Below, one piece after another: positions 1 to 56,400 of a stretch of DNA of 56,400 nucleotides (its first letter is position 1; each line of letters opens with the position of its first letter). The notes under the pieces were generated by a model, which did no database searches, was not told the DNA's origin, and saw only the letters and a program-made list of their open reading frames with translations. The stretch is taken from assembly GCA_964602465.1 (NCBI GenBank), contig CAZRQQ010000002.1, forward strand, positions 1 through 56,400. The letters are read 5' to 3'. The DNA comes from an uncultured Candidatus Saccharibacteria bacterium (GTDB lineage: Bacteria; Patescibacteriota; Minisyncoccia; Phycocordibacterales; UBA9973). Both the position numbers and the translations under genes were made by a program.

Positions 1-582
1 TTGTTTTATCTTCTACTGAACTTTTTGAAACAGTTTTTTCTTGTGTGTATTGTTTGTTCATTTCGAGCAAGCAGTCAAACCCTTACTGACACGTTACATG
101 AAAAAGTACAAACAGCATTTGCCGTGCTCCGGACGTATCCGCAACTGAAACCATATATTTCATATGAGCGGATGTTTATGTACCCCTTGCCCAGTTTCTT
201 GTACGAGACCGATCTCGGTGTATCGTTTTTGTATGGGGTACCGTATGACTTTACTGAAGCAGGAACTATGCTCAACGCAGCAGAAATTACCGAGCCGTCA
301 CGGATAGTAGTACATGCCTCATTTGTACAAAAGGCAACTAGTAAGGTGTTGATAGCGCAACTTTTATGGGCATTCGTGCATGACAAAGAGCGGAGCGACT
401 CACTTCAATCCTTTGAACAGATGCTCCAGACAGAAATCAATACCGCTACGGTAGTGCTTGGCTTCCTCACCTTTGCATATGAGGGGCAAGATATGACTCC
501 TGATGAACGGCAGTACTATAAGGCACTAGTGCACTATAGTGATCAGTTGCACCAAGAACAGCGTGCACTCATGAAATATTGA
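1..582 (+). CDS. hypothetical protein (5' end at window edge, start uncertain)
   Basis: Open frame from position 1 (TTG) to stop at 582. No recognisable domain. Followed by a hairpin terminator. Confidence 0.4.
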   Translation: MFYLLLNFLKQFFLVCIVCSFRASSQTLTDTLHEKVQTAFAVLRTYPQLKPYISYERMFMYPLPSFLYETDLGVSFLYGVPYDFTEAGTMLNAAEITEPSRIVVHASFVQKATSKVLIAQLLWAFVHDKERSDSLQSFEQMLQTEINTATVVLGFLTFAYEGQDMTPDERQYYKALVHYSDQLHQEQRALMKY

Positions 583-599
583 ATATCGCATATTCTCTC

Positions 600-623
600 A
601 AACCCTTTTCAGAGGGTTTTTTA
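600..623 (+). terminator. rho-independent terminator (aaaccct-tttcag-agggttt + T-run)
   Basis: 7-bp perfect stem with 6-nt loop followed by TTTTTTATTT. A nearly identical module recurs at 12532-12560. Confidence 0.6.
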
Positions 624-719
624 TTTGCAAAAACAGACAATATACAGTACGATGGGGGCCTAAGCGGGGAGCGCTTTTTTTATTACTAAATCTCCACCTC
701 TATATAGGTCAATCCATTT

Positions 720-2861
720 ATGAACCGAGAGTATTCACTCGAAAAAACACGAAACTTTGGGATTATCGCCCACATCGACGCTGGGAAGACCACTACTTCA
801 GAACGCGTCCTCTACTACACCGGCATGTCACACAAAATCGGTGAAGTACACGATGGTGAGACAACCACCGACTGGATGGAGCAGGAGCGCGAACGTGGTA
901 TCACGATTACTGCTGCTGCAGTGTCGTGTACCTGGATCCCAACGTATGCCAATGGTGACAAATCCAAGCGCTACGCGTTTAACATCATCGATACTCCGGG
1001 TCACATCGACTTTACGGTGGAAGTGAAGCGCTCGCTTCGTGTGCTCGACGGTGCAGTCGTCGTCTTTGATGGTGTTGCAGGTGTGGAGCCACAATCAGAA
1101 ACCAACTGGCGCTATGCTGACGAAGCAAATGTGCCTCGTATCTGTTTCGTCAACAAACTCGACCGTACTGGTGCATCATTTGAGCATTCATATAAGACGA
1201 TCCTTGACCGCCTTTCGAAGAAAGCAGTGCGCTATCAGATCCCAATCGGACTTGAAGACAAGCACGAAGGGGTGATCGATCTCCTGCAGATGAAGGCATA
1301 CTACTTTGAGGGCGACATGGGTAACAAGGTCGTGGAAAAGGAAGTACCCGCAGAGTATATGGACGATGCCAAAAAGTATCGTGCAGAGCTCATTGAGCGC
1401 ATTGTCGAAAACGATGAAGCAGCAATGAACGCATATCTTGAAGGTACGGAGCCAAGTCTTGAAGATCTCAAAAAACTCATGCGTAAGGCAGTGATCGCAA
1501 ACCAGATCTTCCCCGTGTTTGCAGGAAGTGCGCTCAAAAACAAAGGTGTACAGCTCGTGCTCGACGCAGTGGTGGACTATCTCCCTGCGCCAACAGATAT
1601 TAAGGCGGTGACTGGAGTACACCCTGATACCGAAGAGCCGCTTGAGCGTCATGCATCTGATAGTGAGCCGTTTTCTGCACTTGCATTTAAGAGCATGAAC
1701 GATCCGTTTGTCGGACAGCTTGTTTTCTTCCGTGTGTATTCAGGTACGGTTGAATCAGGATCATACGTCTACAATCCTCGCACTGGCAACAAAGAACGCC
1801 TCTCTCGTATCGTGCGTATGCAGGCTGATCAGCGACAGGAAATCAAGAAAGTGTTTGCGGGAGAAATCGCTGCAGCGGTGGGGCTTAAAGAGGTGAAAAC
1901 ATCCGACACACTCTGTGATGAGACAAACCCGATCCAGCTCGATCGTATCAAGTTCCCAGAACCAGTGATCAACCTTCGTATCGAACCAAAGACCAAGGCT
2001 GACCAAGAAAAGATGGGTCTTGCGCTCAATCGTCTCGCCGATGAAGATCCAACGTTTAAGGTATCTACTGATCCTGAAACTGAAGAAACGATCATTGCAG
2101 GTATGGGAGAACTCCACCTCGAAATTATCGTGGATCGTATGAAGCGTGAGTTTAATGTAGAAGCAAACGTGGGCAAGCCGCAAGTGGCATACCGCGAAAC
2201 CATCACTGCTGAAGCGCAGGCAGAAGGCAAGTACATCAAGCAGTCCGGAGGTAAGGGTAACTACGGACATGTGAAAATCAAGATCAAGCCAATGGATCAG
2301 ACTGTTGATCCAAAGGATCTTCCCAAGAACGTCAAGCGCGATGGATTCTTTGAATTCATCAACAACATCAAGGGAGGTGCGATCCCGGGTGAATACATTG
2401 CGCCGATCGAAAAGGGTCTCAGAGAAGGACTTGATCGCGGTGTGGTCGCAGGCTTCAAAATGGAAAACGTCTCAGTGGATCTCTACGATGGATCATTCCA
2501 CGAAGTCGACTCAAACGAAATGGCCTTCAAGATCGCCGCATCTATGGCGCTCCAAGATGCTGCAAAGGCTGCAAAGCCGGTCATTCTTGAGCCGATGATG
2601 AAGGTAGAAGTGGTGACTCCAGAGAAATTCATGGGTGATGTGACTGGCTCACTTTCATCTCGCCGAGGTCTTATCGAAGGTATGGAAACTCGCGGTATGA
2701 ACCAAGTGGTCAACGCCGTCGTACCACTCTCAGAAATGTTTGGCTACATGACCTCACTTCGTTCTATGACCGAAGGCCGTGCTGGATTTACGATGGAATT
2801 CTTGAGATACGATATAGTACCTCAAAATGTCGCCGATACTATCATTAAGTCACGCGCCTAA
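720..2861 (+). CDS. fusA: elongation factor G
   Basis: N-terminal GTPase motifs AHIDAGKTT and DTPGHIDF. 713 aa with EF-G domain architecture throughout. Confidence 0.95.
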   Translation: MNREYSLEKTRNFGIIAHIDAGKTTTSERVLYYTGMSHKIGEVHDGETTTDWMEQERERGITITAAAVSCTWIPTYANGDKSKRYAFNIIDTPGHIDFTVEVKRSLRVLDGAVVVFDGVAGVEPQSETNWRYADEANVPRICFVNKLDRTGASFEHSYKTILDRLSKKAVRYQIPIGLEDKHEGVIDLLQMKAYYFEGDMGNKVVEKEVPAEYMDDAKKYRAELIERIVENDEAAMNAYLEGTEPSLEDLKKLMRKAVIANQIFPVFAGSALKNKGVQLVLDAVVDYLPAPTDIKAVTGVHPDTEEPLERHASDSEPFSALAFKSMNDPFVGQLVFFRVYSGTVESGSYVYNPRTGNKERLSRIVRMQADQRQEIKKVFAGEIAAAVGLKEVKTSDTLCDETNPIQLDRIKFPEPVINLRIEPKTKADQEKMGLALNRLADEDPTFKVSTDPETEETIIAGMGELHLEIIVDRMKREFNVEANVGKPQVAYRETITAEAQAEGKYIKQSGGKGNYGHVKIKIKPMDQTVDPKDLPKNVKRDGFFEFINNIKGGAIPGEYIAPIEKGLREGLDRGVVAGFKMENVSVDLYDGSFHEVDSNEMAFKIAASMALQDAAKAAKPVILEPMMKVEVVTPEKFMGDVTGSLSSRRGLIEGMETRGMNQVVNAVVPLSEMFGYMTSLRSMTEGRAGFTMEFLRYDIVPQNVADTIIKSRA

Positions 2862-2901
2862 GCAAAACGCCTGCCCTGCGAAGCTTTGGCGTAGTGGGGT
2901 G

Positions 2902-2931
2902 GCAGATACAATCATCAAATCAAGAGCGTAA
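2902..2931 (+). repeat. synonymous duplicate of the last 9 codons of fusA (ADTIIKSRA-stop)
   Basis: gca gat aca atc atc aaa tca aga gcg taa encodes the same peptide as fusA 2832-2861. It differs at 10 nt, all synonymous. Confidence 0.7.
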
Positions 2932-2945
2932 TACTCTCACAAAAG

Positions 2946-2967
2946 ATCCCTGAAAGGGGATTTTTTG
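2946..2967 (+). terminator. rho-independent terminator after fusA
   Basis: atccc-tgaaag-gggat hairpin followed by TTTTTT. Confidence 0.6.
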
Positions 2968-2968
2968 A

Positions 2969-2996
2969 TTGACAAAAATATAAAACCTGATACAAT
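2969..2996 (+). promoter_or_regulatory. sigma70-like promoter (TTGACA-16-TACAAT) for cassette ORF 3021
   Basis: Consensus -35 and near-consensus -10 elements. A 23-nt block TTGACAAAAATATAAAA is shared with 10114-10142. Confidence 0.5.
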
Positions 2997-3020
2997 AAAG
3001 CAAAAGCACAAGTAACAATT

Positions 3021-3512
3021 ATGAAGGAAGCAGAATCACTACTGACCCTCCCCAGGGTTATTTTTAACTCGATTGAACGGGTATGGATTACCGTAGAAAT
3101 GTTTGAGCCTGAATTGCTTAAAAACCATATCAGGTTTCAAAAACAAACGATCAACCTTCATGGAACACTATTTACTATTGCAGTATTGGAACAACAGTAC
3201 GCATTTGGAAAAGGTGTTTATGAATGTCAGTCCTTATACGGATTTGAACTATCCAAAGAAGAAAGAACTGCAATGTTGTTTCATTACCATGGTATTAAGG
3301 CAAACACAGAGCGTCCGTTGGTCGATCAATTTAAATTTGAGATCTACAACAATGACGCAAAGTATCAGCCGCTGTATCGTTGTGTTGAAGATCTTGCACG
3401 GCGTGCAGTTCGTAGAATATTATCTACTACTGCTGACATAACTAAGTCAAATGGGGTAATCATTCCGCTTTCTTTATCGGTTAAAGAAAAAAGAGAATTA
3501 GTAGCTGTATAG
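3021..3512 (+). CDS. hypothetical protein (AT-rich cassette between fusA and tuf)
   Basis: 163-aa ORF with its own promoter and terminator. No recognisable domain. Confidence 0.5.
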   Translation: MKEAESLLTLPRVIFNSIERVWITVEMFEPELLKNHIRFQKQTINLHGTLFTIAVLEQQYAFGKGVYECQSLYGFELSKEERTAMLFHYHGIKANTERPLVDQFKFEIYNNDAKYQPLYRCVEDLARRAVRRILSTTADITKSNGVIIPLSLSVKEKRELVAV

Positions 3513-3525
3513 ACAGTTACTACAC

Positions 3526-3560
3526 AGCCAGGTATGCACTAACCATACCTGGCTTTTTTA
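3526..3560 (+). terminator. rho-independent terminator
   Basis: agccaggtatg...catacctggct 11-bp stem followed by TTTTTT. Confidence 0.6.
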
Positions 3561-3588
3561 TTGACAATCGCTTCCCAAATGCTATCAT
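3561..3588 (+). promoter_or_regulatory. promoter TTGACA-16-TATCAT upstream of tuf
   Basis: Consensus -35 immediately after the terminator. 16-nt spacer. Confidence 0.45.
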
Positions 3589-3645
3589 GAGGGACACGCA
3601 TTTTGCGTTGTTTTTGTTTGTTTATTAGCTTAGTTCAATATTTAT

Positions 3646-4836
3646 ATGGCAGATGTATTTAAGAGAGACAAGCCACACGTAAACGTTGGTACCATCGGTC
3701 ACGTTGACCACGGAAAGACCACACTTACGGCGGCAATCCTCCATGTTTTGAACATGAAGGGAAACCAGGTGAAGCTCAAGAAGGTTGATGAAATCGACGG
3801 AGCGCCTGAAGAAAAGGCACGTGGTATTACGATTAACATTTCGCACAACGAGTACGAAACGGAGAAGCGCCACTACGCGCACATCGACGCTCCAGGTCAC
3901 GCCGACTACATCAAGAACATGATTACCGGTGCGGCTCAGATGGACGGTGCAATCATTGTGGTTGCAGCGACTGATGGTGCAATGCCACAGACTCGTGAAC
4001 ACATCCTTCTTGCAAAGCAGGTGGGTGTACCAAAGATCATCGTGTTCCTCAACAAGTGCGACATGGTTGATGACAAGGATATGATCGACCTCGTGGAAGA
4101 AGAAATCCGTGAAATCCTCGCAAAACAAGGATTTGATAAGGATTGTCCTGTGATCCGTGGTTCAGGTCTTAAGGCTCTTGAGTCTACAAGTCTTGATGAT
4201 CCATGGGCACAGAAAGTTGTAGAGCTTGCAGATGCACTCGACACCTACATTCCAGAACCAGTTCGTGACCTCGACAAGCCATTCCTTATGCCGATCGAAG
4301 ACATCTTCTCAATCGAAGGACGTGGAACTGTTGTTACTGGTCGTATCGAACGCGGTATCGTCAAAGTTGGTGAAGATATCGAAATCGTCGGTATCAAGGA
4401 CACACAGAAAACTACCGTGACTGGTGTTGAAATGTTCAACAAGTCACTCGATCAGGGTCAGGCAGGTGACAACGCAGGTATTCTCCTCCGTGGTGTCAAG
4501 AAAGAAGACCTTACTCGTGGTCAGGTCCTTTGCAAACCTGGTTCAGTGAAGCCGCACACAGAATTCGAAGGTGAAGTCTACGTCCTCAAAAAGGAAGAAG
4601 GTGGACGTCACACTCCATTCGTCAACGGCTACAAGCCTCAGTTCTACGTTCGTACCACGGACGTGACTGGTGAAGTTACTCTCCCAGCCGGAACTGAAAT
4701 GGTTATGCCAGGTGACACCGTCAAAGTGACCGTGAAGCTCGTCGTACCAGTTGCGATGGAAGACCAGATGCGCTTTGCAATCCGTGAAGGTGGCCGCACA
4801 GTCGGTGCAGGTGTCGTAACCAAGATTATTGCGTAA
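3646..4836 (+). CDS. tuf: elongation factor Tu
   Basis: [13 protein letters not shown] and DAPGHADY motifs. 396 aa, canonical EF-Tu. Confidence 0.97.
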
Positions 4837-4925
4837 GTAAAACTAATGGTGGCGTAAGAGGGACTGATCAGTAGAAACATAAGAACCCACAATCATCATC
4901 CCAAAACCTACCGAGTTCATTCACT

Positions 4926-5285
4926 ATGGCAACAAAAACACCAGCAAAGAAATCAAAGGCAGCTGCCGCAGGAGACGTGCAATCAATGCTCCGTATCCGC
5001 GTACGCGCCTATGAAAACAAAATTCTTGATGCTTCGGTAAAGCAAATCGTTGATACTGCTATTCGCCACGATGCGATGGTACGTGGTCCGATCCCGCTTC
5101 CAACTGAAATCAAGAAGTACACCGTCAATCGCTCTCCGTTCATCTACAAAAACGCCCGTGAGCAATTTGAGATGCGCGTACACAAGCGATTGATCGACAT
5201 CGTCAATCCCGCACCCAAAGTCATCGAGGCTCTCACGAACCTCTCGATGCCAAGTGGTGTCGATATCGACGTGAAGATGATGTAG
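4926..5285 (+). CDS. rpsJ: 30S ribosomal protein S10
   Basis: IRVRAYE...LPTE...FTV.RSP signature. Position after tuf. Confidence 0.9.
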
Positions 5286-5305
5286 CCTTCGGCTCCATCA
5301 AACAA

Positions 5306-5334
5306 AAAACCTCCCAGATCTGGGAGGTTTTTTG
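5306..5334 (+). terminator. rho-independent terminator after rpsJ
   Basis: aaaacctccca-gatc-tgggaggtttt followed by a T-run. Confidence 0.65.
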
Positions 5335-5344
5335 CTTTAGAAAA

Positions 5345-5767
5345 ATGTTAAGTTTATATCTATACACTACTCAGATGAATAAAAAAGATTATGCAGTTTG
5401 GGGCACTATAAAAACAAATGTTCACAACAACAAAGAGCGACCGTTCTTCCACGAACGTGAAGTGTGGTTCTGCACACTTGGTGAAAATGTTGGATTTGAG
5501 CAAGATGGGAGAGGAGAAAACTACCTACGACCAGTGGTTGTTGTGAGGAAATTTAATAACGCAGTTTGTCTTGTTGTGCCTTTAACCAAAAATCAAAAGA
5601 AAGGAATACATTACTTTTCTTTTTCATATAAAGATGATCTCGTAAGTACTGCCATTCTTTCCCAGGTTCGTCTTATCGATGCAAAGCGTCTTGATTATAA
5701 ATCAGGATTTATTTCAGAAACTGATTTTGAAGCCCTAAAACAAAAACTCAAGCAATTGATTGCCTGA
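5345..5767 (+). CDS. PemK/MazF-fold toxin-like protein (start may be 5375)
   Basis: [31 protein letters not shown]...[13 protein letters not shown]...RLIDAKRL matches the Kid/PemK/MazF motif pattern (RPVL(I/V)V, VVPVTS). No antitoxin ORF is visible upstream. Confidence 0.5.
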
Positions 5768-5956
5768 GTTTTTGACTTTTTACCCCGAAGGGAGGGCCGA
5801 AGCCATTTGTACCAATAGTATATTCCTTCCATTAAAACAAGTCAATTTTCCCCGAAGGGAACGTGGGTAGTCCCAAATGCATATCTAGTATATCAAATTC
5901 CCCGAAAGTGGATTTTTTGTTTCCCCAAAAATTTTGTATAGTACACAAAAACATCT

Positions 5957-6169
5957 ATGCCAACAAAGAGACAGTTGTGGCAAAATTGGGCATCTGAATT
6001 TGAATATTTTAGAGGACAAGATCCCAGGACATATCAACCAAAAGGTCCAGTGTCAATGACGGGAGAAGTAATCGGTACTATCCAGATTAACCCGGCCACT
6101 GGAGATTTGAGGATCATTCCTACTCCTCCTTCCTCAACTGAAGAAGATTCCCAACCAATAAACCCCTAA
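5957..6169 (+). CDS. hypothetical small protein (C-terminus ...SQPINP)
   Basis: 70-aa ORF. Its C-terminus and the downstream ~60 bp are repeated at the next gene's end. Confidence 0.3.
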   Translation: MPTKRQLWQNWASEFEYFRGQDPRTYQPKGPVSMTGEVIGTIQINPATGDLRIIPTPPSSTEEDSQPINP

Positions 6170-6226
6170 CACCGGTTTGTTTTTGCTTTTGGAGAACGGT
6201 GTGCTAGGGTAAGTAAAAAATACACA

Positions 6227-6820
6227 ATGTTCAAATTATTCAAATTACATCAGTACGGTAATGACACGTACTATGCAATCATATGTAGCAACCCACTTTC
6301 AGAGGAGTTACTCCAGAAGCTGAAAGAGGTATTTGAAAAACTATCTTCTCTTTCGCAACAGGAATATGACCATGTATGGTTTAGGGTGTCGGGTTTTTTT
6401 AAAGAATTCACTGACAGCACCTGCAATGGCCTTGTTCATGAGACTTGCTCGCACCCACTCAATGAGGGAGCAAACTTTGATGAGGCAATACGTCCTTGGC
6501 AAAAATATGATTACGTAAACAAAAAGTACGTAGACTGGTATGGACCACTCATGACCAAAGGAGATCAGGATGAAGAGTTCAAAGCCGCGTACGAGTTTTC
6601 ATACCATGCATCTTTTCGGTCGTCACTACTTGCCGCAGGAGTTCCTGAAAAGGATATAGAAAAAAGTATTATCTTTGAGGTGACCGATTGCCGTGACTGC
6701 TACGAAACGAATCCATTTGATTTTGCACAGTGGGTACTAAAACAAACAAAATCGTTGGAATATATCAATGCACTACTTCTACCACCTGCTTCGCAGAGTA
6801 CTGAACCAACAAACCCTTAA
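6227..6820 (+). CDS. hypothetical protein (C-terminus ...STEPTNP)
   Basis: 197-aa ORF. No recognised domain. Confidence 0.45.
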   Translation: MFKLFKLHQYGNDTYYAIICSNPLSEELLQKLKEVFEKLSSLSQQEYDHVWFRVSGFFKEFTDSTCNGLVHETCSHPLNEGANFDEAIRPWQKYDYVNKKYVDWYGPLMTKGDQDEEFKAAYEFSYHASFRSSLLAAGVPEKDIEKSIIFEVTDCRDCYETNPFDFAQWVLKQTKSLEYINALLLPPASQSTEPTNP

Positions 6821-6872
6821 CACCGGTTTGTTTTTTGTTACAGAAATGGTAGGGTAAGGAAAACTCATTACA

Positions 6873-7394
6873 ATGAAAGATATATTAAAGAAATTACGTT
6901 TTCCGATGCTTATATCGGCACTACTCATCTGGCCGCTGTTTGATGACTTCTTTACCAATACATCGCCTGAACTTATAGACTTTGCCCAATCAAATCGTGG
7001 TATAGCACTACGAATGTTGCTTGCAACGATAGGTTTTTTGATCGCATGTTGGAGGCTGCTAGGTATAACCTCAAAGGTCACTCGAGTATTCCCCCGATAC
7101 CCTGCGTATCGGATAGGGTGGGATGATTTTACAGTAGTGATTATTCTTTTAGGATTCGCACTACTTGTTGCCTCACTGGTAGTAGTAGTGGCCCTACTTA
7201 AAGATGTATATTTCAATACCCATCCAGGAATAGTAATAGTTAAAATTGTATACCCTTGGGCAGTAGGCAGCTGCTATGTTCTTATTGGTATTTTTGAGTA
7301 TAAGTATCCATTACTTCTCAAACAGTACGAACGACCAAATATAAGCAGAAGAGAAATCGATAAGATCCTCAAATATAAAAGCATTTTGCGGTAA
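6873..7394 (+). CDS. hypothetical membrane protein
   Basis: 173 aa with several hydrophobic helices. Confidence 0.45.
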   Translation: MKDILKKLRFPMLISALLIWPLFDDFFTNTSPELIDFAQSNRGIALRMLLATIGFLIACWRLLGITSKVTRVFPRYPAYRIGWDDFTVVIILLGFALLVASLVVVVALLKDVYFNTHPGIVIVKIVYPWAVGSCYVLIGIFEYKYPLLLKQYERPNISRREIDKILKYKSILR

Positions 7395-7407
7395 CTGAGA
7401 AAGATAT

Positions 7408-7431
7408 ATCCCCTGAAACGGGGATTTTTTA
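7408..7431 (+). terminator. rho-independent terminator
   Basis: atcccc-tgaaac-ggggat followed by TTTTTT. Confidence 0.6.
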
Positions 7432-7438
7432 TACTCAC

Positions 7439-7466
7439 TTGCGCAATTTTTGATCCCGTGTATAAT
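7439..7466 (+). promoter_or_regulatory. promoter TTGCGC-16-TATAAT restarting the S10 operon at rplC
   Basis: Consensus -10 TATAAT. Located between the cassette terminator and rplC. Confidence 0.45.
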
Positions 7467-7522
7467 CTCGGGACATTTAAAAGATCCCAAAGATCCTAAA
7501 GAATGGTCCAATACCCGCCCAG

Positions 7523-8164
7523 GTGGCGAGCAAGAACATGAAATTTATCGTCGGAACAAAACTCAATATGACGCAGCGCTTTGATGAAAAAGGCGTCGTA
7601 ACCCCTGTGACGGCTATTCTAGTACCGGCAAATACCATCACGGCGATCAAGACCCTCGAAAAGGACGGCTATAGTGCTGTTCAGGTCGGCTATGGCGAAC
7701 AGAAGGAGTCTCGCGTAAACGCGGCTCAGCTTAAGGCTACCGGTGGGAAAGCGTACGAAGGCATGAAGGAATTTCGCCTTGATGCTTCGGTAGCAAAAGA
7801 ATTTAGCAGCGGAGTAGGAGACGCAGTTGAGCTCTCAGCGTTTGCAGCAGGCGATCAGGTGATCGTAACTGGCACTTCAAAGAGTAAGGGCTTTCAGGGT
7901 GTGGTCAAGCGACATGGATTCCATGGTGGTCCTCGTTCACACGGTCAGAAGCATTCAGAACGCGAACCGGGCTCTATCGGTGGTGGTCCAGGACGTGCCG
8001 GAGGACGCGTGGTCAAAGGCATGCGCATGGCGGGACGCACTGGTGGTGACACGGTCACTGTCAAAGGTCTCAAGATCGTTGCAATCGAAGACGGCATGCT
8101 CTATATCAGTGGTGCTGTCCCTGGTCGTCGCGGCACACTCGTTAGTATCGTGAGTATGAGTTAA
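7523..8164 (+). CDS. rplC: 50S ribosomal protein L3
   Basis: L3 signature (KGKGFQGV.KRHGF.GG..SHG). Operon position. Confidence 0.93.
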   Translation: MASKNMKFIVGTKLNMTQRFDEKGVVTPVTAILVPANTITAIKTLEKDGYSAVQVGYGEQKESRVNAAQLKATGGKAYEGMKEFRLDASVAKEFSSGVGDAVELSAFAAGDQVIVTGTSKSKGFQGVVKRHGFHGGPRSHGQKHSEREPGSIGGGPGRAGGRVVKGMRMAGRTGGDTVTVKGLKIVAIEDGMLYISGAVPGRRGTLVSIVSMS

Positions 8165-8168
8165 TCCT

Positions 8169-8879
8169 ATGGCTACCAAAACTACTACAACCAAAAAAGC
8201 AAAAACTCCCGTATCACTCGATGCAGCTATTTACTCACAAAAGGGTGCAAAGGTTGGATCAATAGCGCTTCCTGAAAAGGTATTTGGCCTCAAGTGGAAT
8301 GCAAACCTCGTGCACGATGTAGTCATCGGCATGATGTCCAACAAGCGTGCAGGTACGGCACACACCAAGGATCGTTCAGAGGTGAGTGGTGGAGGCAAGA
8401 AGCCATGGAAACAAAAGGGAACTGGTCGCGCACGTCACGGCTCTACTCGCTCACCAATCTGGGTTGGCGGTGGTACGACGTTCGGTCCACGCAACGACAA
8501 AGATTACTCCAAGAAGATCAACAAAAAGACTCGCGTCAAAGCGCTCTTTACGGTCCTTTCACATCAATACGCAGGTGGCGCAGTCCTCTTTGTGGACACA
8601 CTCAGTCTCAGTGCGATCAAGACCAAAGATGCGCAGGCAGTGATCAAATCTCTCGCAAAGGTTGAAGGCTTCGACAAAATTGATTCAGAAAAGCGCACTG
8701 GTACACTCATGGTGCTTCCAGAAATCACTGAAACAGTTGCAAAGAGTTTTGCAAACCTTCCAGGCGTAACGCTTACCAAAGCTGCTGACCTCAATGCGCT
8801 CACGCTCGCTACCTACCGCCACATCGTGATGGTTGATCCGAGTGCGCTCGTACCAGTGCTTGAGGCAAAGATGAAATAA
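8169..8879 (+). CDS. rplD: 50S ribosomal protein L4
   Basis: KKPWKQKGTGRARHGS motif. Confidence 0.9.
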   Translation: MATKTTTTKKAKTPVSLDAAIYSQKGAKVGSIALPEKVFGLKWNANLVHDVVIGMMSNKRAGTAHTKDRSEVSGGGKKPWKQKGTGRARHGSTRSPIWVGGGTTFGPRNDKDYSKKINKKTRVKALFTVLSHQYAGGAVLFVDTLSLSAIKTKDAQAVIKSLAKVEGFDKIDSEKRTGTLMVLPEITETVAKSFANLPGVTLTKAADLNALTLATYRHIVMVDPSALVPVLEAKMK

Positions 8880-8885
8880 AATTGT

Positions 8886-9203
8886 ATGGACAAAAAAGAC
8901 ACAACTAAAAAGGAAGCAGAAACAAAAGTAGTGACAACTACAGTGTTGAAACACCCTCGTATCACCGAAAAGGCGGCAAAGGCAGCACAGACCAACACGT
9001 ATCTTTTCTCTGTGGCAGTTGGCGCAACCAAGAACGAAATCGCAAAGGCATTTGCAGCGCAGTACAAACACAAGCCAACAAGAGTAAATATCGTGAACGT
9101 AAAGCCCAAGGTATACCGCCGACGCGGCAAGCTCGGAGTCGGGTCACGTCTCAAAAAGGCGTATGTGACCTTGCCAAAGGGGACAACTATTGAAATCATG
9201 TAA
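8886..9203 (+). CDS. rplW: 50S ribosomal protein L23
   Basis: Size, position and the L23-like core (HPRITEKA...NTYLFSV). Confidence 0.85.
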   Translation: MDKKDTTKKEAETKVVTTTVLKHPRITEKAAKAAQTNTYLFSVAVGATKNEIAKAFAAQYKHKPTRVNIVNVKPKVYRRRGKLGVGSRLKKAYVTLPKGTTIEIM

Positions 9204-9211
9204 TCACTTGT

Positions 9212-10048
9212 ATGAAATCCTATAAACCTACAACCCAATCACGACGCAACACGCTCACGATCGAGTATCGTAAGTTCCTCACGCGTTCAAAGCCTGAGAA
9301 ATCTCTCACCAAGGGCAAGAAGCGCGCAGTCGGCCGCAACAACCTCGGTCGCATCACGACTCGTCACAAAGGAGGAGGCAACAAGCGCCTCTACCGTCTC
9401 GTCGACTTTTTGTACAACAAGCACAACATCCCTGCGCGCATTGCGTCAGTAGAATACGATCCAAACCGCTCTGCATTCATCGGTCTTGCGATCTACCGCG
9501 ATGGTGAGAAGCGCTACGTCGTCCTTCCAAAGGGGATCCAGGTCGGCACCACATTTACGGTCTCCGAAACTGCTCCTGTCGAACCCGGCAACCGTCTCCC
9601 GCTCAAGGCGATCCCTGCAGGTACCTTTGTATACAACATCGAGCTCAAGCCAGGTGCAGGTGCCAAGATCGTGCGCTCTGCAGGATCATTTGCTCAGGTT
9701 GTCGCGCAGCAAGACGGCTTCACCCAGCTCAAGCTTCCTTCTACTGAAATCCGCCGCGTCGCAGAACTCTGCTGGGCAACAGTTGGTACCGTCTCAAATG
9801 ATGAGAACAAACTTGTGAAGTATGGTAAGGCTGGTCGCTCAAGATGGAAAGGCATCCGTCCTACCGTCCGTGGTACTGCTATGAACCCAGTTGATCACCC
9901 ATACGGTGGTGGTGAAGGTGTACAAGGCCGTGGTACCAAGCGTCCCAAGACCCTCTGGGGTAAGGTTACTGGTGGCCGCAAGACACGCACCCCGAAGAAA
10001 TACTCCAACAAAGACGTCGTTACTCGACGCAAGGTTGGGAAGAAATAA
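9212..10048 (+). CDS. rplB: 50S ribosomal protein L2
   Basis: GRNN.GRITTRHKGGG and GGGEG motifs. Confidence 0.95.
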   Translation: MKSYKPTTQSRRNTLTIEYRKFLTRSKPEKSLTKGKKRAVGRNNLGRITTRHKGGGNKRLYRLVDFLYNKHNIPARIASVEYDPNRSAFIGLAIYRDGEKRYVVLPKGIQVGTTFTVSETAPVEPGNRLPLKAIPAGTFVYNIELKPGAGAKIVRSAGSFAQVVAQQDGFTQLKLPSTEIRRVAELCWATVGTVSNDENKLVKYGKAGRSRWKGIRPTVRGTAMNPVDHPYGGGEGVQGRGTKRPKTLWGKVTGGRKTRTPKKYSNKDVVTRRKVGKK

Positions 10049-10072
10049 TCTCCTCAAATACGAACTCACAAA

Positions 10073-10098
10073 AACCGCCCAAAAGGGTGGTTTTTGCT
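10073..10098 (+). terminator. rho-independent terminator after rplB
   Basis: aaccgccc-aaaa-gggtggtt followed by a T-run. Confidence 0.6.
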
Positions 10099-10113
10099 GC
10101 AATGGTTTTGATA

Positions 10114-10142
10114 TTGACAAAAATATAAAATTATGATATAAG
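10114..10142 (+). promoter_or_regulatory. promoter TTGACA-17-TATAAG; shares the TTGACAAAAATATAAAA block with 2969-2996
   Basis: Direct sequence identity of a 23-nt block to the fusA-tuf cassette promoter. Confidence 0.5.
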
Positions 10143-10184
10143 ATATGCAAATTCAAAATATTTTTTAACAACAAAAAAATCACA

Positions 10185-10778
10185 ATGATGACAGTATCAA
10201 GACAAACGGAAGAGTGGTTGAAACAAAATCAATTAACACTCTACAACCTCCTTAGTCTCGCCTTTGTGGCTCGAAGAACTTATGAGGATATGATGACAAA
10301 ACAAGCTCGGTGGCTCCCATCTTTACACCGACTTTTCATGGTAACTGAACTCGAAGAGTTTAGGCTTTCCGATGAAGAGTCTCAGAAGTACAACGATGAT
10401 AAGCAGACAAAGGCAAAAGTCCTTACTGATGAACTCATCGCAAGCTATCTGATAAAAGAGTGGAAGCAAACGGGCAAGTTGCCTGAAGAAAAGTATCTCC
10501 TTGTTACTGGAGAAAGAGCATCAAAGGATAAAACAGTCCTTACTGATCTCTTGATTAGAAAAATCAAAGGACAATCTGAAGATATTCCTATGGCTAAAAA
10601 TAATCAATCTACCAGCATCAACGGGGCCATTATTCCAACAGGTATTCTTAGTATTGCGACTACTGAAATAAAAACAGTACTGGAGTCTAAGAGTGGTGAT
10701 ATAGATCAATACCGAAAAACAAATGCAAAGGAATTAAAAAACCTTAGCATCATTCGTAGGAAATACTGCCACTATTAA
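10185..10778 (+). CDS. hypothetical protein (cassette in rplB-rpsS gap)
   Basis: 197-aa ORF, AT-rich. No recognisable domain. Confidence 0.5.
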   Translation: MMTVSRQTEEWLKQNQLTLYNLLSLAFVARRTYEDMMTKQARWLPSLHRLFMVTELEEFRLSDEESQKYNDDKQTKAKVLTDELIASYLIKEWKQTGKLPEEKYLLVTGERASKDKTVLTDLLIRKIKGQSEDIPMAKNNQSTSINGAIIPTGILSIATTEIKTVLESKSGDIDQYRKTNAKELKNLSIIRRKYCHY

Positions 10779-10803
10779 GGCGGGCGGTGAAGGATCTGCA
10801 ACT

Positions 10804-11451
10804 GTGAATATTACAGGAACATTTGGGCTCCATGCCATACAGGTACAAGTCAATACGGTACCAACCGCTCCTTTTATTTCAGGTCCAACATATGTTAAAC
10901 CTGGAGATACGTATTCTTTCGAGCTTCAGCGGCATACTCGTGACGATGTATATTGGGAAATTGAAAAAAACCCAACAGAAGTCGTTGGTATTCCAGATCT
11001 GCATGACAAAAAGAAGTATTCTGTAAAGGTTGAACCCGAGTGTAAGGATTGTGCTGTGACATTATATGTCAGGTTAAAAACCAACCGTTCGCTGGTCGCT
11101 CAAAAAAATATCAATATATTGGAAGCAGGTTCAAAAAAACAGCCTCCGATTATAAAGATAGGAAAGAAAGAGTATAGAATATCGAGCGGTGTGTATTTTC
11201 CTGAAACAGTTGCACAGGTTGATTATTTGTTCAACGAGTCGCAGGTATTGGAAATAGTTATCAATCCAATCCATCCCAGAATAAAAGACATGGGGTATAT
11301 GCAGTCCATGGACCATATATTGGCTGCAATAGCGAATGTTGCCATGATTGATCAGGTGTATGACAAACTGATTAATCCTAGTGAAGCACAAGGAATTGCC
11401 GAGAATTTTGTCGCTGTGATGAAAGACAGCTTGTTGAATAAAAAACAATAG
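10804..11451 (+). CDS. hypothetical protein (GTG start, possibly co-transcribed with 10185)
   Basis: 215-aa ORF directly downstream. No recognisable domain. Confidence 0.45.
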   Translation: MNITGTFGLHAIQVQVNTVPTAPFISGPTYVKPGDTYSFELQRHTRDDVYWEIEKNPTEVVGIPDLHDKKKYSVKVEPECKDCAVTLYVRLKTNRSLVAQKNINILEAGSKKQPPIIKIGKKEYRISSGVYFPETVAQVDYLFNESQVLEIVINPIHPRIKDMGYMQSMDHILAAIANVAMIDQVYDKLINPSEAQGIAENFVAVMKDSLLNKKQ

Positions 11452-11466
11452 ATTGCTCTTTACATC

Positions 11467-11494
11467 GAACCGGTTTCTACCGGTTCTTTTTATT
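11467..11494 (+). terminator. rho-independent terminator (gaaccggt-ttct-accggttc + T-run)
   Basis: 8-bp stem followed by TTTTTATTTT. Confidence 0.6.
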
Positions 11495-11522
11495 TTGACA
11501 AACCAATCCAGAGGAGTAGGAT
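11495..11522 (+). promoter_or_regulatory. cassette promoter TTGACA-16-TAGGAT
   Basis: Same architecture as 11980-12007 and 12560-12587. Confidence 0.45.
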
Positions 11523-11540
11523 AGGGAAAAAATTACAACT

Positions 11541-11942
11541 ATGAATATATCTGTTCATCCCCATGCGGGAAATCACACAGTCGACTCAGCGACGATCGTT
11601 GTGACAGGCAAAGATTTCAATATTATATTTAGAATCAACCCTCGAGGTGCCGTCGAAGTACAAAATGCTACAGATGTTTCTGCCACGATGCCATTTAAGG
11701 TACAACCAGATGGAAATATCGCACTTGATCCTAACTCTCGTGACCACGTAACTATCAAAGCCGGATTGGTGGGCATGGAAGGTGGGCCTGAGCTGAGTAT
11801 GACTGCACAAACATTGATGCAGCGACCTGTACATGTGATTACAAGTATAGGAAAGGGTACTCCGGTACTGAAAGTACGTGATGGAAGCGGTTGTTGGAAG
11901 CATGAAAACGTACTGGAATGGGCGCAAGAAGAGCGACAGTGA
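11541..11942 (+). CDS. hypothetical protein
   Basis: 133-aa ORF bracketed by a promoter and terminator. Confidence 0.45.
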   Translation: MNISVHPHAGNHTVDSATIVVTGKDFNIIFRINPRGAVEVQNATDVSATMPFKVQPDGNIALDPNSRDHVTIKAGLVGMEGGPELSMTAQTLMQRPVHVITSIGKGTPVLKVRDGSGCWKHENVLEWAQEERQ

Positions 11943-11949
11943 TACATCA

Positions 11950-11978
11950 AACTACTGAATAGTTCAGTAGTTTTTTAT
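11950..11978 (+). terminator. rho-independent terminator (aactactgaa-tag-ttcagtagtt + T-run)
   Basis: 10-bp perfect stem followed by TTTTTTATTTT. Confidence 0.65.
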
Positions 11979-11979
11979 T

Positions 11980-12007
11980 TTGACAAACTGGCGAGAGTGG
12001 GTAGTAT
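11980..12007 (+). promoter_or_regulatory. cassette promoter TTGACA-16-TAGTAT
   Basis: The TTG that the ORF track uses as the start of 11980..12525 is the -35 hexamer. Confidence 0.5.
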
Positions 12008-12027
12008 GGAGGAAAACATACCTTCAT

Positions 12028-12525
12028 ATGAAACAAAAAAGAAAAGTGCGTGCTGAAACATATCCAGCGAATGTGTTGGAAACCATCAACAAAAAGTTGA
12101 TCGACCGTATCTATACGGAAAAAAATAAATTTCTGGTAACACGTATAACAGATGCTTGTCTGGCTGCTTCGGCGAGTGATCTAAAGACACTCTTTGGGAG
12201 GCTTCCTGGTGCATATGACGGAGAGTTGATACATATCCTGTGCAATAAGCCTGGATCCAATCCTACTGGATTTCATATGGTCACCAAAACTCCCAAAAGG
12301 TTTGAGTTGCGGCGAGGTACCGAACTTATTGTCATACTTACTTCACCAAAAGAAATCTACAGTACTCATCATGAACCTGCTACAGCAAACGATATTGTTA
12401 TCAAAAAACAAACACGGTTCAAAAATCTGTTGAAGGAGCAGGGTATCAATCGAAGTAACTTCACCAGTTACGGCATCTTTTTGCTCGAACTGTGTTTTCA
12501 AACCAGGTCTTCCAAAATCGCATAA
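12028..12525 (+). CDS. hypothetical protein, paralog A (start revised to the ATG at 12028)
   Basis: In-frame ATG after a GGAGG. The internal block ACLAASASDLKTLFGRLPGAYDGELIHILC is similar to 12605 ALCLVAPPKELNKMFNGLRTYSASELAHILC. Confidence 0.5.
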   Translation: MKQKRKVRAETYPANVLETINKKLIDRIYTEKNKFLVTRITDACLAASASDLKTLFGRLPGAYDGELIHILCNKPGSNPTGFHMVTKTPKRFELRRGTELIVILTSPKEIYSTHHEPATANDIVIKKQTRFKNLLKEQGINRSNFTSYGIFLLELCFQTRSSKIA

Positions 12526-12531
12526 GTACAT

Positions 12532-12560
12532 AAACCCTTTTCAGTAGGGTTTATTTTTTT
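12532..12560 (+). terminator. rho-independent terminator (aaaccct-tttcagt-agggttt + T-run)
   Basis: Near-identical to the terminator at 600-623. Confidence 0.65.
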
Positions 12561-12587
12561 TGACAAAAAAGCCTAGGTGAGTAGTAT
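12560..12587 (+). promoter_or_regulatory. cassette promoter TTGACA-16-TAGTAT
   Basis: Third copy of the promoter architecture. Confidence 0.5.
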
Positions 12588-12604
12588 GAAGAAAAATTAA
12601 AAAC

Positions 12605-13159
12605 ATGAAAAGACCATATAAGTTTTTGCAGGACAAAGATTTCTCCTGTAGCGACATCACACCATCGTATGTTGATGCTATATACAAAGAAAGAGGTGAT
12701 GGTAATCTTGCTCAATACATCACAGCGCTATGTCTTGTTGCTCCACCGAAAGAACTCAATAAGATGTTTAATGGTTTACGAACGTATTCTGCAAGTGAGC
12801 TTGCGCACATTCTGTGTGCTGAAACTGCTTCGCGTGCGGTGAATAAATTTACAATACAAAACCGACAAGCAACTCAATTTGATCTATTTCGGAACGGCAG
12901 TCTCTTGAGAAGGTTTAAACAAAGGTGTCTCCACATTCCTACGTTTAATCAAAAAAAATCTGAACAAGAAATTGCACCCGAAGAATTTCAGAGCCTTCTT
13001 GTGCAACACGGTATTACTGAGAGTATTCTTGCTGAATGCTTGATTAAGCCAGTACCACCTCCGCCATATCTGTACAATATTCCCGAATGGAATGCTGTAG
13101 TTACTCCGGTGTACCGACCACTACGGCACATAGATCATCTCAAAGCCCTTTCAGCGTAA
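12605..13159 (+). CDS. hypothetical protein, paralog B of 12028..12525
   Basis: Shared motif ...ELxHILC... with the upstream gene. 184 aa. Confidence 0.5.
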   Translation: MKRPYKFLQDKDFSCSDITPSYVDAIYKERGDGNLAQYITALCLVAPPKELNKMFNGLRTYSASELAHILCAETASRAVNKFTIQNRQATQFDLFRNGSLLRRFKQRCLHIPTFNQKKSEQEIAPEEFQSLLVQHGITESILAECLIKPVPPPPYLYNIPEWNAVVTPVYRPLRHIDHLKALSA

Positions 13160-13187
13160 TGAAGGGGCTTTTGTTATACTTAGCGGT

Positions 13188-13580
13188 ATGGAAAAACTAT
13201 CAGAGCGAAAGCGGTTTTCGATCATTGCACGGGCGCGGAGTTTCCGGCATGCGCTTCGGGGGATTGGGATCATATTCAAGACGCAGCACAATGCGTGGAT
13301 CCATGGGGTTGCAGCGGTAGTAGTTATCGGACTTGGACTCTGGCTCAAGATTAGTGCAGGGGAATGGGCGGGGATCCTCCTATCGGTGACGAGTGTGCTT
13401 GCCGCAGAAGCATTCAATACTGCCGTAGAGATAGACATCGATCTCACGAGCCCTAATTATCACCCTTATGCGCGGGACACCAAGGACGTCGCCTCTGCTG
13501 CAGTGCTCATTACTGCTCTCGGAGCAGCGCTGGTTGGGATTGTGGTGTTTGTACCCAAGCTTTTCGTGCTATTTTCATAA
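13188..13580 (+). CDS. dgkA: diacylglycerol kinase / undecaprenol kinase family protein
   Basis: 130 aa with three TM helices. Conserved EAFNTAVE and SAAVLI motifs typical of DgkA. Confidence 0.7.
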   Translation: MEKLSERKRFSIIARARSFRHALRGIGIIFKTQHNAWIHGVAAVVVIGLGLWLKISAGEWAGILLSVTSVLAAEAFNTAVEIDIDLTSPNYHPYARDTKDVASAAVLITALGAALVGIVVFVPKLFVLFS

Positions 13581-13636
13581 ATCTTCGGCCGCAGTCGTTT
13601 AGATTTTCATCATACTAGTACGGGTAGTATACGTAC

Positions 13637-13900
13637 ATGTTTTACGTGTATTGTTTGGAAAGTAAGGTTCGAGAACGCGAACTGTATTTTGGATGCACTA
13701 CCGATTTGAAACGTAGATTGATTGAACATAATACTGGACTTAACAAATCCACAAAACGCTACATACCGTGGAAGCTTATTTACTATGAAGCCTGCCTATC
13801 GGAGGTTGATGCATACCGAAGGGAGGAATACCTAAAAACCAGTACCGGAAGGAGGATGTTTTCAAGGAGAATTAGTGGGTATTTGAGGGGCCGGATTTGA
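13637..13900 (+). CDS. GIY-YIG nuclease family protein (stand-alone, UPF0213-like)
   Basis: FYVYCL...YFGCTTDLKRRLIEHN is the GIY-YIG motif. 87 aa. Confidence 0.8.
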   Translation: MFYVYCLESKVRERELYFGCTTDLKRRLIEHNTGLNKSTKRYIPWKLIYYEACLSEVDAYRREEYLKTSTGRRMFSRRISGYLRGRI

Positions 13901-13977
13901 CCCGGAAGTGAGCCTTGGCATAGTACTCCGTACAGACGCGGCTTTGCCGCAATGCCAAGATCTACTTCCGGGTTGAC
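13900..13977 (+). repeat. structured 78-nt repeat element, copy 1 (hairpin module ending in -35 TTGAC)
   Basis: cccggaagtgagccttggcat...atgccaagatctacttccggg is a long imperfect inverted repeat enclosing gtac-tcc-gtac and gcggc-ttt-gccgc hairpins. About 95% identical to 20055-20134. Confidence 0.8.
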
Positions 13978-14000
13978 ATTGGCGCTCAATTTGCTACTAT
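13973..14000 (+). promoter_or_regulatory. promoter TTGACA-16-TACTAT for rpsS segment, overlapping the repeat's end
   Basis: -35 formed by the last bases of the repeat. Confidence 0.45.
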
Positions 14001-14038
14001 ACTCGCAGCTCAAAACGGGCTTCTTTTTTTCCTAGACT

Positions 14039-14383
14039 ATGACACGATCACTTGCAAAAGGTCCCTATATTGACGAAAAGCTCCTCAAGAAGATTGCGGG
14101 CAAACAACCACTCTCAGCAGGGGTTATCAAGACGTGGGCACGTGCAAGTCAGATCGCGCCTGAAATGGTCGGATTTACCTTTGGAGTCCACAATGGCCGC
14201 CAGCACCTCGAAGTCCTCGTTACCGAAGACATGGTAGGTCACCGCTTGGGAGAATTTAGTCCAACTCGCAAATTTACCCGCCACGGTGGAAAGATGCAGA
14301 AGGAAATCGACCAGAAGAAAAAGGAAGCTGAAATCACTGCTGCAAAGGCTGCAAAAGCGACTACTACCGAAGCTAAGAAATAA
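14039..14383 (+). CDS. rpsS: 30S ribosomal protein S19 (with Lys/Ala-rich C-terminal extension)
   Basis: GPYID..L...I...R.S.I.P.MVG....VHNG motif. Confidence 0.9.
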
Positions 14384-14385
14384 GT

Positions 14386-14772
14386 ATGAAAGCAACACTC
14401 TCCAACTATCGCCAATCACCGCGTAAAGTCCGCCTCGTCACTGATGCGGTCAAGGGCAAGACTGTTGCCGATGCTGACACGACGCTTACCTATCTCGTAA
14501 AGCGTGGCGCGCTCCCGATCCAAAAGCTCGTGAAGAGTGCAGTTGCAAATGCAGTTGCAGCAGGCGCTGATGCGGACACGCTCATGATCAAGAACATCGA
14601 AGTAAACAAGGGCTTTGTGCTCAAGCGCTCTATCCCTCGTGCGATGGGTCGTGCAACGCCGATCAATAAACGAACCTCGCATATCACCGTAACGCTAAGC
14701 GAAGTTCGTAATACCCAAGTTCCAAGCACCAATAAGCAAAAAGGTCGCAAGGCAAGGGCAAAGGCCGAATAA
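14386..14772 (+). CDS. rplV: 50S ribosomal protein L22
   Basis: L22 signature and position. Confidence 0.9.
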   Translation: MKATLSNYRQSPRKVRLVTDAVKGKTVADADTTLTYLVKRGALPIQKLVKSAVANAVAAGADADTLMIKNIEVNKGFVLKRSIPRAMGRATPINKRTSHITVTLSEVRNTQVPSTNKQKGRKARAKAE

Positions 14773-14802
14773 TGATTATTGGAATTTGAGTATTAACCAT
14801 TT

Positions 14803-15474
14803 ATGTCTAAAGTTGTCCACCCATATTCACATCGTCTCGTTATCCTCCGTGATTGGAAGTCACGCTGGTTTGCAATGGACAAAAAGTATGTCGCAAATCT
14901 CAAGGTTGACGTCGCACTTCGCGAATACCTCGACAAGCGTCTCCGTGGGTCATACCTATCGAGTACTGAGATCGAACGCGGTCAAAACATGATCCGCGTG
15001 ATCCTTCGCACCTCTCGCCCCGGTATGATCATCGGACGTAGTGGTGAAGGTGCAACCAAGCTCAAGGCAGATATCCTCAAAGAGCTCAAGCGCAAAAAGC
15101 TCGCGGTGACTGAAGACATCAAGCTCGAAATCGTGGAAGTAACGAGTCCTGACTCTGATGCAAAGCTCGTTGCGTACATGATCGCCGAAGGCCTCGAAAA
15201 GCGTCTCCCATACCGACGCGTGATGAAGCAGCTTATCGAAAAGGTGATGGCAGTGCGTGGTGTACAGGGAGTGAAGTTCTACCTCGGCGGACGTCTTGGT
15301 GGTGCTGAAATCTCACGAAGTGAAGTGCTCAAGCGTGGCTCTATCCCGCTTCAGACCTTCCGTGCAGATATCGACTTTGCCCGCGAGCGTGCAACGCTTT
15401 CCTACGGTGTGATCGGCATCAAAGTATGGATCTACAAGGGTCAGGTCTTTGATACTGACAAAAAGAGTAAATAA
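14803..15474 (+). CDS. rpsC: 30S ribosomal protein S3
   Basis: KH domain and S3 C-terminal motifs (GRLGGAEI.R). Confidence 0.93.
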   Translation: MSKVVHPYSHRLVILRDWKSRWFAMDKKYVANLKVDVALREYLDKRLRGSYLSSTEIERGQNMIRVILRTSRPGMIIGRSGEGATKLKADILKELKRKKLAVTEDIKLEIVEVTSPDSDAKLVAYMIAEGLEKRLPYRRVMKQLIEKVMAVRGVQGVKFYLGGRLGGAEISRSEVLKRGSIPLQTFRADIDFARERATLSYGVIGIKVWIYKGQVFDTDKKSK

Positions 15475-15476
15475 CT

Positions 15477-15893
15477 ATGCTATTCCCAAAGAAAGTAAAA
15501 TTTAGAAAGTGGCACAAGAAGCGAACCAAGATGGAGGATCGCGTCGAAACACGTGGTACCAAGGTCAACTTCGGCTCACATGGGCTCAAGACCGAATCAC
15601 TCGCGCGCATCACCTCAAACCAGATCGAAGCTGCCCGCAAAGCTGCATCACGCCACCTCGGCAAGACTGGTCGTATGTGGATCCGTGTCTTTCCAGACCG
15701 ACCAATCACCTCAAAGCCTGCCGAAGTACCGATGGGCGGAGGAAAGGGCGACCTCCAAGGGTATTGCATGGAAGTGCTCCCAGGCCGCATCATCTTTGAA
15801 GTGGATGGGGTCGAAGCAGGAGTCGCAAAAGAAGCGCTTCGCAAGGCTGGTACCAAGCTCCCGCTCAAGACTCGAGTCGTCGAGCGCGTCTAG
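15477..15893 (+). CDS. rplP: 50S ribosomal protein L16
   Basis: R.GKG....W motif. Confidence 0.93.
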   Translation: MLFPKKVKFRKWHKKRTKMEDRVETRGTKVNFGSHGLKTESLARITSNQIEAARKAASRHLGKTGRMWIRVFPDRPITSKPAEVPMGGGKGDLQGYCMEVLPGRIIFEVDGVEAGVAKEALRKAGTKLPLKTRVVERV

Positions 15894-15933
15894 TTGGACA
15901 AAACCCAAAAAATAAGTACTATACTCACACATT

Positions 15934-16182
15934 ATGAAATCTGAAACCACACACAAACACATACTCAAAGGGACCGTTGTCTCTGACAAGATGGATAAGA
16001 CCGTCGTGGTTTCTGTTACGCGCTTTGTGAAGCATCCCAAGTATCAAAAGTACTTCAAGATCTCCAAGAAGTTCAAGGCGCATGATGAAGACAACAGTGC
16101 GAAAGTGGGGGATTTGGTCGAACTCAAAGAAACTCGTCCTCGTTCAAAGGATAAGCACTTCGAAGTAATCAAACAGAGTTAA
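15934..16182 (+). CDS. rpsQ: 30S ribosomal protein S17
   Basis: GTVVSDKMDKTVVV...HDE..SAKVGD.V.L.ETRP.SK motif. No rpmC between rplP and rpsQ. Confidence 0.88.
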   Translation: MKSETTHKHILKGTVVSDKMDKTVVVSVTRFVKHPKYQKYFKISKKFKAHDEDNSAKVGDLVELKETRPRSKDKHFEVIKQS

Positions 16183-16186
16183 TTGT

Positions 16187-16558
16187 ATGTTGCAAGATGG
16201 ATCAATCGTAAAAATCACAGACAATGCCGGCGGACAAATCGGTAAGATTTTCAAAGTGCTCGGTGGTTCAAAGCGCCGCTATGCAGGTATTGGGGATGTG
16301 GTCGTGCTCTCAGTCAAAGTCGCGCAGCCTCGCAAGGCCGTGAAGAAAAAGGACGTACTCTACGCAGTAGTGGTGCGCCAAAAGAACGCCTTTCGTCGCA
16401 AGGATGGTTCATACATTCGCTTTGATGACAATGCAGTGGTGATCATTGACAAGGGCAAGAAAGAACCGAAGGCTGGTCGTATCTTTGGTCCAATCCCGCG
16501 TGAGATCGGTGAGCTCGGCTATCAGAAAATCGTATCACTCGCACCGGAAGTGCTATAA
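16187..16558 (+). CDS. rplN: 50S ribosomal protein L14
   Basis: MLQ..S...DN.G motif at the N-terminus. Confidence 0.95.
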   Translation: MLQDGSIVKITDNAGGQIGKIFKVLGGSKRRYAGIGDVVVLSVKVAQPRKAVKKKDVLYAVVVRQKNAFRRKDGSYIRFDDNAVVIIDKGKKEPKAGRIFGPIPREIGELGYQKIVSLAPEVL

Positions 16559-16570
16559 CGAGTTACTACT

Positions 16571-16816
16571 ATGCATGTAAAGAAAGGAGACAACATTATC
16601 GTGATCGCAGGTAAGCACAAGGGCGCCAAGGGTACCGTTGGGCGTGTCACTGGCGAGCGCGTCATCGTCGACGGTGTAAATAAAGTGAAAGTGCACATCC
16701 GCGCAAAGAAAAAGAACGAAAAGGGTTCAGTCGTAGAACGCGAAGCGTCGATTCATCACTCAAACGTAAAGCTTGCTGAAAAGAAGGCGAAGGCATCTAC
16801 AAAGGTAGCAAAATAA
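16571..16816 (+). CDS. rplX: 50S ribosomal protein L24
   Basis: KOW motif KKGD.I.VIAGK.KG..G.V. Confidence 0.85.
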   Translation: MHVKKGDNIIVIAGKHKGAKGTVGRVTGERVIVDGVNKVKVHIRAKKKNEKGSVVEREASIHHSNVKLAEKKAKASTKVAK

Positions 16817-16826
16817 TTTACATACT

Positions 16827-17354
16827 ATGGAACTCATCAAGTCACAACAAGATAGCGCATACAAGACTCTCGGGTACAAGACCAAGCTTGCGGCACCGCG
16901 ACTCACCAAGATCGTGATCGCAAGTGGTACCGGTACTGGGATGAAGAAAGACCGCAACAAAAACGAAGCGATCATGGATCGTCTTACGAAGATCACTGGC
17001 CAGCGTCCAACCGTTCGTGCAGCAAAGAAATCAGTCGCATCATTTAAGGTTCGTCAAGGTGACCCGATCGGTGTTGCAGTAACCCTTCGCGGCGCACGCA
17101 TGTACCATTTCCTCGATAAACTCATCCACATTGCAATTCCTCGCACTAAGGACTTCCGTGGTATCGACCCTAAAGTTGTCGACACGATCGGCAACCTTAC
17201 GCTCGGCATCAAGGAGCACACGATCTTCCCAGAAACGTCTGACGAAGATCTCAAGGATGTGTTTGGATTTGCCATCACACTTGTCTCAACTGCAAAAGGC
17301 AAAGACGAAGCACTCAAATTCTTCACCCACCTCGGTATTCCGTTTAAGAAGTAA
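16827..17354 (+). CDS. rplE: 50S ribosomal protein L5
   Basis: L5 signature and position. Confidence 0.93.
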   Translation: MELIKSQQDSAYKTLGYKTKLAAPRLTKIVIASGTGTGMKKDRNKNEAIMDRLTKITGQRPTVRAAKKSVASFKVRQGDPIGVAVTLRGARMYHFLDKLIHIAIPRTKDFRGIDPKVVDTIGNLTLGIKEHTIFPETSDEDLKDVFGFAITLVSTAKGKDEALKFFTHLGIPFKK

Positions 17355-17365
17355 TACTACAAAAT

Positions 17366-17397
17366 AAAAATCACTCAATCGAGTGATTTTTATTTTT
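17366..17397 (+). terminator. rho-independent terminator after rplE
   Basis: aaaatcactc-aatc-gagtgatttt followed by a T-run. Confidence 0.65.
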
Positions 17398-17514
17398 TCC
17401 ACATCACGAGTAGGTGATTGGTGATAGCATGCTATACTATTCAGTATATTTTTGTACTGAGATATCCACTACTTTCTCTACTACACTATTTGTGTTGCGT
17501 GATATACTTTCAAG

Positions 17515-20055
17515 GTGAAATCTTTTAGTAGTTTTTTTAGTACACACAAACGAACACTTGCTGCACTTTTGTTTGGCCTCGCGTTTTCGGCGACTGTTGC
17601 GTTTGCAGTACCACCGAGTACTGAGTACAGTCCAGGCGAGACACTTGATCCAAACTGTGCGCCAGGAGATACCAACTGCGCGGTCATTCCCACCGCGTCT
17701 GCGATCGAAGATGGTGCAGTAGAAATCGCTGACTTTTCGGCAAGCGGCACACCGAGTGCAAGTACGTTTTTGCGTGGAGATAACACATGGGCAACTGTTT
17801 CGGGGAGCGGTACAGTCACGTCATTTGCATTTACCAACGGTGGCGGATTCACTGGCAACGTCAGCAACGCCACCTCAACTCCTACGCTCTCGCTTACACT
17901 TCAAGATGCTGTAGCTGATGGCTCAACTAAGGGTGCTGCAGCATTTACCGCAGCAGATTTTAATGCATCAAGTGGGCTCATTTCTATAGACTATACCAAC
18001 GGTCAGGCAGCATCAGGTTCGACCAAGGGATTCCTTACTTCTGCTGACTGGACGACGTTTAACGGTAAGGAAAGTGCACTCACGTTTTCTATTGGACTTA
18101 CACGTACTACTAATACAATCACCGTTAACACTACACAAAACATTGCCAAACTTTCAAACCTTACTTCAAACGGCTTTATTAAGACATCGGGGAGTGACGG
18201 TACGCTCAGTGTTGATACCAGTACCTATCTTACAGGTAACGAGGCTATTACTCTTTCGGGGGATATATCTGGGAGTGGTACTACCACAATCACAACTACG
18301 ATTGGATCTGGTAAAGTCACGAACACTATGCTTGCTGGCTCGATCACTGCAGCAAAACTCGTAGGAACCGATATTGCAACAGTGGGTACTATCGGTACGG
18401 GTACGTGGCAAGGCACGGTCGTGGGTGCAACCTACGGAGGTACTGGTGTAAACAATGGGTCAAACACGATAACACTTGCGGGCAATCTCGTGACGACTGG
18501 GGCGTTTAATACTACGTTTGCAGCAAGCGCGACGGGGACCTATACTCTCCCTAGTGCGACTTCGACGCTTTTGGCAAACAATCTCGGGATTAGTGGCGGG
18601 TCAACACTGGTCGGAGGAACAGGATCTGGTGAAAACCTCACACTTTCTTCAACGAGTAATGCAACTAAAGGTAAAATCATCTTCGGATCTGCCTCAGCGT
18701 ATGACCAAGTCAACGATCGATTTGGAATTGCACAGACCACCCCATTAGCAAGACTTCATGTGCAGCGTGATGCAATAGGTGCCACCCAAGATGATTCATA
18801 CGGTATCTTGTTGCAAAACTCAACGGCAGCAGCAGCGGGCGCACAGCAGTATTCACCATCGATCGTATTTGCAGGAAATGGATGGAAATCAAGTGCAACT
18901 GCAGCGAGTCAAGATGTACGGTTTCGTATTTATAATAGTCCTGTGCAAGGTGCGGGCTCCGCATCCGGGTTGTTGAATTTTGAGTCAGCACTTAATGGTG
19001 GTGCATACACCACGCTCATGACACTATCAAGTGCACAAGCATTGAGCTTAAACAGTGCCGGAACGATTTTTATTGGATCAGGTCTGGCTTTGACTAATGT
19101 TACCGCTCAAGTACCAACTGTATTTGGTGGCACTGCGGTGAGCTCATCACTTACACTTAAATCAACGAGCGGTGTCGGATCTTCGGACTTCATCCGTTTT
19201 CAGGTCGGCAACAACGGTGCAACTGAAGCAATGCGTATCATCACTTCTGGATTTGTGGGTATTGCCAATACTGCTCCTGGAGTCGCACTCCACATCGGTT
19301 CGTCGTCAACCACTGACGCTACAACACTTCTTCGTCTCCAAGACTCAAACTCTACCTGTAACTTCACTGCAGATTCTGGTGCGCCAACGTGTGGATCTGA
19401 CCGCACCCTCAAGAAAGATATCGAATCCATGGATAATGCCGACCTCCTTGCTCGGGTATCTGCACTCAATCCAGTGACCTATCGATGGCTTACTGATACT
19501 GATGATGCAAAACTCCAGCATGGGTTCATTGCACAAGAAGTAGAAGAACAATTCCCGGAGCTTGTGACCGAGAATGTCTGGGGTGATGGCACCATGCGCA
19601 AATTCCTCAATATTGGCGGTCTCATGCCGTATGCGATCGGTGCGATCAAGCAAATGAATCTCCAGATCGTTGGCATTGCAGATCTAGGCACAACCAACAC
19701 TTGGCGTGATAGCTTACTTGCATGGTTTGGAAATGCAGGCAACGGCATAGAGTCTTTCTTTAGTAAGAAGGTTACGACGAGCGAGCTTTGTGTAGGGGAC
19801 GAGACTGATCAGGTTTGTGTCACCAAAGATCAGCTTCGAACACTCTTGCAGCAGGGGGGAAGTGCATCAGTTGCGCCAATAGTGATTCCAGATCCAGTGC
19901 CAGAGGAGGCTACCGGAGAGACGCCTGAGGAGACACCGGTCGAAGAGACTGTGACCCCAGAACCAGAGGCTATAGAACCTACACCAGAGCCAGAACCGGC
20001 TCCAGAACCCACAGCCCCTGAGGCTCCGGCAGAAGCTCCTGCTCTTACCGAATAA
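17515..20055 (+). CDS. secreted tail-fibre-like surface protein with C-terminal intramolecular chaperone (peptidase S74-type) domain and Pro/Glu/Thr-rich tail
   Basis: N-terminal signal/anchor MKSF...AFSATVAFA. Long Gly/Ser/Thr-rich repetitive body. C-terminal TCGSDRTLKKDIESM...LNPVTYRW....HGFIAQEVEEQFPELV matches the endosialidase/tail-fibre autoprocessing chaperone domain. PEPEPAPEP tail. Confidence 0.7.
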   Translation: MKSFSSFFSTHKRTLAALLFGLAFSATVAFAVPPSTEYSPGETLDPNCAPGDTNCAVIPTASAIEDGAVEIADFSASGTPSASTFLRGDNTWATVSGSGTVTSFAFTNGGGFTGNVSNATSTPTLSLTLQDAVADGSTKGAAAFTAADFNASSGLISIDYTNGQAASGSTKGFLTSADWTTFNGKESALTFSIGLTRTTNTITVNTTQNIAKLSNLTSNGFIKTSGSDGTLSVDTSTYLTGNEAITLSGDISGSGTTTITTTIGSGKVTNTMLAGSITAAKLVGTDIATVGTIGTGTWQGTVVGATYGGTGVNNGSNTITLAGNLVTTGAFNTTFAASATGTYTLPSATSTLLANNLGISGGSTLVGGTGSGENLTLSSTSNATKGKIIFGSASAYDQVNDRFGIAQTTPLARLHVQRDAIGATQDDSYGILLQNSTAAAAGAQQYSPSIVFAGNGWKSSATAASQDVRFRIYNSPVQGAGSASGLLNFESALNGGAYTTLMTLSSAQALSLNSAGTIFIGSGLALTNVTAQVPTVFGGTAVSSSLTLKSTSGVGSSDFIRFQVGNNGATEAMRIITSGFVGIANTAPGVALHIGSSSTTDATTLLRLQDSNSTCNFTADSGAPTCGSDRTLKKDIESMDNADLLARVSALNPVTYRWLTDTDDAKLQHGFIAQEVEEQFPELVTENVWGDGTMRKFLNIGGLMPYAIGAIKQMNLQIVGIADLGTTNTWRDSLLAWFGNAGNGIESFFSKKVTTSELCVGDETDQVCVTKDQLRTLLQQGGSASVAPIVIPDPVPEEATGETPEETPVEETVTPEPEAIEPTPEPEPAPEPTAPEAPAEAPALTE

Positions 20056-20134
20056 CCCGGAAGTGAGCCTTGTGGCATAGTACTCCGTACAGACGCGGCT
20101 TCGTCGCAATGCCAAGATCTACTTCCGGGTTGAC
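20055..20134 (+). repeat. structured 80-nt repeat element, copy 2
   Basis: Direct repeat of 13900-13977 with a 2-nt insertion. The inner hairpin change gccgc to gtcgc keeps pairing through a G·U. Confidence 0.8.
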
Positions 20135-20158
20135 TCCGGGCGCATACTCTGATAGGAT
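20130..20158 (+). promoter_or_regulatory. promoter TTGACT-17-TAGGAT for rpsN segment, overlapping the repeat's end
   Basis: Same arrangement as copy 1. Confidence 0.4.
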
Positions 20159-20261
20159 AGGCGAGTCCTTTGGTAATCCGCACTTTTCTCTCTGAGCGAA
20201 CCTTTGTAAGGAAATTCAGAGAAATCAGTACGCGATATTCCAGAGAACATCCACAAATAGT

Positions 20262-20447
20262 ATGGCAAAGACCTCAACAGTCGTGCGCTCCCAAAAGGCG
20301 CCAAAATTTAGCACTCGACAAGTCAACCGCTGCTTCCGCTGCGGTCGTCGTCATGGCTACATGCGCGATTTCGGACTTTGCCGTATCTGCTTCCGTGAAC
20401 TTGCCAACGACGGCATGATCCCGGGTATTCGAAAGTCTTCTTGGTAA
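20262..20447 (+). CDS. rpsN: 30S ribosomal protein S14 (zinc-binding type Z)
   Basis: 61 aa with [20 protein letters not shown]. Confidence 0.9.
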
Positions 20448-20457
20448 TGAGTTTTCT

Positions 20458-20853
20458 ATGGTAACCGATCCTATTTCAAACATGATCATCTCGATGAAAA
20501 ACGGCGCACTGGTGTCCAAGGGCACCGTGGTTATTCCGTTTTCAAAGCTCAAGTACGCGATTGCGCAGTGTCTCAAAGACAATGGCTACATCGCTGAAGT
20601 GTCCAAGAAAACTGAAAAGAAAAATGTGCCAGTACTTGAGATCGAGCTCGCGTACAATGGTGGTGCGTCGCGCATCCATGATGTAAAGCGCATATCAAAG
20701 CCTTCACGCCGCACCTACCTCGGTGTGCACGATATTCACTCTGTGAAAAACGGTCACGGCATGATGGTGCTTTCTACTCCGAAGGGCATTCTTTCTGACA
20801 AGCAAGCGCGCAAGGAGCAGGTCGGCGGAGAAGCGTTGTTTATGATTTGGTAA
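20458..20853 (+). CDS. rpsH: 30S ribosomal protein S8
   Basis: DPI...I..I.N motif at the N-terminus. Confidence 0.93.
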   Translation: MVTDPISNMIISMKNGALVSKGTVVIPFSKLKYAIAQCLKDNGYIAEVSKKTEKKNVPVLEIELAYNGGASRIHDVKRISKPSRRTYLGVHDIHSVKNGHGMMVLSTPKGILSDKQARKEQVGGEALFMIW

Positions 20854-20860
20854 TACATAT

Positions 20861-21394
20861 ATGAGTAGAATTGGAAAACAACAACTACAGATCCCAAGCA
20901 ACACCGAAGTATCATACGCAGGTGGTGTACTTACGGTGAAAGGTCCACTTGGCACGCTCACCAAAACCCTTCCTGAATTTGTAACGATCACGATCGCAGA
21001 TGGTCTTGTGACCTTTGCGCCAAAGGGTGACGAACCATTTGATGTGGCGATCTGGGGCACGTACGCATCGCATACCAAGAACATGATCGCAGGGGTAAAT
21101 ACTCCCTACACCAAGAAGCTCATTCTCGAAGGAGTCGGATTCAAGAGTGAGGTCAAAGGCAAAGAGCTTCACCTTGCGCTCGGCTTCTCACACCCAGTTG
21201 TTGTTGCGATCCCGGAAGGCTTGACCGTCGTGGCAGAAAAGAACAATATAACCATTACAGGTATCAACAAAGAACTCGTCGGCCAGTTCACTGCACATGT
21301 GCGTGCGCTCAAGAAGCCTGAGCCATACAAGGGTAAGGGATTCCGTTACGATACTGAAACTATCCGACGCAAGGCCGGCAAGAAGACTGCATAA
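20861..21394 (+). CDS. rplF: 50S ribosomal protein L6
   Basis: SRIGK motif at the N-terminus. Position. Confidence 0.93.
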   Translation: MSRIGKQQLQIPSNTEVSYAGGVLTVKGPLGTLTKTLPEFVTITIADGLVTFAPKGDEPFDVAIWGTYASHTKNMIAGVNTPYTKKLILEGVGFKSEVKGKELHLALGFSHPVVVAIPEGLTVVAEKNNITITGINKELVGQFTAHVRALKKPEPYKGKGFRYDTETIRRKAGKKTA

Positions 21395-21409
21395 TTTTTT
21401 TAAACGTAT

Positions 21410-21757
21410 ATGTCACGATCAACTCCACAAGAAAAGAGAATTCGCAACAAGCGCAAGATCCGCGCGAAGCTTTCTGGTACCGATGTGCGCCCTCGCCTTT
21501 CAGTATTTCGCTCCAACAATTTCCTCTACGCGCAGCTTATCGATGACACCAAGGGTGTGACGATCGCAGCGGTAAATGATACAGACAAGAAGAAGGGAAC
21601 CAAAGTTGACGGCGCAGTCGCTGCAGGGAAAGCACTCGCTGCTGCGGCAATTGCAAAGAAGATCAGTGCAGTCGTCTTTGATCGCAATGGTTTCAAGTAC
21701 GCAGGTCGTATCAAGGCATTTGCGGACGCTGCGCGTGAAGGCGGACTTACTTTTTAA
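21410..21757 (+). CDS. rplR: 50S ribosomal protein L18
   Basis: PRL.VFRSN motif. Confidence 0.9.
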   Translation: MSRSTPQEKRIRNKRKIRAKLSGTDVRPRLSVFRSNNFLYAQLIDDTKGVTIAAVNDTDKKKGTKVDGAVAAGKALAAAAIAKKISAVVFDRNGFKYAGRIKAFADAAREGGLTF

Positions 21758-21763
21758 TACACT

Positions 21764-22357
21764 ATGACCACTCCAACCAATCCAACAACAGAACACAAGC
21801 GCACTGATACACGACGACCTCGCCGCGAGGGGGGTAAGACATTTGCAGATCGCGTCAAAGATGTAGATCAAAAGATTCTCGATATTCGTCGCGTAACCCG
21901 TGTCGTTGCTGGTGGACGCCGCATGAGCTTTGCTGTATCGATGATCATTGGAGACAAGAACGGTGTCGTTGGTGTCGGTACCGGAAAGGGAAATGACACT
22001 GCAGTTGCGATCACCAAGGCGCTGAAGGATGCAAAGAAAAACGCAATCAAGATCAAGCGTACTGAAAAGCATTCGATCGCACACAGTGTGTCTGCAAAAT
22101 ACAATGCGTCCCGCGTCATGCTTTTTCCAAATAACGGTAAGGGACTTGTGGTGGGTGCAGCACTTCGCGACATCCTCGTGTTCGCTGGTGTCAAAGACGT
22201 GTCGGGTAAGGTCGTCTCAGGCAGCAAGAACAAGCTCAACACTGCTCGTGCATGTATCAAGGCACTTGGTGCAGTGAGTACGAAATATATTTTTGGCAGT
22301 GCCGCAAAAGTTGAACCGGTCGCAGCACAACCTGAATCATCAGAAGCAGCCGCATAA
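21764..22357 (+). CDS. rpsE: 30S ribosomal protein S5
   Basis: dsRBD plus S5 C-terminal domain. Directly followed by rplO, with no rpmD. Confidence 0.92.
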   Translation: MTTPTNPTTEHKRTDTRRPRREGGKTFADRVKDVDQKILDIRRVTRVVAGGRRMSFAVSMIIGDKNGVVGVGTGKGNDTAVAITKALKDAKKNAIKIKRTEKHSIAHSVSAKYNASRVMLFPNNGKGLVVGAALRDILVFAGVKDVSGKVVSGSKNKLNTARACIKALGAVSTKYIFGSAAKVEPVAAQPESSEAAA

Positions 22358-22362
22358 CTACT

Positions 22363-22797
22363 ATGATTACACTCTCTCGCAAAACTAAAAATAAGAAATC
22401 AAAACTCGTTGGTCGTGGTGGAACCCGTGGCAAGACCTCAGGTCGTGGTACGAAAGGGCAGAAGGCGCGCGCTGGGCACCGCATTCGTCCTGCCATCCGT
22501 GACATGATCAAGAAGTATCCGAAGCTTCGCGGACGCGGCAAAAACAGCAACAAATCCATCGCCGTTCGTCCTGCAGTCGTAAACCTTGGCGACATCGCAA
22601 CGGTATTTACAAAGGATGCATCTATTACTCCTTCCGCACTTCTTGCAAAGAAACTCATTCGCCGAACAGCAGGGGTCCTTCCAAAGGTGAAAATCCTCGC
22701 AGGAGGCGAACTCACGCACGCAGTTATGGTGTATGATTGTGAGGTAACTCCAGCAGCAAAGGCAAAGATCGAAGCAGCTGGCGGAAGCGTCAAATAA
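22363..22797 (+). CDS. rplO: 50S ribosomal protein L15
   Basis: GRG.GSG.GKT.GRG motif. Confidence 0.88.
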   Translation: MITLSRKTKNKKSKLVGRGGTRGKTSGRGTKGQKARAGHRIRPAIRDMIKKYPKLRGRGKNSNKSIAVRPAVVNLGDIATVFTKDASITPSALLAKKLIRRTAGVLPKVKILAGGELTHAVMVYDCEVTPAAKAKIEAAGGSVK

Positions 22798-22811
22798 CAC
22801 GATCAACTATC

Positions 22812-24083
22812 ATGCAAGGTTTCGCACGAAAATTCACCCTTCTCTTTACGGACAAAACACTTCGCACCAAGATCCTTTTTGTGATCGGGGTGCTCTTTGT
22901 GTTTCGATTTCTTGCAACGATCCCTGTGCCTGGTGTCGACATTGCACGACTCAACCAATTTCTCGCATCCAACCAATTTCTCGGACTCTTCAATGTCCTC
23001 TCTGGTGGTGGACTTTCTTCATTCTCCATCGTCATGCTTGGTGTCGGTCCATACATCACCGGTTCAATCATCATGCAGGTGCTTTCTATGATGGTACCGT
23101 CTATCAAGGAGCTCATGCAGGAAAGCGGGGAAGCAGGACGCCGCACGTTCAACCAGTACATCCGTCTCATCACGGTACCGATTGCAGTCCTTCAGGCATT
23201 TTCATTCATCAAGTACTTGCAGAGTCAGGGTGCGATCGGCGCGCTTTCAGGTGGTGCACTTATCACCAACATCATCATTATCACCGGTGGCTCCATGCTC
23301 CTTTTGTGGCTTGCAGAACTCATCAATGAATTTGGGATCGGCAACGGCACAACACTCATCATCATGGCAGGTATCCTCGCAGAAGTTCCTTCCAAGATCT
23401 CACAGTTTCTTTTCACACTTACCCCAGACCAAATCCCGACGGTGCTCGTGTATCTGGCAATCGGACTCCTTGTGATCGCAGGTATCATCTATGTCTATGA
23501 AGCAGAGCGTCCAGTCAAGGTAACGTATGCACGACAAGTGCGTGGTATCCGTACACTCGGGGGCAACGAAAGCTACCTTCCACTTCGTCTCGCACAGGCT
23601 GGCGTCATGCCGATCATCTTTGCGTCGTCCCTCCTTTTGTTCCCACAGTTTCTCGCAGGACTCTTTGCGGCATCTACCCACTCGACACTTATCTCGGTCG
23701 GTCGCGCGCTCACCTCATTCCTTCAAAATACGACACTGTACTCCGTCGTCTACTTCGTGCTTGTCGTCTTCTTCACCTATTTCTATACGGCAGTAACCTT
23801 TGATCCAAAGCAGATCGCAGACAACCTACAGAAAAATGGTGCATTCGTGCCCGGCATTCGCCCAGGTGACGCAACCAACGATTACCTCGCAACGATCGTC
23901 ACCCGCATCACGCTTGTCGGATCACTCTTCCTTGGTATCGTTGCAGTGCTCCCGCTTATCATCCGCACCACGACTGGTATCACCGCATTTGCGATCGGCG
24001 GTACCTCTATCCTCATCGTTGTATCAGCAGTCATCGACCTCACCCGACGTCTCAGTGCGCAAGTAGCGCTTCAAGAGTACTAG
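22812..24083 (+). CDS. secY: preprotein translocase subunit SecY
   Basis: 423 aa with 10 predicted TM helices. Position after rplO. Confidence 0.93.
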   Translation: MQGFARKFTLLFTDKTLRTKILFVIGVLFVFRFLATIPVPGVDIARLNQFLASNQFLGLFNVLSGGGLSSFSIVMLGVGPYITGSIIMQVLSMMVPSIKELMQESGEAGRRTFNQYIRLITVPIAVLQAFSFIKYLQSQGAIGALSGGALITNIIIITGGSMLLLWLAELINEFGIGNGTTLIIMAGILAEVPSKISQFLFTLTPDQIPTVLVYLAIGLLVIAGIIYVYEAERPVKVTYARQVRGIRTLGGNESYLPLRLAQAGVMPIIFASSLLLFPQFLAGLFAASTHSTLISVGRALTSFLQNTTLYSVVYFVLVVFFTYFYTAVTFDPKQIADNLQKNGAFVPGIRPGDATNDYLATIVTRITLVGSLFLGIVAVLPLIIRTTTGITAFAIGGTSILIVVSAVIDLTRRLSAQVALQEY

Positions 24084-24175
24084 GAAGTAGTCGATAGTCT
24101 TTAGACTATAAGCGGATAGAAATAAAACTGCGACCTCTACTAACGACTATAGACTAACTACTATATACTAGCTGT

Positions 24176-24766
24176 ATGGCAACAAAGGCATATATCTTCA
24201 TCGGACAGTCTGGTTCTGGAAAGGGCACGCAGGCAGCGCTTCTCGAGCGATCTATACAGGCAAAGAGTCCGACGGGATCGATTCTCCATTTCGAAACTGG
24301 CAATATCTTCCGCTCATTTATTGAGACTGATTCATATACTGCACAGGAAACCAAGAAAGTCATGGAGCAGGGAGTTCTGCCGGCATCGTTTATCGGTGTG
24401 CATGTCTGGAGTCACGAACTCATCGCAAGTTTTACTGGACAAGACGCCGTGATCATTGACGGTACTCCACGTGTTGCAGAAGAAGTACCGATCCTTTTGT
24501 CCGCATCCAAATTTTATGGATGGGAGACAACGGTGATCTTTATTGATGTCGGAGACACATGGGCAGATGAACGACTTCGCGGCCGCGGTCGAAGTGATGA
24601 TATGGTTGACCACGAACGACAATCACGTCTCAAGTGGTTCCACGACAATGTCATGCCCGCAGTCGAACTTCTCAAGGTTTCTCCTGAAGTGAAATTTCTT
24701 GCAGTAAATGGTGAGCGAACGATCGAGGAAATTCACGAAGAAATATGCGCTTCGCTTAAGTTATAA
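24176..24766 (+). CDS. adk: adenylate kinase (short-LID form)
   Basis: P-loop GQSGSGKGTQA. Position between secY and map. Confidence 0.75.
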   Translation: MATKAYIFIGQSGSGKGTQAALLERSIQAKSPTGSILHFETGNIFRSFIETDSYTAQETKKVMEQGVLPASFIGVHVWSHELIASFTGQDAVIIDGTPRVAEEVPILLSASKFYGWETTVIFIDVGDTWADERLRGRGRSDDMVDHERQSRLKWFHDNVMPAVELLKVSPEVKFLAVNGERTIEEIHEEICASLKL

Positions 24767-24853
24767 AGTTCATAAAGCTGAAAGTTTGTAAAGCAAAGCA
24801 CAAGGGCGTGATTACTTTATGAACTTTACAAACTTTATAACTTTCAACTCACT

Positions 24854-25618
24854 ATGATAATCATCAAAACCGAAAGTGAAATAGAACGTTTGAAAAAGGG
24901 AGGTCCCATACTTGCCAATATTTTGCGTGAGGTTGCCAAAGCCGTAAAGCCAGGGGTTACGACCAAATCGCTTGATGAGCTCGCGTACAAGTTGATAACG
25001 GAAGCAGGGCACAAGCCGGCGTTTTTGCACTATAAACCCGAAGATGCACACAAGCCATATCCAGCGAGTTTGATTACTTCAGTGAACGAAGAAGTGGTGC
25101 ACGGCATCCCAGGAGACTATGTGCTCAAAGACGGTGATATTATTTCACTGGATCTCGGGCTCAACTACGAAGGAGTCTTTCTCGACCATGCGATCACTGT
25201 GCCAGTCGGCAAAATCAATGCCAAGGACAAAGAACTTCTTGCGGTGACACAGCAAGCGCTCGAAGTCGGTATCGAAGCAATTGGCTCTGGTGGTACGACA
25301 GGTGACATCGGCCACGCGATCGAAACATTTGTGAAGCCGTACAAGCTTGGTATCGTGCGTGATCTTTCGGGTCACGGTGTTGGTCGCGAGATCCACGAAG
25401 ATCCCTATGTGCCCAACTACGGCAAAAAGGGGAAGGGGGCAAAGCTCGTGCCGGGCATGGTGATCGCGATTGAGCCGATGCTTACTCGAGGTTCAGAAGA
25501 GATCATCCTCCTCAAAGACGGCTACACCCTCATCACTTCTGATAAATCCCGCAGCGCGCATTTTGAACATACGGTACTCATCAACGACAAAGGCGAGCCA
25601 GAAATTTTGACGAAGTAG
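24854..25618 (+). CDS. map: type I methionine aminopeptidase
   Basis: Pita-bread fold motifs (D..D....H, E..E). Confidence 0.93.
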   Translation: MIIIKTESEIERLKKGGPILANILREVAKAVKPGVTTKSLDELAYKLITEAGHKPAFLHYKPEDAHKPYPASLITSVNEEVVHGIPGDYVLKDGDIISLDLGLNYEGVFLDHAITVPVGKINAKDKELLAVTQQALEVGIEAIGSGGTTGDIGHAIETFVKPYKLGIVRDLSGHGVGREIHEDPYVPNYGKKGKGAKLVPGMVIAIEPMLTRGSEEIILLKDGYTLITSDKSRSAHFEHTVLINDKGEPEILTK

Positions 25619-25632
25619 TATAATATTAAGAT

Positions 25633-26061
25633 ATGTTTAATCTTTTTAAGAAAAAAGAAAAACTAACGATTCAAGATGAGGTTTTTGGAAAAATCATTTT
25701 GAACGAGCTCAAAGATGAAAATAGAAATTTTTTCTATGGGCATGTTGATTTTTCATCAAATGATAAAAATATAGAAGTCTTTATAAAAACAAAAAATAAA
25801 GATTTACCAACAAATGAACAAAGAGATTTTTACAAAAAATTACAATCAGGATATCCAGAAATTTCTGAAAAAATTAAAAAGATATTTGAAAGCGAACTGA
25901 AGATAGCTGATTTTAAATTAGTAAGTATTGATGTTCCATATTTCGTGAACTCTCCATTGGTCTGGGAAATGAATTTCGAATCTTCCGCCGATGAAGATCA
26001 CATGTTTACTGTTGTTTTTGAGGATTTTGAGCCACAAAATGGAATAGTTGTAGATGGGTAA
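25633..26061 (+). CDS. hypothetical protein (AT-rich, in the position where infA is usually found)
   Basis: 142-aa ORF. No recognisable domain. Confidence 0.4.
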   Translation: MFNLFKKKEKLTIQDEVFGKIILNELKDENRNFFYGHVDFSSNDKNIEVFIKTKNKDLPTNEQRDFYKKLQSGYPEISEKIKKIFESELKIADFKLVSIDVPYFVNSPLVWEMNFESSADEDHMFTVVFEDFEPQNGIVVDG

Positions 26062-26063
26062 AT

Positions 26064-26095
26064 AAAATCCCTCTCAATTGAGAGGGATTTTATTT
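26064..26095. terminator. bidirectional rho-independent terminator
   Basis: aaaatccctctc-aatt-gagagggatttt palindrome with T-runs on both strands. Sits between convergent genes. Confidence 0.65.
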
Positions 26096-26434
26096 CACTT
26101 TTGCAACTACTCGTTTGAAGGATTCGGGGTGGGTCTGTGCGAGAGAGGAGAGAATCTTACGGTCGAGCTGGATGTTTGCCTTCTTGAGCTTGTCGATGAA
26201 GGTAGAGTAGGTGCCGCCTTCTGCACGAACTGCTGCATTGATGCGAACGTTCCAAACTTTGCGAGCGTCAGACTTTTTGTCGCGGCGGTGTGCAAATGCG
26301 TATGACCCTGCATGTGCGATTGCTTCCTTTGCCTGCGCTTCCTTGGTAGAGCGGCCAAAACGATACCCCTTGGTCTGAGAGAGAAGGTTCTTGCGGCGCT
26401 TATTTGCTATTGTTCCTCGTTTTACTCGTGTCAT
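26090..26434 (-). CDS. rplT: 50S ribosomal protein L20
   Basis: RVKRG...KRRK.....KGY motif. Confidence 0.93.
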
Positions 26435-26437
26435 ATA

Positions 26438-26635
26438 TTAAAAGCTACTTGGGGTGATAAATCGCGCGATTTCCTTCTTGCTCATATTAAACGCCACTGG
26501 CTTCTTGCCGAGGAGCTGTTTGGTGCGAGATTGCTTCGCATTGAAGTGGTTGAATCCGGGCTTACGCGCGAGGATTTTGCCAGTGGAAGTCACCTTGAGG
26601 CGTTTGGTAAATGATTTGTTGGTTTTCGTGCTCAT
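26438..26635 (-). CDS. rpmI: 50S ribosomal protein L35
   Basis: 65 aa basic protein between infC and rplT. Confidence 0.85.
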   Translation of the reverse strand: MSTKTNKSFTKRLKVTSTGKILARKPGFNHFNAKQSRTKQLLGKKPVAFNMSKKEIARFITPSSF

Positions 26636-26637
26636 AA

Positions 26638-27204
26638 TTATTGTGTCGCTTGAGCTACAGGGGAGGTCTGGGGAGCTTCTTTGGATACTTCCTTTCCACC
26701 CTTGTCTCGCTCGATGACGACTGCTAGGCCCTTGGGAGAGCGCTTATGCGGTTCAGCTATCTTATAGTGTTCTGTCACAAAATGCAAGACCCGGTCAAGG
26801 CGCTCCCTAAGGAAGGCGTCATCCATGCCCTTGGAGCGGCCCCGCAGATACAGCTCTACCTTGATACGGTGGCCTTCTTTGAGCCATGCGGATGCCTGGC
26901 GTGCCTTGAGCTCGAGGTCGTGGTCGCCCGTACCTACCTTGATCTGGATGGACTTGGTCTCGGTCGCCTTGGCGCCACTTTTGGCCTTTTGAGCCTTTTT
27001 CTTCTGCTCGTACTGGTATTTGCCGTACTCCATGAGCTTACAGATGGGCGGCTTGGCCATAGGAGTGATCTCGATCAAGTCGAGGCCTTGGTTGTGCGCC
27101 ATAGCAAGTGCCTCTGCAATAGGAAATACCCCGAGGTTTGTACCTTCTGCATCAATGACGCGAACTTCGGTTGCACGGATTTGGTTGTTGATTCTTTCCT
27201 TCAC
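26638..27204 (-). CDS. infC: translation initiation factor IF-3
   Basis: IF3 N- and C-domains. infC-rpmI-rplT order. The true start may be a non-ATG codon. Confidence 0.9.
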   Translation of the reverse strand: MKERINNQIRATEVRVIDAEGTNLGVFPIAEALAMAHNQGLDLIEITPMAKPPICKLMEYGKYQYEQKKKAQKAKSGAKATETKSIQIKVGTGDHDLELKARQASAWLKEGHRIKVELYLRGRSKGMDDAFLRERLDRVLHFVTEHYKIAEPHKRSPKGLAVVIERDKGGKEVSKEAPQTSPVAQATQ

Positions 27205-27222
27205 GCGAGTATAGTGGGATAT

Positions 27223-28056
27223 ATGTCAGTGCATCATACCGAAAAAGAGCTGCTTCGTCAAACCCGCACCAAGCAGATACGGTCGCTTTCTCCTGTGGGC
27301 AATAGAGAAGTCGCAGGTTTTTCGGGTAAATTCCTCATATATAAGGAACGAGGCGAAACGCTCGCAGTCTTGGTCAAGCGGTTTCGAGCAGAGCAAGGCA
27401 TCACAAACGACGTGCCGGTGACCTACGCCGGCCGTCTTGATCCGATGGCAGAAGGGGTAGTACTCCTCCTTGCTGGCGAGGATCGTCACAAAAAGGATGA
27501 ATACCTCAAGCTCACCAAGACGTATGAGATCGAAGTACTTTTTGGAATTTCGACGGATACGGGTGACATGCTTGGGCTTATCGCAGATGAGCGTTATCGA
27601 ACAGTCGAACCCGGAGTTGTTGAAAATGCATTACTTGCAGCGCGTACCCTTACTGAGCTTCCATATCCCATGTACTCGTCCGTACTTGTCGATGGTATGC
27701 CACTCTTTGTGCATGCACGTGCAGGAAATACTGTCACTGTCCCGACCAAGAAAGTAACGATCAGTGAGGCAAAGCTTTTGCGTACACGTGTTGTGCCAGT
27801 AGAACTTGCGGCACGTGAAGCGATCGAGAGTATCGGCAAAGTAGAAGGAGATTTCCGGCAAACCACTATCATGAAGCAGTGGCAAAAAGTAAGCGAAACA
27901 CATAGAGACAAAGACGTACTTATCGCAACGATCCGTATCACTGCGTCTTCTGGTACCTATATGCGATCGCTTGCGCACTGGATCGGTGATCGACTCAACA
28001 TGCCGGCGCTTGCGTATACGATCAAGAGAACAAAGCTGGGCGAGTGGAGTGTGTAA
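27223..28056 (+). CDS. truB: tRNA pseudouridine synthase, TruB family (start revised)
   Basis: YAGRLDPMAEGVVLLLAGE matches the TruB catalytic-Asp motif. The ORF-track extension to 26746 overlaps infC on the opposite strand. Confidence 0.65.
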   Translation: MSVHHTEKELLRQTRTKQIRSLSPVGNREVAGFSGKFLIYKERGETLAVLVKRFRAEQGITNDVPVTYAGRLDPMAEGVVLLLAGEDRHKKDEYLKLTKTYEIEVLFGISTDTGDMLGLIADERYRTVEPGVVENALLAARTLTELPYPMYSSVLVDGMPLFVHARAGNTVTVPTKKVTISEAKLLRTRVVPVELAAREAIESIGKVEGDFRQTTIMKQWQKVSETHRDKDVLIATIRITASSGTYMRSLAHWIGDRLNMPALAYTIKRTKLGEWSV

Positions 28057-28073
28057 ATAAATAACCGGTCAGT

Positions 28074-28104
28074 ATACTAACTGACCGGCTTTTGGGGTAA
28101 TTTA
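28074..28104 (+). terminator. probable terminator after truB
   Basis: ccggtcag...ctgaccgg stem followed by a short T-run. Confidence 0.45.
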
Positions 28105-28116
28105 AATTTTTTACAT

Positions 28117-28425
28117 TCACACTGCGAGATGGCTTCGCATAACACAATACCCACTTCCGTTGATTTTTCGTACAATTTGAGGGTGGTCTTCAGCAATCTC
28201 TGCAGTTTTGATTGCGATGACTCTTACTGAACCGCCATTAAATTGAACTACAAATCCGGAGAGCTTTTTTTCTTTGGCCTTTTCTACGGATTGTTTCAAG
28301 GCTTCTCCTTCGGGTAAGTTTGAAAAATTAATTGCTTCTAGGTCTAATTTTCCTAGATCAATTAGTTTGTGACTAACATCGGCCGCTACTGTGCGTGCCC
28401 CTGAGATTAGGTGTCTGAATGACAT
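28117..28425 (-). CDS. hypothetical protein
   Basis: 102-aa ORF. No recognisable domain. Confidence 0.4.
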   Translation of the reverse strand: MSFRHLISGARTVAADVSHKLIDLGKLDLEAINFSNLPEGEALKQSVEKAKEKKLSGFVVQFNGGSVRVIAIKTAEIAEDHPQIVRKINGSGYCVMRSHLAV

Positions 28426-28553
28426 AAAATTTAAATTTTTTTAGTACTAAAAAGGTTTCAGATCATTATGTCATTTATTCAAAATAATGCAAGTATTTCA
28501 CAGGCAGCAAAAAACCGCCCTGTCAGTATATATAGAGCGGTTTTTTGGATGGT

Positions 28554-28748
28554 TTACGCGCGGCGAACGTTGATTGCACTGAGACCCTTTTCGGTTTCGG
28601 TGGTTTCAAACGATACTGCGTCGCCTTCCTTGAGGTCTTCAAAGACAACACCGTCGAGATCCTTCATGTGAAAGAAGAGATCCTTCTGGCCTTCTTGTGA
28701 GATAAAGCCGAAGCCTTTTTCTTTGAGTGACTTGATAGTTCCAGTCAT
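28554..28748 (-). CDS. cspA: cold-shock protein (CspA family)
   Basis: GTIKSLKEKGFGFI...D.FFH motif. 64 aa. Confidence 0.9.
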   Translation of the reverse strand: MTGTIKSLKEKGFGFISQEGQKDLFFHMKDLDGVVFEDLKEGDAVSFETTETEKGLSAINVRRA

Positions 28749-28857
28749 GTATGTATGTTTTAACTACTAATCTACAAAATGCCTGCGGATCGACTGTTTC
28801 TACGGAGCTCTTTTGTGCAGTGATTCTGTCAGAAATAATACAAAATGTCAAATAATT

Positions 28858-29251
28858 GTGGAGATGGGGGTATCGAAACCCCGTGTAGTGTGAGTGGATA
28901 GCTAGTTCTACATGTGTAGCGTCATGTGATTGTTTGAGTGAATATTCTCAACACGAGCAAAATGAATATTCACCGAGCTCTTACTTGTTTGGTGCGGGGC
29001 AAAAGCGTGCCTTGCTGCCTATCCCGATGAGTGTTGCCGCGATCTATCTATCGGAAGTCGATAGGTGCGACACCAGATTGACCTAAAGCTTAGGCGAATG
29101 CTGGAGCGAAGCCAAATGCGTTAGCAAATGGAGACTTCACCTTAGCGATGCTGTTGCCAGTTATCGTGTGTGAACGAATGGTGACGGTGTTGCGTTCATA
29201 CCCGACATGCGTAGCTGTCTCAGGCTCATACTATCGAAACCTGTCATCCCC
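28858..29251 (-). ncRNA. ssrA: tmRNA (transfer-messenger RNA)
   Basis: Minus-strand 5' end GGGGAUGACAGGUUUCGAUAG. 3' end ACGGGGUUUCGAUACCCCCAUCUCCAC with the acceptor stem pairing to the 5' end. Internal frame ...GCU AAC GCA UUU GGC UUC GCU CCA GCA UUC GCC UAA. Adjacent to smpB. Confidence 0.75.
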
Positions 29252-29264
29252 AATATAGTGTGTA

Positions 29265-29738
29265 TTACTCGCCTCGACGCGCTTCGCGATCAAGGTCTCT
29301 TTTCTTAATACTTTCACGTTTATCAAAGTCCTTCTTACCCTTGGCGACCGCAAGCTGCAGCTTCACCAAGCTTCCCTTACCATACAGTGAGACGGGGATC
29401 ATCGTCAATCCTTTCACTTTGAGAGATTTCGTAAGTGCCAAAAGTTCCTTTTTGTGGACCAATAGCTTGCGGGTGCGGTAGGGGTCAAATCCCTCCAAAA
29501 CATTCTTTTCTTGCCAAGCGGGGATATGTGCGCCCAGGAGTACAAGTGTCCCATCAACGACTGCGACATATGCGCCAGAGAGCGATCCATGATGCGCTTT
29601 CACTGATTTGACTTCAGTACCCAACAGCTCGATCCCGCACTCGTAGGTGTCTTCGAGCTGATAGTCAAACGTCGCCTTTTTGTTGCGGAGGTATTCCATG
29701 TATCTAATAGTAGCATAGATATGGGAAAATATTGACAT
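29265..29738 (-). CDS. smpB: SsrA-binding protein
   Basis: SmpB core motifs (GIEL.G.EVKS, Y.....RKLL). Neighbour of ssrA. Confidence 0.93.
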   Translation of the reverse strand: MSIFSHIYATIRYMEYLRNKKATFDYQLEDTYECGIELLGTEVKSVKAHHGSLSGAYVAVVDGTLVLLGAHIPAWQEKNVLEGFDPYRTRKLLVHKKELLALTKSLKVKGLTMIPVSLYGKGSLVKLQLAVAKGKKDFDKRESIKKRDLDREARRGE

Positions 29739-29919
29739 TTAAACATATTTGTGCTAAAAAGTTTGGAAATAAAAATACAACAATCTGATCTTTTAAAACC
29801 CAATCTCTTTCTCGAAGTATAGTAGAGAACACAGATCGAACACGCTCGTCACTCGGATTTCGAGGTTCGTCACTCAGACAGCAATCCACAACATCAAAAA
29901 ACCTAAAAATTAAATCAAA

Positions 29920-31836
29920 ATGATTTGGTCACTATTAGCTATGTATTGGTGGATACCCACCATATTGCTTATCTTAATTTTCTACAAATTCATTCTCCGC
30001 GTATTTTTCGGTGTCGTTATTGTACCGGAAGATAAAATCGGATTGGTAACAAAAAAGTTTGTGCTATTTGGTAAACAGCAATTGCCGGAGGGGCGTATTA
30101 TCGCCACGCAAGGTGAAGCAGGTTTCCAGGCGCAGACGTTGCCACCTGGTGTATATTTCGCAAAATGGATTTGGCAGTACGATATAACTTTTCAATCATT
30201 CACTATCGTGCCGACCGGACAACTTGGTCTGGTACTAGCAAAAGATGGCGCTGAATTGGAGACAGGTTCCGTACTTGCACGCAAAGTTGACTGCGATAGT
30301 TTCCAGGATGCAGAAGCATTTCTGAAAAACGGTGGTCGCAAAGGGCGCCAGATTGCAATCATGACACCAGGCTCATACCGTATCAATACGTTTTTATTTA
30401 GCGTAGAACTTACGGAAATGACTAGTATACCGGACAATGCTGTTGGAGTAGTAACCACACTCGAAGGTGCGCCGTTGCAGGAAGGCCAGATTGCAGGTGC
30501 TGTGGTGCAGGGACATAATAAGTTCCAAGACGCAGAAGCATTTCTACAAAAGGGAGGTTCAAAAGGTTTGCAAGAGCAAATAATACTTGCTGGAGCATAT
30601 TTCCTTAATCCCTGGTTTGCAAAACTGGAAATGGTGAAAATGACCGAGATACCGATCGGTCATGTCGGTGTTGTAATTAGTTATGTTGGCGGTGATGGTG
30701 CCGATTTAAGTGGCGCTGAATTCAAACATGGCAACATTGTTGCAAAAGGAAATAAGGGTGTATGGGCAGAACCGCTCGGTCCGGGTAAGTATCCGATCAA
30801 TCCATATATTATGAAAGTGGAATTGGTGCCGACTACAAACCTGGTATTGAACTGGGCAACTGCACGAAGTGAATCACATGCTTTGGATAAAAATCTTTCT
30901 ACCATTACAGTGCGTAGTAAAGATGGCTTCCCGTTCAATTTGGATGTATCGCAAATCATCCACATCCCGACTACTGAAGCTCCAAAAGTAATTGCTCGTT
31001 TCGGTAACATGAACAATTTGGTAAGCCAAGTATTGGAACCAACGATTGGCAACTACTTCCGTAATAGTGCACAGGATAGTGATGTGATTGCTTTCCTCGG
31101 CAGTCGTAAAGAAAGACAAAGCTCAGCCCGGGAACATATTGGTAAAGTGCTCGAACAGTACAATGTTTTCGGCGTTGATACACTGATCGGTGACATCGTT
31201 CCACCTGAAAGTCTGATGAAAACACTGACTGATCGTAAACTGGCCGAAGAACAAAAGGTTACCTATGAAACAGAAAAGAAGGCTCAGGAAACACGGCAAA
31301 GCCTGGAAAAGGAAACCGCTATCGCAGAAATGCAGAAAGAAATTGTAAAAGCTGACCAGGGTGTCGTAATCGCTGAGCGCATCGCTGATGCATCAGTGAA
31401 GAAGGCAACTGGAGAAGCAAACAGTGTTCGCTTGCAATCTACTGCTGAGGCAGACAGGTTGAAACTATTGGCAAGCGGTGAAGCTGAAAAGACCAGATTG
31501 CTTGCAAAAGCAAACGCTGAACAGATCGAATTGTTGGCAAAAGCTGAAGCTGAAAAAATTTCTCTTACCGGTAACGCAGAAGCTGAAAAAGTTTTGGCAA
31601 TTGGTAAATCTAATGCTGAAGCATACAAACTTTCAGTTGAAGCTATGGGTGGGGACAACTTCACTCAGCTGAAGGTAATGGAGTCAATCGGGGAGCGTGG
31701 CATAAAAATCATGCCGGAGGTGTTGATTGCTGGTGCTGGTGACGGAAGTAATGGTCCCATCAGTGGCCTGCTCGGACTGAAATTGCTGGAAGAGATCGGG
31801 AGGAAGAATGGTAACGACAAAACAAAAGAAAACTAA
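29920..31836 (+). CDS. flotillin-like SPFH/band-7 membrane protein
   Basis: N-terminal TM. Duplicated SPFH-type segments (FQDAEAFL repeated twice). Long Ala/Glu/Lys coiled-coil of flotillin type. Confidence 0.65.
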   Translation: MIWSLLAMYWWIPTILLILIFYKFILRVFFGVVIVPEDKIGLVTKKFVLFGKQQLPEGRIIATQGEAGFQAQTLPPGVYFAKWIWQYDITFQSFTIVPTGQLGLVLAKDGAELETGSVLARKVDCDSFQDAEAFLKNGGRKGRQIAIMTPGSYRINTFLFSVELTEMTSIPDNAVGVVTTLEGAPLQEGQIAGAVVQGHNKFQDAEAFLQKGGSKGLQEQIILAGAYFLNPWFAKLEMVKMTEIPIGHVGVVISYVGGDGADLSGAEFKHGNIVAKGNKGVWAEPLGPGKYPINPYIMKVELVPTTNLVLNWATARSESHALDKNLSTITVRSKDGFPFNLDVSQIIHIPTTEAPKVIARFGNMNNLVSQVLEPTIGNYFRNSAQDSDVIAFLGSRKERQSSAREHIGKVLEQYNVFGVDTLIGDIVPPESLMKTLTDRKLAEEQKVTYETEKKAQETRQSLEKETAIAEMQKEIVKADQGVVIAERIADASVKKATGEANSVRLQSTAEADRLKLLASGEAEKTRLLAKANAEQIELLAKAEAEKISLTGNAEAEKVLAIGKSNAEAYKLSVEAMGGDNFTQLKVMESIGERGIKIMPEVLIAGAGDGSNGPISGLLGLKLLEEIGRKNGNDKTKEN

Positions 31837-31856
31837 CATGCTGTAGTAAAAGCATG

Positions 31857-31890
31857 AGCCGCATCAATATTGGTGCGGCTTTTTATTTTC
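31857..31890 (+). terminator. rho-independent terminator
   Basis: agccgcatc-aatatt-ggtgcggct followed by a T-run. Confidence 0.55.
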
Positions 31891-31921
31891 ATCAATTCGT
31901 TTTTGTGTATAATGCATTGAT

Positions 31922-33805
31922 ATGCCATCCCAGAACAAAAAACCCTCCCCGCAAAAGAAGCGACCACTTTCGTCGTATATCTTTTCGACGCTTCTTTTGT
32001 TTGCGATCATCACGGTCTTGTATTCAATGGTGACTGGTGTGTCACCAAAGGAGACCGATGTCGTCGGGCTTTCAGAGGTATCGCGCATGGTCACTGCTGG
32101 GGAAGTGAAGTCGATCACGATCAGTGGTCAAGACCTCACTGTCACTAAGTCCGATGATACAGTCGTGCGGTCCAAAAAGGAGCCCGAAGCATCGCTCTCA
32201 CAAACACTTGCGTCCTATGGAGTGGATGCTGCCAAGCTTGCTGCGGTGGATGTGCGCGTGAAGTCGCAGTCTGGATTTGCATTTTTCTTGATGACGATAC
32301 TCCCGATCGTGCTTCCAGTTGCGCTTGTTATTTTCTTTTTTTGGATGATCTCACGTCAGGCAAAGGGTGCAGGCATGCAGGCGTTTACGTTTGGACAGTC
32401 CAAAGCACGTGTCACTGATCCCAACGACAAGAACAACAAGGTCACCTTCAAAGACGTGGCTGGTGCGCGCGAGGCAAAAGAAGAACTCAAGGAAATTGTC
32501 GACTTCCTGCGCAACCCCAAAAAGTTTCTCGACATTGGTGCACGCATTCCCAAGGGTGTCCTTCTTACAGGGAGTCCGGGTACAGGAAAAACGCTCCTTG
32601 CGCGAGCTGTGGCAGGGGAAGCAGGGGTGCCGTTCTTCCATCTTTCAGGAAGTGAATTTGTGGAAATGTTTGTTGGTGTTGGCGCATCACGTGTACGGGA
32701 TCTTTTCAAAATGGCAAAGCGTGCAGCACCCGCGATCATCTTTATCGACGAGATCGATGCGGTCGGACGCGTGCGTGGTGGTGGCTACGGCGGGGGAAAT
32801 GATGAACGTGAGCAGACGCTCAACCAGATCCTTGTCGAGATGGATGGCTTTGAACCAAATGACAAAGTAATCGTGATCGCTGCAACCAACCGAAGTGACG
32901 TCCTTGATCCAGCACTTCTTCGTCCGGGCCGATTTGATCGACGGGTGATGCTTGACCTTCCCGATCGTCGAGATCGCGAAGATATTTTGAATGTACACGT
33001 GACCAAGAAACCACTTGGTGAAGACGTGAATTTGAAAACGATCGCGGAGCGTACCAGTGGATTTAGTGGAGCAGATCTCTACTCCCTCATGAACGAAGGC
33101 GCGATCCTTGCTGCGCGAGAGAATAGAAAAAAGATTTCACAATTTGACCTCATCCGTAGTATCGAGAAGGTGATGATTGGTCCAGAGCGCAAGAGTCACT
33201 TGCTTACCAAAAAGGAAAAAGAGGTCACTGCGTACCACGAAGCAGCCCACGCGCTTGTCGCATCAGTCCTTCCTGATGCTGATCCAGTGCACAAGGTGAC
33301 AATCATTTCTCGTGGTCGTGCGCTTGGCTACACGATGAAAATTGCTTTGGAGGAGCGCAAGATCAATACGCGCAAAGAATACCTTGATGATATCGCAATG
33401 ACACTCGCAGGCTATGTTGCTGAAGACATGATATTTGGGGATGTCAGTACTGGTCCGTCAAATGACTTACAGGTCGCGACAAACCTCGCACGTGCGATGG
33501 TCACCCGCTGGGGCATGAGTGATGCGATTGGTCCGCTTGCGCTCGAAAATGATGGAGGACGCGCGATGTTTGGGCAAGGCGTAGAAGGTAAGGAGTATTC
33601 TGATGCAACGAATGCCGTGATCGATGCAGAAGTGAAGCGCATCATGACCGAAGGACTTGCGCGCGCAAAAGAAGTGCTTCTGGAGCACCGCCCGGTCCTT
33701 GATATCATTGCAAAGAAACTCGTTGAAGTGGAAACACTTGAGCAAGCTGAGTACGAAGCCATCATTGCTGCGCACGGTATCCCGCTCAAAAAACTCGTTG
33801 AGTAA
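31922..33805 (+). CDS. ftsH: ATP-dependent zinc metalloprotease FtsH
   Basis: AAA+ Walker [12 protein letters not shown] motif, HEAAHAL zinc site. Confidence 0.95.
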
Positions 33806-33808
33806 CCT

Positions 33809-34822
33809 ATGAAAGCATATATCCTCGTACTTTTGTTTTGTATCGCCGGAGCGGGAGTTTTTCTTGCTGCTCGCCACACTGATTCGTCGATACTAAATGC
33901 GCTGCCAAACATCGAAGAGAAAAAACCGATCACAATCACCTTTGTCGGAGATATCATGATGGATCGTGGCGTGCGGCGCAGTGTGGAGAAAAATTTCTCA
34001 GGAGACTACAATGCGCTTTTTGTGAACACTGGATATTTGAAAGAAAGTGATATCACCTTCGGAAATCTCGAGGGAACTGCAACAGAGGAAATAAGTGTAC
34101 GCACGGGAAGCAGATTTTCATTTCGTATGCACCCTGATTCGCTTGCTGCGCTCAAAAACGCCGGCTTCGATATTGTCTCATTTGCAAACAATCACGTTGG
34201 CGACTATGGCACGAAAGGTTTCTTGGGAACGATTGAAAATTTGAAGGCAAACAATCTTCTCTACGCCGGAGCAGGGGAGCAGTATGCGGATGCGACAATC
34301 CCGCGAATTGTTGATGTGCGCGGTACCAAGATCGGCTTTCTTGCGGCAACCGATGTCGGACCAGACTGGCTTAAGGCAACTGAAACCAAATCGGGAATAC
34401 TACTTGCATCTGATCCAAAACTTTCTGAAATAGTTGCGAACGCAAAAGCACAAGTCGATGTACTCGTTGTGTCATTCCACTGGGGCAATGAGTATAGTCC
34501 CGCAAATGCACGACAAGAAAAGATTGCACATGCTGTAATCGATGCTGGCGCAGATATCGTCGTCGGGCATCATCCACACGTGATGGAGAAAGTAGAAGAG
34601 TACAACGGCAAACTTATTTATTATAGTCTTGGCAATTACATCTTTGATCAATACTTCTCCGAGCACACCATGCGCGGTATGGTCGCAACTGTCTCCATCG
34701 ATCCAGAAACAAAAGCTATTTCACACACTGAACACGTCAGTCCACTTTCGAGGCAATTTATTCCACAGTCGCTTATCCCATTTAATATGTCGATGCTTAT
34801 TACGAAAACATTTACGCCATAA
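33809..34822 (+). CDS. CapA/PGA_cap family metallophosphatase-like protein
   Basis: GD(I/V)M, ANNH and GHHPH motifs of the poly-gamma-glutamate capsule CapA family. Confidence 0.75.
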   Translation: MKAYILVLLFCIAGAGVFLAARHTDSSILNALPNIEEKKPITITFVGDIMMDRGVRRSVEKNFSGDYNALFVNTGYLKESDITFGNLEGTATEEISVRTGSRFSFRMHPDSLAALKNAGFDIVSFANNHVGDYGTKGFLGTIENLKANNLLYAGAGEQYADATIPRIVDVRGTKIGFLAATDVGPDWLKATETKSGILLASDPKLSEIVANAKAQVDVLVVSFHWGNEYSPANARQEKIAHAVIDAGADIVVGHHPHVMEKVEEYNGKLIYYSLGNYIFDQYFSEHTMRGMVATVSIDPETKAISHTEHVSPLSRQFIPQSLIPFNMSMLITKTFTP

Positions 34823-34850
34823 AAAAGCCACTTCAAAAGAAGTGGCTAAA
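34820..34850. terminator. hairpin terminator (agccacttc-aaaa-gaagtggct), T-run on minus strand
   Basis: Perfect 9-bp stem. The U-tract is in the minus orientation, downstream of gene 34937..35416. Confidence 0.5.
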
Positions 34851-34936
34851 GCCCCAAGGTTGCTATTCTGGAAACTATCGCTAAACCTTGTACTGGGACT
34901 TTCTCATTATTCTAATCAGATCAATCTTTTTTGCAA

Positions 34937-35416
34937 CTAGTCAGTCGCCTTATCACTTCCTCTGGATTCGAGTTCGCCTTCGGCGAGTTCGAGGAGTTCG
35001 TAGTGCCAATTCACGCCTTCTTCGGCAAGCGTGAGGAGTGCTTCGTCATTGATCGCAGCCGCAACGCCTTTGATCAAATTCCAGTGCACGATCGCCGCAC
35101 CTTCGAAAAATCCGCTCCACTCGAGAAGCTCAGTCGCATTGTTCCACTCATCGCCGACATAAAGATCGCGCATTTGCTTGAGCTTGAGTCCGGTTTTGTC
35201 GGCCTTGCCAAGCGTTGTGTCGATCACACCTGCGTCAGTTGCGATGCGCATGATTTCTTCGCCGTGCATGCGGTTCTTTTCTTCCATGTCGATGATGCGT
35301 TCTTCGCCAAGCGCTGCGGCGAGTGCAGCGCGACCTTTCTCAAGTGTCTCGGTGCCGACACGGTTAAACGCCAATACCTCTCCCAATTTCTTTGCCCCAA
35401 ATTCGTTGATAGTCAT
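34937..35416 (-). CDS. ferritin-like four-helix-bundle protein (tentative)
   Basis: 159 aa, predicted all-helical with paired E/H-rich helices. Weak resemblance to the YciE/YciF ferritin-like family. Confidence 0.35.
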   Translation of the reverse strand: MTINEFGAKKLGEVLAFNRVGTETLEKGRAALAAALGEERIIDMEEKNRMHGEEIMRIATDAGVIDTTLGKADKTGLKLKQMRDLYVGDEWNNATELLEWSGFFEGAAIVHWNLIKGVAAAINDEALLTLAEEGVNWHYELLELAEGELESRGSDKATD

Positions 35417-35502
35417 ATAGGAAGTGTACCAAGTATTACCAAAAAGCTGTAACTATTGACATTTCATCGAGAAAGGGTAATGTTTTCAAAAAACTTACAA
35501 CT

Positions 35503-35862
35503 ATGATCAAAATACTTATTATCGTAGGACTTTGTTCGTACCTACTATCAGTTTATATCTGGGGACGATGGACCAATATAGACTACAAAGAACTGAAAGG
35601 AAAGAGTATAGGGATAAGATATTCGGTCGCAGCTATGCTCTTTGCCCTCTTTGCAATAATTGCAGCATTCGTTATTGCTCTATCTACTGATTTCATATAT
35701 ATCACTCAGTTTTGGCATGCATTTATTCCAACACTAGTCATCTATGTGATAATATACGGACTAACCTGTATAGGTATAGAACGAGCAGCTAAAAAGAAAT
35801 ATCAAAACAAGTCAAAATCAGGATCTGATAGGTATCTACTCAATGACAACGACTTTCTATAA
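35503..35862 (+). CDS. hypothetical membrane protein
   Basis: 119 aa with three hydrophobic helices. Confidence 0.4.
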   Translation: MIKILIIVGLCSYLLSVYIWGRWTNIDYKELKGKSIGIRYSVAAMLFALFAIIAAFVIALSTDFIYITQFWHAFIPTLVIYVIIYGLTCIGIERAAKKKYQNKSKSGSDRYLLNDNDFL

Positions 35863-35870
35863 GAAATAAC

Positions 35871-35899
35871 TCCCGGAGTGATTCCGGGGTTTTCTTTTT
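35871..35899 (+). terminator. rho-independent terminator
   Basis: cccgga-gtgat-tccggg followed by a T-run. Confidence 0.55.
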
Positions 35900-36034
35900 G
35901 CCGATGATGTATATAATCTTTTATATCATCCACCCTTAGCTCCCCGCCTGCATCAGCTACGCGAAGCATTGCGGGCAGGAGTTGGTAGAGCGCCGAGCTT
36001 ACCGGCGAAGCGAGTGGTATACAGACAAACGAGT

Positions 36035-36108
36035 GGGAGTATAGCTCAGTTGGTTAGAGCACGGAGCTTATACCTCCGCGGTCGATGGTTCGAGTCCATC
36101 TACTCCCA
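36035..36108 (+). tRNA. tRNA-Ile (anticodon UAU)
   Basis: Cloverleaf with acceptor GGGAGTA/TACTCCC, D-arm GCTC..GAGC, anticodon stem CGGAG/CTCCG, loop CTTATAC, T-arm GATGG-TTCGAGT-CCATC. Discriminator A. Confidence 0.7.
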
Positions 36109-36188
36109 CCCGTTTGAATGTGATATCCGAGCGATGCCGGCTCCAAAGGATGACCTCGGTGGTCCAGGCTTTTGTCCATGCACACCCA

Positions 36189-38432
36189 CTATTCAAAATG
36201 AAGTTTTTCGTAGTCTGCGACGATTGAGTGCAGGAGCGGGTAGCGAGCAAGCGTCGGATCTTCTCTGATAAGGGTGATCGCTTCTTGTCTTGCGATTTCG
36301 ACAAGCTTGGGATTGCGAAGCGCCTCCATACCGATGTCGGAAATGCCGGATTGTTTCAGACCGGTGAGTTCTCCAGTACCGCGCAGTTGCAAATCATACT
36401 CGGCAAGTTCAAAGCCACTTTTTGCTTTGATGAAATACTGCAAGCGTTCTTTAGTCTTTTCACTTTTGCTTTCGGTAAATAAATAACAGTATGGTTGATG
36501 ACTGCTTCGTATAACGCGACCCCGGAGCTGGTGGAGCTGTGAGAGCCCAAATCGCTCAGCACCTTCGATGATCATGAGTGTTGCATTGGGGACATTTACG
36601 CCGACTTCGACAACTGATGTGGCAACGAGGATATCGATGTCTTTTGCTTTAAACGAAAGCATGACCGCATCTTTTTCTGCGGGTGTCATTTTGCTATGCA
36701 GTGTGCCGATCGAATAATCGGGAAATACATCGCGCTCAAGCCTTTTTGCTTCTTCGGTTACTGATTTCAAATCCATTTGTTTTTTCATCGCAGCGCTTGC
36801 CCCGTCGGAGTCATCAGGCGAAGTGGGGTCAATGCGTGGACAAATGACGTAGAGCTGTCTGCCAGCTTTCAATTCTTTTTTGATAATCTCGTATGTCTCG
36901 TCGCGTTTTGTGGCATGTATGATTGTAGTGATGGGCCATTTGCGTCCAGCGGGCAGTTCATCAAGGATAGAAAGATCAAGGTCGCCATAGATGGTGAGTG
37001 CAAGTGTGCGCGGGATCGGTGTTGCGGTCATCGAAAGCAAATGCGGATAGTGCGCGTCCTTTTTGGCCAAGCCCTTGCGTTGTTGCAACCCAAAGCGATG
37101 CTGTTCATCAATGATCGCGAGTGCGAGATGTTTAAATTCGAGACTCTTTTGGATGAGTGCATGGGTGCCAATCACGATAGGGATCTCGCCGTTTTTGATC
37201 CATTTTTTGAGCTGGGGTTTAGAGATCGGAGTCCACGGCGTTTTGGATGAGAGGACTTTGGTGGGGAACTTGCGCGCGCCACTTCCGGTGATAAGTGCGA
37301 TGGAAATACCGGTGTTCTTGAAGAGTTCAATGAAGGATTCGAAGTGTTGGGTGGCGAGGATTTCAGTGGGTGCCATGTAGGCGACCTGGAGATTGCCAAA
37401 CGTTTGCCGTGCTCCGCGTAGCCCAGAGGGCGAAGTGGAGTGGGGGCGATTCATCACGGTTGCGTATGCGGCAAGCGCTGCGACTGCGGTTTTGCCGCTC
37501 CCGACGTCGCCTTCCAGTAGTCGTGACATGGGTGTATCCTGAGTCATATCGTCAAAGATATGCTGGACGGATTTCTGCTGCGCACCAGTGAGTGGAAAAC
37601 CAAACTTTTGGATGAAGTACTCCGTATCAACTGAATCCAGATCGATACTATACGCCTGACTACCCCTGAGAAGTGCGCGTTCTTTCTGTCTTGCAAGGTT
37701 GATCGTAAATATTTCTTCAAAGGCAAACCGTTTGCGTGCTTTGGTTGCATCGTCTTTGGATTTGGGACTGTGGATCCAAATGAGTGCAGACTTCAGCGCA
37801 GGAAGTGAGTATGATTTCAATACTGCTTCAGGAATGTGATCTTCGATAATGACAGTTGAAAGTGCGCGAGTGACGCAATGATGAAACCAGTCACTTGAGA
37901 TACCTTTGGTCTCCGGATAAATCGGCGTGAGGGGACCATTGTCATCATCATGCGCAAACAGTGAATCGTGACTATCGATCGGCAAGGCTTTTTCTCCCGC
38001 CTGCCCCCGACCAAACGGTAGGGCGGGCAGGTCGCGCATGTGTGGATTGGTAAGTGTCGGCTTGTCGTTATATATCGAGACTTTGCCGGTGAGTTCAACG
38101 ACCCGGCCGATAGAAAGCATGTTGGAAAGATAGGGTTGGTTGAACCAGACGACGCGCATGCTACCGGAGACATCTTCGATCACCCCTTCGGTCATGGTGA
38201 TTTTGCTTTTCCAGGCTTTCTTCGCGGCGAGTTTGGTGATGCGACCGCGCACAGTTGCTTCCTGCCCTTCAGATAGATTTGCGATGGAAGCGAATGTTGA
38301 GCTATCCGCGTAGCGGCTGGGGAAGTGATAGAGCAGGTCACGGATCGTCACAATGCCGAGTTTTTTGAGTCCAATCTTTGTATCTTCTTTCAGTCTGATG
38401 AGCGATGATATCGGCGCAGCGAGGGTCAACAT
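36189..38432 (-). CDS. recG: ATP-dependent DNA helicase RecG
   Basis: Wedge domain plus helicase motifs (GDVGSGKT, DEQHRFG). 747 aa. Confidence 0.93.
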   Translation of the reverse strand: MLTLAAPISSLIRLKEDTKIGLKKLGIVTIRDLLYHFPSRYADSSTFASIANLSEGQEATVRGRITKLAAKKAWKSKITMTEGVIEDVSGSMRVVWFNQPYLSNMLSIGRVVELTGKVSIYNDKPTLTNPHMRDLPALPFGRGQAGEKALPIDSHDSLFAHDDDNGPLTPIYPETKGISSDWFHHCVTRALSTVIIEDHIPEAVLKSYSLPALKSALIWIHSPKSKDDATKARKRFAFEEIFTINLARQKERALLRGSQAYSIDLDSVDTEYFIQKFGFPLTGAQQKSVQHIFDDMTQDTPMSRLLEGDVGSGKTAVAALAAYATVMNRPHSTSPSGLRGARQTFGNLQVAYMAPTEILATQHFESFIELFKNTGISIALITGSGARKFPTKVLSSKTPWTPISKPQLKKWIKNGEIPIVIGTHALIQKSLEFKHLALAIIDEQHRFGLQQRKGLAKKDAHYPHLLSMTATPIPRTLALTIYGDLDLSILDELPAGRKWPITTIIHATKRDETYEIIKKELKAGRQLYVICPRIDPTSPDDSDGASAAMKKQMDLKSVTEEAKRLERDVFPDYSIGTLHSKMTPAEKDAVMLSFKAKDIDILVATSVVEVGVNVPNATLMIIEGAERFGLSQLHQLRGRVIRSSHQPYCYLFTESKSEKTKERLQYFIKAKSGFELAEYDLQLRGTGELTGLKQSGISDIGMEALRNPKLVEIARQEAITLIREDPTLARYPLLHSIVADYEKLHFE

Positions 38433-38477
38433 GGGGGTATTGTATAGGAAAAGGGGTTCTTTGGTATACTTGCGTAT

Positions 38478-39113
38478 ATGGAAAACAATGGAATGGAGCT
38501 AGGAGGAAAAGAACAAGGTCTGTCAGAAAAGGAGCTACTTGAGCAGCAGCTCGCTGACAAAAAACAAGAATTAGAAGCAATGGAAGCCCGAGCTGGAGAA
38601 TTCTACGATGTGGAGTTATTTGAGGAATACAAAAATACGGTACTTGGAATAGCTGCTGAAATGCGAAAGCTATATTTTGAAACAAAAACAGGCAAATTAT
38701 ACGCAGAAGGAGAGAAAAGTCAGCAGGCGTATCAATTATTTCAGCAACAACAATTGAAACCAATCAGGGATTCGATGCTTGAGATTCAGTTCAAGATCAG
38801 TTCACTCAAAGACGTGGAGCGCAAAGCTGCAAAAGAAGCAGCGCAAAAGATTGCTGAAGAACAATTTACAAATGCTAAAAATGAATTGGAAGAAAAGCTC
38901 TTTAACGCACTCGAAGCGATCCATGCACAATTGCCACCAGTAGCTCGAGAAGTCGGTATGTCTACTGAAGCTGCGATGAATATGTATTTGCCGCGCCTTG
39001 TGTATAAGGCAGAAGAGATTGGGTTCTTCATGAATCAGCTCGAAGATGCTACCAATCCGTCACGACTCTCGATGTTACAAGAACGTATAGATGCATCAAA
39101 AGTTCTTGAGTAG
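38478..39113 (+). CDS. hypothetical coiled-coil protein
   Basis: 211 aa, Glu/Lys/Gln-rich with heptad character. Confidence 0.45.
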   Translation: MENNGMELGGKEQGLSEKELLEQQLADKKQELEAMEARAGEFYDVELFEEYKNTVLGIAAEMRKLYFETKTGKLYAEGEKSQQAYQLFQQQQLKPIRDSMLEIQFKISSLKDVERKAAKEAAQKIAEEQFTNAKNELEEKLFNALEAIHAQLPPVAREVGMSTEAAMNMYLPRLVYKAEEIGFFMNQLEDATNPSRLSMLQERIDASKVLE

Positions 39114-39118
39114 CATAA

Positions 39119-39150
39119 TAAAATCCCCCTCGATTGAGGGGGATTTTATT
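39119..39150. terminator. bidirectional terminator (atccccctc-gatt-gagggggat)
   Basis: Palindrome with A/T-runs on both sides between convergent genes. Confidence 0.6.
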
Positions 39151-39436
39151 ATGCGCGGCGGTTGTATCCACCTCCGCCCTGACCTTCTTCCTTTGGACGA
39201 GCCACTTGGACGAAGATTGCGCGGCCGTCGAGTTCGCTCTGATTGAGCTTCTCAACTGCTGCCTGCGCTTCAGCTTCACTTGAAAATTCGACGAAGCCGA
39301 ATCCCTTGCTCTTGCCAGTCATTTTGTCCATGATCACCATTGCGCTGGTCACGGTGCCGACTGAGCCAAAGTGTGCTGCTAAACCGTCATTGGTAGTACC
39401 CCATGAGAGGCTACCGACGAAAACTTTATTGTTCAT
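39149..39436 (-). CDS. RRM-domain RNA-binding protein with Gly-rich tail
   Basis: RNP-2 VFVGSL and RNP-1 KGFGFVEF motifs. Confidence 0.85.
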   Translation of the reverse strand: MNNKVFVGSLSWGTTNDGLAAHFGSVGTVTSAMVIMDKMTGKSKGFGFVEFSSEAEAQAAVEKLNQSELDGRAIFVQVARPKEEGQGGGGYNRRA

Positions 39437-39530
39437 TGAAATATTTCTTAACTAGCTAGTATCTTGCAACGCGCCTATGAGGAGGGTTACAACGCAAGCA
39501 GTATACCACACATGTGCCAAAAACACCCGC

Positions 39531-40106
39531 TTATCCCCGAGTATGGTCTTTGGGGAGGAAATAGAATAGTGCAGGGATCGCAATAAGGAAATAGGGCGCC
39601 CAAACCGAAAACGGCACGACAAGCATTGCCAAAAGATAAACTATTGGGCCAACAATACTTCGCCCCATCGGCACTCGGGTTTCACCAAGTTCTCGGTGAA
39701 CGAAATAGCGCATGAAGCTAAATGAAACCGAAGCAGCAAAAAGTATAAATGCATAGGTCAAAAGAGCAAGAGGGTGGAGCGGGTTAGTGCTTACAACTTG
39801 TGTTGCAAATGGGATAAGGGTGAGAAAGAGAAGGAAGAGGATGTTTGACCAAAGGATACGGCGATGCTTGATCGTACCAAAAAGCTGCGTGAGCTGGTGA
39901 TGGTTGACCCAAAAGATCGCAATCGTCACAAATGACAGGATGAATGTGACGATATTTGGGATGAGTGGTATGAGCTCGCGTGCAGCGCGTGCAATGTCCG
40001 TTGAGAAAAGTTCAGGGACACGAAGCTCGAGCGCAAGGAGGGTGATCGCGATCGCAAAGACGCCATCGCTAAATTGCTCAAAGCGTGACTTGGTGATCGG
40101 ATGCAT
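39531..40106 (-). CDS. TMEM175/DUF1211-family membrane protein (putative K+ channel). Start revised to the Met at 40106.
   Basis: RFEQFSDGVFAIAITLLALEL matches the DUF1211 signature. The longer ORF-track start would overlap a tRNA-like sequence. Confidence 0.6.
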   Translation of the reverse strand: MHPITKSRFEQFSDGVFAIAITLLALELRVPELFSTDIARAARELIPLIPNIVTFILSFVTIAIFWVNHHQLTQLFGTIKHRRILWSNILFLLFLTLIPFATQVVSTNPLHPLALLTYAFILFAASVSFSFMRYFVHRELGETRVPMGRSIVGPIVYLLAMLVVPFSVWAPYFLIAIPALFYFLPKDHTRG

Positions 40107-40281
40107 AGGGTAAGTATACGATAGAAAACACATAAAAGGTATGCTAAAGTAGCATGATTGGAGACGTGTCAGAGCTGGGTGAGAAATGAACTGCTTCATT
40201 TCGAACCGGCACACGAAGTGGTCGGACCACCCTGATACGCATGCCGGCACGCCGGGCTCCGTTTGAATGGAATGAATATAC

Positions 40282-40369
40282 GGAGATGTGTCAGAGTGGT
40301 CGAATGTGCCCCCTTGCTAAGGGGGTAGGTGTCAAAGCCTCATGGGTTCGAATCCCATCGTCTCCGCCA
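40282..40369 (+). tRNA. tRNA-Ser (anticodon GCU), CCA encoded
   Basis: Acceptor GGAGATG/CGTCTCC, anticodon arm CCCCC-TTGCTAA-GGGGG, long variable arm, T-arm ATGGG-TTCGAAT-CCCAT. 3' GCCA. Confidence 0.85.
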
Positions 40370-40398
40370 ACAACAGTTAGCACGACTTGCGTCGTTAT

Positions 40399-40432
40399 AA
40401 AGAACCTCGTGCCAACACGAGGTTCTTTGTAG
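40399..40432 (+). terminator. hairpin terminator after tRNA-Ser
   Basis: Perfect 13-bp stem aaagaacctcgtg / cacgaggttcttt with a weak T-run. Confidence 0.5.
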
Positions 40433-40433
40433 T

Positions 40434-41045
40434 TTGCGTAATAAAACCTCGTTCAAAAATGTTATTATTAAACCAATGAAAGAAGTACTCGCCATTATCG
40501 CTGCAATTCTGGCATTTGTCGGAAACATTTCGTACCTTAAGGATGTATTTAAGGGTCGAGTTCAACCACATCCGTACACATGGTTTATTTGGTCCATCGT
40601 TTCGATGACGACGTTTTTCGGTGGACTTGCAAAAGGTGCGGGTATTGGCGCACTTCCAACTGGTGTTGCCGAAGGCTTCACGATTATTATCTTTCTGTTT
40701 TCTCTGAAGTATCTCTTTGATGGAAAAGTGGGACACATCCGCAAAATCGACAATTACTTTTTGATTATTTGTCTGTTTGGATTGATTCCCTGGGCAATTA
40801 CCAAGGACCCAACCATATCGGTCGTGATTGTCGTTCTTATCGACATCGTCGCGTTCATTCCGACGCTTCGAAAAACATGGCAACATCCCGATACCGAAAA
40901 GCCGCTTCTCTATGAGATGAATGTCGCTCGGCACATTCTCACGCTGTTTTCATTGAATGCATACAATATCGCAACGATGTTCCACTCGATTGCAATGATT
41001 TGCACCAATACGCTTATGACAATGTTCATTAAACGAAAGAAATAG
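40434..41045 (+). CDS. hypothetical membrane protein (start probably MKEVLAII at 40476)
   Basis: About 6 hydrophobic helices. No recognisable domain. Confidence 0.4.
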   Translation: MRNKTSFKNVIIKPMKEVLAIIAAILAFVGNISYLKDVFKGRVQPHPYTWFIWSIVSMTTFFGGLAKGAGIGALPTGVAEGFTIIIFLFSLKYLFDGKVGHIRKIDNYFLIICLFGLIPWAITKDPTISVVIVVLIDIVAFIPTLRKTWQHPDTEKPLLYEMNVARHILTLFSLNAYNIATMFHSIAMICTNTLMTMFIKRKK

Positions 41046-41057
41046 TATAATTTCACT

Positions 41058-41570
41058 ATGACGTACAACATTCATCCACTGTTCGTGCATTTCCCCATAG
41101 CGTTTCTTCTCTTGTATTCTCTCTTGAGAATTCTTCCATTTGAGCGTTGGATTCCAACAATCGCATGGCGACAGGTCCGTTTCATCGTCTTGCTTGCGGG
41201 AGTGCTTGGTGCGATGGCTGCAAGCGCGACAGGAGAGATTGCTGAACACTTGGTACGTCCTGATCGACGTATTGTTGAGATGCATTCGCTATTTGCAACT
41301 GCTTCTACGTGGGTCTACGGCCTTCTTCTTATTGGAGAGTTTCTTGTGCTTTTGAATCCATATCTTGCACAAAAGTTTCCTAATGCAAGTTTGTTAAAGC
41401 TATTCCGTTTTGTTGAAAGTGTGCTTGCAAATCAAGCGCTTTCCATACTTCTCGCCATCGTAGGCGTTATTGCTATTTCAATTACAGGTCTTTTGGGGGG
41501 TGTAATGGTGTACGGAACATCTGCGGATCCGCTTGCTCCTGTAGTTCTTACACTGTTGGGAATTCAGTAG
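41058..41570 (+). CDS. DUF2231-like membrane protein
   Basis: N-terminal HPLFVHFPIAFLL motif typical of DUF2231. 4 TM helices. Confidence 0.5.
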   Translation: MTYNIHPLFVHFPIAFLLLYSLLRILPFERWIPTIAWRQVRFIVLLAGVLGAMAASATGEIAEHLVRPDRRIVEMHSLFATASTWVYGLLLIGEFLVLLNPYLAQKFPNASLLKLFRFVESVLANQALSILLAIVGVIAISITGLLGGVMVYGTSADPLAPVVLTLLGIQ

Positions 41571-41716
41571 ATATAACCCATCTCGTGCTAGCACGAGATG
41601 GGTTCGAATCCCCAATACACCGCCATTGACAGCTAGCACGAGATGCTTAGTTTGTAAGTGTTTTTATTGAGTCAAAAATTGACCCACTTGAGACATCTGA
41701 ACTTTGTATAAATACT

Positions 41717-41746
41717 AAAAAGAGTGACAATTGTCACTCTTTTTAG
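41717..41746. terminator. bidirectional terminator (aaaagagtgacaa-tt-gtcactctttt)
   Basis: Perfect palindrome with T-runs. Downstream of nirK on the minus strand. Confidence 0.6.
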
Positions 41747-41753
41747 TATTTAA

Positions 41754-43007
41754 TTAATGCATATCCATATCTTCAGTCATATTCATATCAATCTCAATCT
41801 TTTTAAATATCTCTGGGTTTTCATCTCCTGTCACCTCAAGCACAGCCCATGAGCCTTTATTCATTCTTGCTAACGCATGATCTACAAGTAAGTATTTACC
41901 AGGAACATCAACAGTAAACTCTACAATACTTGCACCCCCTGGAAGCACTGCTGTTGTCTGTACATTGCGTTCAATTGAGCCACCAATGTTTGCTTCTGGA
42001 TATACTGTATCGAATATTTCTCCAATCACGTGAAATGATGAGATGAGGTTAACACCGCCATTTCCTATATAGATACGAATCTTGTCTCCAACTTTTGCAG
42101 TTATTCTTGGAGTACTTTCGATTTTACCATTAAAGACGACATAGTTTGGTGTTCCAGCTAAAAGTGCATCTCCATCAAATGGAACAAGTCCTCGTTTTCC
42201 TGTTTTGCCTTCTGTATAAAATTCACCCTGAATCATGTAGAATTCTTTATCTACTTTTGGTAAGGCAATCTTTTGATCTTTTGGATCAACCATAATGAGT
42301 CCGTACTGGCCATGAGAATTGTGTGTACTGACGTTTGGCATAGCACAATGATAAATATACAATCCTGGGTTCAAAGCTTTCCATTGAAATGTCTTAGTCT
42401 CTCCTGGAGCAACATGAGTGATTGATGCTCCACCACCAGGACCGGTCACAGCATGCAGATCAATATTGTGATCATGTAAACTTGTCGGATCGTTAGTTAA
42501 CGATAGCTCAATAGTATCTCCTTCTTTTACTCGTAGCATGGGTCCAGGAACTTGTTTATTGTATGTCCAGTAGTTCATGTATATCCCCGGAGCCATTTCT
42601 GATATAACTTCTTGTGCTCGTAAATGTATGCGAACTATACCATCAGCATCGGGTATTTGCGGTTCACTTGGAACAGAATTCGGGTTGGCGGATATGTCAA
42701 CTATCTTCTCAAAGTTTTTTTCATACATAAAAAACTCTAAAATTTTACTAAAAGGAATAGCAGGTGCAATTCCGCCTGGAGCATGAGAGTGCATAAACAT
42801 TGGCATTGCGAAGTCAGGAGCATATGTACGATTTGATATGAGTCCAGCAAACAGAGCAATCACAAAAAGAGCAACTGGTATGTAAAGCAATTTTTGCTTA
42901 AAAATTGAATGAAAGTGAACCTTTTTCCATATATATCGCACAAGTATGACAAAGGCTATTAACCCAACTATTCCAGATATTATTTCAAAAATGAGATATG
43001 TAAACAT
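41754..43007 (-). CDS. nirK: copper-containing nitrite reductase NirK with N-terminal membrane anchor
   Basis: Type-1/type-2 Cu ligand blocks HDHNIDLHAVTG and YIYHCAMPNVSTHNSHGQYGLIMV match NirK. Two N-terminal TM helices. Confidence 0.8.
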   Translation of the reverse strand: MFTYLIFEIISGIVGLIAFVILVRYIWKKVHFHSIFKQKLLYIPVALFVIALFAGLISNRTYAPDFAMPMFMHSHAPGGIAPAIPFSKILEFFMYEKNFEKIVDISANPNSVPSEPQIPDADGIVRIHLRAQEVISEMAPGIYMNYWTYNKQVPGPMLRVKEGDTIELSLTNDPTSLHDHNIDLHAVTGPGGGASITHVAPGETKTFQWKALNPGLYIYHCAMPNVSTHNSHGQYGLIMVDPKDQKIALPKVDKEFYMIQGEFYTEGKTGKRGLVPFDGDALLAGTPNYVVFNGKIESTPRITAKVGDKIRIYIGNGGVNLISSFHVIGEIFDTVYPEANIGGSIERNVQTTAVLPGGASIVEFTVDVPGKYLLVDHALARMNKGSWAVLEVTGDENPEIFKKIEIDMNMTEDMDMH

Positions 43008-43024
43008 AAAAATTAGTATTTATA

Positions 43025-43396
43025 TTATTTATAAGGTATTTTACAATCCTCAAAACAGTGAGCATCACGGTTCAAGGTGAAATATTTTTCCCGACCAGAC
43101 ACTTTTGCATGTACAGCATTTACTGATTGGAGAACTTTAAGATGATGAGTAATAGTGGGTTGTCTTAGAGACATCTTATTCGTCAATTCTGTAACTGTTT
43201 GACCATTTTTTGATTTACCAAGTATACAAACCAAGTTGTAACGGCTTCTTTCGCCAACAACCTTGAAACAATCTGGACATAATTCCTTTTCGGACATAGA
43301 AGAAATTGGTACCCAGCTTGGGATTGGGTATGTTTTTTCTTGACTTTTATTTTTTATTACAGTCTGATGTATTTTTATATCTTTTTTTGCTTTCAT
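43025..43396 (-). CDS. ArsR/SmtB-family transcriptional regulator
   Basis: Winged-HTH pattern. RYNLVCIL...QTVTELTNKMSLRQPTITHHLKVL. Upstream of nirK in the same orientation. Confidence 0.6.
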   Translation of the reverse strand: MKAKKDIKIHQTVIKNKSQEKTYPIPSWVPISSMSEKELCPDCFKVVGERSRYNLVCILGKSKNGQTVTELTNKMSLRQPTITHHLKVLQSVNAVHAKVSGREKYFTLNRDAHCFEDCKIPYK

Positions 43397-43463
43397 ATAG
43401 ATAAGTATCTATGTTAATATGTATAGACCATTATCAATATAACATAATTAAGAAATAAAAACT

Positions 43464-44759
43464 ATGCCAAACACAGAAAATATTGCATCTTATACTCAAA
43501 ATGTCATCAAACGGGATGGTTCCATCCAGTCTTTTGATACAAAAAAGATAATCCAAGCAATCTACAAGGCGATGCTCTCTGTCGATAAGGGAAGCTTGGA
43601 TGACGCGAGATTTGTTGTCAAAAGTGTACTTCTTGATCTTGAAAAAAATCATGACCCTGAAGAAAAATACCCGAGCGTTGAGAAGATTCAAGATATTGTT
43701 GAGCAAGAATTAATGAAAAAAGAATTCTTTGATGTTGCAAAGTCATATATTCTATATAGACAGCAAAGAGCAGAGATGCGTAAACGTGACATTTTTAAAA
43801 AAAGAACTAATCTAAAGCCTTACGAATATCCCGAACTATATGAATATGTAAGCGCAATACGACATTCATACTGGATTCATACAGAATTTAATTTCACTAG
43901 CGACATACAGGACTTCAAAGTAAATGTAAATGAAAAAGAGAGAAATGCAATAAAAAACGCAATGCTTGCTATCGCGCAGATCGAAGTTACTGTTAAAACA
44001 TTTTGGGGTGATATATATAAAAAAATGCCGAAGCCTGAAATTGGTGCTGTCGGATTTACTTTTGCTGAAAGCGAAGTTAGGCACATGGATGCGTACGCTC
44101 ATTTGCTTGAGATACTTGGATTAAATGAAGAATTTAAAAAAATAAAAGAAATTCCTCCACTTATTGATCGTGTCAGATATCTTGAAAAAGCAATAAAAAA
44201 TTCTCGAAGTGAGGATCCTAGAGAATATGCTCAGGCCATTTTGCTTTTTTCTCTTTTTATTGAACATGTTTCATTATTTTCTCAATTTCTTATTATTATG
44301 TCATTTAATAAACATAGGAATATTTTCAAGGGAATATCAAATGCTGTCGAAGCAACTTCTAAAGAAGAACAAATACACGGGCTCTTTGGTATCGATGTTA
44401 TCAACGTTATAAAGAGTGAGCATCCAGAATGGTTTGATAAAGATTATGAGAATACTATTGTCGAGTCCTGCAAGGAAGCATTCGAATCAGAAAAAAAGGT
44501 TGTTGATTGGATACTTGAAATGGGGGAAATCGATTTTATACCAAAAAATGTAGTGCTTGAATTCGTTAAGAATAGATTTAACAACTCTCTTGCAAGTATC
44601 GGTATCTCTAGAATATTTGAAGTTGATAAAAATCTTTTGGAAAAAACTGATTGGTTTGATGACGAAGTTATTGCAACGAAGCACGGAGATTTCTTCGTGA
44701 AAAGGTCGATTAATTACAATAAGAGAAATCAAAGCGTCACAGGTGACGATTTGTTCTAA
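43464..44759 (+). CDS. nrdB: class I ribonucleotide reductase beta (radical-generating) subunit with N-terminal ATP-cone
   Basis: N-terminal VIKRDGSIQSFDTKKIIQAIYKA (ATP-cone). Ferritin-like di-iron ligand motifs E..H (ESEVRH, EEQIH). Confidence 0.75.
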   Translation: MPNTENIASYTQNVIKRDGSIQSFDTKKIIQAIYKAMLSVDKGSLDDARFVVKSVLLDLEKNHDPEEKYPSVEKIQDIVEQELMKKEFFDVAKSYILYRQQRAEMRKRDIFKKRTNLKPYEYPELYEYVSAIRHSYWIHTEFNFTSDIQDFKVNVNEKERNAIKNAMLAIAQIEVTVKTFWGDIYKKMPKPEIGAVGFTFAESEVRHMDAYAHLLEILGLNEEFKKIKEIPPLIDRVRYLEKAIKNSRSEDPREYAQAILLFSLFIEHVSLFSQFLIIMSFNKHRNIFKGISNAVEATSKEEQIHGLFGIDVINVIKSEHPEWFDKDYENTIVESCKEAFESEKKVVDWILEMGEIDFIPKNVVLEFVKNRFNNSLASIGISRIFEVDKNLLEKTDWFDDEVIATKHGDFFVKRSINYNKRNQSVTGDDLF

Positions 44760-44767
44760 TTAAATAT

Positions 44768-46492
44768 ATGAAATGGCTCAATGAACAGAGTAAATTATTT
44801 TTAGCAAAAGGATATCTCGCAAAAGGAGTAACCGCTGAGGAAAGAATACGTGAGATCGCAAACGTAGCAGAACGTATTCTTAACAAAGAGGGTTTTGCAG
44901 ATAAATTTTATGCATACATGTCAGAGGGATACTATTCTCTCGCATCTCCTGTCTGGTCAAATTTCGGACTAACTAAAGGTTTTCCTATCAGTTGTTTTTC
45001 TTCTTATGTTGGAGATGACATGGGGCAGATACTTTTTACCGAAGCAGAAGTTGGTATGATGAGTAAATATGGCGGAGGTACTGCTGGTTATTTTGGTGAT
45101 CTGCGTCCTCGTGGAGCGAGTATTAAAGATAATGGTATTTCTTCTGGAGCGGTTCATTTTATGAGACTTTTTGAAACAATGGTAAATGTTGTAAGTCAGG
45201 GTTCTGTCAGGCGTGGTCATTTTGCTCCATATCTGCCACTAGAACACAAAGACATTCACGAGTTTTTAGAAATCGGCACAGAAGGAAATCCTATCCAAGA
45301 ATTGACCTATGGTGTTACTGTTACGGATAAATGGCTAAATGATATGATCGATGGAGATCAAGAAAAAAGAGATATTTGGGCGAAAGTATTACAAAGAAGA
45401 AGCCAGATAGGATATCCATATATTTTATTTACTGATACTGTGAACAGAAACACGGTAGATGTTTACAAAGACAAAAATCTAAAGATACACGCAAGTAACT
45501 TATGCTCGGAAATATTACTTCCTTCTAATGAAAATTGGTCAGTTGTTTGTGATCTTTCCTCTATGAATCTTCTTTATTATAATGAATGGAAAGACACAGA
45601 TGCAGTAGAGACACTTGTTTATTTTTTAGATGCAGTAATGAGCGATTTTATTAGTAGATTGGAAGATTTTCGCGACAGTGGAGAAACGCATAAAAAACAA
45701 GCATTTCTTTTCATGGAACGTGCATACAATTTCGCAAAAGCAAACCGAGCACTGGGTCTTGGTGTCCTTGGATGGCACTCTCTTTTGCAAAGCAAAATGA
45801 TTCCTCTTGGAAGTACCGAGGCGAATGATCTTAATAAAGAAATATTTAAAGATCTTCATGATCAGTGCTATGCTGCTTCAGAAAAACTTGCAAAGGAATA
45901 CGGTGAACCAGAAATACTTGTAGGATACGGTAGAAGGAACACGACACTCCTTGCTGTTGCTCCTACAACTTCTTCTGCTTTTATCTTAGGACAAGTATCT
46001 CAGAGTATAGAACCTTTGTGGTCAAACTGTTATGTCAAAGATATTGATAAAATGAAAATCACTATTAAAAACCCTTTACTTGAAAAACTTTTAGAAGAAA
46101 AAGGTCTAAATACCAGAGAGATTTGGCAAGGCATAAGAGAAAATGACGGTTCAGTACAACATCTTTCAGAAATTACAGATAAAGAGAAAGAGATTTTTAA
46201 AACATTTGCTGAGATTGACCAAAAAGTAATTATTGAACAGGCTGCTGAAAGACAAAAATACATAGATCAAGGACAATCGCTTAATCTCATGATCGATCCT
46301 TCAATTCCAGCAAAAGAAGTAAATGCTTTATATCTTCATGCATGGAAGCGTGGTATCAAAACATTTTATTATCAACACAGCATGAATGCTGCTCAGCAGT
46401 TTGGGCGTAAAAAACTTAAAGAAGTTAATTTAAAACAAAAAGAGGTCGATCAAGATGAATCTAAAAATGTATGCATTTCGTGCGAAGCATAA
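44768..46492 (+). CDS. nrdA: class I ribonucleotide reductase alpha subunit (short, no ATP-cone)
   Basis: Active-site NLCSEILLP motif. C-terminal Cys pair (CISC). 574 aa. Confidence 0.8.
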   Translation: MKWLNEQSKLFLAKGYLAKGVTAEERIREIANVAERILNKEGFADKFYAYMSEGYYSLASPVWSNFGLTKGFPISCFSSYVGDDMGQILFTEAEVGMMSKYGGGTAGYFGDLRPRGASIKDNGISSGAVHFMRLFETMVNVVSQGSVRRGHFAPYLPLEHKDIHEFLEIGTEGNPIQELTYGVTVTDKWLNDMIDGDQEKRDIWAKVLQRRSQIGYPYILFTDTVNRNTVDVYKDKNLKIHASNLCSEILLPSNENWSVVCDLSSMNLLYYNEWKDTDAVETLVYFLDAVMSDFISRLEDFRDSGETHKKQAFLFMERAYNFAKANRALGLGVLGWHSLLQSKMIPLGSTEANDLNKEIFKDLHDQCYAASEKLAKEYGEPEILVGYGRRNTTLLAVAPTTSSAFILGQVSQSIEPLWSNCYVKDIDKMKITIKNPLLEKLLEEKGLNTREIWQGIRENDGSVQHLSEITDKEKEIFKTFAEIDQKVIIEQAAERQKYIDQGQSLNLMIDPSIPAKEVNALYLHAWKRGIKTFYYQHSMNAAQQFGRKKLKEVNLKQKEVDQDESKNVCISCEA

Positions 46493-46497
46493 AACTA

Positions 46498-46895
46498 TGG
46501 AAAAACACATTGAAGAATTCATACTATCCGCTGAAGCTAAAGCTTTGGCGACACATTCGAACGATAATATAAATGTCGTTCCTGTTTCCTCGATTAAAGT
46601 AATGGGAGGTAAAATTTGGCTTATCAATTATTTTATGGATAAGACACTCGCTAATATATTAGAAAATAAAAGCGTGGCACTTGTATGCTGGAGAAAGATG
46701 ATGGGGTATCAAATAAAAGGAATAGTATCTTATGTTACTTCCGGGCAAGACTTTGATGAAGCTGCAAAATGGATAAAATCAATATTACCGGATAGAGTTG
46801 TTAAGGGGTTGATAATTCTTACCCCTAATGAAATACACGACATATCTCCGACAAAAGACACCAAAGAAAAAATCTCAGCTGAACAAAATCTTTGA
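46498..46895 (+). CDS. pyridoxamine 5'-phosphate oxidase-like FMN-binding split-barrel protein (start at MEKHIEEF)
   Basis: Size, and a split-barrel-like pattern with an N-terminal V.VVPV and a GK.W motif. The ORF-track start at 46455 overlaps nrdA. Confidence 0.5.
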
Positions 46896-46948
46896 TGAAG
46901 CCCAACACTAATCTCTATTAATTTATTATCTCACTAAACAATAGATAA

Positions 46949-47407
46949 CTACTTATCCATAAGTATAATTTTTTTATTCGCCAAACAGATTTTACTCTTC
47001 AAGCACCCAAGCAATTCTCGTTTTTCAATATCGTCTCCTTCTTTCAGTATATACTTTGCGTATCCTCGTATATCAATATCAGGGATACTAATTTTTTCTT
47101 TAGTTCCTACTAGAAACTTTTGCATTTTAGAAAAGCGTTCAACATCTTCTTTTATCTTTTCTTTGATTTGGATCTCATTGAGATTTACATTTTCGATAAG
47201 TAATTGAAATTGCTTCAATAATTCTTTCTCTTCAATAGCACCACACTTACAATCTGGATCTCTGGCTCTTGTGCATCTATAGTAAACATAACGATGTACA
47301 TTTCCATTCTTCTGCTTCTTAAATTTCTCGTCAGCGGTGATGCCTGACTCGCACAGTCCGCAAGTCATCATTTTAGTGAAAGCAAATTCTTTGTTTTCAA
47401 CTCTCAA
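46949..47407 (-). pseudogene. truncated large serine recombinase (C-terminal zinc-ribbon + coiled-coil portion only)
   Basis: CGLCESGITADEKFKKQKNGNVHRYVYYRCTRARDPDCKCGAIEEKELL is the recombinase zinc beta-ribbon domain. The N-terminal resolvase and recombinase domains are absent. Confidence 0.6.
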
Positions 47408-47514
47408 GACATTACTTTTAATCTGCTCTTGAACCGATTATTCTTGGGAAGCACGAACAAGCCGCTCTAGAAGCGGTTACTGGCGGCGAGTGGAAAAAGT
47501 ATACTCGAGTCGCT

Positions 47515-48240
47515 ATGGCTGCACTTGGCGGTATCCCCTGGGTGGGAAGCGTTCTAAGTGCGGCTGCAACACTTTCTGCTGAAAACGAACAAGGCAAAAC
47601 GAATCAAATAATGTTTTTGTGGGTGCAGGAACACGAACAAAAATTCAAAGAGCTAGGAGTGACCTTGAATGGTATTTTTGAGAGATTTAGTTCGTTTGGA
47701 GATGAAGTAAATGCAAGATTGGAATCAACTGAGTACCTCACTCTTGTTAGAAAAACTTTCCGACTATGGGATCAGGCAGAAACACATGAAAAGAAGGAAA
47801 TGTTCAAAAAGTTGATTACTAATTCAGGGGTGATTACTTTGGCCCAAGATGATCTTGTCAGACTCTTTCTGGAATGGATTGAAAAATATCACGAGTTCCA
47901 TTTTGCTGTAATCAGAGAAATCTATACGACTCGCGGTATCACTCGTGGTGGCATTTGGGAAAGAATCAGAGGAGAAGAACCTCGGGAAGATTCAGCAGAA
48001 ACAGACTTGTTCAAATTACTTATACGCGACCTAAGTACGGGCGGCGTAATTCGTCAGGAGAAAGAAACCAATTCCCTAGGACAATTTGTAAGAAAGACTC
48101 GTTCAAAAGGAACTAGTCGTAGTTCTGTGTATGAGTCAGCATTTGAAGACACTAAACCATATGTTTTGACTGAATTAGGAGCGCAGTTTCTTCATTACGT
48201 TATGGAGGATATTGCACCTCAAATAGGAAGTGGAAGCTAA
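47515..48240 (+). CDS. hypothetical protein
   Basis: 241-aa ORF. No recognisable domain. Confidence 0.4.
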   Translation: MAALGGIPWVGSVLSAAATLSAENEQGKTNQIMFLWVQEHEQKFKELGVTLNGIFERFSSFGDEVNARLESTEYLTLVRKTFRLWDQAETHEKKEMFKKLITNSGVITLAQDDLVRLFLEWIEKYHEFHFAVIREIYTTRGITRGGIWERIRGEEPREDSAETDLFKLLIRDLSTGGVIRQEKETNSLGQFVRKTRSKGTSRSSVYESAFEDTKPYVLTELGAQFLHYVMEDIAPQIGSGS

Positions 48241-48249
48241 AAAGTAATT

Positions 48250-48579
48250 ATGAAAAATAACGCACATCTCGGAGAGACAAAAGAACAGAGATTAAAAAGG
48301 TTTAATGAAAATGGTCCGTATGAAGTGATAGCTACTATCACTAATTCAATGGCTAATCATTTAGTAAATGAATTGCGAACCGTTTTTTATAATCCACCAA
48401 ATTATCAAACATCGCTGATGTTTCTAGGTACTCATTCAATTGCTCTTACTATTGCTCATGGTTTCTGGAACAAGGGAGGAGAAAATGGATACAAGCTTTT
48501 CTTAGAACACTTTATAAGGGTATATAAGAACCGTTTACTTTTTTCTAACAGGCGTTACAATACGAGCATTATTATCTAA
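48250..48579 (+). CDS. hypothetical protein
   Basis: 109-aa ORF. No recognisable domain. Confidence 0.35.
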   Translation: MKNNAHLGETKEQRLKRFNENGPYEVIATITNSMANHLVNELRTVFYNPPNYQTSLMFLGTHSIALTIAHGFWNKGGENGYKLFLEHFIRVYKNRLLFSNRRYNTSIII

Positions 48580-51500
48580 ATGGGGCAAACCCGTATGTTT
48601 ATGAACAACCGAAAAGCGCGACAAACACTTCTTACAATCATCTCTACTTTTACGAAAAAGCTAGCGTTATCGACGCTAGCTTTTTCGCTTCTTTTTGGAT
48701 CAGTACCATTTGCATTTGCACAAGAGGTGTCTGAGTCTCAAAATACACCACTAACTGAATCTACAGAAACACCATCATCCACAATACCAACAGGAGATGG
48801 GAGTACTTCTTCAGGGCAATTGCTCCCATCTACAACAGATCAAACCGATACTGTAATTTCTCCTGAAAATATTCAACCCGCAATTGCCCTTGCGGGGCAA
48901 TCCGGGGTCGGTAATGCCGGCACTACTCCAGACAACGATGTGACTGGATTGACACACCAGCAACTCCCTAATGTAAACGATAGTGGTATCCTCTCGTATA
49001 ACTACCCCTTGACCATTGCGCCTGGACGACTAGGACTAACACCCAGTCTTTCGCTTTCTTATAACAACAGAAACCGTGACGACGGCGTCTTTGGTGTTGG
49101 TTGGTCACTTTCTATTCCATACATCGAACGAACCAACAAAAAAGGTATTGATACTACCTATACCGATAACTACTTTAGTTCAAGCCAAGCAGGAGAACTT
49201 GCCCTTGTTTCGGGTACGACGTATGCCCCACGTGTAGAAAATGGTGAATTTTCAAGTTACGATTTCGACGGAACGAAATGGACTGTTGTTGATAAAAAGG
49301 GTGTTACCTATAAATACGGTGTACAAGCTGCAACTCGCCAGGATGACCCGGGTAATGCAAGTAGAGTATATCGATGGTATCTCGAAGAAGTCCGAGATAC
49401 AAACAACAACTACATCACCTATGAATACTACAAAGATGCAGGACAGATTTATCCTTTAAAAATCACATATACAGGTAACGGGGTTACAGCGGGTGTCCTT
49501 ACAGTACATTTTGTCCGAACTGCACGAACAAATCCAATCATTTCATATGCTACTGGTTTTGGGGTAATAACAAACTATCAAATCACAGAAGTTCGTAATG
49601 AAATAAACAGTGTTTGGACGAGAAAGTATACACTCGCATATACGACTGCAGACAATACAAAAAATCTCCTGATCAATACAATCACTGAATCTGGACAGGA
49701 TGAGAGTGCGGTTGTCACAACACTTCCTGCAACTGACTTTGATTACAAAACATCAGATCCGAACTGGACGTATAACTCTACATACAATCTCCCAGAGACC
49801 TTCTATACAACGAGCGGTAAAGATAGAGGGCTTCGTATTGATGACATGACAGGAGACGGCATGGCTGACATTACCTGTCATAATGGCGCCTCAACAGGAA
49901 ACTGCGCCCAAACAGGAGCAATTTCTTGGAAAAACAATGGCGCTGGGTGGACTGCACTAGGACCATGGGATTACCCATCAATGGGAGGTGTACCGTTCAT
50001 GACCACTGAACGATTTACTGATAGCACATATGCAGATGCTGGGCTTCGAATCTTTGATGTAAACGGTGATGGAATGGCCGATTTGGTACGATCTGATGGT
50101 ACGAGTGGGACTGGTCCATATGTCTATCTCGCCAACGGCACAAATGGTTGGACATATTCGTCAACATGGAATTTCCCTCCGATTAACTTTGTAACAAATG
50201 GTGCCGACAATGGTATGCGTATCGCAGACATCAACGGCGACGGCTTGCCAGATGTGGTGTGTGCCGCTCGAGGAAATAGCTGTGCCGGAAATAGTGGAAT
50301 GATCTGGATAAATACAGGATCAGGGTTTGTAGATAAAACAACATCATGGTCAATGCCAAAGATTGGCGGAGATCCACTTGCTCAAAGTGAAGCATTTACC
50401 GACAGTAGTTTCCAAGACCTGTCACTCCGATTGCTCGATGTAAACGGTGACGGACTTGCTGATTTGGTACGAGCATCACAAAGTGCACTTTATACGTATC
50501 TCAATAATGGTGTAAACGGATGGATATATACTGCAAGTTGGAATATGCCGATCCCGTTCTACGACAGTGCAAACAATGATTATGGTGTTCGAATGGCTGA
50601 TATCAATGGTGATAATCTTCCAGATATTCTCTGCCATACTGCAAATGCAGGTGCAAGTAACTGTAGTCAACTAGGTCCTGTGTTTTATATCAACACTGGT
50701 TCAGGTTGGGTAGGAGCAAGTTGGAACTTCCCGAATATCGGTGGCATTGTTACCAATAATACGGAAGCATTTACTTCACCTTCATACCAGGATACCTCAC
50801 TCCGTATTGTTGATATAAACGGTGACGGACTCAGTGACCTGGTACGAGGAGCAGACGGTTTTCTATATACCTATATCAATAACAATAGTGTAAAGGCCGA
50901 TCAGCTTACTAAGATAACCTATCCATCTGGTGGCTCAAGTACTATCACGTACAAACCAGCGCAGTTTTATCGAGACGGATCAAACAATGCGCTCAACCCA
51001 AAACTTCCGATGGTACTTGATGTGGTTTCGCAGATAGTGACCGATGATGCATTTGGTGGTACCGCTCAGACGACAAGCTATACCTATGAAAAAGGGTTAT
51101 ACTACACCGCAGCAGTCAATGATCGAAAGTTTGCAGGATTTAATATTGTCACTAAAACTGACGGTGCAGGTAATATCACAAAAACATACTATCACCAAGC
51201 AGATACCACGGACACCTCACTCGGTGAATACAATGATGAGTTCTCTAAGATCGGAAAAGTGTATCGAGTTGAGCAGTATGATAATGCGGGCAATCTCTAT
51301 CTAGTCACTGTAAACAAATGGGATAAATACAATCAAGCAACCGATCGTGACTTTGTGAAGCTTGCTCGACAAACAACACTTGCCTATGACGGTAATGGAA
51401 CGCACAAGGATACCGCAACGGAGTACACCTATGACAACACGAACGGTTCAATATTAACTCAAACTGAATGGGGCGAAGTGGCTGGAGCGACCGATGGATC

Positions 51501-54500
51501 ATTTAGTGATACAGGAACTGACAAACGTGTGACCACAAATCTATATGCAACCAATGGTACCACCAAAGTTGTCGCTGTCTACAACAGTACTGTTACTGAT
51601 CAGTCGGCAGCAAAAGTACGAGAGGATAAGTACTACTACGATACACTCGCGTATGGCTCAGTATCTAAGGGTAATCAAACTAAGAATGAAAAATGGAAGA
51701 CAGCAAGCACCTATGTCAATACTCAGAAAACATATAATGCAACCTACGGAAATGTTGCAACAGAAACTGACGAACGTGGTAAGGTAACGACCTATACGAC
51801 GTATGATACGTATAATCTGTATCCAATTACTATCACCAATCCGCTCTCACAGACTACGCAATATCTCTATGACTACTCGCTTGGTAAACCAAAACAAGTC
51901 ACCGATCAAAATGGATTTGTCTACAAGACTACCTATGACGGACTCGATCGTGTAAAACTCATTCAAATTCCTGATTTCACTACACCCTACAGCGCTATAA
52001 CGAAAACTTCGTATACGTACACTGATACGTCGGGTGCGGTGCGTATCCAAAAAAGTGATTACCTCGATGGTACTGTGATTGCAGATACCTATCAGTACCT
52101 CGATGGTCTCAATCGCATCATTCAAGAACGCAAGAAGTCAGAAACATCGCCGACCTATAACATCACAAACACGATGTACAACAGTGTTGGATTGGTGCTC
52201 AAGCGTTCAATTCCACACACAGGTACCGGTGCATCACGAAGCACTCCTTCAGCGACAACATATCTCTACATCAACTACACGTATGATCCTCTCCAACGCG
52301 TGCTCACTCAGTCGGATGCGATTGGTACTACAACCTATGCATATGATGACTGGAAGACGACGGTTACCGATCGTAACGGCAAGGTCAAGAAGTACTATAC
52401 CGATGCCTACAATAATCTCATAAAAGTTGATGAGATCAATGGCGCTTCAACGTATACCACCAACTATGAGTGGAACCTCAACGCAAAGCTTACCAAAGTC
52501 ACCGATGCATCAAGCAACATCCGTAACTTCACCTATGACGGTCTCGGCCGACGCCTTACAGCACAAGATCTTCACGCTTCAGCAGATGCGACATTTGGTA
52601 CTTGGACGTATACCTACGATGATGCAGGAAACTTGACCCAGACTATTAGTCCTCGATCGCTCACGACCAATTACACCTACAACGATATCAATCAACAACT
52701 CACCGAAGATACGACTGGTGTGGCAGGAACGGAAATCACGTATACGTATGGCGGTTGCACAAACGGTACTGGAAAACTCTGTACAGTTACAATGACAAGC
52801 GGCGCAAACACGTCATACACATATGATTCAAATGGCAACCTTGCAAGCGAGATCAAGACGGTCAATAGCAATGCGTACACAACGTCATATACCTACGATC
52901 GACAAGGAAATATCGTTACAGTTACTTATCCTGATGGTGCACAAGTAAAATACACCTATAACGTTGAAAATCTCCCTGAAAAGATTGAACGAAAGGAAAG
53001 CGGTGGTGCATTCACAAATGTGATCTCAAACTTCGATTACAACGCAGCAAGCCTCATCACAACCCAAGCCTATCCAAATACTGTTACAACGACAAACACC
53101 TACGATCAGGCGAAGCTCTACAGAATGACTCGTCGTCTGACGCAAAATACAGTACCCACTAAAATGCTCGATCTTAACTACACCTACGATAATGAAGGAA
53201 ATATTACCCAGGTAATTGATTCGTCAAATACAACTACTTCGAAGACTGCTAACTATGCCTATGACGATGTATATCGTATGTTATCGGCAACGATAACGAC
53301 AGTGTCATCAGGAACGACTGCATATACGCACACTTACACGTATGATGCACTCGGCAATATTCTCACAGGTCCAATTGGTACTTACCTCTACCAAGGAAAC
53401 ACAGGAGTGCTCACTGCAAACCCTCATGCGGCAACCTCGATCAATGGGGTCACCTACACGTACGATGCAGATGGTAATCTCACCAGCAACGGTACGCTTG
53501 CAAATACATGGAACTATAAAGACCAGCTCACACAGACTGTAGTCGGAGGTGTAACGATCAACGATTACTATGACCACAACAGTGATCGTGTCTGGCACAA
53601 GGTCGGTACGGCAAACAACTACTATCCAAACAAGTACTACAATGTTGATTCAACAGGAAAGAAGACCAAGCAGATCTACGCAGGCGATCAACTTGTTGCA
53701 ACAGTTGAAACGGTTGGTACTACCGTCACTCCGTACTACAACCATGTTGATCAGGTCAACTCTGTGACTGCGGTGACAAACGGCACAGGCGCATCGGTTG
53801 CAACGCTCGACTACTTCCCGTACGGTAACCAGCGTATCTCAAGTGGTACGTATACTTCACAACGACAGTACATTGGACAGGTTTATGACACCAATGCACA
53901 GCTCAACTATCTCAATGCGCGATATCTCAAATCTAATATTGGAAAGTTCATTAGTGAAGATCCAATGTTCTGGAGTATGACTGATACTGCACTCAGAAAT
54001 CCTCAATATACAAACTCATATTCATATGGAAATAATAATCCGATCACTCTAAGTGATCCAACAGGTAAATGCATCTGGGACGGTTGTATCGCAGAAGGAA
54101 TGCTCCTAGCAGCGGCTACTCAAGCTATTGCACCACTTCTGACGACTGCTTATGTTACTGATTATGTTGGGACACAGTTAAATCCCACTGTTTCTACATC
54201 AGTGAAGTCACAGGCAAATAAGCAAGCTCTAGATGCTCTTGCCTTAGGAGTCGGGATTTCTATAAGTATGCCAAATGCAAACTTCTCTAGGGTAGCTCCA
54301 TCAGTAGCTCCTTCTACGTCTCGAGCATCAGTTCTACAAGCAAACAAAGCAGCTGGTGCTGCATTTGAAACTAGCGAACTAAAAGCTATTACTAAATCAT
54401 TTCCAGTAACTCAAACTCAGTTGACCATCAAAACACCGAGCGGTATTACTACTAGAATGGATATTATAGCTAGAGATTCTTTGGGAAATATTTGTCTATT

Positions 54501-54666
54501 CGAGTGTAAGTCATCTATTACAGCTCCTCTAACAAAAAACCAGTCTCTCGCATTTCCGGAAATACAAAAATCTGGAGGAATGATTATGGGAAATGGTAAG
54601 CCTGGATTTCCTGGCAATACGTTAATCCCTCCTACAAGAGTTAATATATTAAGACCTGTAAAATAA
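48580..54666 (+). CDS. secreted RHS-repeat polymorphic toxin of Tc-toxin BC-like architecture (SpvB-like region, FG-GAP repeats, YD/RHS shell, RHS core with DPxG, variable C-terminal toxin domain)
   Basis: Signal peptide. SpvB-like segment GVFGVGWSLSIPYIERT. Five FG-GAP-like repeats (D(V/I)NGDG.(A/P)D(L/V)V). Many YD repeats (YTYD..GN). RHS core ...ARYLKSNIGKFISEDP. DPTG at 54054-54065 followed by a ~200-aa AT-rich tail. Confidence 0.85.
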   Translation: MGQTRMFMNNRKARQTLLTIISTFTKKLALSTLAFSLLFGSVPFAFAQEVSESQNTPLTESTETPSSTIPTGDGSTSSGQLLPSTTDQTDTVISPENIQPAIALAGQSGVGNAGTTPDNDVTGLTHQQLPNVNDSGILSYNYPLTIAPGRLGLTPSLSLSYNNRNRDDGVFGVGWSLSIPYIERTNKKGIDTTYTDNYFSSSQAGELALVSGTTYAPRVENGEFSSYDFDGTKWTVVDKKGVTYKYGVQAATRQDDPGNASRVYRWYLEEVRDTNNNYITYEYYKDAGQIYPLKITYTGNGVTAGVLTVHFVRTARTNPIISYATGFGVITNYQITEVRNEINSVWTRKYTLAYTTADNTKNLLINTITESGQDESAVVTTLPATDFDYKTSDPNWTYNSTYNLPETFYTTSGKDRGLRIDDMTGDGMADITCHNGASTGNCAQTGAISWKNNGAGWTALGPWDYPSMGGVPFMTTERFTDSTYADAGLRIFDVNGDGMADLVRSDGTSGTGPYVYLANGTNGWTYSSTWNFPPINFVTNGADNGMRIADINGDGLPDVVCAARGNSCAGNSGMIWINTGSGFVDKTTSWSMPKIGGDPLAQSEAFTDSSFQDLSLRLLDVNGDGLADLVRASQSALYTYLNNGVNGWIYTASWNMPIPFYDSANNDYGVRMADINGDNLPDILCHTANAGASNCSQLGPVFYINTGSGWVGASWNFPNIGGIVTNNTEAFTSPSYQDTSLRIVDINGDGLSDLVRGADGFLYTYINNNSVKADQLTKITYPSGGSSTITYKPAQFYRDGSNNALNPKLPMVLDVVSQIVTDDAFGGTAQTTSYTYEKGLYYTAAVNDRKFAGFNIVTKTDGAGNITKTYYHQADTTDTSLGEYNDEFSKIGKVYRVEQYDNAGNLYLVTVNKWDKYNQATDRDFVKLARQTTLAYDGNGTHKDTATEYTYDNTNGSILTQTEWGEVAGATDGSFSDTGTDKRVTTNLYATNGTTKVVAVYNSTVTDQSAAKVREDKYYYDTLAYGSVSKGNQTKNEKWKTASTYVNTQKTYNATYGNVATETDERGKVTTYTTYDTYNLYPITITNPLSQTTQYLYDYSLGKPKQVTDQNGFVYKTTYDGLDRVKLIQIPDFTTPYSAITKTSYTYTDTSGAVRIQKSDYLDGTVIADTYQYLDGLNRIIQERKKSETSPTYNITNTMYNSVGLVLKRSIPHTGTGASRSTPSATTYLYINYTYDPLQRVLTQSDAIGTTTYAYDDWKTTVTDRNGKVKKYYTDAYNNLIKVDEINGASTYTTNYEWNLNAKLTKVTDASSNIRNFTYDGLGRRLTAQDLHASADATFGTWTYTYDDAGNLTQTISPRSLTTNYTYNDINQQLTEDTTGVAGTEITYTYGGCTNGTGKLCTVTMTSGANTSYTYDSNGNLASEIKTVNSNAYTTSYTYDRQGNIVTVTYPDGAQVKYTYNVENLPEKIERKESGGAFTNVISNFDYNAASLITTQAYPNTVTTTNTYDQAKLYRMTRRLTQNTVPTKMLDLNYTYDNEGNITQVIDSSNTTTSKTANYAYDDVYRMLSATITTVSSGTTAYTHTYTYDALGNILTGPIGTYLYQGNTGVLTANPHAATSINGVTYTYDADGNLTSNGTLANTWNYKDQLTQTVVGGVTINDYYDHNSDRVWHKVGTANNYYPNKYYNVDSTGKKTKQIYAGDQLVATVETVGTTVTPYYNHVDQVNSVTAVTNGTGASVATLDYFPYGNQRISSGTYTSQRQYIGQVYDTNAQLNYLNARYLKSNIGKFISEDPMFWSMTDTALRNPQYTNSYSYGNNNPITLSDPTGKCIWDGCIAEGMLLAAATQAIAPLLTTAYVTDYVGTQLNPTVSTSVKSQANKQALDALALGVGISISMPNANFSRVAPSVAPSTSRASVLQANKAAGAAFETSELKAITKSFPVTQTQLTIKTPSGITTRMDIIARDSLGNICLFECKSSITAPLTKNQSLAFPEIQKSGGMIMGNGKPGFPGNTLIPPTRVNILRPVK

Positions 54667-54667
54667 T

Positions 54668-55000
54668 ATGTCAGTTGATCAGAAAAAAGTAATAGACGCA
54701 ATAAGTATTGATGAGAAATCAAATGAAGTTTTACTGTTTATTTTTGACCACCACACATGGGATGACCCAAAGAGTGATCATGCACTTATCTTGCAAGATA
54801 AAATAAATGATTATCTGTCTTATGTTGAAAGTGGAGAAATATATGAAAACAATCCACAATACAAAAACAAGCCCTTAGTTATAATTGTTAAAGGAAAATA
54901 TCCATTAAGTGAATTTGGTAAAAGCTTTTATGAAAAAGCAACCTCAATAGTGCAATGGGCTGGCTTTGATCTGAGATTTGAACATAGCTCTACAAAATAA
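54668..55000 (+). CDS. putative cognate immunity protein
   Basis: 110-aa ORF starting 2 nt after the toxin's stop codon. AT-rich like the toxin's C-terminal module. Confidence 0.45.
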   Translation: MSVDQKKVIDAISIDEKSNEVLLFIFDHHTWDDPKSDHALILQDKINDYLSYVESGEIYENNPQYKNKPLVIIVKGKYPLSEFGKSFYEKATSIVQWAGFDLRFEHSSTK

Positions 55001-55007
55001 TGTAAAT

Positions 55008-55040
55008 AAAATATCCCCGTAAATGGGGTATTTTATTTTG
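55008..55040. terminator. hairpin terminator between convergent genes
   Basis: atatcccc-gtaaat-ggggtat with flanking A/T-runs. Confidence 0.5.
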
Positions 55041-56121
55041 CCAACCGTACACGCCTCTGTCGAAACCGTTCGATCGGGTCAGCAATGAATCTGTTGAGTA
55101 ATAGTGCAAACCCTATGCTTAATACAGCAATAAACGGTCCCATATACCGCACTTGTACCGAAAAGAATGTGACGATCGTGATGACGAGAATATGGCAGAT
55201 ATAGACTGGATATGAAAGCTCACCAATCTTTGAGTCGAACTTGGAGTTCTTGGTAACGATAAAGAGAAGTGGCAAACAAAGCACCACAAGCGCGAAATAC
55301 GATGCTTCGTGAAAAACCGAAGTATTGCCAGGATAATAGAGTCCAGTAGCAAGGCCTATCGCACTGAGCGCGGTATAGAGCACTCTTTGATCAAAGGTAT
55401 AGGTTTTGATCTTTGTATATAGTCGATATGTCAGCGTACCGATCAAGAAGAATGCGAGCTCAAGTGGAAACAATCGATGTGTCCATGGATCATGGTTGAA
55501 TCCGTGAGCATAGAGATACCAACGCAACCCAAGAGAAAGAGCAATAATAGTACCGATGATCCATGTTTTCTGTCTGACAATAAATGGCGCAATTAGATAA
55601 AACATGAGCTCGATCGCGATAGTCCATGCCTGGGGCACAAATAGAAAGCCATGCAGACGAGGTGTGGTCATAGTGAAGTCCGGGGTAAAGAACAGATGGC
55701 CTGTGGTACTATTGAGTCCGAGAAACATAACCAGATCCCCACCAAACAAAAAGAGGTTGCTGATGATGAGTAGCCCAATCGCAAAGATATCGAAATGCCC
55801 TCCCTGTGAGAGATAGTTAGCATAGACGCCCACTGTTGCACTATGGTCTCCAAACATGAGCATGACAGTGCCGAACAAGATCGTGAGGAGTAATACTGCC
55901 CAAAATATAGGAAAAATACGGAGAAATCGATTGGAGATGAAGAGTTTATATGACCCTGCCTTTCCGATATATTTCTCGCTCAAAATGAGCGACATATAGA
56001 ATCCTGAAATAATGTAGAACGCTTGAACTGCGATCTTACCCCCGACGAGGTATGTCCCAAAAAATGATGAGGAGTGGGCTGCTACAACTGATAAAGCCAA
56101 GAGAAGTCTGAATATGCCCAT
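55033..56121 (-). CDS. acyltransferase family 3 (OafA-like) membrane protein
   Basis: 362 aa with 10 predicted TM helices. N-terminal ...VAAHS..F motif of the acyltransferase_3 family. Confidence 0.75.
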   Translation of the reverse strand: MGIFRLLLALSVVAAHSSSFFGTYLVGGKIAVQAFYIISGFYMSLILSEKYIGKAGSYKLFISNRFLRIFPIFWAVLLLTILFGTVMLMFGDHSATVGVYANYLSQGGHFDIFAIGLLIISNLFLFGGDLVMFLGLNSTTGHLFFTPDFTMTTPRLHGFLFVPQAWTIAIELMFYLIAPFIVRQKTWIIGTIIALSLGLRWYLYAHGFNHDPWTHRLFPLELAFFLIGTLTYRLYTKIKTYTFDQRVLYTALSAIGLATGLYYPGNTSVFHEASYFALVVLCLPLLFIVTKNSKFDSKIGELSYPVYICHILVITIVTFFSVQVRYMGPFIAVLSIGFALLLNRFIADPIERFRQRRVRLAK

Positions 56122-56400
56122 AAGATACGACCATTGTAATCCAGAATCAAATTTTAAAATAGGCCATTAATATCTATGCAAAACATATATTTTACTGCAT
56201 GGTCGCGCTCCTACTTAACAAAATCAGTACCCTGCGATAGGGTGTGCAGAATGGTATCTTTTGAGGTATCATTGATTGACAACTAAATAAGCAATAAGAG
56301 GCCTAACCCTTGGGAACACAATGTTTGCAAGGTATGGTCGTAAATCGCGACAAACGTAAAGAACCTATCATTAGGGCGTTTGTCGCGTTATATCTGGAAA

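Follow-up and report, generated by a model that had tools for sequence, protein, structure and literature searches.

In the 56.4-kb window, by which the whole stretch of DNA analysed here is meant, two nearly identical repeats each lie between the stop codon of an inserted gene and the promoter of a ribosomal-protein gene, and the question raised by this locus is whether such a repeat is a regulatory unit of the host or a piece of mobile DNA. The window covers a str/S10/spc region (fusA, tuf, rpsJ ... rplB / rpsS ... rplE / rpsN ... secY, adk, map), its S10-spc operon shows several interruptions by low-GC inserted genes, and the source names of the nearest S19 and RpoB proteins mark the host as a Paceibacterota-like CPR bacterium. 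Exact-protein look-ups with S19 and with the GIY-YIG protein encoded upstream of the first copy returned just contigs with the window's own sequence at this locus (i.e., the same strain), and no record was obtained for the 846-aa protein encoded upstream of the second. A preliminary description of the locus had seen in the repeat a stop codon fused to a restart promoter, and had offered a portable terminator-promoter junction, a protein-binding site (for example, the target of the adjacent GIY-YIG nuclease or a recombinase) or a small RNA as explanations.

Two copies of a structured repeat in the S10-spc region

Repeat finding on the window paired the two copies, A and B (Table 1), as family D3. 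They are identical in 70 of 74 aligned columns (94.6%); copy B has two extra nucleotides (TG) in the 5' arm of stem P2, and the remaining differences are a T-to-C change in the loop of hairpin P4 and a C-to-T change in the P4 stem that produces a G.T pair. The flanks of the two copies could not be aligned, and identity ends exactly at the element borders; the preliminary description, which had drawn the repeat with one additional base of left flank and with TTGAC on its right, was correct in reporting two highly similar copies delimited in this way. A 29-mer taken from the 3' half is present just two times in the window and was found in 0 of 100 shuffles. Across the family, the terminal inverted repeat CCCGGAAGT/ACTTCCGGG is perfect in five of the six distinct copies and continues imperfectly through P2, giving an inverted repeat of about 19-21 bp if imperfect pairing is counted. 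Members of the family measure 72-78 bp, are free of ORFs and are too short for a protein. A further CCCGGAAGT at position 46737 of the window lies within a coding region, and a longer element bounded by these ends was absent from the window. Rfam at gathering thresholds reported no family at the element in a search of the whole window, and at E<=10 the interval 13600-14300 gave just spurious microRNA models with E>1; ARAGORN likewise reported nothing at the element, indicating no tRNA-like origin.

Table 1. Positions of the two element copies, their structural parts and the adjoining host features in the window
Feature	Position	Strand	Length	Remark
Element copy A	13901-13972	.	72 nt	Bounds set by terminal repeats
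Element copy B	20056-20129	.	74 nt	Degenerate copy; TG insertion in P2 5' arm, G.T in P4
P1 of copy A	13901-13909/13964-13972			9-bp perfect terminal inverted repeat CCCGGAAGT
P2 of copy A	13912-13921/13952-13961			
Hairpin P3 of copy A	13923-13933			
Hairpin P4 of copy A	13938-13950			
GIY-YIG ORF	13637-13900	+	87 aa	Upstream neighbour of copy A, outside the element
ORF with Peptidase_S74 domain	17515-20055	+	846 aa	Upstream neighbour of copy B
Left TTGA of target duplication, copy A	13897-13900	+		The TGA within it ends the GIY-YIG ORF
Right TTGA, copy A	13973-13976	+		Supplies bases 1-4 of the rpsS -35 hexamer TTGACA (13973-13978)
rpsS promoter (ancestral)	13973-14000	+		TTGACA, 16 nt, TG-n-TACTAT; conserved in element-free relatives
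rpsS leader	14007-14038	+		Small hairpin and T7 right before ATG; conserved, belongs to the host gene and not to the element
rpsN promoter (ancestral)	20130-20158	+		TTGACT, 17 nt, TG-n-TAGGAT
Right TTGA flank, copy B	20130-20133	+		First four bases of the rpsN promoter
Left flank, copy B	20052-20055			ATAA, not TTGA; includes the TAA stop of the 846-aa ORF

Both copies were predicted to fold into a Y shape, in which the outer stem P1, a small internal loop and P2 lead to a three-way junction with P3 and P4, and the long inverted repeat enclosing two hairpins that had been described earlier was therefore recovered in each of them. As RNA, copy A folds at -42.7 kcal/mol (z -5.6) and copy B at -34.5 kcal/mol (z -2.6), and the RNA fold of the reverse strand of the element is nearly as stable; as single-stranded DNA, the z scores of copies A and B are -6.8 and -3.5, respectively. 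The gccgc-to-gtcgc substitution between the copies had been taken in the preliminary description as evidence for selection on structure, because pairing is kept through G·U. The pairing itself is confirmed, as G.T in P4; however, the 2-nt insertion in copy B also damages P2, and this makes the G.U pair a weak argument for structural selection that is insufficient on its own.

The arrangement around the two copies is as first described: stop codons adjoin the element (TGA at 13898-13900 for copy A, TAA at 20053-20055 for copy B), and a sequence scan placed promoter-like sites 3' of both (TTGACA-16-TACTAT and TTGACT-17-TAGGAT), each with an upstream TG. The scan revealed no terminator-like site at either copy, where the stem is followed by TTGAC(A/T) with no T-run. 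Other junctions in the window consist of an ordinary intrinsic terminator and then, directly, a TTGACA box; the rpsN junction of relatives also uses ordinary terminators, and the terminator half of the proposed junction was abandoned on these grounds. An intrinsic terminator in its own right was rejected as well, because no T-run follows the stem and because an ordinary terminator already precedes the element in one of the genomes described below (L006). Pfam detected no transposase among the scanned ORFs of the window, in which a recombinase zinc-ribbon fragment at 46949-47407 was the sole recombination-type match. The position of the 846-aa ORF is occupied by an ORF of about 200-230 aa in most relatives.

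Further copies and element-free sites

A gapped pattern with only the stem bases fixed was run on species-representative genomes, metagenomes and viral contigs. Among 185,579 species representatives, one exact-pattern match was obtained in each of two genomes, L006 and L007, with a pattern strict enough to miss diverged copies. The L007 copy lies in the order DAGK, GIY-YIG, element and rpsS, as in the window, and the stop codon of its GIY-YIG gene falls within the element, which indicates that the stop-codon junction is not a conserved feature. The L006 copy follows trmD, a small ORF and an ordinary terminator, and precedes rpoB; it is identical to the L007 copy despite the different loci and genomes, and five of its positions differ from copy A. 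Metagenomes contributed, in L010, a copy in front of an rpoD (sigma-70) gene and on the strand opposite to this gene and its TTGACA box, and, in L008, a diverged head-to-tail pair with a 3-nt spacer, which lies towards the 5' end within a type IV pilin ORF; this pair, with a period of 81 nt or 27 codons, is stop-free and in frame. One further metagenomic match (L009; 27 bits with the model) was considered doubtful and left out, as it lies in a CTTCCG-rich repeat region and has a different internal architecture. Two full-element patterns gave 0 matches in viral contigs, 18 viral matches to a half-site pattern were attributed to chance since they agree in the seeded 19-mer alone, and blastn against plasmid and phage collections returned no match. 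The check for further copies that had been proposed at the outset thus supports the view of the repeat as a portable, discrete structured unit, found in other genomes and in other contexts.

For comparison with relatives, about 30 contigs carrying their operon were fetched through S19 homologues. No copy was found by nhmmer at the operon loci of relatives (L011-L035, L054-L062), and a covariance model, applied to most of the L011-L057 loci, likewise recovered none. At rpsS, the empty sites of L011, L022, L023, L026 and L058 read ..TTTGACA-N16-TG-n-TA(A/C/G)(G/T)AT, followed by the conserved hairpin and T-run leader; the occupied sites of the window and L007 read TTTGA/CCCGG...CCGGG/TTGACA, with spacer, -10 and leader unchanged. 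L058 is 91.5% identical to L007 over S19-S3, and its rpsS site is empty and lacks the GIY-YIG gene. At rpoB, which provides an independent pair of occupied and empty sites, the occupied site of L006 reads terminator-TTTTTTATTGA/element/TTGACA-17-TACACT, that is, with TTGA on both sides, and the empty sites of L055 and L054 (RpoB 87% and 85% identical to that of L006, respectively) read terminator-TTTTA-TTGACA-N17-TACACT/TATATT, with the same leader and a single TTGACA. The rpsN promoter is free of the element in L007, L011, L021, L057 and L058 (TTGAC(T/C)-N17-TG-n-TA(G/C)(G/T)AT). L057 carries large genes at the same operon position as the window, including a 41%-identical homologue of the 846-aa protein, yet no element. 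Since the rpsS, rpsN and rpoB promoters are present without the element in relatives, these data indicate that the promoters are ancestral and that the element was inserted into the -35 hexamer; a stop codon fused to a restart promoter that the element itself carries, as initially proposed, is not consistent with this, and the TTGA is to be read as a target duplication.

Empty sites contain a single TTGA, located within the -35 hexamer, and occupied sites are flanked by TTGA/TTGA at rpsS (window and L007) and at rpoB (L006). The flanks of the inverted L010 copy are TCAA/TCAA on the element strand, corresponding to TTGA...TTGA on the rpoD promoter strand, and the flanks therefore form a direct repeat irrespective of the orientation of the element, as expected of a target duplication. 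Degenerate flanks were seen at copy B (ATAA/TTGA) and at L008 (TTTA/TTTC, an approximate repeat only). The possibility that the flanking TTGA is a G.U-paired extension of the stem was rejected, as just two of the four flank positions can pair in L010 and none or one of them in L008, and a 5-bp duplication of TTGAC was rejected after a count of the bases at the inverted L010 junctions, which gives 4 bp.

Origin of the repeat

Conservation of the fold was assessed with a structural alignment of the six distinct copies, made by hand and fitted to the structure, on which the covariation count (n = 6) is based. The same shape was predicted for single-stranded DNA of all six (z -3.5 to -9.1). P1 is invariant in five copies of this alignment; P2 exchanges C-G for T-A and A-T for G-C between copies; P3 (3-10 bp) and P4 (3-5 bp) of L008 and L010 are unrelated in sequence and length, and all of their positions still pair. 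By pair counting in this hand-fitted alignment of six copies, 96.6% of cells were paired, compared to 23-44% with slid partners, and in P2, P3 and P4 ten pairs are altered on both sides; the covariation score of this alignment was reached in 0 of 500 shuffles. Structural covariation, which the preliminary description had proposed looking for, was accordingly found across genomes. When the window copy at rpsS was compared to the L007 copy, all five differences were located at unpaired positions.

Taken together, these data make a MITE-like transposable element, non-autonomous and carried by Paceibacterota-type (CPR/Patescibacteria) bacteria, the likely identity of the repeat; it would use TTGA as its target and be tolerated via regeneration of the -35 box. 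The element is small and non-coding, possesses terminal inverted repeats and a target duplication, and has empty orthologous sites, as MITEs do; further MITE-like traits are its occurrence in both orientations, its sporadic distribution among relatives and the identical copies in different loci and genomes. In the mechanism that we propose, the element would be mobilised in trans by some transposase with 4-bp staggered cuts, and insertion at TTGA would duplicate those four bases. The target at the present locus would be the -35 hexamer (TTGACA/T) of pre-existing internal S10-spc promoters upstream of rpsS and rpsN, and the right TTGA would join the C(A/T), spacer and -10, which the insertion leaves unchanged, so that an intact -35 again stands at the correct distance. 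The rpsS and rpsN promoters are predicted to be functional in this state, and regeneration of the -35 may be the reason that such insertions survive. The TGA of the GIY-YIG gene sits in the left TTGA, and the gene would thus have overlapped the -35 box already before the insertion. Copy B, with ATAA on its left, an insertion in its stem and a G.T in P4, looks older or rearranged, which could be due to a transposase-mediated adjacent rearrangement or to simple decay.

Several observations stand against mobility. Neither a transposase, among the scanned ORFs, nor a longer element with matching ends was found in the window. The copy number is very low, with two copies in the window and one match to the strict pattern in each of two species representatives. 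Copy B lacks the left TTGA, and the flanks of the L008 pair repeat each other just approximately. At rpsS, the element of the window matches that of L007 at 67 of 72 positions (93%), and the two loci share 77% identity in DAGK, 69% in GIY-YIG, 79% in the promoter-leader and 78% in S19; the element is too conserved to be the neutral relic of one old insertion, and this suggests either independent recent hits on the same TTGA or selection. Moreover, the inner hairpins covary, which a transposase that reads the terminal repeats alone would not need. The same conservation, at 93% against 69-78% in the flanking genes and with five of five differences unpaired, would be expected if the element were retained for a function in the host, either as an RNA structure in the 3'-terminal part of the upstream transcript (a stabiliser, processing site or insulator that separates inserted genes from ribosomal sub-operons) or as a protein-binding module at the -35 that co-regulates core genes. 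The ten double-sided pair changes in P2, P3 and P4 and the restriction of simple insertions to core-gene promoters (described below) also favour such a function, which we nevertheless regard as unlikely, because L058, close to L007, and all other examined relatives do without the element at the same promoters, the L010 copy is inverted relative to the gene that it precedes, and transcription is predicted to start downstream of the element, which leaves it out of the downstream mRNA. In addition, the absence of a T-run means that there is no terminator signature, copy B has accumulated stem-damaging changes, and the covariation count comes from an alignment adjusted manually to the fold. Host function and mobility are compatible, and the element may have spread by transposition and been domesticated later. 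The small RNA suggested earlier did not hold up, given the lack of an Rfam family, the one copy inverted to its neighbour gene and the close relatives without the element, and a ribosomal-protein leader or other described structured RNA was rejected because the element is upstream of the -35, missing from relatives, inverted in L010 and without an Rfam family.

Movement as single-stranded DNA by an HUH/Y1-type enzyme, as for IS200/IS605-derived or REP/RAYT-like elements, would make the left TTGA the target, the right TTGA the element's own cleavage site, with no true duplication, and the hairpins the recognition structures. The repeat resembles REP/BIME sequences with RAYT and IS200/IS605-derived elements in being a structured hairpin repeat with a specific flanking tetranucleotide and a sometimes tandem arrangement (the head-to-tail L008 pair with its 3-nt spacer), its Y fold is conserved and covaries as single-stranded DNA in six distinct copies, and Y1_Tnp genes are present in related Parcubacteria loci (e.g., L026 at 3170-3856). 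However, those elements have no long inverted repeats, no true duplication and a fixed orientation, whereas the present one has a 9-bp perfect terminal repeat, direct flank repeats and both orientations, including the inverted L010 copy with TCAA/TCAA; the Y1_Tnp gene of L026 goes with a different repeat family, and no Y1 gene was found among the window ORFs scanned against Pfam. This route is quite unlikely. An integron-type attC site that closes inserted gene cassettes on their 3' side is extremely improbable, although the repeat matches such sites in length, is imperfectly palindromic, directly follows the stop codon of an inserted gene in each of its two window copies, and has two stems, an unpaired spacer between them and a variable, branched tip. 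Its outer arms are CCCGGAAGT/ACTTCCGGG and not RYYYAAC/GTTRRRY cores, and the TTGA/TTGA flanks are direct repeats and not complementary; cassettes integrate otherwise than by duplicating a TTGA that is single in empty sites; and single copies precede rpoB and rpoD, with no cassette arrays and with no integrase among the window ORFs scanned against Pfam. That the repeat is a site which the neighbouring GIY-YIG nuclease recognises or homes to, or simply the product of a recent segmental duplication, is very improbable. A small GIY-YIG ORF does lie directly before the rpsS-site copies of the window and L007, and L058 lacks both gene and element; however, four of the five sites (copy B at rpsN, L006 at rpoB, L010 at rpoD and L008 in the pilin gene) have no GIY-YIG neighbour, so that the tie to this nuclease suggested earlier is lost, and the TTGA repeats enclose the 72-nt element alone and not the gene. 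The dissimilar flanks of the window copies speak against duplication of a larger segment, which the preliminary description had itself named, together with a lack of further copies and of covariation, as what would overturn its reading.

Site choice and comparison with known elements

All of the simple insertions are in the -35 boxes of rpsS, rpsN, rpoB and rpoD promoters. Among the intergenic TTGA sites of the window, 6 of 55 are in promoter-like contexts (TTGAC plus a -10), and against this background four out of four insertions in promoters is not random. The bias could stem from an extended TTGAC(A/T) target, from survivorship in a 92%-coding genome or from real targeting. More tentatively, and with considerable doubt, the MITE-like element can be pictured as a promoter-homing mini-transposon. 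It would actively choose the -35 of strong sigma-70-type promoters in front of core expression genes (rpsS, which may have been hit on two independent occasions, rpsN, rpoB and rpoD), either through the extended TTGAC(A/T) or by touching RNA polymerase or sigma already bound there, and its Y fold would be a single-stranded DNA intermediate of transposition or a shared regulatory or RNA module that links these operons in the streamlined genomes of CPR bacteria. If the preference for promoters of ribosomal and RNA polymerase genes is real targeting, it would rank among the rare instances of promoter-directed transposition in bacteria and would also offer a handle on promoter architecture in unculturable organisms.

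Little has been described of mobile elements in CPR/Patescibacteria, whose genomes are tiny and dense in genes, and a full-text literature search for MITEs in CPR/Patescibacteria found nothing relevant. As a transposon, the element would illustrate a way to persist where nearly every base functions, namely by splitting a -35 that is then repaired by the target duplication. For annotation, it follows that such repeats should not be taken for terminators, leaders or sRNA genes, and that the promoters inside the interrupted S10-spc operon are the host's own.

The repeat probably represents a new family of a known kind of element (MITE-like). Bacterial MITEs include the Correia elements of Neisseria (CREE/NEMIS) and the pneumococcal RUP, which are about 100-155 bp long, have a TA target and occur in tens to hundreds of copies per genome. 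Similar to these, the present element is small and non-coding, has terminal inverted repeats and a short, sequence-specific target duplication, lies in intergenic DNA near promoters, can form a long hairpin when transcribed and is present or absent at orthologous sites. Dissimilar from them, it measures 72-78 bp, duplicates the 4-bp TTGA, occurs in one or two copies per contig and has a branched Y fold with two covarying inner hairpins; furthermore, it brings no promoter hexamers and instead splits a host -35, which is restored by duplication. Hybrid promoters generated by IS elements have their -35 box provided by the IS end, and the present element likewise places its end directly against the -35 position; however, the -35 is here the host's own and older than the insertion, with no part of the hexamer supplied by the element. 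An attC site, in turn, is likened to the repeat by its place at the 3' end of an inserted ORF and set apart by its integrase, its arrays and its lack of a target duplication. Rickettsia palindromic elements (RPE) are palindromic mini-elements that can be in frame inside coding genes. The window copies differ from RPE in being intergenic, and the family has no sequence relation to RPE and belongs to another host phylum; the tandem pair of L008, in frame within the pilin ORF, is the point of likeness between the two.

Promoter-like and coding sequence contributed by the element

At the left edge of copy A in the window, a second promoter-like site was found (TTGACC-16-CATAGT, with an upstream TG and 9/12 matches), which is built from the left TTGA repeat together with sequence of the element and is directed into the element. 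The identical sequence is present at the loci with the element at the rpoB promoter (L006) and upstream of rpsS (L007), and the -10-like hexamer is lost in the element copies of the rpoD locus (L010) and the pilin locus (L008). In L008, two diverged tandem copies with a period of 81 nt, or 27 codons, lie in frame and without stops within the pilin open reading frame, so that the N-terminal methylation motif G|FTLIE begins only at residue ~71. The cleavage-site glycine of this pilin is encoded by the last GGG of the second element copy.

Conserved leaders of rpsS and rpsN

The leader of rpsS is conserved upstream of the gene in the window and in L007, L011, L022, L026, and L058, and is common to relatives with the element and relatives without it. 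It consists of a 5-7-bp hairpin (GGAGCTC-AAAC-GGAGCTTC) and a T7 run, and because these stand between the promoter and the ATG, the leader looks like a terminator or attenuator. The rpsN leader of ~100 nt, with the conserved blocks ..GAGTCCTTTGGTAATCC..TCTCTCTG..GATATTCC.., is shared with L007, L011, L021, L057, and L058; the Rfam search of the window returned no family match to it, and it is a candidate ribosomal-protein leader of this lineage.

Inserted genes and other features of the window

The str/S10/spc gene string of the window is interrupted four times by inserted genes, mostly low in GC. Six ORFs that follow rplB belong to them, as do the genes for a PemK toxin and an 846-aa Peptidase_S74 protein. 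TTGAC-type promoters and terminators stand at the junctions read and belong to these junctions themselves; one promoter repeat, TTTTGATATTGACAAAAATATAAAA, occurs in two near-identical copies, and two pairs of terminator repeats are also present. Elsewhere, tRNA-Ser(GCU) shares its 3' end and the sequence that follows with a stretch 1.25 kb downstream, at 75% identity; the two repeats enclose two ORFs and could represent an att pair flanking a small integrated islet. Four direct repeats of ~48 nt (..AACGGTGA(T/C)GG..) within a 2028-aa ORF indicate a repeated protein module. The LOOT RNA match (51.7 bits against a gathering score of 46.4) is incomplete, as it runs off the end of the window.

Coordinates of the features in the window and in loci of other genomes
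Feature	Locus	Positions	Strand
Promoter-like site	window	13897-13924	
rpsS leader	window	14007-14038	
rpsN leader	window	20159-20261	
rpsN leader	L007	5560-5654	
Inserted-gene blocks	window	2860-3650, 5285-7520, 10050-13900, 17355-20055	
Promoter repeat	window	2961, 10106	
Terminator repeat pairs	window	582/12514, 6153/6804	
tRNA-Ile (anticodon UAU; ARAGORN 'tat')	window	36034-36111	
tRNA-Ser(GCU) repeats	window	40342-40396, 41598-41652	
2028-aa ORF	window	48580-54666	
Direct repeats	window	50044-50882	
LOOT RNA (RF03000)	window	56300-56400	+
Tandem element copies	L008	5131-5297	
Pilin ORF	L008	5081-5818	
Separate MITE (examples)	L026	10365-10484, 11921-12165	
Y1_Tnp gene	L026	3170-3856	
Palindrome	L058	3349-3414	
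rpoB/rpoC fragments	L054	4589-7807	
rpoB/rpoC fragments	L056	10001-16182	

Palindromes, repeats and gene calls in relatives

In L058, a close relative of L007, a 66-nt palindrome (ACATATTCATACCGAC...GTCGGTATAGGTATGT) unrelated to the element separates the DAGK gene from the rpsS promoter, at the position where GIY-YIG and the element stand in L007 and the window. A separate MITE family of ~105 nt, with ends CCCGTTAGAAACCGCGATCGC and ATGAA flanks, was observed in the Parcubacteria GW2011_GWA1_43_21 group (L026-L033); its presence between rpsS and rplV varies by strain, it stands in tandem between rplP and rpmC, and a Y1_Tnp gene is located nearby. In two other relatives (L054 and L056), rpoB and rpoC appear in the gene calls as runs of consecutive fragments, which could reflect frameshifts, assembly errors, or genuine splits.

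Follow-up and report, generated by a model that had tools for sequence, protein, structure and literature searches.

The window analysed here is a 56,400-nucleotide stretch of DNA from a CPR/Paceibacteria bacterium. An open reading frame at 17515..20055 (+), with a GTG start, encodes a protein of 846 aa, which is assigned as a fibre by its Pfam S74 and PHROGs tail-fibre matches. A protein of identical sequence is already recorded in NCBI/ENA. The fibre gene is preceded by rplE (ribosomal protein L5; 16827..17354, +; Pfam Ribosomal_L5 and L5_C), the final gene of the upstream r-protein unit, and followed by rpsN (Zn-ribbon S14, 61 aa; 20262..20447, +; Pfam Ribosomal_S14), which opens the downstream unit. 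Further Pfam matches on the flanks are L24 at 16571-16816, S8 at 20458-20853 and L6 at 20861-21394; the coordinates and the rplE, fibre, rpsN gene order given in the original prediction are correct. The fibre gene has a GC content of 0.49 and a codon usage like that of its neighbours. The window consists of translation and housekeeping genes; no phage genes were seen near the fibre gene, and no integrase or att-like repeat was found there. Neither the fibre nor the GDSL gene of its relatives has a paralog in the window, and the companion hydrolase genes known from those relatives are absent. NCBIfam and PADLOC searches returned nothing meaningful, and no defence-system family was matched.

The transcriptional layout of the rplE|rpsN junction was analysed from the DNA. 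Behind rplE, RNA folding identifies an intrinsic terminator (17361..17396, +) with a perfect 16-bp stem and a U-run (dG -17 kcal/mol, z = -10.6; 0 of 200 shuffles equally stable). The same hairpin occurs in relative L002, and a different hairpin with a T-run in L166. An extended -10 element, TGaTATACT (17500..17508, +), ends 6 nt upstream of the GTG start, and this arrangement is repeated in L002 (TGATATAAT-ttctag-GTG), in L166 (TGGTATAAT-ttcaag-GTG) and in L004, where TATACT stands 9 nt before an ATG. The short distance suggests a leaderless or near-leaderless fibre mRNA. Directly 3' of the stop codon lies a stem-loop (20054..20131, +; dG -31.2 kcal/mol, z = -3.4) with a perfect 11-bp outer stem (20054-64/20121-31) and without a U-run, possibly the 3' end or terminator of the fibre mRNA. 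It is followed by a promoter of sigma-70 type for the rpsN unit (TTGACT-17-TAGGAT and a TG; 20130..20158, +), kept upstream of rpsN in relatives as TTGAC-N17-TAGTAT, and by a conserved, structured rpsN leader RNA (20161..20253, +) of two helices and 15 bp. RNAalifold finds compensatory changes in 12 of the 15 pairs of this leader; covariation is 0.629, against 0.226 for shuffled and at most 0.198 for slid alignments, and the covariance model matches with 49.7 bits (E = 6e-9), once per locus in 67 of 83 sources. Rfam has no family for the leader or anywhere in 17340-20300, and a literature search found no report of it. What had been described as a structured repeat downstream of the gene is accordingly no repeat, being the perfect inverted repeat followed by the promoter and the leader hairpin.

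Membership of the fibre gene in the spc ribosomal-protein transcription unit is opposed by the rplE terminator, the conserved extended -10 and the rpsN promoter with its leader. These elements place the gene outside either r-protein unit and indicate that it is transcribed on its own, between the terminator of L14-L24-L5 and the promoter and leader of S14-S8-L6. The earlier location inside the spc operon holds for gene order, but apparently not for transcription. The E. coli-type spc operon (rplN-rplX-rplE-rpsN-rpsH-...) is regulated by S8 binding near rplE. Ribosomal gene order is identical here, but in this lineage the operon is interrupted between rplE and rpsN, where a terminator, 148-4258 nt of cargo that varies, a promoter and the conserved leader RNA separate the two genes. 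The split operon and its covarying leader are a separate by-product of this study and may merit their own follow-up.

The N-terminus of the protein, MKSFSSFFSTHKRTLAALLFGLAFSATVAFA|VPP, combines a basic n-region with an A-x-A site, and residues 13-35 are the sole hydrophobic stretch in the protein, in agreement with the signal or anchor originally proposed. On the basis of hydropathy, the A-x-A rule and conservation, residues 1-31 (17515..17607, +) are predicted to be a signal peptide or signal-anchor with cleavage at AFA|VPP. The segment, HKRTLxALLFGLAFSA, is unusually conserved across 10 independent family members, and this strong conservation could point to an anchor that stays uncleaved or to a dedicated signal for sorting. 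A conserved Cys-loop module, PPxSxYxPGxTLDPxCAPGDTNCxV (17608..17694, +), follows and is a candidate docking end.

Residues 61-600 (17695..19314, +) form a beta-rich body, which a module coverage map resolves into a mosaic. In other proteins, modules q60-125 and q121-205 form repeat units, with up to 22 tandem copies in protein P0180, and modules q207-331 and q358-555 are common to other sets of proteins. Body modules are also present in genuine tail fibres of phages and in giant proteins from metagenomes, and are found together with S74 in IMG/VR phage contigs (L152, L111, L112) carrying tape measure, baseplate hub or endolysin genes. Among GenBank phages the match is confined to the S74 segment, and the shaft has no match in any deposited phage. 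A metagenome scan was dominated by the ubiquitous DWTTFNGK module and gave no further syntenic locus. The body had been called Gly/Ser/Thr-rich and repetitive; the T/G/S/A-rich composition bears out the former, but repetition is weak, since self-BLAST detects no internal repeats and Smith-Waterman alignment detects one weakly duplicated unit of ~55 aa (~365-416 vs ~536-593, z ~3.5). We therefore describe the body as mosaic and compositionally biased. Two capping-loop-like motifs, RFGIAQTTPLARLHV (residues 402-416; 18718..18762, +) and FVGIANTAPGVALHI (residues 579-593; 19249..19293, +), share the pattern [FV]-G-I-A-x-T-x-P-x-x-x-L-H-[VI]. Region 430-510 is modelled confidently as a beta domain, and Pfam, NCBIfam and PHROGs reveal no glycosidase, lyase or esterase family in the protein.

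The C-terminal part carries an S74 intramolecular chaperone/autoprotease domain from residue 628 to ~740 (19396..19734, +), as the original prediction held. Peptidase_S74 (PF13884) matches residues 628-685 over its full length (profile 1-58) with 61.9 bits and E=7.2e-17, against a Pfam gathering cutoff (GA) of 22 bits, and the original prediction thereby passes the refutation test that it set itself. The serine previously assigned to 19396-19398 is the codon of Ser628, and Lys633 is encoded at 19411-19413; together they make up the SDxxxK dyad motif, S628-D-R-T-L-K633. The surrounding GSDRTLKKDI aligns with SSDRRIKKDI of the solved chaperone of the phage S16 fibre (6f45). In 47 relatives both dyad residues show at least 90% conservation, and protein P0008 retains the S-x4-K spacing. 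PHROGs places the protein with tail fibres (PHROG 5668 and 1980), and the S74 segment is 43% identical to KVP40-type tail fibres. A monomer model of residues 395-785 reaches a pLDDT of 73.5, with 80-95 in the S74 part, and a full-length monomer model is poor (51.8). Foldseek ranks 3gw6 and 4uw8 at the top, with E-values of only ~1e-2. The modelling thus predicts the chaperone-domain fold in the C-terminus of the fibre.

Beyond S74 lies a mini-domain (residues 750-781; 19762..19857, +), modelled as a beta-hairpin with Cys759/Cys768 and a helix (ELCVGDETDQVCVTKDQLRTLL) at a pLDDT of 83-89. Its cysteine pair is at least 90% conserved (alignment A3); the mini-domain occurs in close homologs, and a pattern search finds it in 3 of 11 wider family members. 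The protein ends in an acidic, disordered tail rich in Pro, Glu, Thr and Ala (residues 785-846; 19867..20052, +; P17 E16 A9 T8, net charge -17), which agrees with the Pro/Glu/Thr-rich tail noted before. All family members checked end in acidic tails.

In 62 related Paceibacteria the spacing from rplE to rpsN ranges from 148 to 4258 nt, with unrelated cargo inside; the junction gathers variable cargo across the whole lineage. The fibre is found at this junction only in the close clade of the window (L001, L002/L003 and L166), in some cases accompanied by as many as three companion genes for surface proteins. Companion genes for secreted proteins with GDSL/SGNH hydrolase, fn3 and PG_binding_1 domains stand beside it in L001, L002 and L166. 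Identity among the fibres is 33-49%, and their middle parts cannot be aligned, against 85-97% for the flanking r-proteins. A search with the N-terminal 125 aa recovered 10 proteins, all with S74 starting 200-225 residues before the C-terminus and with bodies of 575-1200 aa, which defines a family with constant ends and a variable shaft. Members with the same constant ends also occupy other chromosomal sites. A literature search found nothing on S74 fibres in Patescibacteria. The protein had been called phage-derived: modules are indeed common to it and phage tail fibres, but the composition of the gene is native and its locus is syntenic in relatives, and it is better described as sharing modules with phage tail fibres.

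Taken in order, the protein comprises a predicted signal or anchor, a Cys-loop N-module, a mosaic shaft with two capping-loop-like motifs, S74, a Cys-hairpin/helix and an acidic tail. We consider it fairly probable that the product is a phage-tail-fibre-like fibre of the cell surface, exported by Sec, homotrimeric and matured by S74, which probably binds a host. A mechanism can be modelled on endosialidase, T5 pb1 and Bdellovibrio Bd3182. Three chains would be exported, and their C-terminal S74 domains would trimerise and template the folding of an intertwined shaft. Lys633 would then activate Ser628, and the chain would be cut at the Ser-Asp bond, freeing a 219-residue C-terminal fragment and uncovering the distal tip of the ~600-residue mature fibre. 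The constant N-terminal end would retain the fibre on the cell, although no known element would do so if the signal peptide is removed and the C-terminal fragment lost. The fibre could then bind a glycan or protein on the surface of a different cell. That cell would probably be the host of the presumed episymbiont, a lifestyle that we assume from the phylum alone.

Phage fibres and tailspikes such as K1F endosialidase (3GW6), T5 pb1 (4UW8), S16 gp37 (6F45) and GA-1 gp12 (3GUD) have the same S74 with its Ser/Lys dyad. The likeness extends to fold, mosaic evolution and shaft modules common to tail fibres of uncultivated phages. In contrast to phage tail fibres, the gene of this protein lies between ribosomal genes on a cellular chromosome and outside any tail module, and the product has a predicted Sec signal peptide. 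The solved phage chaperones have neither the Cys module behind S74 nor an acidic tail. Phage chaperone fragments measure ~130-155 aa; the fragment predicted here (~219 aa) would be larger because of these additions. The ICA domain of MYRF (myelin regulatory factor; 7DC3) was also compared, and belongs to a eukaryotic membrane-bound transcription factor whose N-terminal part and biological role are unrelated.

The closest cellular counterparts are the mosaic adhesive trimer (MAT) fibres of Bdellovibrio bacteriovorus, of which Bd3182 exemplifies the S74 subgroup (Caulton et al. 2024, PMC10769870). MAT fibres are mosaic trimers on the cell surface that bind prey glycans, and they feature a signal peptide, a conserved N-domain and an S74 domain that contains SDxxxK (PMC10769870). 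Both systems have a chromosomal gene, a signal peptide, a conserved N-terminal end, a long mosaic fibre and a C-terminal S74 with SDxxxK, and both combine constant ends with variable shafts in a bacterium that lives on other bacteria, an assumption in the present case. A capping loop may also be common to the two: the MAT consensus, V-G-G/N-pi-x-x-P-x-x-x-L, sits on a beta-helix (PMC10769870), and the similar motif here is one residue longer. As its constant N-part, the present protein has a Cys-loop of ~30 residues with repeat modules behind it, and MAT fibres have a beta-rich domain of ~130 aa, compared by description only. Unlike in MAT fibres, S74 is trailed by the Cys-hairpin/helix domain and the acidic Pro/Glu tail. 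The source is a CPR bacterium, whereas Bdellovibrio is a diderm predator. The best reading is a chromosomal, fast-evolving fibre analogous to the MAT adhesins, which provide the direct cellular precedent for a putative role in host attachment.

A gene stranded in the chromosome, left by a degraded prophage or a recent transfer and functionless for the cell, would account for the PHROGs tail-fibre matches, the resemblance of the S74 segment to KVP40-type fibres and the modules in IMG/VR contigs. We regard this as very improbable: other phage genes, an integrase and att-like repeats are absent nearby, composition and codon usage are native, the reading frame is intact with a conserved dyad, and the locus is syntenic in at least four related genomes. 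Virion fibres are assembled in the cytoplasm and need no Sec-type signal peptide, and the constant ends recur throughout a whole family, some of whose members lie elsewhere in the chromosome. A prophage remnant is rejected in view of gene context, composition, synteny and the signal peptide. A component of a virion tail is rejected as well, as the gene lies in no phage or prophage structural module and is flanked by L5 and S14, where relatives are syntenic.

The protein might also be a secreted enzyme, a tailspike- or endosialidase-like trimeric beta-helix that is matured by S74 and degrades or deacetylates a polysaccharide, for instance of host capsule or cell wall, in partnership with GDSL esterases like those encoded beside it in relatives. 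The GDSL/SGNH, fn3 and PG_binding_1 companions in three relatives and the confidently modelled beta domain would fit such an activity, which is nevertheless unlikely given that no family of glycosidases, lyases or esterases was matched, that the companion hydrolase is missing from the window, and that short fibre-type modules with long tandem arrays elsewhere are typical of shafts and less so of catalytic beta-helices. We give a similarly low probability to a surface fibre unrelated to a host, such as an envelope or S-layer-like structure, a factor in cell-cell aggregation or a phage-binding decoy. The architecture by itself indicates an exported trimeric fibre and nothing further, and module sharing with phages and fast evolution equally fit an arms race with phages. 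However, structural proteins of the envelope are usually conserved in close relatives, whereas this shaft is replaced at ~90% r-protein identity, and no defence-system family is matched. Moreover, the nearest functional precedents for S74 fibres with a signal peptide are prey-recognition adhesins (PMC10769870).

The proposed host-binding surface fibre belongs to a type familiar from phages and from predatory Bdellovibrio; as its mechanism would be a known one, it extends an existing class and opens no new one. A broader proposal, which we offer tentatively and regard as rather doubtful, is that Paceibacteria (CPR) use an undescribed, dedicated family of S74-matured fibres for host recognition, with one end formed by an invariant signal or anchor and the Cys-loop, the other by S74 and an acidic tail, and with swappable shafts that are exchanged with phages, that rplE|rpsN is a lineage-wide 'safe harbour' for host-interaction islands, and that the 219-aa fragment has a second role. 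If so, islands of fibre, beta-propeller and PG-binding esterases would be kept and turned over at this junction, and the freed fragment of S74, Cys module and acidic tail might function, for instance, as a tether associated with the wall or as a secreted factor. The means by which ultrasmall CPR/Patescibacteria locate their hosts and hold on to them are largely unexplained, and host-attachment work to date, in the portion of the literature consulted, centres on type IV pili in Saccharibacteria. For Paceibacteria, a chromosomal S74 fibre family whose ends are constant and whose shafts are swapped rapidly offers a concrete candidate for recognition of the host, and its fixed locus between ~90%-identical ribosomal genes provides a handy marker for following fibre turnover in metagenomes.

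The open reading frame at 17515-20055 (+), with a GTG start, is present as predicted and encodes an 846-aa protein, hereafter the fibre; NCBI and ENA hold identical records of it and of the whole 56,400-bp contig. Pfam places the gene among ribosomal protein genes, with L24 (16571-16816) and L5 (16827-17354) upstream and S14 (20262-20447), S8 (20458-20853) and L6 (20861-21394) downstream, and its composition and codon usage are native. The rplE (L5) protein of the window is 60-81% identical to those of MAGs labelled Paceibacterota, Nomurabacteria or Patescibacteria, which places the organism in the CPR, class Paceibacteria.

The original prediction of a C-terminal chaperone domain of the self-cleaving type was borne out by a profile search, in which the Peptidase_S74 (S74) profile aligned in full with residues 628-685 at 61.9 bits (threshold 22; E = 7e-17). 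The proposed serine codon at 19396-19398 encodes Ser628, which forms a putative dyad with Lys633, each at least 90% conserved among 47 relatives. P0008, a related protein without a stored Pfam hit, retains the S-x4-K spacing, and the fibre segment GSDRTLKKDI aligns to SSDRRIKKDI of the S16 fibre chaperone, whose structure is solved. Behind the chaperone helices lies a small domain made of a hairpin and a helix, in which the pair Cys759/Cys768 is conserved, and beyond it a 62-residue acidic Pro/Glu/Thr/Ala tail (net charge -17). A full-length monomer model was poor (pLDDT 51.8), as expected of an intertwined trimer, while a focused model of residues 395-785 reached 73.5, with 80-95 in the S74 region. 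The structure list comprised MyRF ICA (7.6), the Bd3182 beta-helix, Bd2439 and T5 fibre (5.8 each), the endoNF (5.7) and GA-1 (5.6) chaperones, Bd1334 (5.5), and T4 gp34 and Bd2133 (both 5.1).

Residues 1-31 comprise a basic n-region and the protein's sole hydrophobic segment, and end in VAFA, with VPP following. Residues 32-60 hold a Cys-loop motif kept among relatives, PPxSxYxPGxTLDPxCAPGDTNCxV. The family leader (window 17515-17607; related proteins P0193-P0264) is strongly conserved as FFxTHKRTLxALLFGLAFSAxxAYA followed by xPP, which is unusual compared with ordinary Sec signal peptides. This conservation hints that the leader may serve specifically in sorting or may stay in the membrane as an anchor; it is compatible with both cleavage and retention.

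The body (residues 61-600) is enriched in Thr, Gly, Ser and Ala. It had been described as repetitive, which did not hold: self-BLAST gave no matches, and a single unit of ~55 aa is weakly duplicated (z about 3.5). The body is instead a mosaic. Many large, unrelated proteins contain copies, frequently tandem and 65-85% identical, of a ~65-aa module at residues 121-205 ('GFLTSADWTTFNGK'); the blocks at 207-331 and 358-555 are common to other protein sets, and the unit at 60-125 occurs in up to 22 copies within one 3236-aa protein. Loops at residues 402-416 (RFGIAQTTPLARLHV) and 579-593 (FVGIANTAPGVALHI) are similar to the capping-loop motif known from Bdellovibrio fibres, though each is longer by one residue. 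Searching with the N-terminal 125 aa retrieved 1611 representative proteins. All ten tested proteins sharing the leader module carry S74, starting 200-225 residues from the C-terminus, and the acidic tail, at total lengths of 575 to 1200 aa; across the family, the ends thus stay constant while the shaft varies.

The fibre had been placed inside the spc operon. The gene order rplE-fibre-rpsN stands, but membership of one transcription unit does not. A perfect 16-bp hairpin with a U-run follows rplE (17361-17396, z = -10.6), and an extended -10 element, TGATATACT, lies at 17500-17508, its end 6 nt upstream of the GTG, an arrangement repeated in three loci of relatives (L002, L166, L004). This suggests that the fibre gene is transcribed from a promoter of its own into a leaderless or near-leaderless mRNA. 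Directly after the stop codon come a stable stem (20054-20131), a promoter, TTGACT-17-TAGGAT (20130-20158, +), and a conserved rpsN leader RNA (20161-20253, +). These signals place the fibre gene between two transcription units. The leader RNA forms two helices of 15 pairs, 12 of which show compensatory changes among 36 sequences. Paired cells reached 95.7% (75% shuffled, <=58% slid) and the covariation score was 0.63 (0.23 shuffled, <=0.20 slid). In 67 of 83 Paceibacteria sources its covariance model hit each locus exactly once, on the + strand and immediately upstream of rpsN wherever that gene was located; no Rfam match was found. Its conserved single-stranded elements are AUC, UUUCUCC, AAGAAAA and GAUAUC. 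The leader is a candidate autoregulatory site, for S8 or S14, of the S14-S8-L6 unit.

Among 62 species-level relatives with rplE and rpsN both on the contig, the spacing between these genes was never below 148 nt; it was <=260 nt in 19, 261-1000 nt in 15, and above 1 kb in 28, the longest being 4258 nt. The inserts are unrelated, and include small membrane proteins, type IV pilin-like gene arrays, toxin-antitoxin-like genes, ATPases and kinases. A few genomes have a fully broken operon, and some (loci L005-L084) lack rpsN within 10 kb of rplE. The junction (17354-20262 in the window) is variable cargo space at which the spc operon is split in this lineage. None of the 80 loci L005-L084 has a fibre there. 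The closest relatives, with ribosomal proteins 85-97% identical, do: L14-L24-L5-fibre-GDSL protein (L002/L003), large protein-fibre-GDSL protein-S14-S8 (L001), and L5-1161-aa propeller-like protein-fibre-two GDSL/fn3/PG-binding proteins-S14 (L166). Their fibres are only 33-49% identical to that of the window, with unalignable middles, so evolution at this fixed locus is fast and mosaic. The companions (L166 3463-15753; L001 1-8744; L002 4003-6237) are large secreted proteins, one a 1161-aa beta-propeller-like protein and one or two others (893-1161 aa) with GDSL/SGNH hydrolase, fn3 and PG_binding_1 domains; the GDSL proteins of L001 and L002 are 62% identical. None of the companion genes occurs in the window, where a GDSL homolog was sought throughout and not found, and the window holds a one-gene version of the island. 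As by-products of the analysis, the splitting of the operon and the leader RNA of rpsN were the less expected results.

Elsewhere, a 2028-aa protein (48580-54666, +) with SpvB, TcdB_toxin_midN, FG-GAP and RHS-repeat domains is a candidate Rhs/Tc-toxin-like polymorphic toxin. A low-GC block (41754-46492; GC 0.34-0.38, GC3 0.24-0.29 versus about 0.49 elsewhere) carries a multicopper-oxidase-like gene (minus strand), an nrdB-ATP-cone fusion and nrdA, and may have been acquired horizontally. The window also encodes a tmRNA (28856-29251, -, 86 bits) and a tRNA-Ile with anticodon TAT (36034-36111, +, ARAGORN), and contains, cut by the contig end, a partial match to the LOOT RNA family (RF03000; 56300-56400, +, 51.7 bits; gathering score 46.4).

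In deposited phage genomes the S74 segment alone matches, at <=43% identity, within annotated tail fibres; IMG/VR contigs have shaft modules in common with the fibre, and a few have both shaft and S74. Three of these contigs (L152, L111, L112) are real phages with tape measure, baseplate hub, Erf or endolysin genes. The closest full-length relatives are cellular, and adjoin TIM and PGK (P0003), UvrD (P0025), or YchF and SecE-NusG (P0132). Ranked by remaining weight, the rival readings are a secreted spike active on polysaccharides, then a fibre whose role does not concern a host, and last a stranded phage gene, which is unlikely.

The evidence best supports a trimeric fibre that is exported to the cell surface and matured by S74, in which self-cleavage at Ser628 would expose the distal tip and the constant N-terminal end would retain the fibre on the cell. 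The S74 mechanism is already well known, and 'tail fiber domain-containing protein' is the routine annotation of bacterial S74 proteins, P0022 from Paceibacterota among them; our literature search found no description of S74 fibres in Patescibacteria. The closest functional precedent is the mosaic adhesive trimer family of Bdellovibrio bacteriovorus, which combines a signal peptide, a conserved N-domain, a mosaic trimer and S74 with SDxxxK, and for which self-cleavage, predator-surface location and prey-glycan binding have been shown (PMC10769870). Given this precedent, the fibre may plausibly serve host or partner recognition by a presumed episymbiont.

Follow-up and report, generated by a model that had tools for sequence, protein, structure and literature searches.

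A tiny-celled member of the Patescibacteria carries in its genome an AT-rich block of 5.8 kb, located at about 41626-47434 of the window (the whole 56,400-nt stretch of DNA that was analysed), which is likely to be the arm of a phage-like integrative element that lies next to the tRNA and bears the cargo, immobile since the loss of the recombinase and the terminase. The element would have belonged to a family that carries terS, terL and a large serine recombinase of ~440 aa, integrates just 3' of tRNA genes (tRNA-Ser in the window) and has, from the attachment site up to the 3' end of its recombinase gene, a slot for variable cargo. It would have brought in a ready-made, divergently promoted module, with arsR and nirK on one strand, and nrdB (with an ATP-cone), nrdA and a PNPOx-like gene on the other; we infer both the direction of this transfer and its source, the low-GC Patescibacteria gene pool. 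A later deletion or rearrangement at 47434/47435 would have removed the catalytic domains of the recombinase, the terminase genes and the remaining part of the element, leaving the cargo stranded, and the adjacent tRNA-Ser would have decayed to a 28-nt 3' stub. If so, a phage-like mobile element has moved a nitrite reductase between species, together with an enzyme that needs oxygen to make DNA precursors, and has then lost its integrase.

In a sliding-window analysis the GC content of 1-kb segments falls from 0.44-0.52 to 0.33-0.39 over ~42.0-48.5 kb, and GC3 calculated per gene is 0.24-0.33 in all eight ORFs at 41754-48579, compared with 0.45-0.60 in most core genes; the overall GC is 0.460 in the core and 0.357 in the island. 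The tetranucleotide L1 distance is 0.30-0.43 for island segments and 0.14-0.23 for the others, and the correlation to the remaining window of tetranucleotide usage normalised for base composition (TUD) is 0.53-0.64 for island segments versus 0.70-0.90 elsewhere. The AT-richness from ~41.7 kb, claimed in an earlier reading made from the sequence only, is thereby borne out against a core GC3 of ~0.5, and composition is non-uniform on both measures, the island segments being the tetranucleotide outliers of the window. The island is the longest and most extreme low-GC block of the window. Further short low-GC genes are dispersed across the window, and therefore low GC by itself is not unique to the island. 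The end of the island had been placed at 48580, which did not hold: its homology-defined right end lies at 47434, inside the recombinase gene, and since this gene is cut there, the demonstrable island spans about 41626-47434.

The gene in question, called as an ORF at 46949-47407 and taken for a truncated large serine recombinase, proved to be exactly that, a 3' remnant (46949-47434, minus strand; Zn_ribbon_recom) that retains approximately the last 160 of 440 residues, i.e. the C-terminal third with the zinc ribbon and the C-terminal coiled coil, and lacks the Resolvase and Recombinase domains. Homology to intact recombinase genes ends at 47434 in loci L081, L200, L201, L203 and L004 and at 47435 in L199, and stops occur in the recombinase reading frame immediately upstream of 47434. 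Neither an attR nor a second boundary of the element was detected, and on the right the island ends at a breakpoint, not at a site. Further on, two low-GC ORFs of 241 and 109 aa (47515-48240 and 48250-48579, plus strand) adjoin an RHS toxin gene; they have no match in Pfam, NCBIfam, PHROGs or PADLOC and no counterpart in L081, L199-L201 or any other locus compared, and, lying past the homology-defined end, they would fall outside the demonstrable element.

More than 500 relatives of the recombinase were found, and the 91 recombinase loci analysed define the family layout terS-terL-recombinase-cargo-tRNA. Downstream of the recombinase gene 34 tRNAs are located on the opposite strand and two on the same strand, compared with a single tRNA in 480 kb upstream, and the cargo, measured from recombinase to tRNA, has a length of 0.1-9.3 kb. 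Members of the family insert directly behind the 3' ends of tRNA genes (for Ser, Gln, Trp and Asn), where a conserved inverted repeat, a candidate attachment site, follows the CCA end. It could be argued that the terminase genes of the relatives are satellite or coincidental, and that the block is a decayed genomic island of a non-viral type (ICE-, IME- or SCC-like) that owed its mobility to a serine recombinase, with no prophage remnant in it. Among the genes recognised in intact relatives there are terS/terL, one tail-like match and an ImmA-like protease and no capsid or portal genes, a set that does not distinguish between a phage, a satellite and other terminase-bearing elements; moreover, the recombinase of L004 has a PLP enzyme and a regulator upstream and no adjacent terminase, the vehicle of L092-97 (see below) seems ICE- or island-like, and the nearest NCBIfam model is that of SCC Ccr, although both Ccr and XisF models match the recombinase far below their cutoffs. 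However, this explanation is improbable, as terL is found on the same strand directly upstream of the recombinase (within 2.5 kb) in 39 of the 69 loci with enough flank, L081, the closest relative of the island in the window, has terL next to the recombinase, and 11 members of the family reside in IMG/VR viral contigs. The presence of terS, terL and a ParB-methyltransferase was confirmed in L185, and that of terL and a methyltransferase in L116, the cargo of these loci being defence genes or a metallo-beta-lactamase-fold gene.

The nirK-arsR-nrdB-nrdA-PNPOx block has been identified beside an intact 440-aa recombinase in other metagenomes, with about 91-93% DNA identity. L081 is 93.5% identical in DNA to positions 41718-47434 and continues beyond 47434 with an intact 440-aa Resolvase+Recombinase+Zn-ribbon gene, followed by a terminase large-subunit gene (PHROG 38, E 3e-21). 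L200 and L201 are 91% identical to positions 41602-47434, with the 3' end of a tRNA-Ser preceding the island and a recombinase gene that runs off the contig, and L199 is similar, but with the full 440-aa recombinase. Some of L081 and L199-L203, which are short contigs without host genes, could represent conspecific strains with the same vertically inherited island. L088, 92% identical in DNA to the island, belongs to the same assembly (CAYHJY01) as L013, whose RecG is 66% identical to that of the window in protein and 68% in DNA, an incongruence that rests on a 4-kb contig binned into a MAG. For nirK, DNA identity is 88.5% with a copy in L100 that has native composition there (~34% GC in the locus), and L198 (~33% GC) exhibits the 3' end of nrdA, the PNPOx-like gene and a recombinase stub, 90% identical in DNA to the right end of the module; with 140 nt left, this recombinase has decayed independently. 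The FtsH...RecG-TMEM175-tRNA-Ser synteny is conserved in ~19 relatives, and a presence/absence comparison confirmed that nirK/nrd are missing at the syntenic locus in all 11 relatives with at least 3.7 kb of flank. At the same tRNA, L004 has different cargo; its recombinase, which belongs to the same family and is intact, is 85% identical over its full length to that of L081 and 77% to the remnant. The module (NrdA 83% identical) is also present in an unrelated 18-kb element, the vehicle of L092-97, together with HigB, ImmA, a Cu-ATPase and a 538-aa serine recombinase, and this element has three different left flanks, while in L082 nrdB-nrdA-PNPOx occurs alone, with GC3 of 0.23 compared with ~0.4 in its neighbours. 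The module is regarded as mobile because it lies beside an intact recombinase (L081, L199-L201), attains 92% DNA identity in a MAG with 68% identical RecG DNA, is absent from the 11 syntenic relatives and occurs in unrelated backbones and flanks. The sequence-only reading, a horizontally acquired and now fixed island, thus gains comparative evidence of mobility, in addition to the tRNA, the composition shift and the decayed serine recombinase, which all stand.

That the block is native and vertically inherited, with low GC resulting from gene-specific constraint or local AT bias and the recombinase fragment being an unrelated scar, is very unlikely. Short low-GC genes elsewhere in the window, class Id nrdBA in core-like contexts of other Patescibacteria and the wide occurrence of nirK in the group would fit it, but it is contradicted by the 91-93% identity to copies linked to an intact recombinase, the 92% identity to a contig of a MAG with core genes only ~68% identical, the 11 syntenic relatives lacking the block, the outlying composition of the same genes in L082 and the third-codon-position shift common to all eight ORFs of the low-GC stretch. 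The gene content had been described as accessory, a term that is relative in view of these core-like contexts of the same class Id RNR.

On the left side, the intact tRNA-Ser(GCU) gene (40282-40369, plus strand; ARAGORN) lies at the border of the syntenic core (FtsH...RecG-o95-TMEM175-tRNA) and has kept its position in relatives L002-L008, L016, L018, L019 and L025. Its CCA end is immediately followed by an att-like motif, ACAACAGT-TA-GCACGACTTGC (40370-40390, plus strand), similar to that found 3' of element-adjacent tRNAs in the recombinase family, which may be a scar of an older integration by the same family of elements. The island had been described as lying downstream of this tRNA-Ser; the link to a tRNA is real, but the island does not directly follow the intact gene. 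Two membrane-protein genes intervene (40434-41570, plus strand; Pfam), coding for a 203-aa protein without family and for DUF2231 (41058-41570), which, with GC3 of 0.47 and 0.39, are near-native in composition and constitute context outside the AT-rich island. The island itself adjoins a degenerate 28-nt 3' remnant of a tRNA-Ser (41598-41625, plus strand), comprising the T-arm, the 3' acceptor strand and CCA, with the 5' part gone, where ARAGORN finds no tRNA. Relatives L007 and L025 have a second tRNA-Ser ('ACT') at this place, after DUF2231, the 3' end and flank of the intact tRNA-Ser form a 55-nt direct repeat (75%) with the remnant region, and in L200 the same island adjoins a well-formed tRNA-Ser 3' end. 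The remnant is followed by the att-like motif TTGACAGC-TA-GCACGAGATGC (41626-41646, plus strand), which on the grounds of 8-mer frequency and co-conservation with the island is a candidate attL, so that the island probably begins here. The exact 8-mer TAGCACGA is found at most 40 nt after 12 of the 42 tRNAs of the recombinase loci, with only 41 occurrences in the 2.09 Mb of these loci, and in L200 and L201, to which homology begins at 41602, both motif and spacer are conserved together with the island. The spacer region (41647-41752) includes a perfect 22/22-nt hairpin (41709-41752; repeat search), the nirK terminator, and moves with the island, being ~91% identical in L200/L201 and present in L081 from 41718. 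Two extra structures have no place in the proposed explanation: a 14-nt direct repeat at the tRNA remnant, and a perfect 30-nt palindrome (41575-41604; repeat search) that includes CTCGTGCTAGCACGAG and extends into the first nucleotides of the remnant. A chimeric contig, in which assembly or binning fused the host genome with DNA from a low-GC phage or organism, has a minimal probability, even though the window was assembled from a metagenome, the change in composition is abrupt and the L081 contig breaks at the hairpins and palindromes of the left junction: two chimeric joins would be required, the left one is biologically sensible (a tRNA remnant with the att-like motif of the family, as in L200, after a DUF2231-tRNA order as in relatives), and the right one interrupts the recombinase at a single defined position, beyond which the GC content is higher until a gene of native composition is reached.

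The decayed phage-like element proposed here resembles temperate phages and islands with large serine recombinases (phiC31- and Bxb1-type integrases, SCC Ccr) in the Resolvase-Recombinase-Zn ribbon order, in the location of the recombinase beside one end of the element, with cargo moving along and no long direct repeats at the junction, and in that the insert becomes fixed once the catalytic domain is lost. It differs from them in the short recombinase (~440 aa) directly after terL, in the variable cargo slot between recombinase and tRNA, and in insertion immediately 3' of tRNA genes, which is usually linked to tyrosine integrases. Like classical tRNA-linked genomic or pathogenicity islands, it adjoins a tRNA, is shifted in composition, has a decayed integrase and carries accessory metabolic genes, and the region next to the same tRNA varies among relatives; however, the integrase is a serine and not a tyrosine recombinase, the flanking tRNA is itself degenerate, and in place of a duplicated tRNA 3' half there is, as att-like element, a short inverted repeat after CCA.

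The earlier calls of NirK, ArsR, RNR, a flavin-binding protein and the recombinase agree with Pfam, NCBIfam and solved structures, and the cargo may be expressed and useful, with predicted functions in O2-dependent dNTP synthesis, nitrite reduction and ArsR-type control. nirK (41754-43007, minus strand; GC3 0.273) encodes an AniA-type copper nitrite reductase, which matches TIGR02376 with 304 bits (cutoff 296) and, as the best solved structure, Neisseria AniA (class II; 1KBV) with 328 bits. Both proteins have the HNIDLH and HC motifs and the FHVIG and VDH histidines, and both are membrane-tethered, but by an N-terminal extension with two hydrophobic stretches, i.e. a two-helix anchor, in the former and by a lipid anchor in AniA. 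In addition, the axial Met ligand of type-1 Cu is replaced by Gln (HGQYG opposite NGMYG of 1KBV), as in 120 of the 120 closest homologues. The arsR gene (ArsR/SmtB family; 43025-43396, minus strand; HTH_5, NF033788) is located upstream of nirK on the same strand, divergent from nrdB, and travels with the module in L081, L088, L092-97 and L200-201. The inverted repeat ATAGAT-N4-ATCTAT (43397-43412) in the divergent arsR/nrdB promoter region, kept even in the L092/L095 element type with only ~75% DNA identity in the nrd region, is a candidate ArsR operator.

The RNR, announced as a complete class I enzyme, can be refined to class Id. nrdB (43464-44759, plus strand) encodes the subunit that generates the radical, which has an ATP-cone at the N-terminus (Pfam, E 1e-23) as well as Ribonuc_red_sm and whose residues 12-431 match NrdBi of Leeuwenhoekiella blandensis (5OLK) with 614 bits, with the class Id-characteristic helix-1 Glu, Lys, Trp, Tyr and Thr conserved in the alignment. 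nrdA (44768-46492, plus strand) encodes the catalytic subunit, 574 aa long (TIGR02510, 745 bits; 6DQX, 727 bits; 6DQW, 608 bits), short and without ATP-cone. The hallmark residues and the short NrdA are common to the L. blandensis NrdAi/NrdBi system (PMC5794259), while the Patescibacterium host, the operon on a mobile element, the divergent arsR-nirK pair and the small FMN-barrel gene that follows are different. This last gene (46455-46895, plus strand) encodes a PNPOx-like FMN-binding split-barrel protein (PNPOx_N, E 5e-12), which probably starts at Met21 (46515), because its homologues begin at MEKHIE; its AF2 model (pLDDT 86) is nearest to HupZ and the D. vulgaris FMN-binding protein. It follows nrdA in six of seven distinct contexts and may be a partner of class Id RNR, for which there is no mention in the class Id literature examined. 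Class Id NrdA is common in cultured phages (61-65% identity), e.g. large Staphylococcus phages, and, like phage-borne auxiliary metabolic RNR genes, the RNR described here is carried by a terminase-bearing element; unlike them, it occupies, with nirK, the lysogeny-side cargo slot of a temperate element and persists in the host after decay of the element.

The sequence from about 41.7 kb onward, which the sequence-only reading had described as AT-rich, does differ in composition from the rest of the window. In 1-kb windows the GC content drops to 0.33-0.39 between 42.0 and 48.5 kb (0.357 for the island versus 0.460 for the core), and GC3 is 0.24-0.33 in all eight ORFs of 41754-48579, compared with 0.45-0.60 in most core genes. 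The tetranucleotide L1 distance is 0.30-0.43 for windows in the island and 0.14-0.23 elsewhere, which makes the island the clearest outlier. Short low-GC genes also occur at other places in the window, hence the genome is a mosaic; the AT-rich block is the longest and most extreme low-GC stretch in the window. The gene calls made earlier for this block (nirK, arsR, nrdBA, a PNPOx-like gene, a recombinase remnant and two unknown ORFs) were all upheld by Pfam and NCBIfam searches.

The same module is carried by contigs in which the recombinase is still intact. L081, a 7.8-kb metagenome contig, exhibits 93.5% DNA identity to window positions 41718-47434 and then runs into an intact 440-aa serine recombinase, followed by the gene for a terminase large subunit. 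Two further contigs, L200 and L201, match 41602-47434 at 91% DNA identity and continue into a recombinase gene cut by the contig end, and another one (L199) carries nrdB-nrdA-PNPOx with a full 440-aa recombinase. The module (NrdA 83%) is also contained in an 18-kb element together with HigB, ImmA, a P4 cII-like gene, copper-handling genes and a 538-aa serine recombinase, and this element adjoins three different host flanks. In one metagenome-assembled genome (MAG), the contig L088 is 92% identical to the island at the DNA level over 4 kb, while RecG of the same assembly (locus L013) is 66% identical to that of the window in protein and 68% in DNA; judged by pairwise identity, 92% versus 68% would be a large incongruence, with the reservation that a 4-kb contig may be mis-binned.

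Parts of the module have been also found on their own. In L082, nrdB-nrdA-PNPOx alone is located in a core-like context, where it is a compositional outlier (GC3 0.23 versus about 0.4). L100 carries nirK alone beside rpmG, with 88.5% DNA identity to the island nirK; the locus has 34% GC and the whole of it a GC3 of about 0.28, thus nirK is compositionally native there. In L198, whose locus has about 33% GC, the right end of the module is present with 90% DNA identity; it comprises the 3' end of nrdA, the PNPOx-like gene and what is left of the recombinase gene, a stub of 140 nt that represents an independent case of decay. All five cargo genes are missing in each of the 11 syntenic relatives whose flank extends for 3.7 kb or more. 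At the same tRNA-Ser(GCU), the relative L004 carries different low-GC cargo and a complete recombinase from this family (85% identical over its full length to that of L081 and 77% to the window remnant), which makes this locus a hotspot. The composition, the tRNA, the recombinase remnant, the absence from relatives and the occurrence of the module beside intact recombinases bear out the proposal of a horizontally acquired, now-fixed island, correct both as observation and as interpretation; we regard the object as the cargo arm of a serine-recombinase element of phage-like type that has decayed and become fixed.

Of the recombinase that was taken to be decayed, only the C-terminal ~160 of 440 residues are left, with a Zn_ribbon_recom fragment as the domain match, while intact orthologs are present in L081, L199 and L004. 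Homology to the copies in L081, L200, L201, L203 (another recombinase-bearing contig) and L004 ends at 47434, and to that in L199 at 47435; the reading frame meets stop codons just upstream of 47434. The Resolvase and Recombinase catalytic domains are lost, and the island is predicted to be immobile. The island had been proposed to extend to about 48580, and the low GC does run on to 48579, but its right end is the truncation at 47434. Membership of the ORFs 47515-48240 and 48250-48579, which adjoin an RHS toxin gene, is not supported by any relative: no counterpart of 47515-48579 was found in any of them, and neither ORF has a match in PHROGs, PADLOC, Pfam or NCBIfam. The neighboring region (48580-55000) encodes a 2028-aa SpvB/TcdB/FG-GAP/RHS polymorphic toxin with an RHS core and a C-terminal domain without a family match; the tetranucleotide profile is atypical here too. 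The toxin gene is immediately followed by a low-GC DUF6572 gene (GC3 0.23), probably the immunity gene of the toxin.

The left end is linked to a tRNA, as had been noticed, but the island adjoins a 28-nt 3' stub at 41598-41625 and not the intact tRNA-Ser(GCU), which lies 1.3 kb upstream. The stub is located directly after a DUF2231 gene, where the relatives L007 and L025 carry a second tRNA-Ser, and in L200 this island adjoins a tRNA-Ser 3' end that is well formed; L200 and L201 share with the window an 80-nt spacer reaching back to the tRNA 3' end. Directly after the CCA end, at 41626-41646, we found the motif TTGACAGC-TA-GCACGAGATGC. In most loci of the family, the tRNA next to the element is followed by a motif of this type, either in the short form TCGTG(C/A)TAGCACGAG or in a longer-loop form, which is missing at other tRNAs there; its exact 8-mer occurs in 12 of 42 tRNA flanks, versus 41 occurrences in 2.09 Mb. 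We infer that it is a candidate attL, which would place the left end near 41626-41635. The tRNA-flank motif GCTAGCACGAGA has no other occurrence in the window and none at the remaining ends of elements among the loci examined, and a search for a right-hand att site or bounding direct repeats returned only short repeats at chance level.

The intact tRNA-Ser(GCU) also has an att-like motif directly on its 3' side (40370-40390), which hints at an older event there. A 55-nt repeat (40342-40396 and 41598-41652) could be regarded as a duplicated tRNA 3' end with a 1.26-kb islet between the two copies, and this reading was dropped because of the synteny in L007 and L025 (DUF2231 and the second tRNA-Ser), the arrangement in L200 and the family-wide motif; the evidence points to two separate tRNA-Ser 3' ends, with an att-like motif after each. 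The stub is bracketed (41575-41645) by a perfect palindrome of 30 nt and a direct repeat of 14 nt (GCTAGCACGAGATG). The only comparable case found is in L158 (positions 9430-9500), where a motif of this type precedes a pseudo-tRNA 3' end; such features may be left over from site-specific recombination of an aberrant or tandem kind. The second tRNA-Ser of the relatives, of which the window has only the 3' stub at the matching place, has the 7-nt anticodon loop TTACTAA, hence the anticodon ACU (A34), and is present besides the normal tRNA-Ser(GCU). It was identified in L002 (472-557), L007 (2747-2834), L008 (4419-4504), L009 (4108-4194), L016 (6276-6363), L018 (7730-7816), L019 (449-536) and L025 (1-86), and also in L120, L153 and L162. 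A serine tRNA with unmodified A34 is unusual.

Relatives of the L081 recombinase number more than 500 among metagenome contigs and 11 in IMG/VR, and 91 recombinase loci were analyzed for their layout. The gene for the terminase large subunit (terL) is found on the same strand within 2.5 kb upstream of the recombinase in 39 of the 69 loci with enough flank. Downstream of the recombinase 34 tRNAs are encoded on the opposite strand and two on the same strand, while upstream there is one in 480 kb. The first downstream tRNA is most often tRNA-Gln (14 loci) or tRNA-Ser (10), followed by tRNA-Trp (4) and tRNA-Asn (3), at a distance of 0.1-9.3 kb from the recombinase stop codon. The order in L185 is ParB-methyltransferase, terS, terL, recombinase, cargo and tRNA-Gln. 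Cargo includes a metallo-beta-lactamase-fold gene in L116, and a PNPOx-like gene with a nirK-like gene in L167. The slot of L185 (11325-19099) encodes Shedu SduA, a type IIG Eco57I-like restriction-modification enzyme and an SNF2/PLD protein, and that of L107, between recombinase and tRNA (8124-12825), DNA methyltransferases. The window matches the family layout exactly, with a tRNA remnant, 5.3 kb of cargo and the recombinase 3' end, and contains no terminase or virion genes. In the intact relatives, a search for virion genes yielded terS/terL, one tail-like match and an ImmA-like protease, with no capsid or portal recognized; since virion genes beyond terS/terL are barely detectable, we call the element phage-like and not a proven phage. 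A scan of IMG/VR with NrdA returned only relatives at 36% identity, and one with the 241-aa ORF no match; a literature search for Patescibacteria prophages with a serine recombinase gave no match either.

Among the cargo genes, nirK (41754-43007) encodes a protein that scores above the TIGR02376 cutoff and is nearest to Neisseria AniA. It comprises two cupredoxin domains and retains the type-2 Cu histidines and the catalytic Asp and His, and its motifs HNIDLH, HC, FHVIG and VDH align with AniA. The type-1 Cu ligands deviate from the canonical His-Cys-His-Met set in that the axial Met is replaced by Gln (HGQYG, in the context ...HCAMPNVSTHNSHGQYG...). This Gln is present in 120 of the 120 closest homologs (at least 72% identity). 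The type-1 Cu site is regarded as a variant and not as lost, and the Gln would be expected to shift the redox potential of the electron-entry site. The regulator beside nirK is of the ArsR/SmtB type. The inverted repeat ATAGAT-N4-ATCTAT, found in the arsR/nrdB intergenic region and kept even in the copies in L092 and L095, whose nrd region has ~75% DNA identity, suggests putative shared ArsR-type control of the nirK and nrd operons.

NrdB exhibits an N-terminal ATP-cone (Pfam E-value 1e-23) and aligns over its full length, ATP-cone included, to NrdBi of Leeuwenhoekiella blandensis (5OLK, 614 bits). The class Id signature, i.e. a Glu first ligand paired with Tyr, a Thr partner of the Tyr, and Lys and Trp of helix 1 (residue roles: PMC5794259, PMC8463856), is identical in the two proteins (QIEVxVKTFW, ESEVRH..DAY, FIEH and NAVEATSKEEQIH). 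NrdA, a protein of 574 aa with the lgN and lgC domains only and no ATP-cone, is of the short NrdAi type; it scores 745 bits with TIGR02510 (cutoff 602) and 727 bits with 6DQX, and also matches the class Id catalytic subunit 6DQW. On the strength of these matches the ribonucleotide reductase (RNR) is assigned to class Id, and its domain arrangement would place the activity switch on the small subunit, which is a known type. A class Id enzyme would be predicted to assemble a Mn2(III/IV) cofactor with superoxide and to respond to ATP/dATP via the ATP-cone of NrdB, the domain that is recognized here. Look-ups by exact sequence returned no record of the window's NrdA or NirK. ATP-cone NrdBi proteins are known from viruses and several phyla (PMC5794259), and class Id-type NrdA is common among cultured phages.

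The gene directly after nrdA encodes a PNPOx_N protein, whose true start is probably Met21 (position 46515). It was modeled as a minimal FMN-binding split barrel (pLDDT 86), with HupZ and the Desulfovibrio FMN-binding protein as the nearest structures, and not as an NrdI-type flavodoxin fold; it resembles NrdI in operon position alone. According to a review (PMC8463856), none of the class Id beta subunits has an NrdI encoded close by, and the enzyme scavenges superoxide from the environment. The PNPOx-like gene is located 3' of nrdA in six of seven distinct genomic contexts, and both composition and evolution indicate its co-transfer with nrdBA. L196 is the one context in which nrdBA lacks it, the copy in L167 is the one found without nrdBA, and no homolog was found in cultured phages. 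This linkage, less the L196 and L167 cases, makes a role as RNR partner possible, but we regard it as rather unlikely that the protein serves the class Id RNR as its dedicated redox partner, taking the place of NrdI without being homologous to it and delivering the superoxide or electrons with which the Mn2(III/IV) cofactor is built or re-activated. If it did, nrdB, nrdA and the PNPOx-like gene would form a mobile cassette that suffices by itself for aerobic dNTP synthesis, and phage-like serine-recombinase elements would distribute it, along with nirK, to Patescibacteria that otherwise live by fermentation.

A prophage or island that is linked to a tRNA, carries metabolic genes and has decayed is an ordinary type of object; the comparative value of this one, which is moderate, lies in the identification of a vehicle for metabolic gene exchange in Patescibacteria. 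Parcubacteria are well known to carry nirK. For this and other genes of sparse distribution, lateral transfer has been put forward as a hypothesis, with no vehicle named (PMC7304191). This locus and its relatives reveal a concrete one, a large family of terminase-encoding serine-recombinase elements beside tRNA genes, whose interchangeable cargo includes genes for nitrite reductase, for the O2-dependent class Id RNR, for copper handling and for defence. The locus further demonstrates a route to cargo fixation, decay of the integrase, which occurred independently in at least two genomes. The candidate attachment motif, the candidate ArsR-type operator common to nirK and nrd and the candidate flavoprotein partner of the class Id RNR are now open to experiment.

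Among the core genes of the window are a cluster for ribosomal proteins and the genes for EF-G, EF-Tu, FtsH and RecG. The RecG protein shares 65-75% identity with proteins from MAGs that bear the label Candidatus Paceibacterota, Nomurabacteria or Patescibacteria (some matching MAGs are mislabelled Saccharibacteria), which identifies the host as a Paceibacteria-type member of the Candidate Phyla Radiation. Members of this group have tiny genomes and a patchy metabolism. The gene order FtsH-(PGA_cap)-o173-tRNA-Ile-RecG-o95-TMEM175-tRNA-Ser(GCU) is kept in ~19 relatives. The tRNA-Ile (36034-36111), with the anticodon UAU, adjoins RecG throughout the clade, and its conservation implies that AUA is read without a lysidine-modified CAU tRNA.

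Several other genes of the window deserve mention. Five successive low-GC ORFs without a Pfam family (10185-13159) are located directly 3' of rplB (9212-10048) and are followed by a diacylglycerol kinase gene (13188-13580). The gene at 17515-20055, for a protein of 846 aa with a Peptidase_S74 domain (endosialidase chaperone, tail-fibre-like), lies between small ORFs that are putative further ribosomal-protein genes. The 142-aa ORF at 25633-26061, without a Pfam family, has the lowest GC in the window (0.28; GC3 0.22) and lies just 3' of the ORF 24854-25618, which is conserved in relatives. A low-GC gene for a PemK/MazF-like toxin (5345-5767) has homologs in L003, L004 and L008 at a different locus, between TMEM175 and tRNA-Ser(GCU), and looks like another mobile small gene.

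Follow-up and report, generated by a model that had tools for sequence, protein, structure and literature searches.

Architecture of the toxin gene

A single large gene occupies 48580..54666 of the 56.4-kb stretch of DNA analysed (the whole stretch is called the window here); the gene, its parts, and the DUF6572 gene that follows it are on the + strand. It encodes 2028 amino acids (aa), from an ATG start to a TAA stop, and was classified as a TcdB/TcaC-type Rhs polymorphic toxin. The ORF is intact, with no frameshifts across 6 kb, and its architecture recurs in a full-length relative, P0116, at 35% identity. A sequence-only reading of this DNA had described one 2028-aa ORF as an RHS polymorphic toxin built like TcB-TcC cocoons, and the domain matches support an RHS polymorphic toxin with an N-terminal part of TcB/TcC-like architecture. 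We found every peptide quoted in that reading in the translation, and the SpvB, FG-GAP, RHS_repeat, and Rhs-core profiles all matched, with the E values given below, which are far removed from chance level.

A Sec signal peptide was predicted at aa 1-47 (48580..48720) by sequence inspection and hydropathy, as the earlier reading had suggested: inspection by eye gave a basic n-region, the hydrophobic core LALSTLAFSLLFGSVPF, and a cleavage site between A and Q of A-F-A-Q (aa 45-48), and the hydropathy profile had just one hydrophobic maximum near the N-terminus, around aa 37. Translation may start at M1, M6, or M8, and the relative P0116 has an equivalent N-terminus that ends in FAQEV. The signal peptide is followed by a low-complexity linker (aa 48-130, 48721..48969), T/S/P/Q/G-rich by composition count, in which the profile search gave no domain matches. 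Next is the SpvB/TcaC N-terminal domain (PF03534, E 2e-17), matched over aa 135-288 (48982..49443); YenB and SpvB PDB chains matched aa 131-208, and GVFGVGWSLSIPYIERT is located at aa 169-185.

The FG-GAP/integrin-like beta-propeller (49840..50847; PF13517, FG-GAP_3, E 8e-19; PF01839, FG-GAP, E 6e-15) contains six blades of the D-x-x-G-D-G type, rather than the five repeats counted previously. Five are DVNGDGMADLVR (aa 493), DINGDGLPDVV (aa 550), DVNGDGLADLVR (aa 620), DINGDNLPDIL (aa 674), and DINGDGLSDLVR (aa 745), and the additional one is DDMTGDGMADI (aa 421-431). A TcdB_toxin_midN domain (PF12256, E 6e-21) was found at aa 732-872 (50773..51195), and TcdB_midC had no match in the toxin by profile search.

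The RHS/YD-repeat shell extends over aa ~880-1744 (51217..53811), with PF05593 (RHS_repeat, E 4e-16) matching in four stretches and TIGR01643 (YD_repeat_2x) at E 2e-11; aa 900-1744 contain 20 YD dipeptides, and PDB Rhs and teneurin-like shells matched aa 1235-1830. The Rhs-associated core, an aspartyl autoprotease module, occupies aa 1745-1829 (53812..54066; TIGR03696, Rhs_assc_core, E 3e-13) and contains R1781, D1794, and P-ITLS-D1826-P-T-G1829, with ARYLKSNIGKFISEDP at aa 1780-1795. Alignment A4 shows no variation in the R, the D, or DPxG. The predicted site of autocleavage is G1829-K1830 or just past it; the motif and the catalytic Asp pair have been demonstrated experimentally for RhsA (PMC8765631).

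The DPTG motif (aa 1826-1829) leaves 199 residues on its C-terminal side, in agreement with the tail of about 200 aa that had been noted but not named. We resolved this tail into two parts. The first is an Ala/Gly-rich pre-toxin linker of ~84 aa (aa 1830-1913, 54067..54318) with one hydrophobic segment, the hydropathy of which peaks at 1.56 at aa 1845; it is semi-conserved in the relatives P0001, P0002, and P0004, had no Pfam matches, and possibly has a role in membrane entry. The second is a 115-aa C-terminal toxin domain (aa 1914-2028, 54319..54663), a PD-(D/E)xK (restriction-endonuclease-fold) nuclease domain with the conserved residues E1930, D1961, E1975-x-K1977, and N1987-Q1988. The catalytic residues are all intact and invariant. 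This domain had no Pfam match, including to any Tox-REase model in Pfam, and its predicted substrate is more likely DNA than RNA.

The downstream DUF6572 gene

The gene that follows (54668..55000) starts 1 nt past the toxin TAA stop and encodes a 110-aa DUF6572 protein (PF20212, E 7e-31, full model length) that lacks a signal peptide and is predicted to be a cytoplasmic cognate immunity protein. The ORF directly after the stop had been proposed as an immunity candidate on the basis of its position, and the proposal is strengthened by comparison with other loci. All seven of the relatives inspected first had a downstream DUF6572 gene, and of 72 independent metagenomic loci, 70 had the gene 3′ of the toxin domain, at a median distance of 14 nt. 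The toxin domain and DUF6572 co-diverge (Mantel r 0.89, with none of 2000 permutations as high), a correlation that may stem from co-inheritance, not co-evolution. Therefore, given this synteny and co-divergence, the DUF6572 protein is likely the cognate immunity protein of the toxin.

A different function is conceivable, in which DUF6572 is a toxin-associated accessory (a chaperone or an export/targeting adaptor) and self-protection is either needless, the toxin being Sec-exported unfolded and encapsulated, or encoded elsewhere. In S. suis, the DUF6572 region (EIC-CR) of immunity proteins is reportedly dispensable for neutralisation and binds the T7SS ATPase EssC (PMC12558993), and so DUF6572 could be an accessory factor and not an inhibitor; attempts at fold assignment on DUF6572 gave no fold. 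However, the protein here is a stand-alone one of 110 aa, encoded by the sole gene at the immunity position. DUF6572 also tracks the toxin domain over unrelated secretion routes (Sec/Rhs, T5SS CdiA, T7SS WXG100, and eCIS), which makes a route-specific adaptor unlikely. Furthermore, some metagenomic loci have DUF6572 in tandem copies or in orphan cassettes with a toxin-CT, arrangements typical of immunity genes, and DUF6572 diverges faster than the toxin (44% as opposed to 56% mean identity) and yet in correlation with it. DUF6572 proteins downstream of LXG toxins were also listed as immunity candidates in a study of S. gallolyticus. We consider an accessory function unlikely.

Genomic setting

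The EF-G encoded in the window is 88% identical to that of a Ca. Paceibacterota MAG and 80-82% identical to those of Nomurabacteria MAGs, which places the contig within the Patescibacteria/Paceibacteria as judged from this one marker. A small-genome, host-associated bacterium had been guessed at previously, and this placement fits. In addition to EF-G, the large ORFs of the window encode a Peptidase_S74 protein, RecG, an SPFH/Band 7-domain protein, and FtsH. The toxin gene lies in a low-GC stretch adjoining a recombinase fragment.

Patescibacteria attach to host cells, and the protein might mainly serve an episymbiont for attachment, as a surface adhesin or a teneurin-like protein, with the YD shell and propeller binding the host cell and the C-terminal domain vestigial. 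The matches of the teneurin-like proteins 9pt5 and 9ifo to the shell agree with such a function, as do the low-GC stretch and neighbouring recombinase fragment. In opposition are the intact, invariant residues of both the autoprotease and the nuclease, the 6-kb ORF without frameshifts, and the intact immunity gene, tightly coupled by its 1-nt gap. An adhesin is thus very improbable.

Distribution of the nuclease domain

The nuclease domain is found as a module with 1,210 cluster representatives, on carriers of the SpvB/FG-GAP/RHS, RHS-only, Fil_haemagg (CdiA), eCIS_core, and WXG100 (T7SS) types. Judging from these sequences, it is a mobile polymorphic-toxin module. The toxin domain and DUF6572 also lie side by side on Bacillus pALH1 and on Ralstonia megaplasmids. 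On pALH1 of Bacillus thuringiensis (NC_008598.1), the WXG100-family protein BALH_RS27570 has a C-terminal nuclease domain 45% identical to the one described here, and BALH_RS27575 (DUF6572) is 12 nt 3′ of it, in the same order; the carrier there is a 302-aa T7SS substrate, not an Rhs cocoon. In the relative L161, the Rhs core is closely similar through DPQGK, after which the tail is unrelated and the genes downstream differ; an exchange of this kind after a shared core is, as read from the alignment, polymorphic behaviour.

Comparison with known systems

The combination of signal peptide, SpvB, integrin-like propeller, and RHS was catalogued in 2012 as the TcdB/TcaC type, with Tox-REase-1, whose signature is E, D, ExK, Q, among its restriction-endonuclease-fold cargo (Zhang, de Souza, Anantharaman, Iyer & Aravind 2012, Biol Direct 7:18; PMC3482391). 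The defining architecture is identical here, including the variable C-terminal toxin and the downstream immunity gene. The differences are that Patescibacteria are absent from the 2012 phyletic list, and that the partner here is DUF6572, whereas Tox-REase-1 and Tox-REase-6 were recorded with all-alpha Imm49 or Imm-PA2201.

The BC cocoons of Tc toxins (YenB/YenC2, PDB 4igl; Photorhabdus TcdB2-TccC3) share with this protein the SpvB-N domain, propeller gate, midN, and RHS cocoon, and an Rhs-core aspartyl autoprotease, which cuts loose the hypervariable C-terminal region enclosed in the cocoon. The propeller of a Tc toxin is the gate that docks on TcA. It could be proposed, then, that the protein is a genuine BC-fusion subunit of a Tc (ABC) toxin that docks on a pentameric TcA translocator encoded elsewhere in the genome and injects its cargo into large host cells, eukaryotic or other. 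The TcB hallmark domains SpvB, FG-GAP propeller, and TcdB_midN are all present, YenB matches the N-terminus, and fused BC proteins are known, as in B. pseudomallei (PMC7861908). However, no TcA-sized or TcA-like ORF was found in the 56.4-kb window, as had been noted before, or within 10 kb of three relatives; midC was not detected; and the conserved cytoplasmic immunity gene contrasts with true Tc loci, 1,608 of which yielded no immunity gene to Song et al. (2021, PMC7861908). For these reasons, and as far as the window and those three relatives show, the protein is most probably not a true Tc (ABC) toxin: of the earlier label "Tc-toxin BC", the architectural likeness stands and the membership does not. 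The single fused polypeptide with a predicted Sec signal, the predicted nuclease cargo, and a monoderm-like ultra-small bacterium, not an entomopathogen, as host are further differences from Tc cocoons, and the same toxin/immunity cassette occurs on antibacterial CdiA and T7SS carriers. With a Patescibacteria genome of ~1 Mb, a tcA gene of ~7.5 kb would also be a heavy load. We regard a Tc subunit as quite unlikely.

RhsA of Pseudomonas protegens (PDB 7q97) has in common the Rhs cocoon, the PxxxxDPxG autocleavage motif, and a toxin core R-x-D...GN..F-E-x-K...LTKNQ (profile E 0.003), the toxin domains being only distantly related (Gunther et al. 2022, PMC8765631). RhsA differs in that it belongs to the T6SS effectors and carries prePAAR/TMD/PAAR and an N-terminal plug where this protein has SpvB and a propeller; its nuclease activity is likewise only predicted (PMC8765631).

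For TcA-independent delivery, the best functional analogy is the WapA type. Bacillus subtilis WapA and other contact-dependent Rhs/YD toxins of Gram-positive bacteria are Sec-dependent. The shared features are a YD/Rhs protein that has a signal peptide, ends in a nuclease toxin, and has its immunity gene next to it, in a bacterium that lacks both an outer membrane and a T6SS; WapA has wall-binding repeats instead of the SpvB/propeller/midN module, and the WapA toxins are tRNases with different folds. Contact-dependent toxicity of B. subtilis WapA was reportedly described by Koskiniemi et al. in PNAS in 2013. WapA of S. suis is the subject of PMC12704120.

Proposed mechanism and role

We conclude that the locus, on a Patescibacteria (Paceibacteria) chromosome, most probably pairs an Rhs polymorphic toxin of the TcdB/TcaC trafficking class, which is exported by the Sec route and encapsulates itself, with the cognate immunity gene. 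In the proposed model, the signal peptide would route the 2028-aa precursor through SecYEG, and outside the cell SpvB-N, the six-bladed FG-GAP propeller, midN, and the RHS repeats would form a closed cocoon, by homology to the YenB/YenC2, TcdB2-TccC3, and RhsA structures. The Rhs-core aspartyl protease, with its conserved residues R1781, D1794, and D1826, would then cut after DPTG, freeing a cargo of ~199 aa that is kept in the shell. Speculatively, contact with a target bacterium would release the cargo for entry into the cytoplasm, perhaps assisted by the ~84-aa hydrophobic linker. The 115-aa domain, which has the PD-(D/E)xK fold and catalytic residues, would cut nucleic acid, DNA being likelier than RNA. 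Cytoplasmic DUF6572 would bind and neutralise toxin entering sibling cells, as its near-universal synteny and co-divergence suggest.

The conserved immunity gene argues for bacterial targets. The earlier reading had allowed for antagonism toward host or competitors, and antagonism toward competitors is the better supported of the two; the role is likely inter-bacterial antagonism against competitors, or possibly against the episymbiont's host bacterium. The locus would represent a well-known type of bacterial weapon in an unusual, tiny-genome lineage, the Patescibacteria.

Domain Architecture and Class of the Toxin

The toxin is encoded by an uninterrupted ORF at positions 48580 to 54666 of the + strand, which specifies 2028 aa and ends in a TAA stop codon. 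No entry identical to the 2028-aa protein was found, perhaps owing to a different start call in the database. The sequence-only reading had proposed SpvB, FG-GAP, RHS repeat and RHS core regions; all of the peptides it quoted were found at the expected positions, and profile searches detected each of these domains far beyond chance. The SpvB domain was located at aa 135 to 288 (E 2e-17), the propeller region matched FG-GAP_3 (E 8e-19) and FG-GAP (E 6e-15), and TcdB_toxin_midN matched at aa 732 to 872 (E 6e-21). RHS/YD repeats were recognized by RHS_repeat (PF05593, E 4e-16) in four stretches and by YD_repeat_2x (TIGR01643, E 2e-11), and the Rhs-associated core (TIGR03696, E 3e-13) spans aa 1745 to 1829, stopping exactly at the DPTG motif. 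Six propeller blades were counted: the five FG-GAP repeats reported earlier are present, but a sixth (DDMTGDGMADI, aa 421 to 431) had been missed. Structural comparison is consistent with this layout, in that the YenB and SpvB structures align to aa 131 to 208, and aa 1235 to 1830 align to solved Rhs and teneurin-like shells (E 5e-15 for the Rhs shells in the PDB).

The N terminus has a basic n-region, its sole strong hydrophobic peak at about aa 37, and the residues A-F-A followed by Q at aa 45 to 48. On inspection this is a predicted signal peptide, and it is followed by an 83-aa linker rich in T, S, P and Q. Among polymorphic toxins, the TcdB/TcaC trafficking class was defined by a signal peptide, SpvB and an integrin-like β-propeller upstream of RHS repeats (Zhang et al. 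2012). The toxin shows the same order, with the signal peptide assigned by inspection, and as judged from its sequence it would belong to exactly this class. More generally, it has the repeats, a core with autoprotease residues, a variable C terminus and a gene in the downstream immunity position, as do Rhs/YD polymorphic toxins, with cleavage and neutralization being predicted.

The protein had also been described as a Tc-toxin BC component. The resemblance in domains holds, and one TcB signature domain, midN, is clearly present; the second, midC (PF12255), gave no match at E≤0.01, although a distant relative, P0190, carries it. Using the neighborhood criterion of <10 kb for tcA (Song et al. 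2021), we found no TcA-like ORF and no other ORF of >900 aa in the 56.4-kb window, which agrees with the lack of a TcA-like translocator remarked on previously. A BC component would further be expected to lack an immunity gene and to have a cargo aimed at eukaryotic cells; Tc loci are described as lacking immunity genes (Song et al. 2021, PMC7861908), whereas a conserved DUF6572 gene follows the toxin. Because no TcA was found in the 56.4-kb window or beside three relatives, midC was undetected and a predicted immunity gene is present, membership in the Tc (ABC) family as a BC subunit is considered unlikely. The protein was also ruled out as a T6SS Rhs effector because it has no PAAR domain: Pfam and NCBIfam searches gave no PAAR, prePAAR or related match in the toxin, the N terminus of which consists of the signal peptide and SpvB. 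A search of all large ORFs of the window for TcA, T6SS and T7SS components turned up nothing but housekeeping genes and SecY, and genes of these three kinds were likewise absent within 10 kb of three relatives (loci L160 to L162).

The Rhs Core and Predicted Autoprocessing

Residues R1781, D1794 and D1826-P-x-G1829 of the toxin are invariant in the Rhs-core alignment (A4). They match the counterpart residues of RhsA, for which an Arg/Asp/Asp aspartyl autoprotease was demonstrated experimentally (D1324 and D1346; motif PxxxxDPxG; PMC8765631). The residue after the Gly of DPxG differs, being Lys in the toxin as opposed to W, L or F. Cleavage at this motif would release a cargo of about 199 aa, comprising an Ala/Gly-rich linker of about 84 aa, which has one hydrophobic segment peaking at aa 1845, and the predicted nuclease.

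The region beyond DPxG is variable among otherwise similar proteins, because the related locus L161 encodes an Rhs core that resembles this one closely as far as DPQGK but continues into an unrelated Gly-rich tail, and two small membrane-protein genes stand downstream of this tail in place of DUF6572. At this locus (positions 10001 to 17311), a TcB-like part (975 aa) and an Rhs/TcC-like part (1384 aa) were called as separate genes 228 nt apart. The split could be genuine, giving a BC pair, or could stem from a frameshift in the assembly. Neighboring genes encode an integrase, an OLD-family nuclease and anti-restriction proteins.

The C-Terminal Domain Is a Predicted PD-(D/E)xK Nuclease

A Pfam scan of the isolated 199-residue tail after DPTG gave no match even at E≤10, and therefore the identity of the toxin domain was taken from profile and structure comparisons. 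In the alignment of relatives, a 115-aa core was found with invariant E17, D48, E62-C-K64 and N74-Q75, corresponding to E1930, D1961, E1975, K1977, N1987 and Q1988 of the full-length toxin. E17, D48, E62 and K64 are invariant across the 9 sequences of the toxin-domain alignment A1, and in the 27 rows of A2, in which toxin, linker and DUF6572 were aligned as pairs, D48, E62 and K64 show no variation and E17 almost none. The domain has the α-β-β-β-α-β core fold of the PD-(D/E)xK superfamily, with the catalytic pattern D...(D/E)-x-K on strands 2 and 3 and a Glu on helix 1. We therefore interpret it as a predicted PD-(D/E)xK nuclease. Compared by published description, the residue signature of Tox-REase-1 (E, D, ExK, Q) matches that of the toxin domain, and the domain may be related to this family; the immunity partners of Tox-REase-1 are Imm-PA2201 or Imm49 (Zhang et al. 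2012), in contrast to the DUF6572 found here. The toxin domain of RhsA is itself a DNase by prediction only (PMC8765631).

A word-indexed homolog search with the tail returned only 8 relatives, which implied that the domain is rare. This was overturned by an exhaustive profile search, which gave 1,210 cluster representatives at E≤1e-3, with 286 of them at E≤1e-30. The domain is C-terminal in the 150 matches listed of these 1,210. Its carriers include proteins with SpvB, FG-GAP, midN and RHS regions, such as P0116 (2032 aa, 35% identity over the full length), as well as RHS-only proteins, CdiA proteins with haemagglutinin repeats, one eCIS-core protein and WXG100-type T7SS substrates of Bacillus. 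Such a spread of carriers is what is expected of a polymorphic-toxin module.

DUF6572 as the Predicted Immunity Protein

A 110-aa ORF (54668 to 55000, + strand) begins 1 nt after the TAA stop codon of the toxin gene. Its residues 1 to 106 match positions 1 to 104 of the 106 in the DUF6572 model (PF20212), with a score of 107.2 bits (cut-off, 27). The protein has no signal peptide, and an exact look-up showed that it is also present on a 3.3-kb ENA contig. The suggestion that this ORF occupies the usual place of an immunity gene is supported by the conservation of both its position and its family. A homologous ORF beginning MSI(D/E)Q... follows the toxin in all 7 of the first relatives with inspectable downstream DNA. 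A larger set comprised 73 metagenomic loci with the toxin domain. In this set, 72 toxin domains had 330 nt or more of sequence beyond them, and a same-strand DUF6572 ORF lies downstream of 70 of these 72, at a median distance of 14 nt.

Over 41 non-identical pairs, a strong correlation was found between the identities of toxin and DUF6572 (Mantel r 0.89; 0 of 2000 permutations), a result that fits co-evolution but also simple co-inheritance. Of the two partners, DUF6572 has diverged more, its mean identity being 44% compared to 56% for the toxin. The two genes also travel together as a mobile cassette. They are adjacent on the Bacillus thuringiensis plasmid pALH1, where they are annotated as a "WXG100 family type VII secretion target" and a "DUF6572 domain-containing protein", and on Ralstonia megaplasmids. 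Loci L001 (2676 to 3377), L091 to L093, L120 (3375 to 4909), L135 and L150 contain DUF6572 genes in tandem or orphan cassettes of a toxin C terminus plus DUF6572, and each orphan toxin fragment in these loci has its own DUF6572 gene downstream. Tandem immunity genes and orphan toxin-CT cassettes are typical of Rhs and CDI loci, and the arrays observed here look like the displaced-cassette arrays of such loci.

A different role for DUF6572 has been reported from Streptococcus suis, in which T7SS immunity proteins have a DUF6572 region fused at the C terminus that was reported to be dispensable for neutralization and to bind EssC (PMC12558993). Since stand-alone DUF6572 accompanies the toxin domain on carriers that use unrelated routes of secretion, we infer that a predicted immunity protein is the better reading of the ORF at 54668 to 55000 than a role of the S. 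suis type.

In a plasmid collection, DUF6572 was found in 117 records, mostly Ralstonia megaplasmids, whereas the toxin domain was found in only 31, which suggests that many copies of DUF6572 are orphan immunity genes or are paired with other toxins.

Host and Genomic Context

The EF-G encoded in the window is 88% identical to that of a Ca. Paceibacterota MAG and 80 to 82% identical to those of Ca. Nomurabacteria MAGs, which places the host in the Paceibacteria group of the Patescibacteria (CPR). P0182, a relative of the N-terminal half of the toxin (41% identity), is also annotated from a Ca. Paceibacterota MAG. The window, which is a complete contig of 56,400 bp, further contains genes for EF-Tu, a ribosomal-protein/SecY cluster, tmRNA, FtsH, RecG and a class I ribonucleotide reductase.

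The GC content falls to about 0.35 between positions 42000 and 48000, compared to about 0.45 to 0.50 elsewhere, and a serine-recombinase zinc-ribbon fragment (46949 to 47407, − strand) is located a short distance before the toxin operon; both features suggest a variable or acquired region. Two ORFs that abut the toxin start head-to-tail (47515 to 48240, 241 aa; 48250 to 48579, 109 aa) matched no Pfam or NCBIfam family and had no homologs beside related toxins, and for these reasons were rejected as conserved accessory genes of the system.

Several other features of the window were recorded. The small subunit of the ribonucleotide reductase, NrdB (43464 to 44759), has an N-terminal ATP-cone (PF03477, E 1e-23), and the large subunit (44768 to 46492) is short (574 aa) and gave no ATP-cone match; allosteric activity control on the radical-generating subunit is an unusual arrangement. 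A tRNA-Ile with the anticodon TAT (UAU) is present at 36034 to 36111; in most bacteria, AUA is decoded instead by a lysidine-modified CAU tRNA. In the ribosomal-protein/SecY region, an 846-aa ORF (17515 to 20055) ends in a Peptidase_S74 domain (the endosialidase/tail-spike intramolecular chaperone) and may encode a fiber-like surface protein. A LOOT RNA motif (RF03000) at 56300 to 56400 scored 51.7 bits, above the gathering score of 46.4, and is cut by the contig end.

Discussion

The sequence analysis shows the domain architecture, the conservation of the autoprotease residues, the nuclease fold with its conserved catalytic residues, and a mobile cassette of toxin and DUF6572. These results can be arranged in a model in which the toxin would be exported by the Sec pathway and would form a cocoon, followed by self-cleavage with the cargo kept inside the shell. 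Contact with a target cell would then lead to release of the cargo, which would enter the target cytoplasm and cleave nucleic acid, and the cytoplasmic DUF6572 protein would protect sibling cells. Delivery is the weakest link of this proposed mechanism. The propeller of Tc toxins has TcA as its docking partner, and no such partner was found in the window. WapA is a Sec-dependent Rhs/YD toxin of Gram-positive bacteria, and toxins of this kind offer the nearest functional analogy for delivery. We consider it unlikely that an episymbiont delivers the cocoon independently of TcA, possibly with a nuclease-like decoy as the immunity protein.

This is not a new kind of system: a description of the architecture class dates from 2012, and relatives already carry the labels SpvB/TcaC or RHS protein at NCBI. 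The newness is modest and lies in the Patescibacteria host, the Pfam-unmatched toxin domain and the near-obligate pairing with DUF6572. In the literature collection searched, no paper was devoted to Rhs or Tc toxins of CPR/Patescibacteria.

The analysis points to a PD-(D/E)xK polymorphic-toxin domain that is widespread, with about 1,200 cluster representatives, and for which no Pfam match was obtained. It also gives DUF6572 a specific predicted function, as the near-obligate downstream partner of this domain across Rhs, CdiA, T7SS and eCIS carriers. For the Patescibacteria/CPR, a phylum without T6SS-type machinery in which interactions with hosts and neighboring cells are poorly understood, the predicted pair provides a concrete and experimentally tractable toxin and antitoxin.
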